Below, one piece after another: positions 1 to 32,000 of a stretch of 32,000 nucleotides of DNA. A model generated the notes under the pieces. The model had not been told where the DNA came from, made no database searches, and saw only the letters and a list, made by a program, of their open reading frames with translations. Origin of the DNA: an uncultured Fusibacter sp. GTDB taxonomy: Bacteria; Bacillota; Clostridia; Peptostreptococcales; Acidaminobacteraceae. The translations under genes and the position numbers were made by a program. Within the stretch, counting starts at the first letter, position 1, and every line of letters starts with the position of its first letter. The DNA lies in NCBI GenBank assembly GCA_963666805.2, contig CAXXWR010000003.1, positions 12,087 to 44,086 on the forward strand, read 5' to 3'.

Positions 1-2200
1 AAAGAATCTTCATGCGTCTACAAACACATTGACTTACCGTATTTTAAAAGCCCATAATCAAGGCTCAAATATGTCAAAGCTTCAAATTCAATTTGATGCT
101 CTTGCTTCGCACGATATCACTTATGTTGGCATTATTCAAACAGCTAAAGCCAGTGGCCTTAAATCTTTTGATATGCCCTATATTTTAACCAATTGTCACA
201 ACAGTCTTTGCGCTGTCGGTGGTACAATAAATGAAGATGACCACGTTTTTGGTCAATCTGCCGCTGAAAAATACGGAGGAATCTATGTTCCTGCCCATCA
301 AGCGGTTATTCACCAGTACATGAGAGAAACACAAGCCCTCTCGGGCGGTATGATATTGGGATCCGATAGTCATACCCGCTATGGTGCACTGGGAACAATG
401 GCAATAGGTGAAGGAGGCCCAGAACTTGTTAAACAACTCTTACATCAAACTTATGATATTGACTACCCAGAAGTAGTTGCCGTCTACCTTACAGGTGAGC
501 CAGTCTGGGGCGTAGGCCCTCAAGATGTAGCCCTTTCACTCATTAAGGCCGTTTTTGATTCAGGCTTTGTTAAAAATAAAGTGCTAGAGTTCATAGGACC
601 TGGCATTAAAGGACTCAGTGTAGAATATAGGAATGGGATTGATGTCATGACTACCGAAACCACTTGTCTATCGAGTATATGGATGACCGATGATAAGGTA
701 AAATCCTACTATGAGACTCACGGGAGAGGGGATTTATATCACACCTTGGCACTCGAAAATTCCGCTTATTATGACAGTCTTATAAAAATTGATCTATCTA
801 CCATTGAACCGATGATTGCTCTACCTTTTCACCCAAGTCATGTTTATAGTATTAGAGAATTAAATGAAAATCCCTATGCTATTTTGTCAGAAGTTGAAAA
901 TACCATTAAAGCCAGTATTGATAATCCCTTTATTCATTTTTCATTAACTGACAAGATCAAAGATGGCGCTATCTATGCCGATCAAGGCATTGTCGCTGGA
1001 TGTTCAGGTGGCACTTATGAAAATATTGCAAAAATAGCGCGTCTATTGGAAAATCATCCAAGTCAAGGCTATTTCAATATGAGTATCTATCCTTCAAGTC
1101 AACCTGTTAATTATGCCCTTATGGCAAATGGCTATCTTCAAACCTTAATGGCTGAAGGTATTAACATCAAAACAGCCTTCTGTGGGCCATGTTTTGGTGC
1201 AGGGGACGTACCTCAAAATAACGGCTTGAGTCTTCGACATACTACCCGTAACTTTCCTAATCGAGAAGGTTCAAAACCTGTAGATGGACAAATTGCTTCA
1301 GTTGCTCTTATGGATGCCCTCTCTATCATGGCAACTGCTATTAATGGTGGTAAACTCACTCCCGCAACTGATCTTGCACCCATTGACTTTAAAGATGACT
1401 ACTTTTATGAGCCCCATATTTATGAAAAATCAGTCTATAATGGCTATCAAATACCTCAGAATGACAAGGACTTGATTTATGGTCCCAATATTGCAGATTG
1501 GCCAAGCATTGAGCCTCTAAATGAACATCTTTTACTTGCCAATGCTGCCACTATCTTTGACCCTGTAACAACAACTGATGAGTTGATTCCTTCTGGTGAA
1601 ACCTCTTCCTACCGTTCTAACCCAATGAAGTTGGCTTCATTTACACTTTCCAGAAAAGATCCTCACTATGTTAATCGCGCAAAAAAAATAGCAACTCATG
1701 ACAAGCAAGAAGAACTCATTGATTGCTTATTAGAGAACAAAAATCAAATTGATGAATTAACGCCCCTTTCTGATGACCATTTGAAAGCATCTCTTTCTGT
1801 GGGGAGTAATGTGTTCGCTTTAAAACCTGGTGATGGTTCAGCACGGGAACAAGCAGCATCTTGTCAAAGGGTCCTAGGTGGAAGCGCTAATATTGCTGTT
1901 GAATACGCCACTAAACGTTATCAAAGTAACCTTATCAATTGGGGAATGATTCCCTTTACAATGGCAAAAGAATCAACATCCTTAATGCAAGTGGATGACC
2001 TTATCTTTATTCCCCACATCAGACAAAAATTGCTGCAACATGAAACCACCTTTAAGGCTTATCACATCCGCTCTAAAGAAGTCACCCCTTTAATCTTTCA
2101 TACAAAAGATTTCACGGAAGAAGAAATTCAAATTTTAGTGTCTGGCTGTCTCATTAATTATAATCAACACAAGATTCATGCATCTCAATCGAAACTATAG
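1..2200 (+). CDS. aconitase-family hydratase (fused catalytic + swivel domains, 'putative aconitate hydratase' type); 5' end probably outside the window
   Basis: ORF 29..2200. The frame is open back to base 2 and no SD precedes the TTG at 29, so the start is likely upstream. Motifs: GSDSHT, CGPCFGAG (Fe-S CxxC), and the swivel-domain signature GDGSAREQAA...NLINWGMIPF. Confidence 0.8.
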   Translation, partial: KNLHASTNTLTYRILKAHNQGSNMSKLQIQFDALASHDITYVGIIQTAKASGLKSFDMPYILTNCHNSLCAVGGTINEDDHVFGQSAAEKYGGIYVPAHQAVIHQYMRETQALSGGMILGSDSHTRYGALGTMAIGEGGPELVKQLLHQTYDIDYPEVVAVYLTGEPVWGVGPQDVALSLIKAVFDSGFVKNKVLEFIGPGIKGLSVEYRNGIDVMTTETTCLSSIWMTDDKVKSYYETHGRGDLYHTLALENSAYYDSLIKIDLSTIEPMIALPFHPSHVYSIRELNENPYAILSEVENTIKASIDNPFIHFSLTDKIKDGAIYADQGIVAGCSGGTYENIAKIARLLENHPSQGYFNMSIYPSSQPVNYALMANGYLQTLMAEGINIKTAFCGPCFGAGDVPQNNGLSLRHTTRNFPNREGSKPVDGQIASVALMDALSIMATAINGGKLTPATDLAPIDFKDDYFYEPHIYEKSVYNGYQIPQNDKDLIYGPNIADWPSIEPLNEHLLLANAATIFDPVTTTDELIPSGETSSYRSNPMKLASFTLSRKDPHYVNRAKKIATHDKQEELIDCLLENKNQIDELTPLSDDHLKASLSVGSNVFALKPGDGSAREQAASCQRVLGGSANIAVEYATKRYQSNLINWGMIPFTMAKESTSLMQVDDLIFIPHIRQKLLQHETTFKAYHIRSKEVTPLIFHTKDFTEEEIQILVSGCLINYNQHKIHASQSKL

Positions 2201-2211
2201 CCATTATCAAT

Positions 2212-2245
2212 AAAGCGAGTCATTCACGAGATTCGCTTTTATTTT
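2212..2245. terminator. weak bidirectional stem-loop between convergent genes
   Basis: aaagcga (2212-2218) pairs with tcgcttt (2233-2239), followed by tattttg. The loop is long, so this is a modest terminator. It overlaps the stop codon of the kinase gene. Confidence 0.4.
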
Positions 2246-3981
2246 GAACTTTTTGGCAAGCTGACCTTAAATGTTGTTCCTCCTGTATTGCCTTTTAATA
2301 TATCAATTGATCCATGATGTTGATTGACAATAATATCATAAGCGATACTAAGACCTAGACCCGTTCCCTTGCCCTCAGGCTTAGTTGTAAAAAAAGGAGT
2401 GAAAACCCGATGTTTAATGGACTCTGGAATACCCACTCCATTATCTGAAATTTTACAAAAAATTTGGTCTTTTTCAACACCTGTTTCAATTTCAATACAG
2501 GGTTCTTCTACACTGTCAATATTTTCATGAATAGCATCCATACTATTCATAACAAGGTTAAGTAGCACTTGATTAATAGCCGATGCCTTACAAAATATAG
2601 AAGGAACATGGGCAAGTTTTTGTTCAACTTGAACCTCTTCCTTGAATTGGCTTAGAGAAACCAAAAGCGTGTTTTTAATACCTTCATTAATATTATAATA
2701 GACATAATCATCCATCTCAGCACTTTGGGCAAAGAATCCAAGGCCCTTAACAATATTGCTGACGCGACGAACGCCTTCATCTATATCCTCCAGAAATTCA
2801 GTCATATCTGACACATATTCATCAACCAATCTATCCTTTTCGACTTTAACGTAAGGATGGGTTGCCATTTCTTTGAGCAATCCCTGCATCATATTTACAT
2901 TGCTCATGACATAGCCTAAAGGGTTATTCATTTCGTGGGCAATTCCTGCAGCTAAGTGACCAATAGCTACCATCTGCTCTTGCTGTACCAGCTGGGCTTC
3001 TTTTTCCTTAAGTTCAACAAGGGTCGCTTCTAATTGTTGATAATAACGTTCCATCTGTTTTTCATCGCTTATTCGGTTAAAGGCACCACTAAATATTTCA
3101 CCAATAATTGATAACATTGATCTATCATAATCATCCCATGCACTGTACTGGTGAGTATGGTCAAAACCAATAAAGCCTTGACACTGGTTTTTATAGACAA
3201 GAGGTAAGACTAAACAAGATTTTATTGCTTGCGATTCTAAAATTTTTTTTTCACTAATTGCATCCTCTGACATTTCTGAAACATTTGGAATATGTATAAT
3301 TTCATTTTCATTTAGTTTTTTAACCCACCATGGGAAGGTGTCTAAAGGCAGATCCTTAAGTGCATCAATGGCAGGTTCAACGCCTTCTTGGCACCATTCA
3401 TAAGTGTTTGTCATTGTTTGTTCTTGTTCATTGAACTCAAAAACATAAGCACGATCAGCACTTGAAAATCGTCCAATCATAGCCATCGCCTCTTCAATAG
3501 CACTTTCAATGTTACCAGATGATATTAGTTTTGACGATATTTTAGAAGCAATCAACTGAAGTTGCAGCATTTTTTCCATATGAGATTCATAATTTTGATG
3601 ATTTTTGATAGGCAAAGCCGTCATGTAAAGCCCTTCAATTTGATTTGAAGCATTTAATATAGGTTGTCCTGAAACATCATACCATAACGCCTCAGCTTGA
3701 CTTTCTCTTTGAAAGTTAAAAGAACGCCTTAAAATCTTTCCCGACTTTATTTCATTCAAAAAAGGATAAACTTTTTCGTAAAACGATGTAGAAACTAAAT
3801 CGACAAGGTTCTTATTATTAACCACTTCACTGCCCAATATCTTTTTAAATTCTCTATTCGCATATTGGACATAAAAAGATTTGTCTAAAAAAAGAACAAT
3901 CACTTCAGTCCTTTCAAAGATTAAATCGAGTAAGTCTTTATCTAATTTATCCATTTCATACTTTATTGTATGCGCTTTCAT
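2239..3981 (-). CDS. cytoplasmic sensor histidine kinase (PAS - GAF - HisKA - HATPase_c), no partner regulator adjacent
   Basis: H-box 'AAGIAHEMNNPLGYV', N-box 'LLNLVMNSMDA', G-boxes 'DNGVGIP' and 'GTGLGLSIAYDII'. No hydrophobic TM segment. SD GAGGTG lies upstream of the ATG at 3981. Confidence 0.9.
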   Translation of the reverse strand: MKAHTIKYEMDKLDKDLLDLIFERTEVIVLFLDKSFYVQYANREFKKILGSEVVNNKNLVDLVSTSFYEKVYPFLNEIKSGKILRRSFNFQRESQAEALWYDVSGQPILNASNQIEGLYMTALPIKNHQNYESHMEKMLQLQLIASKISSKLISSGNIESAIEEAMAMIGRFSSADRAYVFEFNEQEQTMTNTYEWCQEGVEPAIDALKDLPLDTFPWWVKKLNENEIIHIPNVSEMSEDAISEKKILESQAIKSCLVLPLVYKNQCQGFIGFDHTHQYSAWDDYDRSMLSIIGEIFSGAFNRISDEKQMERYYQQLEATLVELKEKEAQLVQQEQMVAIGHLAAGIAHEMNNPLGYVMSNVNMMQGLLKEMATHPYVKVEKDRLVDEYVSDMTEFLEDIDEGVRRVSNIVKGLGFFAQSAEMDDYVYYNINEGIKNTLLVSLSQFKEEVQVEQKLAHVPSIFCKASAINQVLLNLVMNSMDAIHENIDSVEEPCIEIETGVEKDQIFCKISDNGVGIPESIKHRVFTPFFTTKPEGKGTGLGLSIAYDIIVNQHHGSIDILKGNTGGTTFKVSLPKSSK

Positions 3982-4140
3982 AAAAACACCTCATTTAGCT
4001 TGCCATTACTTATTCTATTTATAGGCTTTTTTCCCACACGATAAACAACTGTTTTCAAAGTAGAATATCCAAAAAACCTTTAGAAAAGTCGTTTTCAGTC
4101 TTATCATTTTTTAGTTATACACAGAATTTACACTTTAAAA

Positions 4141-4149
4141 TGTTATAAT
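4141..4149 (+). promoter_or_regulatory. extended -10 element (TGTTATAAT) for the 4195 gene
   Basis: tgttataat at 4141-4149, about 45 nt upstream of the ATG. No good -35 hexamer. Confidence 0.45.
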
Positions 4150-4194
4150 ATTGTAAAATTTTATTTAATCTGTCTCACAATGAGGAGGTTCTCT

Positions 4195-5556
4195 ATGAAG
4201 TATTCCCATAAGGTGTTATGGCTACTCTTATCAATTAATATCGTGTTTTCAAGTATTAATTTTGCCAATTCAGGTCCAATGACCATTGATGAATCTTCTG
4301 TCAATGGCATTTACAGTCTTTCAGATTCACCTGCTGAAGTCACACGTGAGGAACTTACTTTTAATTTTTCAAATCAGGACTTGCTTTACACCCCCACTTG
4401 TTCCGTCACTGCAGACTACCATCTTTATAATCCAACTGATGAACCATTAACTGTTCAAGTCGGGTTTCCATTAACCAGCTCTTTTAAGGCCCTAGAATCA
4501 AGAAGTCACATTGAGTATAACCAACAAACCATTCATCCCGATATCCAAGTTCGGCCTCAACTCTCAACAGTAGATAGCTCTTTTGATGAAATTATTCGTG
4601 CTTTTAATCATCAGTCTAATACCTATGACGCTCTTCAAAGCAAATCTATTGAACGTTATGAAATTCAGACCGATTTAGACCAACTTGCTGATGGCGAATC
4701 TATCACAATATATGTTCATTCTCCTCAAATTGATTCTATTTTATCAAAGGGATCTCGGTCTAGTGGTTTTCAAGATGACACATTCTTTTTTTCCTACGAT
4801 CAATACAGTCGACATCATTATTTTTATGTCATTGGTGGTCCCACTGACAATCTAACCTTTGAATACACTCAACATAATAAAATAGTGGATCATGCGTCAT
4901 CAATTGATTATGTTCATTCCCCTGTTACACTTGATGATTTTACAGCAGATCTTTTGTCCGAAATAGACCACCCCCGCCCCTTTTCAGATAAAGACCTCGT
5001 CAACTTGGCATTTGATAGTTTTGACTATTATCGTCGTAGTAAAGCAGGCGAGCTTATTTTTAACCTTGATGAAATAATGCTCTCACCCTATCAGTGGTAT
5101 TTAATGATGTATACTTATCACATTGAACTAGAACCACATAGTGAAAACAATATGGTCATTAGTTATGACATGAATGGCTTAATGGACCAAAGCGAAACCC
5201 AATATCCCCTTTATACTTATGAGTATTATTTAGATCCTGCTTCTCATTGGTCTGATTTTAATGATCTTACCATTAAGATTATCCCTCCTGATGAATCTCC
5301 TTATATTACTAATTCTAATATTACATTTAATCAAAATGAATCTTATTATGAAGCTCATTTTGATAACATCCCTGATGAAAAGCTCACTTTTACACTCAAT
5401 AAAGAAGCAACTCCAAGTCATTATAATCAGCAGAGCTCTTATGGTCTCCTTATTATTCTCTATATTGTTATGAGAGTGGCGATTATACTTATCCCTATAC
5501 TGGCAATCATTTTGATAATGAGACACCTTATTAAACGCAAAAATTCACAGCTATAA
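4195..5556 (+). CDS. hypothetical secreted protein with N-terminal signal peptide and C-terminal TM anchor
   Basis: ORF track starts at 4180, but the AGGAGG lies inside those codons, so ATG 4195 (MKYSHKVLWLLLSINIVFSSINFANS) is the likely start. C-terminal hydrophobic stretch YGLLIILYIVMRVAIILIPILAIILIM is followed by RHLIKRK. I recognise no family motif. Confidence 0.7.
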   Translation: MKYSHKVLWLLLSINIVFSSINFANSGPMTIDESSVNGIYSLSDSPAEVTREELTFNFSNQDLLYTPTCSVTADYHLYNPTDEPLTVQVGFPLTSSFKALESRSHIEYNQQTIHPDIQVRPQLSTVDSSFDEIIRAFNHQSNTYDALQSKSIERYEIQTDLDQLADGESITIYVHSPQIDSILSKGSRSSGFQDDTFFFSYDQYSRHHYFYVIGGPTDNLTFEYTQHNKIVDHASSIDYVHSPVTLDDFTADLLSEIDHPRPFSDKDLVNLAFDSFDYYRRSKAGELIFNLDEIMLSPYQWYLMMYTYHIELEPHSENNMVISYDMNGLMDQSETQYPLYTYEYYLDPASHWSDFNDLTIKIIPPDESPYITNSNITFNQNESYYEAHFDNIPDEKLTFTLNKEATPSHYNQQSSYGLLIILYIVMRVAIILIPILAIILIMRHLIKRKNSQL

Positions 5557-5560
5557 AACA

Positions 5561-5604
5561 AAAGGCTTGATTAACACTTCTTTGTGTCATCAAGCCTTTT
5601 TATG
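5561..5604. terminator. bidirectional rho-independent terminator
   Basis: aaaggcttgat (5561-5571) pairs with atcaagccttt (5589-5599). T-runs are present on both strands, between convergent genes. Confidence 0.75.
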
Positions 5605-5630
5605 ATTTCATTATATGATTTAACTGTTCT

Positions 5631-6563
5631 TTATTGAGCCATCACTCTATTAGCCCATGCTTCTTCTAAGGCCTCAATAAACAATGAATGTGAATCAGAA
5701 AGAGACATTGTTGCACCCGATGTTACATCGGCTAAGACCATTTGTTCATCTTTTGTTAACGCATTGTATTTTATTAATTCATCTGGATCTTCTGTTGTCG
5801 CAACGATAGGTTTACCATTAGCACCAGTACTCTTATCAAACCAAGCCCTCACTTCTGCAACGGTCATCCCTTTAAAGAAGTCTTGGTAGTTGTTAAGCTG
5901 TACATACCACTCATTACCCGTTGTCGCTTTTGCAGCCATACCATAATCATCGCCACGTTCTCTCTTGGTTTCCCACGTTTGTACTTTGTCCATCAGGTCG
6001 CTTACAGAAACCTCTTCTGTCGGCCATGTTGGAAATTCATCAGGTCCTATTTCATAAACATCGAAGATGACATTGACAATCTTGCCATTGGCATCAAAAA
6101 TGGCACTTGCCATTGTAATATTAAAAGAATAGTGACCACTTCTATCTCTGAAATTAGCGACTTCTCCCAGTCCTTGATAAAGCGTTGCCATATCCATATC
6201 AACGTCTTTATCTACTTCTGGCATCATTGTACTACCAACGGCTAATTTTTGGCCAACATAAATCAAACTTGCATTTTTCACTTGTGGATTAAGTGCTAGC
6301 AGTTCATCTGTTGTTAATTGGTATTGACGCGCAATCTTCCATAATGCATCTCCAGATTTAACTGTATAAACCATTGTTCCTTCCTTAAATTCAGGATTTT
6401 CATACGAATAGCTTTCTCCCCCACCACTGCTCTTCCAATTAGCATCTGTCGCAGACGTTGTTGCATCGGTTTCTTCATTATCTGCAAAAACCGGTATGCC
6501 TAACACTAGCACAAGCGCAAGGACTAGAATAACTGACAACACTTTTTTTGATGATTTTCTCAT
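5631..6563 (-). CDS. secreted LysM-domain protein with C-terminal FMN-binding-like domain
   Basis: Start moved to ATG 6563 (MRKSSKK; SD AAGGGG 8 nt upstream). Signal peptide ...GIPVFA/DNEE. LysM 'YTVKSGDALWKIARQYQLTTDELLALNPQVKNASLIYVGQKLAV'. C-terminal 'YQGLGEV...ANGKIVNVIFDVYE' and 'LADVTSGATMS' resemble the FMN_bind fold and its flavinylation motif. Confidence 0.8.
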   Translation of the reverse strand: MRKSSKKVLSVILVLALVLVLGIPVFADNEETDATTSATDANWKSSGGGESYSYENPEFKEGTMVYTVKSGDALWKIARQYQLTTDELLALNPQVKNASLIYVGQKLAVGSTMMPEVDKDVDMDMATLYQGLGEVANFRDRSGHYSFNITMASAIFDANGKIVNVIFDVYEIGPDEFPTWPTEEVSVSDLMDKVQTWETKRERGDDYGMAAKATTGNEWYVQLNNYQDFFKGMTVAEVRAWFDKSTGANGKPIVATTEDPDELIKYNALTKDEQMVLADVTSGATMSLSDSHSLFIEALEEAWANRVMAQ

Positions 6564-6640
6564 AAAATACACCCCTTAGTCATTTTTTTGAATGGTTAAT
6601 CATACATCCATTCATTTTAAATTGGCTTTATTGAAAACGG

Positions 6641-6670
6641 CTGTTTTGAGTTATCAATTATCTCAAACAG
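6641..6670 (-). terminator. terminator of the sugar operon (after GH65 gene)
   Basis: ctgttttgag (6641-6650) pairs with ctcaaacag (6662-6670). On the minus strand it is followed by CCGTTTTCAAT. Confidence 0.6.
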
Positions 6671-6674
6671 CGTT

Positions 6675-8948
6675 TTACAAATGAGTTAATGTTTGTCGTG
6701 ATTGATAGTCATATTCAATTTCTTTTTTGAGTTCATAGCAAGCATCATTGATATAAATTGATAAAGGCTTACCTGACAAGCATGTGATTCTACACTTATC
6801 AGCCACTTCAATTTTAATATGTCTGCCTTTAAAATAAATATAAAAACTATAAGCATCCCACTTTGAAGGCTTTTGCGGTCTAATATACAATTTTTCTTCA
6901 ATAATTCTTACCCCTGCAAAACCATAGATAACCCCCAATAAACTGCCTGAAATATTAGCCATATGCAAACCATCTTTTGTATTGCGATGGGTATCTTTTA
7001 AATCCATCACCCATGATTCATGCAAGTAATCATAAGCCTTCTCAATATCACCTAATCTCGCAGCCATAATCCCATAAATACAAGATGATAAAGAAGAATC
7101 ATGGGTCGTCACCTTTTCATAATATTCATAACCTTTTTTCATTTGAGATTCAGTCACCTCTTCTTCAAGAAGCATATGGGCTAACAAAGAATCTGCTTGT
7201 TTTAAGACTTGATGTCTATAAATCGCAAGGGGATGATAGTTTAACAATAAGGGTCTTTTCATATAATCTTCATTCTCAAAAGGCCAGACTGGTTTAGATA
7301 AAAAACTATCATCTTGAGCATAAAAAGACTTGTCTTTATCCATCGGATAATACATTCGTTCACTAGCCTTTTTCATTTGTTCAATTTCATCGTCTTCCAG
7401 AAAGATATGCATACACTTATCCTTAACAATATCTTTATAGGGTGAATGCAATAAACGTTGATAAATAATATTTAACCATTTAAAATGATGGGCTACCATC
7501 ACATTGGTATAATAATTATCATTAACAATGGCAGTATATTCATCAGGTCCAGTTACATCATATATATGAAAATGGCCATCATGATAATGTCCCATATCCA
7601 TAAAAACCCGTCCGGTTTCAATCAATACCTCTAATCCCTTTTTAGCCATAAATGCCAAATCATTTGTTGCTTGGTAATATTGGATAAAAGCATAGGCAAT
7701 ATCAGCATTAATATGGTATTGTGCCGTGCCCGCTGGAAAATAACCTGAAGATTCTATCCCTGAAATTGTCCGCCAAGCATACTTAGCCCCCTTTAGATGC
7801 CCTAATTTTCGAGCTTCTTCTCTGGACTCTGGTAAGCGTTTATAGCGATATTCAAGGAGTTTTTTAGCTCTTTTAGGATCGGTCAATAAGATCACCGGGA
7901 AAATATAAATCTCAGTATCCCAAAAATAATGACCTTCATAACCTTCTCCTGATAAACCTTTTGCAGAAACATTAGAGTAAGCATCTACGCCAACATTTTG
8001 TAACAGTTGAAACTGCATAAACCGTGTTGCAAAAGCTGCTGTATCGTCCCCTTCAATACTAATTTGAGTCCTTTTCCAGAACATGCCTAACTGATGGGCC
8101 TGTCTCTTGGTTAAACTTTCATAAGTCTCAAATGTAAATTCCTTAGATAATTTTCTAAGGTATTTTTCAGGTTCTGCTTGCCTTAGACTATCAGAAACAA
8201 AGCACCATTTTTCCAGTCTAATATTCCCCTTGCCGTTGACACGGGTAATTAATTGTTTGGACCGATTCTCATGGGATACATTCACCGAATGATGATTAAT
8301 GACATGATTAATTAAAGCCGTCACTTTAATGTGTGACTGGGTCGTCTTAAGTGTCATGACACAAGTATCCTCTTCAATCTCACCTTTTTCGTATTCAAGA
8401 AGTTTGGTCTGTCCTCTAGCTGTTCTTGGATCTTTATGATCACTATAATTTTCAATATCGCCATCTATCACACTAATCAGTTCAATCGCACCATCATAGT
8501 TTACTTCTGTTACTAATACAGCTAAGGATGGGCACTCTAATGAAACAACACGCTTAAAAGTTAATAAGGCCTTTTTTCCATTATCAGTATGATAGCAATA
8601 ACTTCTAATCGACTCACCGTTTTCAAAGTTGAGTCTTCGTGAATACTGTGAGGTTTTCCCCTGAATGAGTTGCGCACGTTCACCATCTAAAAAAACTTCG
8701 CAGGTTTGAAAATCCATTATTCTCGGTTGTCTGTCGTGTTCTTCAGGAAAACCATGCGCAAATTCGGCATGATTCATGGGCACACGTTCATAAAGCCCAT
8801 TAATATAAGTTCCTCTTATAGTATTCCCATGAGGATATTTTTCTTCAAAACACCCTCTTAAGCCTAAATAGCCATTACCTTGTACATATAAACTTTCTTC
8901 AATAAGTTGATTTTTTTCTTGATATTCTGTTTTCTCTAAATAATACAT
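6675..8948 (-). CDS. GH65 disaccharide phosphorylase (maltose/kojibiose/nigerose phosphorylase family)
   Basis: 757 aa. N-terminal 'ESLYVQGNGYLGLRGCFEE' and central 'GLSGEGYEGHYFWDTEIY' are typical GH65 signatures. No signal peptide. SD AAGGAG. Confidence 0.9.
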   Translation of the reverse strand: MYYLEKTEYQEKNQLIEESLYVQGNGYLGLRGCFEEKYPHGNTIRGTYINGLYERVPMNHAEFAHGFPEEHDRQPRIMDFQTCEVFLDGERAQLIQGKTSQYSRRLNFENGESIRSYCYHTDNGKKALLTFKRVVSLECPSLAVLVTEVNYDGAIELISVIDGDIENYSDHKDPRTARGQTKLLEYEKGEIEEDTCVMTLKTTQSHIKVTALINHVINHHSVNVSHENRSKQLITRVNGKGNIRLEKWCFVSDSLRQAEPEKYLRKLSKEFTFETYESLTKRQAHQLGMFWKRTQISIEGDDTAAFATRFMQFQLLQNVGVDAYSNVSAKGLSGEGYEGHYFWDTEIYIFPVILLTDPKRAKKLLEYRYKRLPESREEARKLGHLKGAKYAWRTISGIESSGYFPAGTAQYHINADIAYAFIQYYQATNDLAFMAKKGLEVLIETGRVFMDMGHYHDGHFHIYDVTGPDEYTAIVNDNYYTNVMVAHHFKWLNIIYQRLLHSPYKDIVKDKCMHIFLEDDEIEQMKKASERMYYPMDKDKSFYAQDDSFLSKPVWPFENEDYMKRPLLLNYHPLAIYRHQVLKQADSLLAHMLLEEEVTESQMKKGYEYYEKVTTHDSSLSSCIYGIMAARLGDIEKAYDYLHESWVMDLKDTHRNTKDGLHMANISGSLLGVIYGFAGVRIIEEKLYIRPQKPSKWDAYSFYIYFKGRHIKIEVADKCRITCLSGKPLSIYINDACYELKKEIEYDYQSRQTLTHL

Positions 8949-8961
8949 CTATTATGACTCC

Positions 8962-9900
8962 TTATTTCAATAAATCTTTAATGGCTGAAAGTGCACCTAC
9001 CCTAGTACACACTTTACCCGCTATTTGATTTGCAAAACGTGAAATAGCAATCATTTTTTCTTTATCCTCTAAAATTGATGGCATATCATTGTATTGCGCC
9101 AATTGGTAGATAACAGCACCTATAAAGGCATCTCCCGCACCGGTTGTGTCTTTTACTTCAATTTTTTCAGTTGTAACGTGTTCATCCCAATGAGGATTAA
9201 AAAGTCTGACGCCTTCTTTTCCAAGTGTAATTGTAAAAGTGGCTGAACTCATATGCTTCAACTCTTGAATGGCACTTTCTAAGTCTGACTGTCCTGTCAC
9301 AATCAAAGCCTCTTCATCACTCAATTTTACCAAGTGTGCTTTTCTTATAAAAGGTAACACTCGATCCTTAAAATCGTCAATATCTTCCTTCCAAAAATCA
9401 TTGCGATAATTGGGATCAAAAACAATCAACTTGCCTTCTCTTTGAGCTTGGTCCAATAGACAATGGTAGGTGTCTTGTAAGGGGCCTTCTAAGAAAGCGG
9501 TTGCTGCTCCAAAATGGATAATTTCAACTGCTTCAAGATGCTTCTGATTAATCCAATCATACTCTAAATCTGCATCTGCTCCACGAACAAAGGCAAATTC
9601 TCGTTCTCCCTCTTCATCTATAGACACAAAAGCCAGCGTCGTAGGCTTTTGACTCCGCTTTAACAAGGCAGTGCTAACACCAAACGTTTCTAGCTCCTCT
9701 TTTAAAAAGTCGCCAAAACCATCTTGACCAATTGACCCTAAAAAATAACACGACCCCTCAAGTGCAGAAATCGTGCAAGCAACATTTGCAGGCGCTCCCC
9801 CTGCTTGCTTATTAAAATGATCTTGATCCTTTAGACTCTTGCCTCTACTGAGTCCCATAAAATCAATTAGCATTTCGCCAACGCATACTATTTTTTTCAT
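8962..9900 (-). CDS. PfkB-family fructokinase
   Basis: 'GEMLIDF', 'GGAPANVA', 'DTTGAGDAFIGA' motifs. 13-nt gap to the GH65 gene. Confidence 0.85.
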   Translation of the reverse strand: MKKIVCVGEMLIDFMGLSRGKSLKDQDHFNKQAGGAPANVACTISALEGSCYFLGSIGQDGFGDFLKEELETFGVSTALLKRSQKPTTLAFVSIDEEGEREFAFVRGADADLEYDWINQKHLEAVEIIHFGAATAFLEGPLQDTYHCLLDQAQREGKLIVFDPNYRNDFWKEDIDDFKDRVLPFIRKAHLVKLSDEEALIVTGQSDLESAIQELKHMSSATFTITLGKEGVRLFNPHWDEHVTTEKIEVKDTTGAGDAFIGAVIYQLAQYNDMPSILEDKEKMIAISRFANQIAGKVCTRVGALSAIKDLLK

Positions 9901-9963
9901 TTTTCCTCCATTAACCGATCTGTCTCTTAAAAAGTGATTCCTGGCTTAAAACTTTCATTTTAA

Positions 9964-10956
9964 TCAAAGACTCTCTCTAATTATAATTTCATAAGGAAGT
10001 TCATAAACCATTAAGGGATTAACAACAGAGCCCTTGATTGATTCCATTAGTACTTGCCCTGCCAGGACCCCCTTTTCAAAGAAAGGTTGCTTTACTGTTG
10101 TCAGAGAAGGCGTTACCATCCGTGACAAATCAACATCATCAAATCCAATAAAGGCAATATCTTCTGGTACCTTATAACCACGCTCAAGTGCATATCTCAT
10201 AGCACCAATTGCCATGAAATCATTAGCACAGAATACGGCATCAATATGATTGTCTTGACCTAAAAGTGCTTTCATACACTGATAACCATCTTCAAATCGA
10301 TAATTGCCAGAGACAACAAGCGACTCATCAAACTGGTTCATCGCCTTCATCTTTTCTTCATAAGCTGCATAACGTGCTTTACCTGACTGTAAATCATTAA
10401 GCGGGCCTCTAATCATAGCGATTTTCTTCCTCTTATTATCTACAAACAACTGAATAATCGCACGAACGGCTTGTCGATTATCTATTTTTATAACAGGAAC
10501 ATCTTTATCAATTGTATCTGTTCCAATCATAACAAAAGGGGTTTCATCAATCCCCAGAGATGCTTTTGTATCATGTTCTTGATCGGAAATCAAAATCAAA
10601 CCATCTATATTTCTATTCAATAACATTTGGACTTGATCCTTTTTCTTATCTTCATCAAAATCAGTTGCCGCAATGACTAAAGCAAATTCAGTATCCCGCA
10701 TAATTGACTCAATCCCTGAAATAATTTCTGCAAAAACAGGATTCGATAAATCCGGAATAACAATTCCAATGAGATTCGAACGTTTTAATGAAAGTCCTCG
10801 AGCAGTTGGACTTGGACGATAGCCTGTCTGCTCGATAACTTTTAAAACACTTTCTTGCGCTGTTTTACTGACGGGTTTAGACTGATTTAAAACCCTTGAA
10901 ACAGTTGCTTTAGAAACCCCTGCTAATCTTGCAATATCATTTATGGTTACTTTCAT
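9964..10956 (-). CDS. LacI-family transcriptional regulator
   Basis: HTH 'MKVTINDIARLAGVSKATVSRVLN' followed by a periplasmic-binding-protein-like core. Start set at ATG 10956 (SD GGAGG upstream) rather than the ORF-track 10974. Confidence 0.9.
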   Translation of the reverse strand: MKVTINDIARLAGVSKATVSRVLNQSKPVSKTAQESVLKVIEQTGYRPSPTARGLSLKRSNLIGIVIPDLSNPVFAEIISGIESIMRDTEFALVIAATDFDEDKKKDQVQMLLNRNIDGLILISDQEHDTKASLGIDETPFVMIGTDTIDKDVPVIKIDNRQAVRAIIQLFVDNKRKKIAMIRGPLNDLQSGKARYAAYEEKMKAMNQFDESLVVSGNYRFEDGYQCMKALLGQDNHIDAVFCANDFMAIGAMRYALERGYKVPEDIAFIGFDDVDLSRMVTPSLTTVKQPFFEKGVLAGQVLMESIKGSVVNPLMVYELPYEIIIRESL

Positions 10957-10994
10957 GTGGCCTCCTTCAAGCAATATCTATTTATATAACTATA

Positions 10995-11855
10995 TCACTT
11001 GATAGCACCAGATACCATACCTTTGATGATGTGTTTTTGTCCAAAAATAAAACCAACAATAATAGGGGCAGCCGCCATAAGGACAGCAGTCATAATTAAA
11101 TCCCATTTTTTAACAAACGAACCAGCAAAGGCTCTGATCGCTAAAGGAATAGTTTGAATCTCTTGACCAACACCTAATACCAATGATGGTAAGAGGAAAT
11201 CGTTCCATATCCAAATAGCATTTAGGATACAAATAGTTACCACAATGGGTTTAAGAATTGGCATGACAATATAAAAGAAAATTTGTGGTTTTGAACACCC
11301 ATCTATCCAAGCTGCTTCCTCTAATTCCTTAGGGATTGATTTGATAAAACCATGAAACATGAAGACGGCAAGTGGCGCACCAAAACCAATATAAGCAAAA
11401 ATCATCCCATGATACGTTCTCAACATTGAAAGACCTGTCACTTCTGAAATGGTCCTAAAGAGTGAAACAAGTGGAAACATAACCACTTGGAAAGGAATAA
11501 CCAGACCTGCTACAAAAATAGTGAAAATAACAGCAGATTTTTTGCTTTTATTTCTGACTAATACCCAAGCAGCCATTGCAGAAAAAACAGCAATTAAAAC
11601 CAAGGAAGTCACAGTAATAACAACGGATGAAAAGACACTTGAAGCGTATCTTATACTCGGACTGGTCCAGATGGTTTTAATGTTCGTAAACAATTGTCCC
11701 CAATTTTGAGGCAGAGCAACTGGATCACTAATAATTTCTAATGACGCTTTGGCTGAATTGATAATAACGATAAAGAAAGGCGCCATTGTGAATATAAACA
11801 TGAGTACAGTAAGAATATAAATAATCGTTTTAACAAAGTTTTTTCTCAATTTCAT
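10995..11855 (-). CDS. carbohydrate ABC transporter permease (MalG-like, CUT1)
   Basis: Six hydrophobic segments. EAA-loop 'EEAAWIDGCSKPQIFFYIVMP'. The start ATG overlaps the upstream stop by 1 nt (ATGTAATG). Confidence 0.9.
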   Translation of the reverse strand: MKLRKNFVKTIIYILTVLMFIFTMAPFFIVIINSAKASLEIISDPVALPQNWGQLFTNIKTIWTSPSIRYASSVFSSVVITVTSLVLIAVFSAMAAWVLVRNKSKKSAVIFTIFVAGLVIPFQVVMFPLVSLFRTISEVTGLSMLRTYHGMIFAYIGFGAPLAVFMFHGFIKSIPKELEEAAWIDGCSKPQIFFYIVMPILKPIVVTICILNAIWIWNDFLLPSLVLGVGQEIQTIPLAIRAFAGSFVKKWDLIMTAVLMAAAPIIVGFIFGQKHIIKGMVSGAIK

Positions 11856-12763
11856 TACATTTCCACCTCTTTCCTTTTATTATAGTAAAGTTGAGCGATA
11901 GAAATAACAGAAAGCAACAAGAAGAATATAATCGCACGTGCTTGCCCTTCTGCCATATTATTATACTTAAAGGCAACATTATAGATATGAACCGCTAATA
12001 ATTCGGTGGAGTTCACGACTGTACCTTGGAACATTTCTGTCGGCCCCCCATTGGTTAAAGCGATGATAATATCATATTGCTTAAATGAATTAATGAGTGT
12101 TAAGAAAGAGGTTATTGTAAAGGCTTGTGCAATAAGCGGCAAGGTTATATTCTTGAATTTATGCCAGAAATTAGCACCGTCTATTTCTGCTGCCTCAATA
12201 AGTTCTTGTGGAACATTTAAAAGAGCAGCAACATAAATCATCATAATGTAACCTGCATATTGCCAAGTAAATGCAAAAATTAATCCAAAAAGAGTCCAGT
12301 TCGGATCAGCTAATAATAAAAGATTTTCTAACCATTCTATACCTAAGACCGTTCCAATTCCAGGGACGATGCTTTTAAATATAAATTGCCAAATATAACC
12401 TAATACTAAGCCTCCAATAAGGTTTGGTACAAAAAATCCAGCTCTAAAAACATTTCTAAACTTAATTTCTCGCGTCACCAAAACCGCCAATAATAGTGAA
12501 ATAACATTGATTGAAATCACACTTAATATTGTAAAGAGAAATGTTCTAATGAGCGAATATCTAAAACTAATATCTGAAAACATGTTACGATAATTTTGAA
12601 GCCCTACAAAAGAAGGCTTAAGTCCTTGTACAGCTGTCCAATCTGTTAATGAGTAATAGATTCCCATGATAAAGGGAATAATGACTACCAGAGAGAAAGC
12701 CAAAAGAGCCGGTGTTAAAAATCCCCAGAAAACAAGTTTTTCCCTTGATTTTCTACTTTTCAT
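11855..12763 (-). CDS. carbohydrate ABC transporter permease (MalF-like, CUT1)
   Basis: EAA-loop 'IEAAEIDGANFWHKFKNITLP'. Multi-TM protein. SD AAAGGAGG. Confidence 0.9.
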   Translation of the reverse strand: MKSRKSREKLVFWGFLTPALLAFSLVVIIPFIMGIYYSLTDWTAVQGLKPSFVGLQNYRNMFSDISFRYSLIRTFLFTILSVISINVISLLLAVLVTREIKFRNVFRAGFFVPNLIGGLVLGYIWQFIFKSIVPGIGTVLGIEWLENLLLLADPNWTLFGLIFAFTWQYAGYIMMIYVAALLNVPQELIEAAEIDGANFWHKFKNITLPLIAQAFTITSFLTLINSFKQYDIIIALTNGGPTEMFQGTVVNSTELLAVHIYNVAFKYNNMAEGQARAIIFFLLLSVISIAQLYYNKRKEVEM

Positions 12764-12816
12764 GATTTCCTCCTTTATGAGAAAGAGGCTTTTTTTGTCG
12801 TTCTATGATGGTAAAG

Positions 12817-12840
12817 AAAAGGGCAAAATTTTGCCCTTTT
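12817..12840 (-). terminator. intercistronic stem-loop/partial terminator after the binding-protein gene
   Basis: aaaagggcaaa / tttgccctttt perfect palindrome, followed on the minus strand by TTTTCTTT. This arrangement is typical for raising the SBP:permease transcript ratio. Confidence 0.55.
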
Positions 12841-12858
12841 CTCAAAAGCCCTAATTAA

Positions 12859-14106
12859 TTATTGACCGAGTTCTTCAATCTTTGCAGCAATTTGATCGAT
12901 AAAGCCTTGTTTATCAATATCACCTTTTGCATAACTTTCATAGATAGGTCCTAAAGTTCCCATACCAAAACCATCTGGCATGTCATTTTGTAACCAAGTA
13001 TAAGCAGTCCCCTTAGATAACCATTCTGCTGCATCAGCTGATAATGGTGTATCTGGTTTCAATTTTACATTTGTAAATGCTGGAACCATTTTAGCCTTAT
13101 TAACCATATAGTCATGACCTTTTTCATTGGTTGCCATGTAGTTTAAGAACGCTTTAGCTTCATCTAAATTTTTGCTGTCTTTATTAAGAACATAGAACGA
13201 AGGTGCACCAATAAAGATGCCATCAAATGTTCCTTTTACAGCAGCATGTGGTGCAAATCCCATTGGGAAATCTACGCCATTTTCAACTAACCAAGGATCA
13301 ATCCAGTTTCCTTGATGGATAAAGACAGATTTACCAGTAGCAAATTGTCCAACTTGTGCATCGTAATTACCTGTTAATAGGACACCTTCATCAGAATATT
13401 TAAAGAGCATCTCAACCCAGTCTGCATATTCTGTTAATCTTTCCATGTCCACTTCACCTTTATTTAATTTGTCTAAAACAGTTGTATCACCATAGTCTAG
13501 TCCTTCTGATAAGTAACCGTTAAAATTATGTAGTCCAGTTACCCATCTTAAATCCGGACCAGCACCCATTGCTACAACAGAATCAATCCCTAATTCATCT
13601 TTCATACTGTCAATTTTTTCAAATGCTGCCTTGTAACCTTCTTGTGAATTAAGTGTTGCAGGATCAACACCTGCTTGTTCTAATAAATTTTTGTTGTAAG
13701 CGAGTCCCCAAGCTTCTACTGATACTGGGAATCCATATACTTTATCATCTACTTTGAATTCAAGATCTGTTAAATCAATCCATTCATCACCATCAAATGG
13801 TGCTAATTTTGATTCCCAAGTTTTGTAACCGCCCATTCCTTCAATAACAAAGATATCAGGCTGTCTGTCTGTTTGGAACTCAGCTTTTAAAGTTTCCGCA
13901 TAAGGTGTGTCTCCACCCGACGTCTTAATGGTGACTTTAACACCAGTTTCTTCTTCATAAGCTGCTGCAAAAGCTGTTAATTGTTCACCAATTTCAACCT
14001 TATTTTGATAAATAACAACTGATTTGTCTTCTTGTTGGCCAGTACATCCCCCGAAAAGTCCTAGTACTAAGACCAATACCAATAATAAACCAAATGCTTT
14101 TTTCAT
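12859..14106 (-). CDS. ABC sugar-binding lipoprotein (family 1 extracellular solute-binding protein)
   Basis: Start set to ATG 14106 (SD GGGGGAG). Lipobox 'LGLFGGC'. SBP_bac_1-like sequence throughout. Confidence 0.9.
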   Translation of the reverse strand: MKKAFGLLLVLVLVLGLFGGCTGQQEDKSVVIYQNKVEIGEQLTAFAAAYEEETGVKVTIKTSGGDTPYAETLKAEFQTDRQPDIFVIEGMGGYKTWESKLAPFDGDEWIDLTDLEFKVDDKVYGFPVSVEAWGLAYNKNLLEQAGVDPATLNSQEGYKAAFEKIDSMKDELGIDSVVAMGAGPDLRWVTGLHNFNGYLSEGLDYGDTTVLDKLNKGEVDMERLTEYADWVEMLFKYSDEGVLLTGNYDAQVGQFATGKSVFIHQGNWIDPWLVENGVDFPMGFAPHAAVKGTFDGIFIGAPSFYVLNKDSKNLDEAKAFLNYMATNEKGHDYMVNKAKMVPAFTNVKLKPDTPLSADAAEWLSKGTAYTWLQNDMPDGFGMGTLGPIYESYAKGDIDKQGFIDQIAAKIEELGQ

Positions 14107-14204
14107 TGTTGCTCCCCCTTCTGTGGAATTATAGAGATGGTCATTTGCCATCTACAAGATTTTTTTACCCTAATCATATTTTTATAAAACTTAAAAGATA
14201 GACA

Positions 14205-16034
14205 TTATTGGTCTATTTTTTTCAGCACGAGAAATTCAAGTGGACCTAACAGTATCGTTTCCGCAAATAAATCTACTGTTTTTCCTTGAAGACATTCTTC
14301 ATAAGTCCCATCAATCCCATTGCGTTTAAGATCTGTTGTATAAAGCCATTGTCTGTCTTCAGACAGATTAAAGGCAAGTAGGTATTCATCTTTTTCATTA
14401 AACTGATGAACCACCAAAACATGATCATTAGACTGAACTACTATTCTTTCGGATTGGCGATGTTGAATTTGTCCTCTTAACTTGATAAGTGCTTTTATAT
14501 GATTAAATATCATGGCTTGCTCTTGAGTAGGATGTGTTACCATATTCCAATCAAAAGCGCCTCGGTGTAACCACCTTGAGTCATGACATTTATGAGGGTC
14601 CAATTTATAAGAATAATCATTGAGACGACCTACTTCGTCGCCACTATATATCATTGGAATGCCTTTTCTTAATATAAAAAGAGCATTCATTAAATAAATC
14701 CGTTTAAGTGCCAATTCTTTTTGATAAGCATCTTTCTGTTCAAGTGCTTTTTCAAGCCCACATAAGCTTGCAAAAGTGCCTGAATTTCTAGCATCCATGG
14801 TTTCAGCATTAAACTCATAGAGTTCACCTTTTGCAAAACTATCTTTAACTGAACCGTAATAGAAATCAATTAGAAACATCTTATGTGCTTGAGGATCAAA
14901 CCCTAGATGTCTTAGATTATCTTCATTAAGTCCCCAACCAATATCATCGTGACATCTCGCATAATTTATCCAATGTGCATCTCGAGGTAATTTCCAATCT
15001 GGCATCATAGCCAAATGCCTTGCGTCTCTAGTTGCCAATGCATTCCATAGTTCAACCATATAGGAAGCATTATAAAGCACATGACATTCTGGAAAGGAAT
15101 CTGTTCCAAAATATTTGATGATTTCTTCAGGTGTCACAATGGCTTCTCCCAGTAAGGCTGTTGACGGTGCAAAAACTTCACTAATTTCTCTCAGCAAGTT
15201 CATGAGAATATGAACTTCCTTTAAATTACGACTAGATGTTCCTAGTTTTTTCCATATATATGGAATCGCATCTAGTCTGATCATATCAATGCCAATATTC
15301 ATCATAAAGAGCATTTGTTCAACGACCACGTTAAAAACCTCTGGATTATCATAATTTAAATCCCATTGAAAAGGATAAAAAGTCGTCATAACCCATTTCT
15401 GAACAGCGTCTAAATAGGTGAAATTACCTGGCGCAATTTTTGGAAAAACCTGATTAAGCGTTTTTTCAAACGTTTTTGGGATATCATCTGTTTCATAAAA
15501 TCTATAATAGGATTGATAAGGCTCAATGCCTTCTAGTGCTTTTTGAGCCCACTCATGATCATTTGCCGTATGATTGAGAACATAATCTATTGCCACTCTA
15601 ATGCCTCGGTCGTGACATTTTTTAATAATGCGAATAAAAGTTTCCATATTCCCCAAGCGAGGTTCAATTTCTTGATAAGAACTTACCGCATAACCGCCAT
15701 CATTATCACCTTGTCTTGTCTTAAGCAAAGGCATAAAGTGAATGAGTGTTACACCCAAGTCTTCAAAGTAGTCAATTTTCTTTTCAAAAGCATTTAAGTC
15801 TCCAGAAAAAAGGTCAACATAAAGCATCATGCCAACAGTTTTCCCATCAGATAGCCACTTGGTGCTATTCAAATCTCTGGCTCTGAGTATTTCAGATCTT
15901 TGGTTATAATATGTATCGAGCAGTTCCAATAACTGATCAAAAGCAGTATCTGCACCTGGATACAAGCGTGTGTATTGTTCATATAGATATTTCTTCCTTA
16001 AAGATAACCCTGCTTCAAATTTTGATTGACTCAT
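14205..16034 (-). CDS. cytoplasmic GH13 amylosucrase-like enzyme (amylosucrase / sucrose hydrolase type)
   Basis: Start set to ATG 16034 (SD GGAGG). GH13 regions I-IV: 'DYVLNH', 'GIDMIRLDAIPY', 'LLGEAIV', 'YARCHDDIGW'. The last two closely recall amylosucrase 'SEAIV' and 'SHDDIGW'. No signal peptide. Confidence 0.8.
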   Translation of the reverse strand: MSQSKFEAGLSLRKKYLYEQYTRLYPGADTAFDQLLELLDTYYNQRSEILRARDLNSTKWLSDGKTVGMMLYVDLFSGDLNAFEKKIDYFEDLGVTLIHFMPLLKTRQGDNDGGYAVSSYQEIEPRLGNMETFIRIIKKCHDRGIRVAIDYVLNHTANDHEWAQKALEGIEPYQSYYRFYETDDIPKTFEKTLNQVFPKIAPGNFTYLDAVQKWVMTTFYPFQWDLNYDNPEVFNVVVEQMLFMMNIGIDMIRLDAIPYIWKKLGTSSRNLKEVHILMNLLREISEVFAPSTALLGEAIVTPEEIIKYFGTDSFPECHVLYNASYMVELWNALATRDARHLAMMPDWKLPRDAHWINYARCHDDIGWGLNEDNLRHLGFDPQAHKMFLIDFYYGSVKDSFAKGELYEFNAETMDARNSGTFASLCGLEKALEQKDAYQKELALKRIYLMNALFILRKGIPMIYSGDEVGRLNDYSYKLDPHKCHDSRWLHRGAFDWNMVTHPTQEQAMIFNHIKALIKLRGQIQHRQSERIVVQSNDHVLVVHQFNEKDEYLLAFNLSEDRQWLYTTDLKRNGIDGTYEECLQGKTVDLFAETILLGPLEFLVLKKIDQ

Positions 16035-16056
16035 TTTTAATCCTCCGTATAAATCC

Positions 16057-16085
16057 ATTTTAGGAAACCGGTTTCATCTTGTCAA
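16057..16085 (-). promoter_or_regulatory. sigma-A promoter TTGACA-17-TAAAAT with palindromic LacI/CcpA-type operator in the spacer
   Basis: Minus strand: TTGACA (16085-16080), 17-nt spacer, TAAAAT (16062-16057). The spacer contains TGAAACCGGTTTCC (16076-16063), with perfect core GAAACCGGTTTC. Confidence 0.75.
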
Positions 16086-16271
16086 CTCCAAATTATGTCT
16101 TTCAATTCAGTTTGTCTATATTTTTGTACACTTTTTACAAATTGTTTGATATTCACATCGAGACAAAATCAAGTTTTATGAACACCTGTATAATTTATTC
16201 CCTATTTTTCATAAAATAATCGCTATTTATTTTTGTGACAATAATAAGCATGGACATGTCCCTAAAAAACA

Positions 16272-16310
16272 TAAAAAACCCGTTTGATACACTTAGGTGT
16301 CAAACGGGTT
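16272..16310 (-). terminator. rho-independent terminator of the MetRS-like gene
   Basis: aacccgtttga (16277-16287) pairs with tcaaacgggtt (16300-16310). On the minus strand a U-run follows (plus aaaaaa 16272-16277). Confidence 0.8.
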
Positions 16311-16357
16311 AAAACTTTTATTCTTTCATGACCTCTTTTATGAGCCATTATGCACTT

Positions 16358-18358
16358 CTACGAAAATTGAGAAGGATGCTTTTCAAAGAAATCAAATTTA
16401 GGTGGTATTTCAACGATTTGATGGTTTGTAGGATCGTCCATATGGGCAGTAATCGGTTTCATAATATAGTCCCATGACCATACTGTTTCATTTAAATTAA
16501 GGTGCTCAAGCGCACGTTCAGCACTTTCAGGCACAATTGGATGAAGAAGTGTCAAGGTTGATTTAACCCCATAGAAGGCATCTGCCAATACTTGTTGTCT
16601 CATTTCATCACTGTCTGCATCATCTGCAGCCTTCATTTCTCTTGCCCAGAGTTTACTAAGGGATCTGATTAAACTATCCATGGTATAAATCACACGATGA
16701 AACTCTTGTTTAGACATATTGAGTTCATAGTCTAATACGCCCTTTTCAACAATCGCACGAACCTCTTCAGAAGGATCTAAAGTTGGTACTTTTCTATCTG
16801 TGTATTTTTGTGACGTATAGAAACATGAACGCATTAAACGATTAAAAACGTTAGTGAGTAAATTGCCATCTTTAAGAACCACATCTGCCTCATTAGGATC
16901 TGCAGACGGATCATATGGTTTAGGACTAAAACTAACACTCTTTTTAGATAATCCCAAACTTAAAAAGTGCATTCTAAGTTGATCTTTTGTATAGTGTGAT
17001 AACAATTCATCTGCCATAGGTGGTTTGATATCACTTGAGCTGCTGGCTTTTGAATCTAAGAACAGTAAATGACAATTCGATACTAAATGTGGAAAATTAA
17101 TAGCATCTATTTCTCTTGGATCATCCTTTTGATAACCCAGGTAAGACATTAACATAGCCATTTCTGCTATACCATAAAAATAAATATTATCTTCTCCAAT
17201 AAATTGGTAAACTTGAGAACTATCTTCTATCCACCAATCTTTCCATTCAGAAGGATCTTTGCCGATTGATTCAAGATATGTTTGTGTAAAAGACACAGGT
17301 GCCCAAAGCGATTCTGGCCATACCCAGAAAGTCAAATCCTCTAAGCCGTCCTTATTAGGTACCGGAACCCCCCACTCAATATTGCCTGATAGTCTAAACG
17401 GCACAAGTGTCTTACCTGTACGGTATCTTATACTATTGGCATCTAACCGCCCTCTAGCTATATCTCTCGCATCTAAAGAGTCAAAGACATAGGTCACCGA
17501 TGGCTTTTTAGGTTCATCTATAAGTTGAGCATGGTCTAAAGTCATATTGGCTTCGAGCATTTTATCATATTCTTTACGTGTAATATAAATTTCTGGATCT
17601 TTCAAAAATTCATCGGTTACTTTGATGACCATTGGTCTCACTTTACGCTCTTTACGCATCTTATTGACCATTTTTTTCATTTGATCTTGGTATTCATCTA
17701 AAACATAATACCAATTCACTACTTCTTTAAGTTCTGGTTTTTTCCCAGAAAGCGTTGAAATAGGATCAACTAATTCATTAGGCATATATTGATGCCCTAG
17801 GGCACATTCATCTGCATAAGCTTTATCAGATTGACAGCCTTCAAAAGGACATTTCCCAACGACTTGTCTACCATTTAGAAAAACTTCTTCATCATGATCA
17901 TAGAATTGTAATGTGGAAAGTTTTTTAAGATAGCCACCTTCATAAAGTTGGTTAAAGAGTTCCTTCGAAACAGCCTTATGGACTTCTCCACTTCTTCCGT
18001 AAGCTGATGAAGCAAATAAACTAGGTGCAACATCATAATCACTTAAAGTTTGTTTTTGAAGGGTATGAAAATGATAGACGTAGTCTTCTAAATTTTCATA
18101 TTCTAGTTTTTCACCTTCATGTTCATCACAATATTTCTTATAACTGGCCAAAATAGGAGAACCATAGCAGTCAGTTCCCGAAACGAAAATGACATTTTCT
18201 TCGCCAATTCTGTCTTTTAAAAATCTAGCATAGGTATCTGCATGAATAAACACGCCACCTATGTGTCCAAAGTGCAATGACTTATTGCCATAAGGCATGC
18301 CCGCGGTAATCACAGCTTTTTTGGGGAAAACCGGTCTCGGTCTTTTAAATGGTTTCAT
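16358..18358 (-). CDS. metG: methionyl-tRNA-synthetase-fold class I aaRS homologue, divergent (would be auto-annotated methionine--tRNA ligase)
   Basis: 'MPYGNKSLHFGHIGGVFIHADTYARFL' (HIGH), 'GTDCYGSPI', zinc knuckle 'GKCPFEGCQSDKAYADEC', 'WGVPVP', 'FWVWPES', 'FIGEDNIYFY', and 'KASSS' at the KMSKS position. SD GGAGG. Monocistronic between the T-box and its terminator. Confidence 0.75.
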   Translation of the reverse strand: MKPFKRPRPVFPKKAVITAGMPYGNKSLHFGHIGGVFIHADTYARFLKDRIGEENVIFVSGTDCYGSPILASYKKYCDEHEGEKLEYENLEDYVYHFHTLQKQTLSDYDVAPSLFASSAYGRSGEVHKAVSKELFNQLYEGGYLKKLSTLQFYDHDEEVFLNGRQVVGKCPFEGCQSDKAYADECALGHQYMPNELVDPISTLSGKKPELKEVVNWYYVLDEYQDQMKKMVNKMRKERKVRPMVIKVTDEFLKDPEIYITRKEYDKMLEANMTLDHAQLIDEPKKPSVTYVFDSLDARDIARGRLDANSIRYRTGKTLVPFRLSGNIEWGVPVPNKDGLEDLTFWVWPESLWAPVSFTQTYLESIGKDPSEWKDWWIEDSSQVYQFIGEDNIYFYGIAEMAMLMSYLGYQKDDPREIDAINFPHLVSNCHLLFLDSKASSSSDIKPPMADELLSHYTKDQLRMHFLSLGLSKKSVSFSPKPYDPSADPNEADVVLKDGNLLTNVFNRLMRSCFYTSQKYTDRKVPTLDPSEEVRAIVEKGVLDYELNMSKQEFHRVIYTMDSLIRSLSKLWAREMKAADDADSDEMRQQVLADAFYGVKSTLTLLHPIVPESAERALEHLNLNETVWSWDYIMKPITAHMDDPTNHQIVEIPPKFDFFEKHPSQFS

Positions 18359-18520
18359 TACTTAACGCCTCCACATCATTATTTTAAATCCACTAATAAA
18401 GTGAAAAATAGATCCATAAAAACATTGCTCTTGAATGATTTACAACTACAATCGTTTGGATTCATCTATTTGCTTCATATATTATGTTTTCTTTCAATGG
18501 TTTACTTCAATTTTAATAAT

Positions 18521-18808
18521 AAAAAACGCCCCTACATGCTTTTAAACATGCAGGGGCGATAAACTGTCACAGATTCGTCACAAGTCCTCTATCGCGGTAC
18601 CACCCTAATTTGGTCTCAGCGAGTATTTAACTCTTCTCCTTTAACGGTGAGTTGCCGTCATTATATCCGTCCTTAAACATCCAAAATGAAGCTCCAAGTC
18701 TTGGTTCGTGTTAACGCCAGTATTTCCTTCTCAGCATCAGAAATTCTCTGTGACCTTAATTAACATTACTCTTCTCTTCTTCGCCTTTAAAAGAATTATA
18801 AAGGTCTG
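18521..18808 (-). promoter_or_regulatory. T-box riboswitch leader (transcription attenuation type)
   Basis: Minus strand: K-turn, AGUA/GAA S-turn, AG bulge AGAGA, distal loop GCUGAGA, F-box CCGUUA. T-box AAUUAGGGUGGUACCGCG lies at 18610-18593. Terminator CGCCCCUGCAUG...CAUGUAGGGGCG plus U6 lies at 18559-18521. Confidence 0.9.
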
Positions 18809-18814
18809 TCTTTT

Positions 18815-18843
18815 AAAAGTCAAGGTGATTTCAAGGCTAAATC
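18815..18843 (-). promoter_or_regulatory. sigma-A promoter of the T-box leader
   Basis: Minus strand: TTGACT (18843-18838), 17-nt spacer, TATAAT (18820-18815). Confidence 0.8.
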
Positions 18844-19034
18844 AAGTAAATAGCACACTTTTTTTCTCATCTTTGTTTATTAAATGCCAAACAATCATGG
18901 ACAAACGTACTCATTCTTAGTTATAATTAACATAGATTTTACATTAGGTTAACGCGTATATTACACAATGCCACTATACTTCACTTTGGGCATAATTATT
19001 TAATCTAAAATTTACATTAAGGAGGCATTATTTA

Positions 19035-20669
19035 ATGTCAGTATTTGTAGGAGTTTTAGGCGGACTTGGTCTGTTCCTATATGGAATGCGTATGATGGGA
19101 GCAGGGCTTCAAAAAGCTGCGGGCAAAAAGCTCGAAAGAATTATTGAAGTTTTAACAACCAACCGCTTTATGGGCGTTATTGTCGGTATGCTAGTCACGG
19201 GTGTGATTCAAAGTTCAAGCGCAACGACAGTAATGGTTGTCGGTTTTGTTAACGCTGGTTTGATGAAATTAACTCAGGCTGTAGGTGTTATCATGGGGGC
19301 CAACATAGGTACGACCATTACCGGTCAGATTGTATCACTATCCGTAGATCAAATAGCACCAATCGCTATTGGTATCGGCATGATCTTACTGATGTTTGGT
19401 AAAAAAGGGGGACAACGTAACCTCGCTGAAATACTCATTGGACTTGGAATTTTATTTTTTGGTATGGAGTTTCTTAAGGATTCTCTTAAACCACTTAGAG
19501 AATTAGAAGCTTTTCAACACTTAATGCTTACATTAAGTCACAATCCACTACTTGGAGTAGTAGTTGGTTTCTGTTTAACCTTTATTGTTCAAAGTTCAAG
19601 TGCTTCAATAACAATGCTTATTGCACTTGCTTCACAAGGTTTGTTACCCCTTGAAGCAGCACTTCCAATTTTATATGGTGATAATATCGGTACATGTACA
19701 ACTGCATTATTATCAAGTATTGGCGCAAGCCGTAATGCAAAACGTGCAGCTATTATTCATCTTATTTTCAACACCGTTGGTACTATTTTGTTTGTTCTTG
19801 TTTTATCGCATCCAATATCATTTTTCGTTAAATGGTTAGATCCAACTGATGTTCCAAGACAAATAGCCAATGCACATACTCTCTTTAACTTTGCCAATGT
19901 GATTATTCAATTCCCATTTGCCTTATTACTTGTTAAAGCAGCTATGTGGCTCGTACCAGATAAACCAGAACTTGAAAAAAATTCAGTAACTCAATATATT
20001 GACAAACGCATTCTCGAAACACCAACGATTGCCCTTCAAAGTACCATTAAAGAAACTATTTATATGGGTGAAAAATCTTTAGAAAGTTTGACCAATACCA
20101 TGTCGAGTTTCTTTGATAGAAAGACCGAGCAATTGTCTAAGACATTTGAGATTGAAAAAACCATCAACCAATTGGAAAATGAAATCACAGACTATCTCGT
20201 TGAACTTTCCAATTGTGAAATTATGGACTCAGATCGTCGCTACATTGATGGCCTCTTTAACAATATTAATGATATTGAACGTATTGGTGACCATTCAGAA
20301 AATATAGCGGAAATTTTTGTAGCGGTTGCTGACCAAAAAATACAATTTTCTAAACCTTCAATTGAAATGCTTGAAGTGATTCACGCTAAAACAAAAGAGA
20401 GTTTAGAACTTGCTATTGAATCTATTCGATCACCTAAAGAAGAAACAATTGATCGCGTTAATGCTTTAGAAGAAGAAATTGATGTCCTTGAAAGGGCTGC
20501 AAGAAAAGATCATTTTGAGCGTTTAAATGCATCAATATGTGATGTAGAATCTGGTGTTTATTATCTTGAAGTTATTAATAATCTTGAAAGAATTTCTGAC
20601 TTGGCTTCCAACCTTGCAAAAGTCGTTCGCGATACTGTCAAAGTTGTGCCTATTAAAGCAGAAGCTTAA
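19035..20669 (+). CDS. Na/Pi-cotransporter family protein with C-terminal PhoU-like domains
   Basis: Repeated 'QSSSATT' / 'QSSSASI' Na_Pi_cotrans motifs in the membrane half. Helical PhoU-like repeats 'INDIERIGDHSENIA' and 'INNLERISDLASNLA'. SD AAGGAGG. Confidence 0.9.
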   Translation: MSVFVGVLGGLGLFLYGMRMMGAGLQKAAGKKLERIIEVLTTNRFMGVIVGMLVTGVIQSSSATTVMVVGFVNAGLMKLTQAVGVIMGANIGTTITGQIVSLSVDQIAPIAIGIGMILLMFGKKGGQRNLAEILIGLGILFFGMEFLKDSLKPLRELEAFQHLMLTLSHNPLLGVVVGFCLTFIVQSSSASITMLIALASQGLLPLEAALPILYGDNIGTCTTALLSSIGASRNAKRAAIIHLIFNTVGTILFVLVLSHPISFFVKWLDPTDVPRQIANAHTLFNFANVIIQFPFALLLVKAAMWLVPDKPELEKNSVTQYIDKRILETPTIALQSTIKETIYMGEKSLESLTNTMSSFFDRKTEQLSKTFEIEKTINQLENEITDYLVELSNCEIMDSDRRYIDGLFNNINDIERIGDHSENIAEIFVAVADQKIQFSKPSIEMLEVIHAKTKESLELAIESIRSPKEETIDRVNALEEEIDVLERAARKDHFERLNASICDVESGVYYLEVINNLERISDLASNLAKVVRDTVKVVPIKAEA

Positions 20670-20681
20670 ATCTATAAGCCA

Positions 20682-20717
20682 ATCCCCCTTTCCAATTGTT
20701 GGAGAGGGGGATTTTTT
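20682..20717 (+). terminator. rho-independent terminator
   Basis: atccccctttccaa / ttggagagggggat stem followed by tttttta. Confidence 0.8.
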
Positions 20718-20725
20718 ATTTAATG

Positions 20726-22426
20726 CTAAAGTATTTTTAAAAATATAGATACAATTGACTCATCAAATTGAGTCCCTGCGTTAGCGCTTATAATCGCTTT
20801 AGCTTCTTCAATAGATTTTCCCTTTCGATAAGGCCTATCAGAAACAATCGCATCAAAGGCGTCTGCAATGGCAATGATTTTAGCTCCGAGAGGAATATCA
20901 GATCCTCTAAGTCCTTCTGGGTATCCTTTACCATCAATACGTTCATGGTGATGATAAATAATAGGAATAATTGCTTCTAATGATCTAATCGGACTTAAAA
21001 TATCTCTTCCTTTCTCAGGATGATTCTTAATAATATTATATTCTTCATCCGTTAGAGGGCCAGGTTTCAATAAAATGCGATCTCTAATCCCAATTTTACC
21101 GATATCATGTAGTTTAGCCGCAAGAACAAATTCATTTACTGTACTTTGAGGTAATTGTAAAGCCTCTGAAATTTTTTGTGTCCATTGAGTTACTCGCTCT
21201 GTATGACCTTGGGTTATATGGTCTCTTGCCTCAAGTGCTTTAATTAAGGAGTTAATCGTTGTAATCATATATTCATTTTCAAGCGCCATATCTCTATATT
21301 TTTCAACAATCATATGTTCCACTTGATTAATCACAACATCCACTTTAAAAGGTTTTACAAAATAATACTCTACACCGAGTGCCTCGCCTTGTTTTTTATT
21401 ATAGCGACTATTAAGCGTACTCATAATCATAACTTTCGTATGGGCAATAGGTGCTGTTTCTCTCACTTTCTGGATCATTTCATAGCCATCCATAATAGGC
21501 ATATTAATGTCAGTTATAATGACGTCTGGTTTTTCTTGGGTTGCCATTTCATACCCTTCCAGACCATTACTGGCGACTGATACATTATAGCCTCTCCTGA
21601 CTAAACCGATTTTCAAAACATTCTGAATCATCAAACTATCTTCAACAATTAATACTTTTTCATTGTAGCGTTCCTTGACATAATACTGCCCAATCTTATT
21701 CAATACTTTTTCACCTATCAATGGCTCTACCAAGTAGTCATCAGCTCCCATAGCATACGCTTGCTGTAAAGTATTCTTGTTAGCATCATTCGTCATGATA
21801 ATAATCGGAATGGCGTATTCTCTATAGTACATTCTGATTTCTTTGCACAATTGATAGCCTGACATATCAGGTAACTCTAGTGATAATATAACTACACTTG
21901 GCATCATTAACTTCATTTTTTCTAAGGCTTCAATACCATCTTGCGCGTGCATAACTTGATAAGGACTGTTGTCCATTAACATTTTAATATGCGTATGTAT
22001 TGGGGGTCTTGCATCTACAAAGAGAACCATTTTTTTGGAACGTATTCTATGCTTTAAATAAGCCCTATTACTTACTTTATTATTTACTAAATCTAAGTAA
22101 TGCTGAATCCCCTTTTTAATATGATCCTCGTCTGTTCCAACGATAAAATGAAAAGCCTGATCTGATTTCACTGGCATTATATTTTCATAGACCACCAAGA
22201 TATCGCTTTCCATATGATAAAGGGTATTAATAATCCTTTTAAATTTATGAATACTAAAAGATAGGGCTTTTTCTTCAATAAGAAAAAAATCACACTGCAA
22301 AGTACCTATTGAACTTTCAAAAATAATATCTTCTTCTATAAAAAAATGCTCTATACTAGATGCAGTTAAACACGCATGAACAATGCGTTTAAGTGATTTC
22401 TCTTTAATTAAACAACCAGCATTCAT
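20726..22426 (-). CDS. response-regulator-type c-di-GMP phosphodiesterase: N-terminal unknown/pseudo-REC, pseudo-REC, REC, HD-GYP
   Basis: Start set at ATG 22426 (AGGAAG 8 nt upstream; the ORF track uses GTG 22435). Canonical REC 'KVLIVEDS...DVIITDINMPIMDG...MST...FVKPF'. HD-GYP motifs 'HDIGKIGI' and 'HHERIDGKGYPEGL'. Confidence 0.9.
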   Translation of the reverse strand: MNAGCLIKEKSLKRIVHACLTASSIEHFFIEEDIIFESSIGTLQCDFFLIEEKALSFSIHKFKRIINTLYHMESDILVVYENIMPVKSDQAFHFIVGTDEDHIKKGIQHYLDLVNNKVSNRAYLKHRIRSKKMVLFVDARPPIHTHIKMLMDNSPYQVMHAQDGIEALEKMKLMMPSVVILSLELPDMSGYQLCKEIRMYYREYAIPIIIMTNDANKNTLQQAYAMGADDYLVEPLIGEKVLNKIGQYYVKERYNEKVLIVEDSLMIQNVLKIGLVRRGYNVSVASNGLEGYEMATQEKPDVIITDINMPIMDGYEMIQKVRETAPIAHTKVMIMSTLNSRYNKKQGEALGVEYYFVKPFKVDVVINQVEHMIVEKYRDMALENEYMITTINSLIKALEARDHITQGHTERVTQWTQKISEALQLPQSTVNEFVLAAKLHDIGKIGIRDRILLKPGPLTDEEYNIIKNHPEKGRDILSPIRSLEAIIPIIYHHHERIDGKGYPEGLRGSDIPLGAKIIAIADAFDAIVSDRPYRKGKSIEEAKAIISANAGTQFDESIVSIFLKIL

Positions 22427-22574
22427 TTTATGCACTTCCTTTATAATGACTTAAATGATACATACCCCAACTGGCCTTTATCATAACGGTCTTCTTAATT
22501 TTAAGGCTCTACTTGCAACATATAAAATAATATATGATAAAATAGAAATAAAAAAACTATGAAGGAGTTGCTTT

Positions 22575-23216
22575 ATGAAATGGTTTCAAATAGATAGCCC
22601 CTTGTTTCAGACACTCAATACAATAAGTGATGTCATTTTACTTAATCTCTACTTTTTAGTTACAGTTATTTTCACCTTAGGCATCGGACTTGGTTCTGGT
22701 GTAACTGCTCTTATCTATGCTATTTATCATGGGTTTAGACGGCATGAAGGCAAAATGAGACAGGCTTACGTTAAAAGCTTTAAAGCCAACTTTAAATCAA
22801 TTACGCCCTATAGCCTCTTAATAATGGCACTTATTTTTATCATCCAATGGGTACCTAACTATTTAGAACTCATGAGTTCTCAGTTTTATCAAGCTATACA
22901 GTATTTCATTACTACAGAATTGATTTTACAATTTCTTTATGTCTGTGCGCAGCAATCTAAAATTAAATTATCAATTAAAGACAGTATTAAGAACAGTTTT
23001 CTACTGATTCATCGGCATCTTCTCACGACCCTTATTGTATTAGTAAGCCTCATCATTTGTTTGGCTTCTCTCTATGTCTTAAAAGGTCTATCAGTCCTCT
23101 TTGTTTTTGCCGTTTCTGCCTTTGTCCTCGAATACTTTGTTCTCGAAAAACTCTTAATTGCACACTATATGCCTGAAACAATGGCCAATCAACTTAAAAT
23201 ACAAAAGCTACAGTAG
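22575..23216 (+). CDS. DUF624/YesL-like integral membrane protein
   Basis: N-terminal 'FQIDSPLFQTLNTISDVILLNLYFLV' resembles YesL-family proteins. Several TM segments. SD GAAGGAG. Confidence 0.6.
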   Translation: MKWFQIDSPLFQTLNTISDVILLNLYFLVTVIFTLGIGLGSGVTALIYAIYHGFRRHEGKMRQAYVKSFKANFKSITPYSLLIMALIFIIQWVPNYLELMSSQFYQAIQYFITTELILQFLYVCAQQSKIKLSIKDSIKNSFLLIHRHLLTTLIVLVSLIICLASLYVLKGLSVLFVFAVSAFVLEYFVLEKLLIAHYMPETMANQLKIQKLQ

Positions 23217-23245
23217 GTGTTCTACTGTAGCTTTTGCTATTTTTT
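23207..23245. terminator. bidirectional terminator between convergent genes
   Basis: gctacagtag (23207-23216) pairs with ctactgtagc (23222-23231). T-rich tracts follow on both strands. The stem includes the stop codon of the 22575 gene. Confidence 0.75.
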
Positions 23246-23272
23246 ATTTAGTGTTCTTTTTATTTAGCCTTC

Positions 23273-23677
23273 TTACTGATTCTCTTTAATATAAAGACAG
23301 GCCTTCTTATCTTCTTTTCCAATATGGTTCATGAGCCAATTCATAGCGACTTTGTTAATTTTAATCGCATTGGTCTTATCTTCTGAATGAGAAAGTGCCA
23401 TTTCTTTTAATGGTTCAAAATCCGCAATAAACTTTCGGTGGATTTCTTTGTGCCGTTTAAGATCTGGATAAGCATATTTTTCATAAAGTTTTTCTTCATG
23501 CTGAAAATGCTCTTTTGTATAACGTTCAATAAAATCAAGAATTTCTTTAACCCGTTTATTTCCTTGTCCCGAACTCATGGCTTCATACAATTTTTCAACT
23601 TGTTCAATTAAAGCTTGATGTTCATCATCAACTGCCTTAATACCTGTCATCAATGATTTAGTCCACGTGAATCCCAT
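23273..23677 (-). CDS. bacteriohemerythrin (single-domain hemerythrin-like metal-binding protein)
   Basis: Diiron ligand pattern: 'VDDEHQALIE', 'HFQHEEKL', 'HKEIHRKF', 'WLMNHIGKEDKK'. SD AGGAGGAAG. Confidence 0.9.
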   Translation of the reverse strand: MGFTWTKSLMTGIKAVDDEHQALIEQVEKLYEAMSSGQGNKRVKEILDFIERYTKEHFQHEEKLYEKYAYPDLKRHKEIHRKFIADFEPLKEMALSHSEDKTNAIKINKVAMNWLMNHIGKEDKKACLYIKENQ

Positions 23678-23785
23678 ATTATCTTCCTCCTTTTGGGATA
23701 TTACTACTCTCTATTTTAATCTTATAATGAGAGCATACCCTTCTGGAAGAAATGATAATCAAAAACGTTAAAAATCATTTAACAC

Positions 23786-24106
23786 CTATCGGATGACAAC
23801 GGCTGTCCCCGATGCTGTAACCATTAACATATTATTACTGGCTCCTAATATTTCGTAATCTAAATCAATACCCACAACCGCATTAGCTCCCATTCTAGCC
23901 GCTCTTTCAGACAATTCTTTTAGGGCTGCATTTCTCGCATCGACTAGTTCATTTTCATATGAACCCGAACGCCCTCCAAAAAAATTGGTAAGTCCTGCAG
24001 CAAAATCTTTAACAAAATCAACGCCATTAATGACTTCTCCAAAAGCAATTCCTTTATAATCTACAATTTCTCTACCTTCAATTTGGTTTGTTGTTGTTAA
24101 TATCAT
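23786..24106 (-). CDS. YbjQ/UPF0145-family protein
   Basis: Start set at ATG 24106 (SD AAGGAGGAAG). '[20 protein letters not shown]...[13 protein letters not shown]...[11 protein letters not shown]' is typical of UPF0145. Confidence 0.85.
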
Positions 24107-24265
24107 ATCTTCCTCCTTAATCATTTCTTCGTGTTTGATTATTCTCAGTATAAACTAAAAGTATTAAAATTCGATAAAGAAATGAACAAATTTGTAGATG
24201 AATCCAAAAGATTTCTTTATAATGATATATAAGTACTAATAGAAAGTCACTTAAAGGAGCGTTTT

Positions 24266-25921
24266 ATGGATATAACGAGGATTATTGCAATTTTAATACC
24301 GATTTTTATTGGCTTATTTGCTGCCACACAAAAAAACAAAGAGGTTGAAGAGCCACGTGATAAAAAAATGGACTCTCACCGATCAAATGAAGAACTTATG
24401 AATGAAATTGCTAAGAACCCCAATGACATCAGAGCTATCTATTATAACGGCTATCAATTATGGCAAAGTGGCAAATCAAGAGAAGCACTTGCCTATTTGT
24501 TAAAACGCGAAGATATGTATAGAAACAAAGATGCTATGTATACGCTTATTGCTGAAATTTATAACGATGATAGTGCACCTCGAAAAGCAATTGAATTCTA
24601 TGAAAAGAGCATTCAAATTCATCCTACGTCTTTTTCTCATACTCGGGTCGCTGAAATTTATGACCAATATGCCGACTACGATAAAGCAATCTACCATTAT
24701 AAGAGCGCTTTAAACTTTGAAGACGCAGAAAAAATTTATCTCTACAATCGTATTTCAAGAGCCTATATGTACATGAGTAATGATAAAATGGCTGATAAGT
24801 ACAGAGAAAAATCAGAAAAAAGTCCTGATGTCAGTACAAATCGTATCAGCTACCATTTTTCACCTGAAGAACTTGTAGGCCCTCGCCGTTCTAAGAAAAA
24901 AGCCAGCTCAGGACCGCTTAAATTTATTGTTTTTCTCATCATCTTATTTGGTATTTTTTCATTATTTCTTTCACTAAAATCAAACTATGATTTTTTTAAA
25001 GATAATCCAATTGGATCTGTCAGCGACAATTTATTTACAAATAGTGATGATACTTTTGATGTTACAGATGATTCGCTTACAGTCTCTGATGAGACTACCA
25101 CTGTTTCTGCTACACCTTTTATACGTATTGATCCTATTGATACCAATACGTTACTCACGCATTTAGGAAATACAAACAGTAATATTTTTTATGGTACAAA
25201 GGTCGCTGAAATAACAACCGGTGACTATGCAGGTCAAGTCATTGAAATGGATGATAAGGGCATTTATTTATGGAATCCAGAAGACGAAACGACAACTTAT
25301 ATTAATGATGAAACCAATGCTTCACAACTTAATGAGTTAAATGGTAAGATTTATTACATCACTAACAATGACGAGGACTTAACATCAGTCATTCATGGTA
25401 TTGATTTTACAGGTAATGAATTTTTATCAATTGAAGGAACAGATATTTCTAATCTATTAGTGGATGACTATAATCTCTACTATATTAATCATGATTCTGA
25501 CTCAGCGCAACTCGTTGTTTATACTTTTGAAACTCAAAACGAATTGGCATATTCTTTAGACGATGTCACCATGATTTCTCAAAATATGGATTATATCATG
25601 TACTTATCAAATGAATCTATGTATCTCATTAGAAAAGAGGCACTTACATCAGGCCATTTTGGAGAAGATTATATTATTCCTGTTCTAATGGATCAATGGG
25701 CTGATTATGCTCTCATTGATAATGATAAGATTTTTTACTCAAGTGCATCGAATTTAGGTCTGTATATGTATGATTTAACAACCAATGATACTCAATCTGT
25801 TTTACCTGATTTCGATATTAATTCAATGGATGTCAATGCTTTTAACGACTATCTTTATATCGGTCATTACGATGTTGACACAGATTCAGATAAAACAAGT
25901 GTTTATGATTTTGAAGAATAG
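24266..25921 (+). CDS. membrane protein: TM - TPR repeats - TM - extracellular repeat (DUF5050-like propeller?) domain
   Basis: TM 'IIAILIPIFIGLFAAT'. TPR-like repeats 'AIEFYEKSIQIHP' and 'AIYHYKSALNFED'. Second TM 'LKFIVFLIILFGIFSLFLSL'. C-terminal repeated 'IYYITNND' and 'LYYINHDS' motifs. Confidence 0.7.
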   Translation: MDITRIIAILIPIFIGLFAATQKNKEVEEPRDKKMDSHRSNEELMNEIAKNPNDIRAIYYNGYQLWQSGKSREALAYLLKREDMYRNKDAMYTLIAEIYNDDSAPRKAIEFYEKSIQIHPTSFSHTRVAEIYDQYADYDKAIYHYKSALNFEDAEKIYLYNRISRAYMYMSNDKMADKYREKSEKSPDVSTNRISYHFSPEELVGPRRSKKKASSGPLKFIVFLIILFGIFSLFLSLKSNYDFFKDNPIGSVSDNLFTNSDDTFDVTDDSLTVSDETTTVSATPFIRIDPIDTNTLLTHLGNTNSNIFYGTKVAEITTGDYAGQVIEMDDKGIYLWNPEDETTTYINDETNASQLNELNGKIYYITNNDEDLTSVIHGIDFTGNEFLSIEGTDISNLLVDDYNLYYINHDSDSAQLVVYTFETQNELAYSLDDVTMISQNMDYIMYLSNESMYLIRKEALTSGHFGEDYIIPVLMDQWADYALIDNDKIFYSSASNLGLYMYDLTTNDTQSVLPDFDINSMDVNAFNDYLYIGHYDVDTDSDKTSVYDFEE

Positions 25922-26022
25922 AAATGACCTCTTATGATGACTACTGGGCTAATGTCATTACTTCAAATTATCTCTATTATAGTTCCAGCTATCCTAGCTC
26001 ATATTAAATATTTATCTCTTAA

Positions 26023-26048
26023 GTTCCAGCTCAGGCTGGAACTTTTTT
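26023..26048 (+). terminator. rho-independent terminator
   Basis: gttccagc tcag gctggaac followed by tttttt. Confidence 0.85.
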
Positions 26049-26140
26049 ATTGCCGATCAAATGATAAAATTCAAAGGCGTTCAACCTTTCGTGAATCTAA
26101 ACATTATGTTATAATATTGCTTTAGTTAGGAGGACTACAC

Positions 26141-26992
26141 ATGAAACAAAAAGGAATTATCTATATCATATTATCGGCACTCTTCTTCTCTATTATGGCG
26201 GCATTTGTTAAAAGTGTCCCTCAGTTACCACTTTCTGAGAAAATGTTTTTCCGAAATTTCATAGGATTGATTGCCGTTGCAGTGACACTTTTAAAAACAA
26301 AACAGTCTATCAAAGTCAATCATAAACCCCTCATGTTTTTTAGAGCAGCTTTTGGACTGACTGGGGTTGGATTATACTATGCAGCCCTTTCGAAAATGCC
26401 TCTTGCCAATGCAGTTATTCTCAATAAACTCTCTCCCTTTTTTGTTGTTATTTTCGCAGGGATATTCTTAAAAGAAATCATTGGACCTAAACAAAGAATA
26501 GCTTTGGTTCTCAGTATCATTGGTGCCTTGTTAGTTATTCAACCTAATTTAGATTTTGACCTACTGCCTGCTCTCTTGGCGCTTGGATCTGCCTTATTCG
26601 CTGGAGCAGCCTATACAGTGGTTAGAAAACTGACAAGCTATGATCATCCGACAATCATTGTCTTTTATTTTTGTTTAATTTCAAGTATTGTATTGATTCC
26701 TTTTATGATGATTGAGGGATTTATTGTGCCTAGTTTGACTCAATTGATTAGTTTATTAGGCATTGGAATTTCAGCACTTTTAGCTCAACTATTTATGACT
26801 AATGCCTATCAATATGCCCCTGCAAGCGAACTCTCTATTTACACTTATATCAATATTGTCTTTTCCTCTATGTGGGGTCTTATTATCTGGGGCGAATTTC
26901 CCAATTGGATCGCTATCCTTGGAGCCAGCATTATCATTCTTGCTGCTTTTCTTAATTATCTTAGTAAAAAACAAAGACAAGTTAAGTCATAG
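26141..26992 (+). CDS. EamA/DMT-superfamily transporter (10-TM type)
   Basis: Two EamA-like halves, ten hydrophobic segments, SD AGGAGG. Confidence 0.9.
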   Translation: MKQKGIIYIILSALFFSIMAAFVKSVPQLPLSEKMFFRNFIGLIAVAVTLLKTKQSIKVNHKPLMFFRAAFGLTGVGLYYAALSKMPLANAVILNKLSPFFVVIFAGIFLKEIIGPKQRIALVLSIIGALLVIQPNLDFDLLPALLALGSALFAGAAYTVVRKLTSYDHPTIIVFYFCLISSIVLIPFMMIEGFIVPSLTQLISLLGIGISALLAQLFMTNAYQYAPASELSIYTYINIVFSSMWGLIIWGEFPNWIAILGASIIILAAFLNYLSKKQRQVKS

Positions 26993-27009
26993 TGATTATC
27001 TTAAAATAA

Positions 27010-27040
27010 AAATGTCCTCTCTAGGGGACATTTTTATTTT
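27010..27040 (+). terminator. rho-independent terminator
   Basis: aaatgtcctc (27010-27019) pairs with ggggacattt (27024-27033), followed by a T-run. Confidence 0.75.
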
Positions 27041-27081
27041 CTTAATATGAAGTTAAGTTTATTAGAAGAAAAAACAAGATT

Positions 27082-27489
27082 ATGGCAGCATTTGTTAAAA
27101 GTGTTCCTCATTTGCCACTTTCAGAAAAAATATTTTTTAGGAACTTTATAGGCTTAATTGCTATTACAGTGACACTTTTAAGAACAAAACAATCTATCAG
27201 CGTTAATCATAAACCGCTCATGTTTTTCAGAGCAGCTTTTGGTCTCGGTGCTAGTGGCTTGTACTATGCCTCTCTTTCCAAAATGCCCCTTGCCAATGCA
27301 GTTATTCTCAATAAACTCTCTCCCTTTTTTGTTGTTATTTTAGCAGGTGTATTCTTAAAAGAAATCATTGGACCTAAGCAAAGAGTAGCTCTGCTTATCG
27401 GTGTCATTGGTGCTTTAATAGGAACCTTGCTTATCATCTTAGCCGCTTTTCTTAATTATCTTAGTCGAAAGCAACCGATTAACTCATAG
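27082..27489 (+). pseudogene. diverged, 5'-truncated and internally deleted tandem copy of the EamA transporter gene
   Basis: 27082-27417 aligns with 26195-26530 (codons 19-130 of the full gene), and the last ~20 codons align with its 3' end. The middle ~130 codons are absent but the frame is kept. No SD upstream; the copy starts inside TM1. Confidence 0.7.
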
Positions 27490-27492
27490 TCC

Positions 27493-30225
27493 CTATTTTA
27501 AATTAAAGCGATCAATTAATGTTTCCATACTCATTGGCTTCGCCCCATAATAACCTTGATAAAAATCACATTTTAAATTTCTTACAAAGTCTAGTTGTTC
27601 TGCCTCTTCAATCCCTTCTACAACAATTTTAAGTCCAAGTTCTTTCCCCATACTGATAACTGCTTTGATAATTTTACCGTCATCTTTGTGAGGATAGTCT
27701 TCAATAAACACTTTATCAATTTTAAGCTCTTGAGCTTGTAATTTCTTTAAATATCCCAGAGAAGAATAACCTGTTCCGAAGTCATCAATAGACACTTCAA
27801 TATGCTCTCGATTGCATTTTTTTATAGCTTCATTAACCACTTGAAAGTCTTTAATTAAAGTCGTTTCCGTTATTTCAAAACACATCTTAATGCCTCTTTC
27901 CATTACTCTTTTCGCCGTTAAAATGATACGGTCTAAAGTCTCATTATTGGAAAATTCTATTCCCGAGATATTGACTGACAATCTTAATTGACAGTCAATC
28001 ATAAAGTGCTTGTCCATTAAATCATCGATTATTTCTAAGACTCTAATTGCCAATTGATGGATCTGTTCCGATTCTTCCAAAATAGGAATAAAAACATCTG
28101 GCGAAATAAGACCAAGTTCTTCATTTTTCCACCTTACTAGAGCTTCAAATCCCATTATTTCATTGCTATTAAGTGAAAATTGAGGTTGAAAGACAACAAA
28201 AAATTCGTCTCTATAAAATGCTTTTTCCAAATGTTTCCTCAAATTTTTTTCTTGTTTTAGCAAGTCTTGATATGAATCATCATAAATTAAATAAGAACTT
28301 TTCTTCAACTTAATCAAGGCTTCTAAAGCAATGACAGATTGGATGATCGACTCCATAATAGGTTCTGTTGTATGGTAAGCAACTCCTACTTGAAAGCTCA
28401 AATCAAATTGATTAAGGCCCATGGTATGTCTCATCTTAATGAAATGCTTTTTAAGCAAAGCAATCAAATCTTCAACACACATTTCTTGCTGATTTTGATA
28501 GTTTTCAAGGTGAGGATATTCGTGAGTCATCAAAACCATCAAGTCTGTTCTTGGAATGGCAACCGTGCTCATTAAGCCTTCCTCTTTTAGGGCATTTTGA
28601 AAGTTTTGAACAAATTGGCTATGAATATTTTGATTATTTTCAAGAATTTTTTTACCACTCCCAAGCAATTGCAGTGAGAAAATAAAAAAACCTTTCACAT
28701 CTTGATTAAGACTCACTTGTTGGGCAATCTTTTCAAACGATTCTTCATCCAAGTAAAAAATATTAGAATGAATTGGTTTGAAGGGACTCACTAAAGAGTC
28801 ATCTAACTCTGGATTTGAATAAATGCCAATATAATAAATAACCTTATCTTTTGAATCTCTGAGCACTTTTACTGTAAGATGTTTACAGATAAGTTGATGT
28901 CCTGCTGTTTCATTCCAAACATTTCCGTTCCACAAAATAGCTTCTCCAATTTCTTTTTTAAAGAAGCTTAGATTGCCCTTAAAAATGGTATTCATTTCTA
29001 GTCCACTGACATCAGAAAAACGATAACCAAAAATTTTTTCAAAAATATTGTTAACATAAACGATTTTCTTACTTGCATTTGCTATCATTATCCCCACATG
29101 AGAATTATCGGATATATAAGCTGACGTTAAGAGTGCAATTTGATGCCTTTCTTTGATTTTTAAGTACAATTGAATCAAATAGGCAATTATAGCACTTAAT
29201 AGGATGACTAGCAAACTTATAGGAATCAGATATTCTACCGAAGAATAATAGAGAAGTTTAAGATTAGTTTGGTCATAATAACCTAGTAAAAACCAAGACG
29301 TCTGGGCGTTTTCAAAAATATAATGTCCATTGTTATGGGGCATCACAGGATATATCGCATATTTTTGATCCTGATTCGAAAAATTAAAGATTGTATCCCT
29401 TGATTCAAGATTAATCAAACTAACCATTTGATTAATCTCGTCACGATAACCTTCTTTAACTGTCAAAGAAATCTCTGAATAATCATTTTCATTCTCATGA
29501 TTAAGTGACCAATAATTATTGGAGTCAATAAGGCCATAATTTTTATAGGCATCTTGCTTCATCCCATAGGATTCTACCACCTTAAGATAATCTAAACCAT
29601 CTACATTGACGATAATAATTCCCTTTTCACGCCCTTGCCTATCATACAATTTGACAGCAAATCTAATGGTCGGTTCATAAGGCAAAACAATAACACCTTT
29701 TTCAATATTAAGGTCAAAATCTGATATATAAAGGTCCTCATTTCCCATCTCCATAGCATTAGTAAAATAGTAGCGATTTGACTTGTCTTGCAACGCATTA
29801 TCTGCTACTACAGCTATCCCCTCATCAGTCTTATTGAGACGTATTTTTTCTTGACCTGTTTCATCCAAAAGTCTAATTTGAGTCAGAGCATTTTTGTTTT
29901 CACTATATGTATAAAATAAAGATAAAAGTGCTTCTTGGTAATCTTTATTTTGGTCATCATTAATATAATTTATAACTTCCACTGTTTTTGATAATGTCCC
30001 TAAATCTAAATACATTGAATGGATTTTATCTTCCAAATGATTTTCCATAGAATAAAGTGACTGGTTCATTTGAATATTCCATTCCTTATTCAACTGTTCT
30101 AACCGGTCTCTAGTAATATAGTAAATGACTCCCAACATAAGAACCGCGACAATGATACTGATTAGGATTGTTCTTAGCATTTGCACTTTAGACATAACAA
30201 CTTCATCTATTAATAAGTGTTTCAT
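27493..30225 (-). CDS. membrane sensor c-di-GMP phosphodiesterase: TM - Cache-like extracellular domain - TM - PAS - degenerate GGDEF - EAL
   Basis: TMs 'ILISIIVAVLMLGVIYYI' and 'LIPISLLVILLSAIIAYLIQLYL'. EAL catalytic set 'EALVRW', 'SVNISG', 'EITET', 'DDFGTGYSS', 'KIDK', 'EGIEEAEQ', 'QGYY'. The GGDEF position reads 'PRTDLMVL'. SD AAGGAGG. Confidence 0.9.
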   Translation of the reverse strand: MKHLLIDEVVMSKVQMLRTILISIIVAVLMLGVIYYITRDRLEQLNKEWNIQMNQSLYSMENHLEDKIHSMYLDLGTLSKTVEVINYINDDQNKDYQEALLSLFYTYSENKNALTQIRLLDETGQEKIRLNKTDEGIAVVADNALQDKSNRYYFTNAMEMGNEDLYISDFDLNIEKGVIVLPYEPTIRFAVKLYDRQGREKGIIIVNVDGLDYLKVVESYGMKQDAYKNYGLIDSNNYWSLNHENENDYSEISLTVKEGYRDEINQMVSLINLESRDTIFNFSNQDQKYAIYPVMPHNNGHYIFENAQTSWFLLGYYDQTNLKLLYYSSVEYLIPISLLVILLSAIIAYLIQLYLKIKERHQIALLTSAYISDNSHVGIMIANASKKIVYVNNIFEKIFGYRFSDVSGLEMNTIFKGNLSFFKKEIGEAILWNGNVWNETAGHQLICKHLTVKVLRDSKDKVIYYIGIYSNPELDDSLVSPFKPIHSNIFYLDEESFEKIAQQVSLNQDVKGFFIFSLQLLGSGKKILENNQNIHSQFVQNFQNALKEEGLMSTVAIPRTDLMVLMTHEYPHLENYQNQQEMCVEDLIALLKKHFIKMRHTMGLNQFDLSFQVGVAYHTTEPIMESIIQSVIALEALIKLKKSSYLIYDDSYQDLLKQEKNLRKHLEKAFYRDEFFVVFQPQFSLNSNEIMGFEALVRWKNEELGLISPDVFIPILEESEQIHQLAIRVLEIIDDLMDKHFMIDCQLRLSVNISGIEFSNNETLDRIILTAKRVMERGIKMCFEITETTLIKDFQVVNEAIKKCNREHIEVSIDDFGTGYSSLGYLKKLQAQELKIDKVFIEDYPHKDDGKIIKAVISMGKELGLKIVVEGIEEAEQLDFVRNLKCDFYQGYYGAKPMSMETLIDRFNLK

Positions 30226-30247
30226 TTATCCTCCTTACTATTTGCAA

Positions 30248-30272
30248 TAAAAAAGCATTCTTCATGAATGCT
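30248..30272 (-). terminator. rho-independent terminator after the GDT1-family gene
   Basis: agcattc (30254-30260) pairs with gaatgct (30266-30272). A U-run follows on the minus strand (plus aaaaaa 30248-30253). Confidence 0.7.
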
Positions 30273-30330
30273 TCTAATTTATTTATACACTTTTTTGCAA
30301 ATGTTTAAGCTCTATTTTTGTAATCCACTA

Positions 30331-31353
30331 TTATTTTGATTCATTTTGCTCAAGTATTTCCATATACGCTTTAATTTGTTCCAACACTGATTGATCCTTA
30401 TTTTCAAGTTCAGGTGTCTCTTCTAAAAAAGTATTTAACTCCTCTAAGTGAACTGCCACCAACTTAGACTCTAACTGCGGGACATACAAAGTGGACTGAT
30501 CTTTCAAAAGAGTCTGTGTTTCCTCACTGTCTAAAATATGGGTGACTACATTTTTACTATGTCCTATCATACACTGGTCACCACGACAAACGCCACACAG
30601 TGCTTCCCCTTGACAAAACAAATCAAAGTCAGATTGTAAATGCTGATAATACTGATATAACTTTTTGGCTGATTTTTCATAAGCTGTTTGATACCCTTCT
30701 TTTCTCCTTTTCAATTGTGGTTTCAATAGAATGAGTCCAATCACAGCTAAAATACTGAAATAGAGAACTCCATTAAGAGGCGTTAACCACTTAGAGTCTA
30801 AAGAATGGTATAACTTTAATGTCCCGAAGATAAAAAAGATAAGACTTGAAGCAATATTCATAAAAAAAGCAGGAATTTTGTTACCAAGTGTTCTTCCTAC
30901 TATAATCCCTAAGCTACCGGTTGCCAACATTCCTAGAACAGTTCCCACTAAAATGAGTGGTGGATGTTGCGCGGTTGTTGCTAATGTAATCGCTGTCAAT
31001 TGTGTTTTATCCCCTAGCTCGCCAATGAAAAAAGCAAAGGCCACTGTAAGTATTGCTCCTCGATGAGACGATTGGCTCTCTTCTTCTTCCTCATCTTCCG
31101 GTTTTAATGACCACAAAGCAAAAAGAACAAATAAGGCACCTGCTAATATCTGAACCTGAGTCACTGGAAAATTCGAACCAATTATACTGCCTAATAAAAC
31201 CGCTAAACCATGATTTAAAAATGCACCGATTCCAATGCCTAGTAAAACTTTTTTAACAGGATATTTCGTTGCAAACGTCATTGCTAAAATTTGTGTCTTA
31301 TCCCCCATTTCTGCTAAAAAAATCAAAATAAAGGCCTGAATGATCTCTCCCAT
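30331..31353 (-). CDS. UPF0016/GDT1 (TMEM165)-family cation (Mn2+/Ca2+) transporter with ~125-aa C-terminal Cys-rich extension
   Basis: Two 'E-x-G-D-K-T' motifs (LAEMGDKTQ, IGELGDKTQ) separated by the acidic loop 'PEDEEEEES'. C-terminal soluble tail contains 'CQGEALCGVCRGDQCMIGH'. SD GAGGAGG. Confidence 0.85.
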   Translation of the reverse strand: MGEIIQAFILIFLAEMGDKTQILAMTFATKYPVKKVLLGIGIGAFLNHGLAVLLGSIIGSNFPVTQVQILAGALFVLFALWSLKPEDEEEEESQSSHRGAILTVAFAFFIGELGDKTQLTAITLATTAQHPPLILVGTVLGMLATGSLGIIVGRTLGNKIPAFFMNIASSLIFFIFGTLKLYHSLDSKWLTPLNGVLYFSILAVIGLILLKPQLKRRKEGYQTAYEKSAKKLYQYYQHLQSDFDLFCQGEALCGVCRGDQCMIGHSKNVVTHILDSEETQTLLKDQSTLYVPQLESKLVAVHLEELNTFLEETPELENKDQSVLEQIKAYMEILEQNESK

Positions 31354-31401
31354 TTTTAAAATACCTCCTCATCGCACTCATTTCTCTTAGATTGTAGCAA
31401 C

Positions 31402-31545
31402 AAAAAAGACTTTTGGTTTAATGGTGAATATCACCATTAAACCAAAAGTCTCGCACCTTTATTATACATAAAGTGAATGAAACCAGGCTATTGCCAGTCT
31501 GTTGACTTCATTCATGAAAAATCATTGCTACTCCCTTTTCGCCAG
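31402..31545 (-). promoter_or_regulatory. yybP-ykoY (Mn2+) riboswitch with expression-platform terminator
   Basis: Minus strand: AAAAGGGAGUAGC ... GUCAAC ... CUUUAU-GUAU-AUAAAG hairpin ... GGUGCGAGACUUUUGG. The terminator GACUUUUGGUUUAAUGGUGA-UAU-UCACCAUUAAACCAAAAGUC plus U6 (31450-31402) shares CUUUU with aptamer P1. Confidence 0.85.
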
Positions 31546-31549
31546 AACT

Positions 31550-31578
31550 ATTATAACAGTTTAAAACTGCTCCGTCAA
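31550..31578 (-). promoter_or_regulatory. sigma-A promoter of the Mn riboswitch/GDT1 unit
   Basis: Minus strand: TTGACG (31578-31573), 17-nt spacer, TATAAT (31555-31550), with TG at -15/-14. It lies in the last codons of the upstream gene. Confidence 0.8.
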
Positions 31579-32000
31579 TTTATCTTCTTTTGATTCTTGA
31601 ATCAACTGTTCTCTCTTTTTCCTAAATTCAACAATCGGTAAATCACCCGGTATTAATTTTTCTTTCATTTTTAATTGAGAATAAGGCGGTATTTGTGTAA
31701 GAACCACTCTCCTATCTTGATGAAGAATAATGCGATTCATGACACTGCCCATCTCACAAATTAATTGATTAAGGATTGGAAGTTTGACAAACCGCTGATA
31801 AAAACGAAGATAAATGCGAGTATGTGTCTCATCAATAGGAACAAAAGCAGCAAAGATACGCATATCCTCTGTAATAACATTCTGCCAAATATTAGGCACT
31901 TGATAGCGTAATGCATTGAGTTTTTCAAATGCTTTAATATCTTTTGCTTTCTCTGGTTTTTTATGGCCATCATCTACTTCATTTTTAACATAAATTTTCA
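31561..32000 (-). CDS. 3' part of a gene whose 5' end is off-window; C-terminal region resembles Rieske-type (PaO/ring-hydroxylating-like) oxygenases
   Basis: My hand translation of the same frame from 31900 to the window edge (...KIYVKNEVDDGHKKPEKAKDIKAFEKLNALRYQ) shows no stop. 'PNIWQN...FVPIDETHTRIYLRFYQ...LHQDRRVVLTQ' recalls the catalytic-domain C-terminus of that family. This is from memory only. Confidence 0.4.
   Translation of the reverse strand, partial: KIYVKNEVDDGHKKPEKAKDIKAFEKLNALRYQVPNIWQNVITEDMRIFAAFVPIDETHTRIYLRFYQRFVKLPILNQLICEMGSVMNRIILHQDRRVVLTQIPPYSQLKMKEKLIPGDLPIVEFRKKREQLIQESKEDKLTEQF

Follow-up and report, generated by a model that had tools for sequence, protein, structure and literature searches.

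The question raised by this locus is what a protein with the fold of a methionyl-tRNA synthetase (MetRS) does when the residues that hold methionine have been rewritten. The window, i.e., the whole 32,000-nucleotide stretch of DNA that was analysed, carries the gene on its minus strand, and the encoded protein has 666 residues. Its nearest named relative is a Fusibacter protein with 74% identity. The family to which it belongs bears no NCBI name more specific than 'class I tRNA ligase family protein', and its members are called 'methionine--tRNA ligase' by some sources. The original prediction offered two readings, a paralogue with altered specificity and a very divergent housekeeping MetRS. 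The first is favoured by the results; the second fails because the MetRS profile cut-offs are missed, the methionine pocket and the Pro-Trp pair of the anticodon site are replaced, and the gene lies behind a T-box with a tRNA-Gln specifier. The gene product is not a MetRS.

A MetRS fold with a rewritten methionine pocket

The MetRS fold that had been read from the letters was borne out by four results. The ORF matches Pfam PF09334 (1.2e-61), and the comparison of its product with a canonical MetRS profile by hhalign gives a probability of 100% with 22% identity over 528 columns. The AlphaFold model of the 666-aa protein has a pLDDT of 89.3 and a pTM of 0.90. When this predicted structure was used in Foldseek, the best 27 matches were MetRS in every case (27/27; 1RQG, E value 1e-33), with target-normalised TM-scores of 0.75–0.85 for the MetRS matches. 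Both hhalign and Foldseek recover the MetRS domain order as well as the fold. The ORF boundaries and the peptides quoted in the original prediction, namely MPYGNKSLHFGH, GTDCYGSPI, CPFEGCQSDKAYADECALGH, WGVPVP, TFWVWPESLWAP, FIGEDNIYFYGIAEMAML, KASSS, NVFNRLMRS and KLWAREMK, are all present. A Pfam-type domain search found no extra domains in the ORF protein; one family match, P0002, bears the precomputed domain PF27737. The features of the gene are the following:

16358..18358, minus strand: ORF encoding the MetRS-fold class I synthetase paralogue, 666 aa
18263..18295, minus strand: PYGNK-SL-HFGH, in which the HIGH motif is kept (H29 and H32 invariant)
17792..17851, minus strand: zinc knuckle of the CP domain, Cys170/Cys175/Cys185/His189, all four invariant (n=47)
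17384..17602, minus strand: insertion of ~73 residues (253–325) between the CP domain and the second Rossmann half, from hhalign and the model
17297..17320, minus strand: WPESLWAP, the rebuilt pocket wall (equivalent to MetRS W253–Y260), invariant in 47/47
17159..17197, minus strand: GEDNIYFYGIAEM, the rebuilt pocket floor (K295E, H301Y, W305E, P306M), from the residue alignment and signature blocks
17012..17050, minus strand: KASSS...KPPMA loop, the KMSKS equivalent in the alignments, then the invariant Lys445
16439..16882, minus strand: helical anticodon-binding domain with the highly conserved KDGNLLTNVFNRLxRSCFYT; weak match to Pfam Anticodon_1

The search with MetRS profiles that the original prediction had proposed as a check placed the ORF protein below all curated equivalog cut-offs. 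It scores 223.8 bits with NF001100 (cut-off 587), 191 with TIGR00398 (cut-off 336.35) and 68.4 with NF008900 (cut-off 598), and the canonical MetRS controls (P0202 and P0210) reach ~750 bits.

Pocket residues were compared between 22 canonical MetRS and 47 family members, and MetRS residues are numbered here as in E. coli. A256, Y260, H301 and P306, each present in 22/22 canonical sequences, are replaced in the family, the first three by S350, P354 and Y395 (47/47 each) and P306 by M400 (44/47). K295 is E389 in all 47 family members, and W305 is E399 in 45 and Gln in the other 2. The rewriting of the pocket, including the changes K to E, H301 to Y and W305 to E, was therefore confirmed, and because the replacements are mostly invariant across the family it is not decay. 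Glu399 is not kept in the more distant KA(S/A)SS subfamilies. Four further MetRS residues, Y15, D52, W253 and D296, are conserved. The wall motif WPESLWAP occupies the place of W(F/L)(D/E)AP(I)GY in canonical MetRS. A gapped alternative alignment to E. coli MetRS equates A256/P257 with A353/P354 after a three-residue SLW insertion, and Y260 with F357. Hence, of the predicted loss of A256/P257/Y260, that of Y260 stands, the Tyr260 hydroxyl being absent from the family in both alignments, and A256/P257 are kept in the gapped one.

The replacement of KMSKS by KASSS is likewise correct as an alignment, but it has no diagnostic value, since the second Lys of the motif is already Thr in 9/22 canonical MetRS, archaeal-type enzymes included. 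The loop of the P. abyssi MetRS is KFSTS. Invariance in the family extends to the HIGH motif, D63 (MetRS D52), D390 (D296), the zinc ligands and the lysine that opens the KMSKS loop. Another invariant residue, Lys26, stands for canonical Gly18, which is Gly in most canonical MetRS. The enzyme looks active, judging from the invariance of the catalytic residues, the zinc ligands and the anticodon-binding helix stretch, and the catalytic core for adenylation of an alpha-carboxyl group appears intact.

The second CxxC of the zinc knuckle, which had been described as gone, is represented by a Cys3-His site in which C170, C175, C185 and H189 are all invariant. C145, C148 and C158 of E. coli MetRS align with the knuckle cysteines of the family. 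The local pLDDT of the AlphaFold model is low at residues 184–188 of the knuckle. The insertion of tens of residues noted before WGVPVP was found again, and its ~73 residues (253–325) have no counterpart in the canonical MetRS profile by hhalign. Within the full model it forms a small alpha/beta module (10-residue blocks averaging pLDDT 84–91); a model of the insertion by itself is not folded (pLDDT 46). The same insertion is common to a sister clade that retains KMSKS.

In MetRS, a Pro-Trp pair stacks on C34 of tRNA-Met. This Pro460-Trp461 motif is absent from the family, in which P460 corresponds to K576 and W461 to a variable residue. N506, R507 and R510 in the anticodon-domain helix are invariant, and N503 is nearly so. 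For the register of the MetRS N391/R395 helix against the family, three aligners gave three different answers.

A T-box leader with a glutamine specifier

Upstream of the gene lies a canonical transcriptional T-box leader, and no other feature of the locus is as informative. The Rfam model RF00230 matches it over its full length (model 1–219) with 94.6 bits (gathering score 93; E value 9.4e-20). The elements of the region are:

18795..18823, minus strand: sigma-70-type promoter TTGACT-17-TATAAT, 11/12 consensus, directly 5' of the leader, the position from which its function is predicted
18549..18790, minus strand: T-box riboswitch leader, Rfam RF00230, from the covariance model
18701..18703, minus strand: specifier codon CAA (Gln), by the Rfam consensus geometry; context GAA-C-CAA-G, 18700–18707
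18593..18606, minus strand: T-box core AGGGUGGUACCGCG, from the covariance model; UGGU at 18599–18602 pairs with the tRNA 3' NCCA
18517..18558, minus strand: intrinsic terminator, a 14-bp stem (8 G-C pairs) followed by a T-run; the terminator's 5' arm and the antiterminator's 3' strand overlap
18368..18372, minus strand: ribosome-binding site GGAGG, read from the sequence, 9 nt ahead of the ATG

Like other T-boxes of RF00230, the leader contains a specifier loop with a codon followed by a purine, a UGGN bulge, and a competing terminator/antiterminator pair. This reading is based on covariance-model alignments and comparative data, not on MFE folding, which yielded no useful information for Stem I from a single sequence (z-score +1.1). 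The leader is predicted to respond to tRNA-Gln, which we consider probable. The T-box upstream of the gene had been missed in the first reading, which took only ORFs into account.

Across the family, specifiers were read by the rule GAA-N-codon-purine-helix. At the control locus L108, the same rule gives ACU (Thr) for the thrS leader and GAA (Glu) for the gltX leader. The specifier is CAA or CAG in 41/41 family leaders (CAA in 37, CAG in 3 and in 1 more by eye) and AUG in 0/41. The variable base of UGGN is C in 23 and U in 18 of the 41 leaders. The discriminator base is G73 in tRNA-Gln and A73 in both tRNA-Met and tRNA-Lys. The C or U of the bulge fits G73 of tRNA-Gln and, wherever it is C, is incompatible with the A73 of tRNA-Met and tRNA-Lys. 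No tRNA-Gln gene was found within the loci examined. An AAG (Lys) specifier in the +1 frame was considered and rejected: the CAG variants would then become AGG (Arg), the codon would be followed by a variable base in place of a conserved purine, and no pairing is possible between UGGC and A73. The alternation between CAA and CAG is synonymous in the CAA frame only.

A T-box precedes 41/90 family loci with enough upstream sequence (24/80 among the genome-scan loci); searches of the gltX-linked operons and of R. albus yielded none. When metagenomes were scanned with a generic Gln T-box pattern, 16/17 genuine T-boxes preceded a member of the family and 0 preceded glnS. One genuine Gln T-box, at L103, lies ahead of an MFS-type transporter gene. 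In the sample examined, Gln T-boxes are almost entirely dedicated to this MetRS-like family. In TBDB, few specifier classes are as rare as Gln (PMC7778990).

Distribution, proposed function and alternatives

The family is present in at least 590 species, mostly Clostridia, and thousands of database sequences belong to it, many of them from gut and rumen bacteria. Its distribution is patchy, even inside genera, and the copy of R. albus 7 sits on a conjugative megaplasmid; both features fit an accessory role. A search for phage-borne copies of the family found none. The family gene forms tight operons with gltX in Oscillospiraceae/Ruminococcus and adjoins canonical glnS in Clostridium, in which at least two assemblies hold the family gene and a canonical GlnRS together. 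At L005 and L106, the enzyme is not needed as the sole GlnRS, because a canonical GlnRS (736 bits; cut-off 426), without a T-box of its own, is encoded on the same contig. Among 80 loci, gltX alone recurs as a neighbour, if a generic ABC-transporter ATPase cluster (10/80, at varying positions) is set aside; these loci show no family-wide conservation of a partner enzyme. In the window, the gene is surrounded by sugar-utilisation and transport genes.

Among synthetase genes, the T-box specifier normally names the amino acid handled by the enzyme. From the Gln specifier, therefore, aminoacylation of tRNA-Gln with glutamine would be the most likely activity, and we propose that the family is a MetRS-derived, inducible GlnRS-like enzyme, a proposal to which we give about an even chance. 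On this reading, the family descends from an archaeal-type MetRS and has lost its identity as a methionyl-tRNA synthetase. The amino-acid substrate, the tRNA substrate and the physiological role that we infer for the family fit together as follows. The gene's own promoter would drive transcription into the T-box riboswitch, where base pairing of uncharged tRNA-Gln to the CAA specifier and to the UGGN bulge would let the antiterminator form and the ORF be transcribed; without this pairing, transcription would halt at the terminator hairpin (18527–18558). Glutamine is near methionine in size and shape. In the family, the hydrophobic, sulfur-recognising A256, Y260, H301 and W305 have given way to polar S350, N391, Y395 and E399, and the resulting pocket, with a Tyr at the H301 position, a Glu at the W305 position and no Arg, may suit a carboxamide and would be expected to turn glutamate away. 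The Pro-Trp pair with which MetRS stacks on C34 of tRNA-Met is missing from the anticodon site. In genomes that also have a canonical GlnRS, the enzyme might be an inducible second isozyme, expressed as the charging of tRNA-Gln falls; another role related to tRNA-Gln is possible in such genomes.

Some other activity on glutamine or tRNA-Gln has a small chance of being correct. It might be an AsnA-like, amide-forming synthesis of glutamine, a GluQRS-like modification of tRNA-Gln, or the attachment of a non-standard amino acid to tRNA-Gln. The synthetase paralogues AsnA and GluQRS are precedents for such a change; neither has an anticodon-binding domain, whereas the family keeps a full and highly conserved one. 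The apparently intact core for alpha-carboxyl adenylation and the finding of 0 partner enzymes conserved across the family also argue against it. On the other hand, the 73-residue insertion and the new invariant Lys26, the canonical GlnRS found alongside the family gene in some genomes, and the MFS-type transporter headed by the Gln T-box of L103 are in keeping with it, and T-boxes are known to control biosynthesis and transport genes too (PMC2494555).

It is unlikely that the enzyme is a tRNA-Gln-specific glutamyl-tRNA synthetase, analogous to GluRS2, which would place Glu on tRNA-Gln for amidation by GatCAB in a route switched on when direct charging fails. A Gln T-box senses the free 3' end only, so that any enzyme acylating tRNA-Gln would fit, and in Ruminococcus and Oscillospiraceae the family gene shares a transcript with gltX. 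Other bacteria are known to use GluRS2 (PMC3927822), and a MetRS-fold domain binds a glutamyl-adenylate analogue (9L8V). The pocket points the other way, having gained the acidic or neutral-polar E389, E399, Y395 and S350. In PyrN, Arg425, five residues past the conserved Asp420, binds the Glu carboxylate together with Arg390 (bioRxiv 10.1101/2025.08.22.671884); the spacing of Arg425 and Asp420 is that of H301 and D296 in MetRS, and the family has no equivalents of the two arginines.

A role in secondary metabolism as an amino-acid ligase that needs no tRNA, after the manner of the hydrazine synthetases PyrN, Spb40 and Tri28 with their MetRS-like domain, is very improbable. These are the sole class of MetRS paralogues met in the literature searched (PMC2922099; bioRxiv 10.1101/2025.08.22.671884), they likewise have an altered amino-acid specificity and a KFSTG-type loop, and 9L8V is among the Foldseek matches. 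However, the family profile gives an E value of 1.6e-8 with 9L8V and of 1.9e-60 with the P. abyssi MetRS (1RQG), the protein has neither a cupin domain nor a lysine N-monooxygenase fused to it or conserved in its neighbourhood, the window offers no biosynthetic-cluster context, and the T-box, gltX and glnS contexts point to translation. A very divergent yet genuine MetRS is hardly credible at all: the fold, the best database match (a MetRS), the 'methionine--tRNA ligase' label and the conserved Y15, D52, W253 and D296 would agree with it, but the scores lie far under all curated MetRS cut-offs, A256, Y260, H301, P306 and P460/W461 are all replaced, the T-box specifiers are Gln codons in 41/41 leaders with AUG in 0, and the genes are patchy within genera, with one copy on a megaplasmid. 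There is very little likelihood that some clade relies on the family as its only, ordinary MetRS, since such an enzyme would not be expected under the control of tRNA-Gln.

Significance and comparison with known systems

Two unrelated synthetases are known for only a few amino acids, and the classic case is lysine, with its class I and class II LysRS. To our knowledge, natural synthetase lineages that have switched both amino acid and tRNA are very rare. MetRS is also a workhorse for the incorporation of non-canonical amino acids. Probably, the family is a glutamine-charging enzyme of a second, hitherto undescribed kind. If it charges tRNA-Gln, it would add a new route beside the class Ib GlnRS and GluRS/GatCAB, and nature would have moved a synthetase lineage from one subclass to another in both its amino acid and its tRNA, a find on a par with that of class I LysRS. 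A third evolutionary route to Gln-tRNA-Gln in Clostridia and some relatives, by a class Ia, MetRS-derived enzyme with both pocket and anticodon site rebuilt and with induction by a Gln T-box, is a prospect that we put a little short of evenly balanced. Were the proposal true, the re-engineering of MetRS would gain a model from nature, the targets of the rare Gln-specifier T-boxes would be explained, and the annotation could be put right for a family that occurs in at least 590 species and whose members are now named 'methionine--tRNA ligase' or carry no specific name. Even with another substrate, a conserved MetRS paralogue regulated by tRNA-Gln would be a well-defined, testable target. No description of the family was found in the literature searched, whose scope did not extend to the classic surveys of T-boxes (Vitreschak 2008; Gutierrez-Preciado 2009).

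With the archaeal/eukaryote-type MetRS (P. abyssi, 1RQG; E. coli, 1F4L), the family shares the Rossmann core with HIGH, the zinc knuckle of the CP domain, a KMSKS-type loop and the helical anticodon domain. It differs in being only ~22% identical, in the replaced methionine-pocket invariants and Pro-Trp motif, in the 73-residue insertion, Lys26 and the Cys3-His zinc site, and in its predicted control by a T-box for tRNA-Gln instead of tRNA-Met. With GlnRS (glnS, class Ib) it would share the substrate pair Gln and tRNA-Gln, as suggested by the specifier and the association with glnS and gltX. The ORF protein has no match to the GlnRS/GluRS catalytic domain (PF00749, TIGR00440), and, unlike GlnRS, it displays no specific homology to that enzyme in its catalytic or anticodon domains. 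If the prediction holds, the family is an analogue of GlnRS and not a member of the GlnRS family.

The hydrazine synthetases (PyrN, Spb40/Tri28; 9L8V) are also MetRS-derived, with a pocket retargeted to Glu, Gly, Ser, Ala or Tyr and the second KMSKS lysine missing. In these enzymes, the position equivalent to H301 sets the side-chain specificity (bioRxiv 10.1101/2025.08.22.671884). The family is only distantly similar to them and, unlike them, is under T-box control. B. cereus has a class II LysRS together with a T-box-controlled class I LysRS, lysK (PMC2916919). There, the amino acid has a housekeeping synthetase already, and the T-box of the additional, structurally unrelated one is specific for the tRNA of that amino acid. 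The arrangement described here, a glnS without a T-box and a MetRS-like gene with a Gln T-box, resembles it in that the second, unrelated synthetase is the one behind a T-box. The two differ in that LysRS1 is ancient and biochemically proven, whereas the MetRS-like family is MetRS-derived and known from its sequences.

Fold and conservation of the MetRS-like protein

A single ORF spans the flagged interval.

16358..18358, minus strand: MetRS-like ORF, 666 aa

All peptide motifs quoted in the original prediction were found in this ORF, with coordinates checked, and the MetRS fold is borne out by Pfam (tRNA-synt_1g; E value 1.2e-61), by profile-profile alignment to 22 canonical MetRS (probability 100%, 22% identity), by an AlphaFold model (pLDDT 89.3, pTM 0.90) and by Foldseek, where the top matches are MetRS without exception. 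The best solved relative is the P. abyssi MetRS (1RQG); the E. coli MetRS within the canonical set was verified to be identical to 1F4L. All curated MetRS equivalog cut-offs are missed by far (224 vs 587, 191 vs 336), canonical MetRS from the same search scoring ~750 bits. The window protein is not a methionyl-tRNA synthetase, and no model in NCBIfam release 20 covers its family.

Judged from sequence, the gene is a member of a conserved family and is not decayed. Among the matches listed in a search of 5.8 billion proteins there are 120 relatives at 57-100% identity, mostly unnamed or named 'class I tRNA ligase family protein', with a few called 'methionine--tRNA ligase'. Scanning GTDB with one genome for each species gave at least 590 confirmed family loci, carried by Lachnospiraceae, Ruminococcus, Clostridium, Herbinix, Vallitalea, Fusibacter and others. 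Invariant across 47 members (>= 58% identity) are GMPYGNK, GTDCYGSP, TFWVWPESLWAP, GEDN..FYG and KASSS..KPPMA, together with the zinc ligands C170, C175, C185 and H189; the knuckle, whose second half had been thought lost, is retained as Cys3-His. In a rough NJ tree, one monophyletic group beside archaeal-type MetRS unites the family with some more divergent KA(S/A)SS subfamilies and with a sister clade that retains KMSKS.

The sister clade (library proteins P0157, P0176, P0187 and P0200; ~30% identity, one named as from a Pseudomonadota MAG) retains true KMSKS, GTDDHG and PYANG, and has Gln at the W305 position. It shares with the family the region that reads WPESLIAPISF in the clade, the change of H301 to Tyr and the same insertion, and also falls under the MetRS cut-off (311-392 vs 587). 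The clade may represent either an intermediate step in evolution or a further retargeted synthetase, one found outside Firmicutes. An actinomycetotal relative (42% identity) occurs in Collinsella aerofaciens (NZ_OY725717.1, 3386-9364), with queA/queH (queuosine genes) on one side and an RNA methyltransferase of the RsmB family on the other; this 900-kb 'plasmid 6' looks like a piece of chromosome deposited as a plasmid.

Columns were compared between the 22 canonical MetRS and the 47 family members, the register of one anticodon-domain helix being ambiguous. A256, Y260, H301, P306 and P460 (each 22/22) and W461 (21/22) are all replaced in the family, where S350, P354 and Y395 (47/47), M400 (44/47) and K576 (45/47) are found and the W461 position is variable. 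In addition, K295 corresponds to E389 and W305 to E399 (45 Glu, 2 Gln). The proposed rewriting of the methionine pocket thus stands in the column comparison, but one aligner retains A256/P257 past an SLW insertion; there Y260 becomes Phe, and the Tyr260 hydroxyl is gone under either alignment. The suspected insertion is real, comprising ~73 residues (253-325) that the full AlphaFold model renders with confidence as a small alpha/beta module. KASSS indeed lacks the second Lys of KMSKS, but this is not diagnostic on its own, because 9 of the 22 canonical MetRS have Thr there.

The T-box leader and its specifier

The 676-bp gap 5' of the ORF contains a complete transcription unit.

18823-18795, minus strand: promoter, TTGACT-17-TATAAT (from sequence)
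18790-18549, minus strand: T-box leader (RF00230, 94.6 bits vs gathering score 93)
18558-18527, minus strand: terminator hairpin, 14 bp, then T-run (from sequence)
Within the gap, minus strand: ribosome-binding site, GGAGG (from sequence)

Under the Rfam consensus geometry (GAA, one nucleotide, codon, purine, then helix) the specifier of the window leader is CAA. A T-box is present at 41 of the 90 family loci whose upstream sequence is long enough, and at 24 of 80 genome-scan loci; 26 leaders (the 24 genome loci, the window and locus L106) were chosen independently of specifier. Among the 41, the specifier is CAA in 37 and CAG in 3, with a further CAG read by eye at locus L058, and AUG occurs in none. 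G follows the codon in 38 of 40. Only in the GAA-N-codon frame are CAA and CAG synonymous, both encoding Gln; the shifted frames, which were rejected, would mix Lys with Arg, or Thr with Ala and Pro. Bacterial tRNA-Gln carries the discriminator G73, and tRNA-Met and tRNA-Lys carry A73; the variable base of UGGN, C in 23 and U in 18 leaders, would by base pairing fit G73 and not A73.

The specifier of a T-box is a reliable guide to the cognate amino acid of a synthetase gene, a principle used before (PMC2494555) and confirmed here by two controls at a Clostridium celatum locus, L108, whose thrS leader reads ACU (Thr) and whose gltX leader reads GAA (Glu). TBDB lists Gln among the rarest specifiers and reports a preference for A-ending codons (PMC7778990); the leaders collected here agree with this. 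In some Clostridium and Lachnospiraceae, the Gln leaders bear large lineage-specific insertions of 54-161 nt after Stem I (L005, 1632-1810; also L106, L006 and L008), which lower Rfam scores to below the gathering threshold.

A metagenome scan employed a generic pattern (T-box core, a spacer, then CAA and a purine) derived from the family leaders, so that some bias is expected in its 25 matches, 17 of them genuine T-boxes. Downstream of these lie 16 members of the MetRS-like family, one MFS-type transporter and no canonical glnS (0/17). The transporter, a candidate glutamine-related one, follows a T-box of 93.3 bits with an apparent CAA specifier (L103, 130-372). Group II intron sequences at two loci, L089 and L104, fit the loose pattern by chance; thus the pattern alone is not specific.

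Genomic neighbours

At Oscillospiraceae/Ruminococcus loci, where no T-box was found, the same-strand gene immediately upstream is gltX, at a gap of 15-37 nt in six loci. This partner is a GluRS, either standard (484 aa, 507 bits) or of a divergent form (552 aa, near the cut-off). A GluRS-family gene (278.6, under the cut-off of 290), an unannotatable 171-aa hypothetical ORF and the MetRS-like gene, together at 131-4468, are the first genes of R. albus 7 pRUMAL02 (NC_014825.1), a 353-kb megaplasmid typed as conjugative; should either synthetase-family gene prove essential, the replicon would count as a chromid.

Canonical glnS is a neighbour of the MetRS-like gene and its Gln T-box in Clostridium sensu stricto, at a distance of 1.8 kb in L005 and immediately convergent in L106 (EKQ57494, EKQ57495). 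This glnS scores 736 bits (cut-off 426) and has no T-box. In C. celatum (L108/L109, 10001-14693), the gene convergent with canonical glnS, at the position beside glnS held by the MetRS-like gene in L106, encodes a divergent 'long' GluRS of 553 aa and has a Glu (GAA) T-box of its own; SAM and purine riboswitches accompany the thrS T-box (ACU) on this contig. Two family copies, each with a Gln T-box, occur in one Herbinix MAG (L024, L027) and in one WGS project, JDSF01 (L083, L105). In the latter pair the first long ORF begins >400 nt past the leader and aligns to only part of the protein; frameshifts, pseudogenes or an artefact of parsing could explain this.

The window neighbours, a GH13/GH65/ABC/LacI sugar locus and a Na/Pi cotransporter, are unrelated.

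6675-16058, minus strand: disaccharide or alpha-glucan utilisation locus, with GH13 alpha-amylase-family enzyme, LacI-type regulator, PfkB kinase and GH65 phosphorylase
Within 6675-16058, minus strand: ABC sugar transporter of the locus (binding protein, two permeases)
4180-5556, plus strand: 458 aa, no Pfam match at E <= 1e-5
22575-23216, plus strand: 213 aa, no Pfam match at E <= 1e-5
26141-27489, plus strand: complete two-domain EamA transporter (283 aa), then a separate 135-aa single-EamA ORF, which may be a partial duplication or split gene

Elsewhere, many E. coli, E. albertii and Shigella plasmids (~60-115 kb) carry near-identical metG, and other E. coli and Salmonella plasmids (~75-95 kb) carry glnS; such full-length housekeeping synthetase genes, on plasmids in this size range, may indicate phage-plasmids.

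Predicted activity and known systems

The catalytic core and the highly conserved anticodon-binding domain are intact in the family. Together with the Gln specifier, this makes a predicted tRNA-Gln-aminoacylating enzyme the most economical reading. Gln resembles Met in size and shape, and the pocket, having lost the sulfur-recognising Tyr260 and His301 and gained Ser, Asn, Tyr and Glu, is polar, which would accommodate a carboxamide and be unfavourable to Glu. The latter bears on one rival reading, a GluRS2-like Glu-tRNA-Gln synthetase; another Gln- or tRNA-Gln-linked activity is a further one. A hydrazine-synthetase-like ligase is poorly supported, with no cupin or N-oxygenase partner found and weak similarity to 9L8V, the PyrN-type domain, as is a divergent true MetRS, whose AUG specifier no leader has.

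We rate the family, on its sequences, as an aaRS paralogue of putatively retargeted specificity, and there is a considerable probability that it represents a truly new type of aminoacyl-tRNA synthetase, one for glutamine. In the literature searched, the cupin-associated hydrazine synthetase is the sole MetRS paralogue described (PMC2922099; bioRxiv 10.1101/2025.08.22.671884), and no MetRS-like enzyme linked to tRNA-Gln is mentioned in surveys covering aaRS paralogues or GluRS/GlnRS evolution (PMC3927822). In the solved MetRS-like domain of PyrN, the Glu substrate is bound via Arg390 and Arg425 (bioRxiv 10.1101/2025.08.22.671884). Arg425 follows the conserved Asp420 by five residues, the spacing of D296 to H301 in MetRS, and so probably occupies the H301-equivalent position. 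This position, Tyr in the family, would then be a specificity determinant in the MetRS fold.

Because canonical GlnRS coexists with the MetRS-like enzyme in at least two Clostridium assemblies, the latter is best seen there as a predicted inducible second isozyme. The layout resembles that of B. cereus, in which a class II LysRS is accompanied by a T-box-controlled class I LysRS (PMC2916919).

Follow-up and report, generated by a model that had tools for sequence, protein, structure and literature searches.

A T-box leader precedes a MetRS-like gene

The window analyzed here, a 32,000-nucleotide stretch of DNA from an uncultured Fusibacter sp., carries on its minus strand a T-box leader followed by a gene for a protein related to methionyl-tRNA synthetase (MetRS). 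The features of this locus, from promoter to gene, are:

18795..18823, minus strand: sigma-A/sigma-70-type promoter, TTGACT-17 nt-TATAAT, predicted by consensus match alone (11 of 12 consensus bases)
18549..18790, minus strand: T-box leader (riboswitch) of the MetRS-like gene, from the Rfam covariance model RF00230
18689..18786, minus strand: Stem I, comprising K-turn, lower helix, S-turn specifier loop (AGUA/GAA), upper helix, AG bulge, and distal loop, from sequence and covariation
18701..18703, minus strand: predicted specifier codon CAA (Gln), from the Rfam codon columns and orthologous leaders
18593..18606, minus strand: T-box sequence AGGGUGGUACCGCG, from RF00230 and orthologues
18552..18560, minus strand: antiterminator 3' strand AUCGCCCCU, from the covariance-model structure
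18521..18558, minus strand: intrinsic terminator, a 14-bp stem (18558-18527) and U6 (18526-18521), the sole terminator-like site in the region
18368..18372, minus strand: ribosome-binding site GGAGG, 9 nt upstream of the ATG, read from the sequence
16358..18358, minus strand: gene for a 666-amino acid, MetRS-derived class I tRNA-ligase paralogue ("group A"), from profile, alignment, and structural model

The leader is a genuine classical T-box in which a terminator competes against an antiterminator. It matches RF00230 over the full length of the model (positions 1-219) with 94.6 bits (E = 9.4e-20), a score that barely clears the gathering score of 93; orthologous leaders score 94-121 bits. 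The promoter is the top site on the minus strand and lies ~7 nt upstream of the leader start, and transcription of the leader is predicted to start there. Within the T-box sequence, UGGU (18602-18599) is the partner of the tRNA 3' end NCCA, and U18599 faces the tRNA discriminator. The antiterminator 3' strand (18560-18552) pairs with two stretches of the T-box sequence, AGGG and GCGAU. It overlaps the 5' arm of the terminator (18558-18547), and thus the two structures are mutually exclusive. The antiterminator folds at -17.3 kcal/mol with a 7-nt bulge, UGGUACC, and the terminator at -25 kcal/mol (z = -7.4). tRNA-dependent antitermination is expected in this leader.

The leader shares its K-turn, S-turn loop, AG bulge, distal loop platform, and UGGN with other T-box leaders of aminoacyl-tRNA synthetase (aaRS) genes (RF00230; Bacillus subtilis tyrS and glyQS models). 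The mutual exclusion of antiterminator and terminator is also alike, as is the position upstream of a gene with the class I tRNA-ligase fold. It differs from them in that the specifier reads as Gln (CAA/CAG) and the gene under its control is of the MetRS family, not of a Gln or Glu family. Furthermore, these leaders have one more base, unpaired and variable, after the conserved purine and before the lower helix, and the naive register is shifted by it. Gln specifiers are among the rarest specificities in TBDB.

The earlier note had drawn Stem I by analogy with glyQS; this anatomy is correct base by base, and covariation agrees with it. The K-turn consists of G18785 G18784 C18783, GAA, and G18779 A18778 on its 5' side, and of G18694 A18693 and G18692 C18691 U18690 on its 3' side. 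G18776 A18775 G18774 stand opposite C18698 U18697 U18696 in the lower helix, and UGUUAA opposite UUAACA in the upper helix. The AG bulge is AGAGA (18749-18745), the distal loop is GAUGCUGAGA (18738-18729), and CGAACCAAGA (18708-18699) forms the 3' side of the specifier loop. In a set of 32 Stem I sequences from orthologues, compensatory changes occur in 16 of the 21 consensus pairs, and 92.1% of cells in the helices are paired, compared with 37-48% after sliding of the partners. The helices reach a covariation score of 0.64, whereas controls stay at or below 0.16, and none of 500 shuffles attained this value. Because the helices covary across orthologues, the boundaries of the specifier loop are not an artifact of one fold. 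Single-sequence minimum free energy folding of Stem I did not recover the T-box fold (z = -0.4). Such failure is expected for non-canonical motifs, and Stem I was therefore judged by covariation.

The specifier reads as a glutamine codon

As the earlier note had claimed, the specifier loop holds no AUG between 18708 and 18699. RF00230, whose consensus reads "GAA a uuc a," places CAA of the window leader in its codon columns. In the window, this triplet is preceded by GAA (18707-18705) and the spacer C18704, and is followed by the purine G18700 and the unpaired variable base A18699. The Rfam consensus has the same single extra base that separates GAA from the codon in these leaders.

Comparison of orthologous leaders, which like the Rfam alignment had been proposed in the earlier note, gives the same reading. 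Among 34 leaders, GAA-N-CAA-G occurs in 29 and GAA-(N)-CAG-G/U in 5, and the next base is G in 33. These comprise 33 tabulated leaders (CAA in 28, CAG in 5, then G in 32) and the leader of Vallitalea pronyensis (L082; an isolate with a complete genome), which was out of sample and likewise reads CAA-G. The CAA/CAG specifier is kept across at least four clostridial families, and AUG is not found at the specifier. All specifier changes are synonymous in the CAA/CAG register and in no other. We read the specifier as CAA (Gln), 18703-18701.

The earlier note had preferred CCA (Pro), following the "GAA-codon-purine" pattern of glyQS. This reading is not borne out, as orthologues carry ACA, GCA, or CCA at this position, which encode Thr, Ala, and Pro. 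CAA was listed there as an alternative and stands, with 29 CAA and 5 CAG leaders; the other alternatives, AAG (Lys) and ACC (Thr), fall. In the CCA, ACC, and AAG registers alike, changes among orthologues are non-synonymous, the next base is not a conserved purine, and leaders with UGGC misfit A73. Many orthologues have an AUG at the junction of helix and S-turn (A-U-G-A-A), which consists of the closing A-U pair and the G of the GAA S-turn. This junction triplet is unconserved (ACGAA, GUGAA, UUGAA, AAGAA, and CCGAA also occur) and is absent from the window.

The base facing the discriminator had been thought uninformative, since the UGGU of the window predicts A73. Orthologues sharpen this view. 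The facing base is U in 18 leaders (and in L082) and C in 10 (and in L029), and is never A or G. This is compatible with G73, which tRNA-Gln has, and speaks against the tRNAs with A73, those for Lys, Pro, Thr, and Met. Pairing of UGGU with G73 requires a G-U wobble, unless the hosts of UGGU leaders carry A73. In Escherichia coli tRNA-Lys, A73 is an identity element, and its change to G73 makes the tRNA partly glutamine-inserting (PMC9976931).

The controlled gene encodes a diverged MetRS-like protein

The 666-amino acid protein matches PF09334 (E = 1e-61), and its Pfam matches are tRNA-synt_1g, tRNA-synt_1, and, weakly, Anticodon_1, with no others. It misses every MetRS equivalog cutoff, with 223.8 of 587 bits for NF001100, 191 of 336 for TIGR00398, and 68 of 598 for NF008900. 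The PF00749, glnS, and gltX profiles give no match to it. An AF2 model (pLDDT 83) has the class I Rossmann fold, and its best PDB matches are all MetRS (Foldseek E = 2e-29, TM 0.65-0.8).

The protein shares with MetRS (PF09334, TIGR00398, NF001100; 1rqg, 1f4l) the common fold, the HIGH motif (H29-F-G-H32), the zinc knuckle (ligands C170/C175/C185/H189), and the alpha-amino-binding Asp (D63). A helical anticodon-binding domain is also retained (~495-640); in the AF2 model it is full length and confidently modeled. Unlike MetRS, the protein has an inserted alpha/beta domain of ~70 amino acids (~255-325), VWPESLWAP in place of VW-xD-AP, and no C-terminal Trbp111/EMAPII-like domain. KMSKS is replaced by KASSS (K437-A-S-S-S441); the Pyrococcus abyssi MetRS likewise lacks the second Lys (KFSTS).

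Further differences concern the substrate-binding residues. The position of E. coli H301 is Y395 in the window protein and Tyr in all 81 family sequences. The position of W305 is E399, with Glu in 65 and Gln in 16 of the 81. Solved MetRS in the displayed alignments all keep His and an aromatic residue at these two positions. The equivalent of E. coli Y260 can be aligned in two ways. The Trp of the anticodon-stacking "PW" (E. coli W461) is absent. In E. coli MetRS, H301 helps recognize the sulfur of methionine and W461 stacks on the anticodon base C34. The family has lost the residues by which MetRS recognizes the sulfur of methionine and the CAU anticodon, and the window protein is a diverged MetRS-fold protein with an altered methionine pocket. 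The earlier note had raised the idea of a repurposed synthetase. Both of its premises hold, namely that tRNA-Met is not sensed and that a diverged MetRS-fold protein has an altered pocket, and repurposing is a reasonable reading of them.

Distribution and gene neighborhoods

We find group A in at least 590 Clostridia species. The family is compact and distinct from MetRS, with scores of 420-790 bits within the family and at most 160 bits for ordinary MetRS, and with 52-76% identity across Clostridia. NCBI names these relatives "class I tRNA ligase family protein," while some sources name them methionine--tRNA ligase. In hundreds of genomes, the annotation of this gene is probably mistaken.

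We examined 80 orthologous loci. A co-oriented T-box above the Rfam threshold lies directly upstream in 28 of these, and the same Stem I occurs in 4 more; a T-box was not found at the other 48. In nine loci (Ruminococcus, Oscillospiraceae), the family gene directly follows a co-oriented gene for glutamyl-tRNA synthetase (GluRS), with a gap of 15-30 nt in six, and these neighbors match the gltX profile. This adjacency is restricted to one order, and an IleRS gene adjoins the family gene in four loci. The GluRS adjacency may reflect one or two events, and aaRS genes may simply cluster. tRNA genes near the orthologues are those for Thr, Leu, Pro, and Arg(CCG), with none for Gln in the fetched loci. 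No tRNA genes were found within the window, nor, beyond the MetRS-like gene, any other aaRS or an amidotransferase. Its other genes are for sugar utilization, signaling, and transport.

Sister proteins occur in Bdellovibrionota (P0157 and relatives; "group B"). They are 27-29% identical to the window protein and conserved across the whole phylum, and some sources name them methionine--tRNA ligase. Group B shares with group A the inserted domain, VWPESL.AP, F-Y in place of His, and Q at the W305 position. Unlike group A, it has canonical PYANGPLHLGH, GTDDHG, and KMSKS, and "PH" where MetRS has "PW." Group B may be the ordinary MetRS of Bdellovibrionota. If so, the shared pocket changes would be compatible with methionine, and only the group A-specific changes and the T-box would argue for a new substrate. 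The neighborhoods of group B genes and of the V. pronyensis gene (2834615-2836600 of CP058649.1, assembly GCA_018141445.1) gave no functional clue.

A possible MetRS-derived enzyme for tRNA-Gln

The gene under a T-box is normally one whose product restores charging of the sensed tRNA. By this analogy, the enzyme most likely aminoacylates tRNA-Gln, and the evidence suggests that the family works on glutamine tRNA and not on methionine tRNA. Our main reading, to which we give a probability of roughly 0.55, is that the gene encodes a T-box-controlled, MetRS-derived enzyme that charges tRNA-Gln, under a transcription-attenuating T-box with a CAA specifier.

Transcription would begin at the strong sigma-A promoter, and Stem I would capture tRNA-Gln(UUG) by codon-anticodon pairing. 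When this tRNA is uncharged, its free 3' end, G73-C-C-A, would pair with UGGU in the T-box bulge. This would stabilize the antiterminator, allowing RNA polymerase to pass the terminator (-25 kcal/mol) and enter the gene. With charged tRNA-Gln this pairing could not form, and transcription would stop. The enzyme, non-homologous to GlnRS, would thereby offer an inducible way of making Gln-tRNA-Gln. The amino acid attached is more likely Gln, although Glu is possible. The side chains of Met and Gln are nearly isosteric. A MetRS-fold domain with a bound glutamyl-adenylate analogue is available in the PDB (9l8v).

More tentatively, and with the odds somewhat against it, group A might constitute a third, independently evolved route: a class Ia, MetRS-derived glutaminyl-tRNA synthetase, controlled by a tRNA-Gln T-box in many hosts. 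Hundreds of species of Clostridia would have such a route, among them Ruminococcus and Lachnospiraceae of the rumen and gut. GlnRS and GluRS2 (class Ib, PF00749) have the job proposed here, acylation of tRNA-Gln, but no sequence relationship to the window protein, which would be an independent class Ia solution. Full-text searches of the literature returned no account of a MetRS-like gene under a Gln T-box, nor of a tRNA-Gln enzyme with the MetRS fold.

For an inducible alternative to GlnRS, the best functional analogy is the lysK T-box of Bacillus cereus, which controls a class I LysRS beside a housekeeping class II LysRS (PMC2916919). There, as proposed here, a T-box stands over a synthetase that is non-homologous to the usual enzyme. 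The systems differ in that LysRS1 has an established activity and comes from a previously known family, whereas the role of the window enzyme on tRNA-Gln is our proposal.

Few elements besides T-boxes reveal, from RNA sequence alone, the substrate pathway of the gene under their control. Here that pathway is glutamine, for a protein annotated in databases as MetRS or as "class I tRNA ligase family protein." Whatever the role of the enzyme, it is unusual for a T-box specifier and the family of the controlled synthetase to disagree in a conserved manner, and this calls for an explanation. If tRNA-Gln is indeed charged, the enzyme would represent a novel type of synthetase for one of the standard twenty amino acids, its pocket respecified for an isosteric side chain and its anticodon domain retargeted during evolution. 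This would bear on the long-debated evolution of Gln-tRNA formation. A class Ia glutaminyl-tRNA synthetase would parallel the duality of class I and class II LysRS and overturn the notion that GlnRS, or GluRS with an amidotransferase, is the sole means of charging tRNA-Gln. Group A is also an attractive scaffold for genetic-code engineering and could be a narrow-spectrum target in Clostridia.

Alternative functions

The enzyme might instead attach glutamate to tRNA-Gln, as an analogue of the tRNA-Gln-specific GluRS2 that feeds the GatCAB amidotransferase. A Gln T-box senses acylation alone and would fit any enzyme that acylates tRNA-Gln. Most Firmicutes use this indirect route (PMC2494555), a GluRS gene adjoins the family gene in nine loci, and the MetRS-fold domain of 9l8v binds a glutamyl-adenylate analogue. 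However, the pocket combines Y395 with a residue that is always acidic or an amide (E399 or Q) and shows no added basic residue. Such a charge would be unsuited to the side chain of glutamate and would better fit a carboxamide. Hosts with an adjoining GluRS are also not obviously in need of a second Glu-charging enzyme. We consider attachment of glutamate unlikely.

The protein might also remain a MetRS, of an atypical or auxiliary subtype common to Bdellovibrionota, with the Gln T-box tying expression of the gene to the glutamine or nitrogen status of the cell. In sequence and fold no family is closer than MetRS, the same pocket changes extend throughout group B, and members of both groups are sometimes named methionine--tRNA ligase. 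Yet all MetRS equivalog cutoffs are missed widely, and the sulfur-recognizing His and the C34-stacking Trp, to name them by their roles in E. coli MetRS, are both lost. Control by tRNA-Gln would leave a MetRS blind to methionine starvation. Furthermore, we know of no T-box that conserves a specifier for an amino acid having nothing to do with the aaRS it controls, and despite this the CAA/CAG specifier is kept across the clostridial families. We consider a persisting MetRS unlikely as well.

It is improbable that the protein is a tRNA-independent amino acid ligase or adenylating enzyme that makes a glutamine-related metabolite, with the T-box reporting glutamine shortage. MetRS paralogues acting as ligases outside translation have been predicted (PMC2922099). 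In the cupin-fused hydrazine (N-N bond) synthetases (PyrN, 9l8v; PMC2922099), a MetRS scaffold has been respecified away from methionine, and toward glutamate in PyrN. The window protein is nevertheless no closer to 9l8v than to ordinary MetRS, and it keeps the full-length, confidently modeled anticodon-binding domain. It has no cupin domain, and neither a cupin gene nor a lysine N6-monooxygenase gene occurs among the recurrent neighbor clusters of the window, the 80 loci, and L082. The neighborhoods are housekeeping-like, with GluRS and IleRS, and 52-76% identity across Clostridia is typical of a translation enzyme.

A T-box that is specific for lysine, or dual for Gln and Lys, and that binds tRNA-Lys is very improbable: AAG, the loop triplet just ahead of the final unpaired base, is found in 28 of the 33 tabulated leaders, TBDB favors the bases immediately 5' of the bulge end, and two-codon T-boxes are known in Clostridium acetobutylicum, but five leaders have AGG (Arg) in this register, the base that follows is no conserved purine (C 21, G 5, A 4, and U 3 among the 33), the UGGC of eleven leaders cannot pair with A73 of tRNA-Lys, and the Rfam codon columns hold CAA, not AAG. 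The AAG register is the default of database pipelines, and automatic callers with a "last four loop bases" rule would label these leaders Lys.

A T-box expression unit precedes the MetRS-like gene

We find that the MetRS-like gene is preceded by a T-box leader, as the earlier note had proposed. The Rfam model RF00230 matches the window at full length at 18549-18790 (-) (94.6 bits, gathering score 93, E 9.4e-20), and is the sole Rfam family detected across the 32 kb window. The Stem I anatomy folded in that note is right base by base, and the 3' strand of the specifier loop (18708-18699) is, as claimed, without an AUG. Judged from its sequence, the leader is a complete expression unit, with promoter, T-box, antiterminator/terminator, and ribosome-binding site.

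Features of the leader (Stem I elements from sequence reading)
18823-18795 (-): predicted promoter, TTGACT-17-TATAAT, by sequence consensus
Stem I (-): K-turn, 5' GGC / GAA / GA, 3' GA / GCU
Stem I (-): lower helix, three pairs, GAG with CUU
Stem I (-): 5' loop strand AAGAGUA, including the AGUA half of the S-turn
Stem I (-): upper helix, UGUUAA with UUAACA
Stem I (-): AG bulge AGAGA and distal loop
18708-18699 (-): Stem I 3' loop strand, C-GAA-C-CAA-G-A
18606-18593 (-): T-box sequence AGGGUGGUACCGCG
18560-18552 (-): antiterminator 3' strand, overlapping the 5' arm of the intrinsic terminator
18558-18527 (-): intrinsic terminator, then U6 (-25 kcal/mol, z = -7.4)
9 nt upstream of ATG at 18358 (-): ribosome-binding site GGAGG

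The computed folding energy of the antiterminator is -17.3 kcal/mol, against -25 kcal/mol for the terminator. Between terminator and start codon lies an untranslated spacer of about 150 nt (18373-18520). Long spacers also occur at three orthologous loci (L005, L006, and L023), and in orthologues such as L006 the distance from T-box sequence to start codon reaches about 470 nt. No further Rfam family was matched in the spacers of the window (18373-18520), L005, L006, or L023.

The specifier codon reads as glutamine

The 5' strand of the window's lower helix is one base shorter than the Rfam consensus, and the nine-base 3' loop strand therefore admits four registers. Since a single sequence cannot decide among these, orthologues were collected. 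Close relatives of the window protein form a very large set: a pattern scan that took one genome for each GTDB species showed its family (group A) to be encoded in at least 590 species, and 80 loci were fetched. An Rfam T-box at or above the gathering score lies directly upstream and co-oriented in 28 of the 80, while a further four have a matching Stem I, followed by long insertions lower in the leader.

The Stem I helices covary strongly among 32 aligned Stem I sequences. Compensatory changes occur in 16 of 21 pairs, and 92.1% of helix cells are paired; sliding the partners by 1-3 columns lowers this to 37-48%. At 0.64, the covariation score lies above that of the slid controls (≤0.16) and is reached by none of 500 shuffles.

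Between the covarying helices, the unpaired 3' strand has the order GAA, N, codon (CAA or CAG), G, N. With the window included, the specifier is CAA in 28 of 33 leaders and CAG in five; L040 and L044 are identical and amount to a single independent case. The following base is G in 32 of 33, and next to it is a freely variable position, with C in 21, G in 5, A in 4, and U in 3 leaders. Only in the CAA/CAG register are all observed changes synonymous. The earlier note had preferred CCA (Pro), a reading that does not hold, as the same register gives ACA, GCA, or CCA (Thr, Ala, Pro) across orthologues. Reading the RF00230 specifier column, the check that the earlier note had proposed, gives CAA, not AUG: the consensus 'GAA a uuc a' is aligned with 'GAA C CAA G' for the window, while orthologues show 'GAA A CAA G'. 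Out of sample, the isolate Vallitalea pronyensis has in its complete genome a 118-bit T-box with GAA-A-CAA-G. Because the synonymous register, the Rfam alignment, and this leader agree, the window specifier is read as C18703-A18702-A18701, the glutamine codon CAA, and we place the probability that the T-box is specific for glutamine above 0.9.

An independent line of evidence is the UGGN base opposite the tRNA discriminator. It is U in 18 leaders, C in 10 others and in L029, and never A or G; it is U in the window and C in its closest relatives (L002 and L003). Such a mixture is predicted for pairing to G73, which takes both bases, Watson-Crick or wobble, whereas A73 would pair with U alone. 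G73 is the discriminator of bacterial tRNA-Gln. The predicted discriminator partner fits glutamine and argues against Lys, Pro, Thr, and Met. Glutamine identity includes the discriminator base; in E. coli tRNA-Lys, A73 is an identity element, and its change to G73 makes the tRNA partly glutamine-inserting (PMC9976931). No tRNA genes were found inside the window, and the few near orthologues are for Thr, Leu, Pro, and Arg.

Two contigs of one Herbinix MAG (L023 and L026) each carry a family copy with its own Gln (CAA) T-box, which would reflect either genuine duplication or a bin of mixed origin. Two further members (54-55% identity) lie on short contigs of MAGs whose labels, Atribacteria (L013) and Anaerolineaceae (L039), are both outside Firmicutes, and L013 has the Gln Stem I as well. 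These placements are probably due to bin contamination or recent transfer.

The protein is a divergent relative of MetRS

The ORF at 18358-16358 (-) encodes 666 aa with a Pfam tRNA-synt_1g (MetRS) match (E 1e-61). It scores 223.8 bits against the 587-bit cutoff of the NCBI MetRS equivalog, and it fails all other MetRS models as well. Across sources, relatives carry the name 'class I tRNA ligase family protein' or, in looser usage, methionine--tRNA ligase, and NCBIfam release 20.0 holds no model specific to group A. The AlphaFold model is confident (pLDDT 83, pTM 0.86); its best PDB matches are all MetRS, the top one being P. abyssi 1rqg (E 2e-29).

Family placement relative to the window protein (exhaustive HMMER search, 1.84 billion cluster representatives)
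Group A, full-length members: 38-54% identity, 420-790 bits
Group B, full-length outliers: about 30% identity, 160-250 bits
Ordinary MetRS: lower identity, ≤160 bits, match split in two by the ~70-aa insertion

The catalytic core keeps HIGH (H29-F-G-H32) and the amino-group-binding Asp D63. The zinc knuckle (C170, C175, C185, H189) and the helical anticodon-binding domain are also kept, the latter with a weak Anticodon_1 match. The E. coli H301 position is Tyr395 in 81 of 81 sequences, and the W305 position is Glu399 in 65 and Gln in 16; solved MetRSs in the alignments shown all keep His plus an aromatic residue there. In E. coli MetRS bound to methionine, H301 helps to recognise the sulfur atom. 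The VW-xD-AP segment has become an invariant VWPESLWAP in group A, and KMSKS is KASSS in the window protein, where the 'PW' Trp of MetRS, the stacking partner of anticodon base C34, has no counterpart. Because the side chains of methionine and glutamine are nearly isosteric, conversion of the methionine pocket to a carboxamide site by the polar Tyr and Glu/Gln is plausible.

The inserted domain (17384-17596, residues about 255-325) is modelled by AF2 as a small alpha/beta fold (strand-helix-strand-strand-helix). It is confined to groups A and B, has no Pfam match, and may contact tRNA.

Possible functions of the enzyme

In the proposed mechanism, uncharged tRNA-Gln(UUG) would pair with CAA of Stem I and UGGU of the antiterminator bulge. 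Both contacts would stabilise the weaker antiterminator over the stronger terminator, allowing read-through into the gene; with charged tRNA-Gln, the UGGU contact would not be possible. T-boxes control genes whose products renew the supply of the sensed amino acid or its charging onto tRNA. Given this logic, the kept catalytic core, and the anticodon-binding domain, acylation of tRNA-Gln is the most economical function, and we judge the odds slightly in favour of the group A enzyme acting on this tRNA. Should it do so, glutamine would be a distinctly better candidate for the amino acid than glutamate, the substrate of a GluRS2-like enzyme charging tRNA-Gln, which we also considered. In function, the nearest parallel is the T-box-controlled class I LysRS of Bacillus cereus, reported to coexist with a housekeeping class II enzyme (PMC2916919).

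We also considered an atypical but still functional MetRS under glutamine-linked control. The chief caveat comes from a sister family, group B, which occurs across Bdellovibrionota (Bdellovibrio, Bacteriovorax, Halobacteriovorax, and Oligoflexus; P0157, P0176, P0187, and P0200; locus L081:8001-9938). Like group A, it has the ~70-aa inserted domain, VWPESL.AP, F-Y, and Q at the W305 position; unlike group A, it keeps canonical PYANGPLHLGH, GTDDHG, and KMSKS motifs. It has 'PH' where MetRS has 'PW' and scores 311-391 bits against the 587-bit equivalog cutoff. If group B is simply the MetRS of Bdellovibrionota, the shared pocket changes do not exclude methionine, and a new substrate would then be argued from the glutamine-specific T-box, the changes unique to group A, and loss of the anticodon Trp.

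A third alternative is a tRNA-independent ligase, as predicted for cupin-associated MetRS-like domains (PMC2922099); PDB 9l8v, the MetRS-like domain of the hydrazine synthetase PyrN, contains a glutamyl-adenylate analogue. The weakest rival, a Lys or dual Gln/Lys specifier, is the outcome of the default register rule described for TBDB, and its AAG register becomes AGG (Arg) in some orthologues, a non-synonymous change.

The conserved purine is separated from the lower helix by an extra unpaired base that varies freely (window 18699; alignment A2, column 111). With this base present, pipelines in which the final four loop bases are taken for codon and purine would read AAG (Lys), and under the TBDB default such leaders may carry the wrong label in databases.

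Taken alone, the T-box is ordinary; what is unusual is the combination. Glutamine is one of the rarest T-box specifier classes, and here it is joined to a synthetase-like family of another amino acid's lineage and conserved across several clostridial families. No description of a Gln T-box before a MetRS-like family was found by full-text searches of PMC and bioRxiv, or in the T-box surveys and aaRS reviews consulted. We give a sizeable chance, though one below even odds, to the system marking a categorically new glutaminyl-tRNA synthetase.

Gene neighbourhood

Group A neighbourhoods are mostly not conserved among the 80 loci. Only a GluRS gene (TIGR00464) recurs as a neighbour, lying directly upstream and co-oriented in nine (L032:1282-2937, L050, L061, L069, L074:1494-2945, and L076; also L060, L068, and L072). 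All nine are Ruminococcus or Oscillospiraceae types without a T-box; in six, the two genes are 15-30 nt apart. The adjacent GluRS is either standard (483 aa, 497 bits) or divergent (~550 aa, N-terminal extension, barely at the gltX cutoff with about 290 bits). This context lends modest support, restricted to one lineage, to a housekeeping translation role linked to the Glu/Gln system.

IleRS adjoins the MetRS-like gene in 4 of the 80 loci. Opposite-strand T-boxes of 124-127 bits occur at L034:2618-2851 (-) and L053:999-1233 (-); the former serves a divergently transcribed IleRS gene adjoining the MetRS-like gene, which is itself without a T-box there.

In the window, the neighbours of the gene are a Na/Pi cotransporter gene and a cluster at 6675-16058 (-), just downstream, that appears to serve sugar utilisation of the maltose/trehalose type; given the 300-nt gap, the cluster is probably a separate unit.

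Sugar-utilisation cluster
6675-8948 (-): GH65 phosphorylase
12859-14151 (-): solute-binding protein
14205-16058 (-): alpha-amylase-family / TreS-like enzyme

The window also carries two cyclic-di-GMP signalling genes, one with two receiver-domain matches and an HD-GYP-type domain (20726-22435 (-)) and one encoding a sensor-PAS-EAL protein (27493-30225 (-)).
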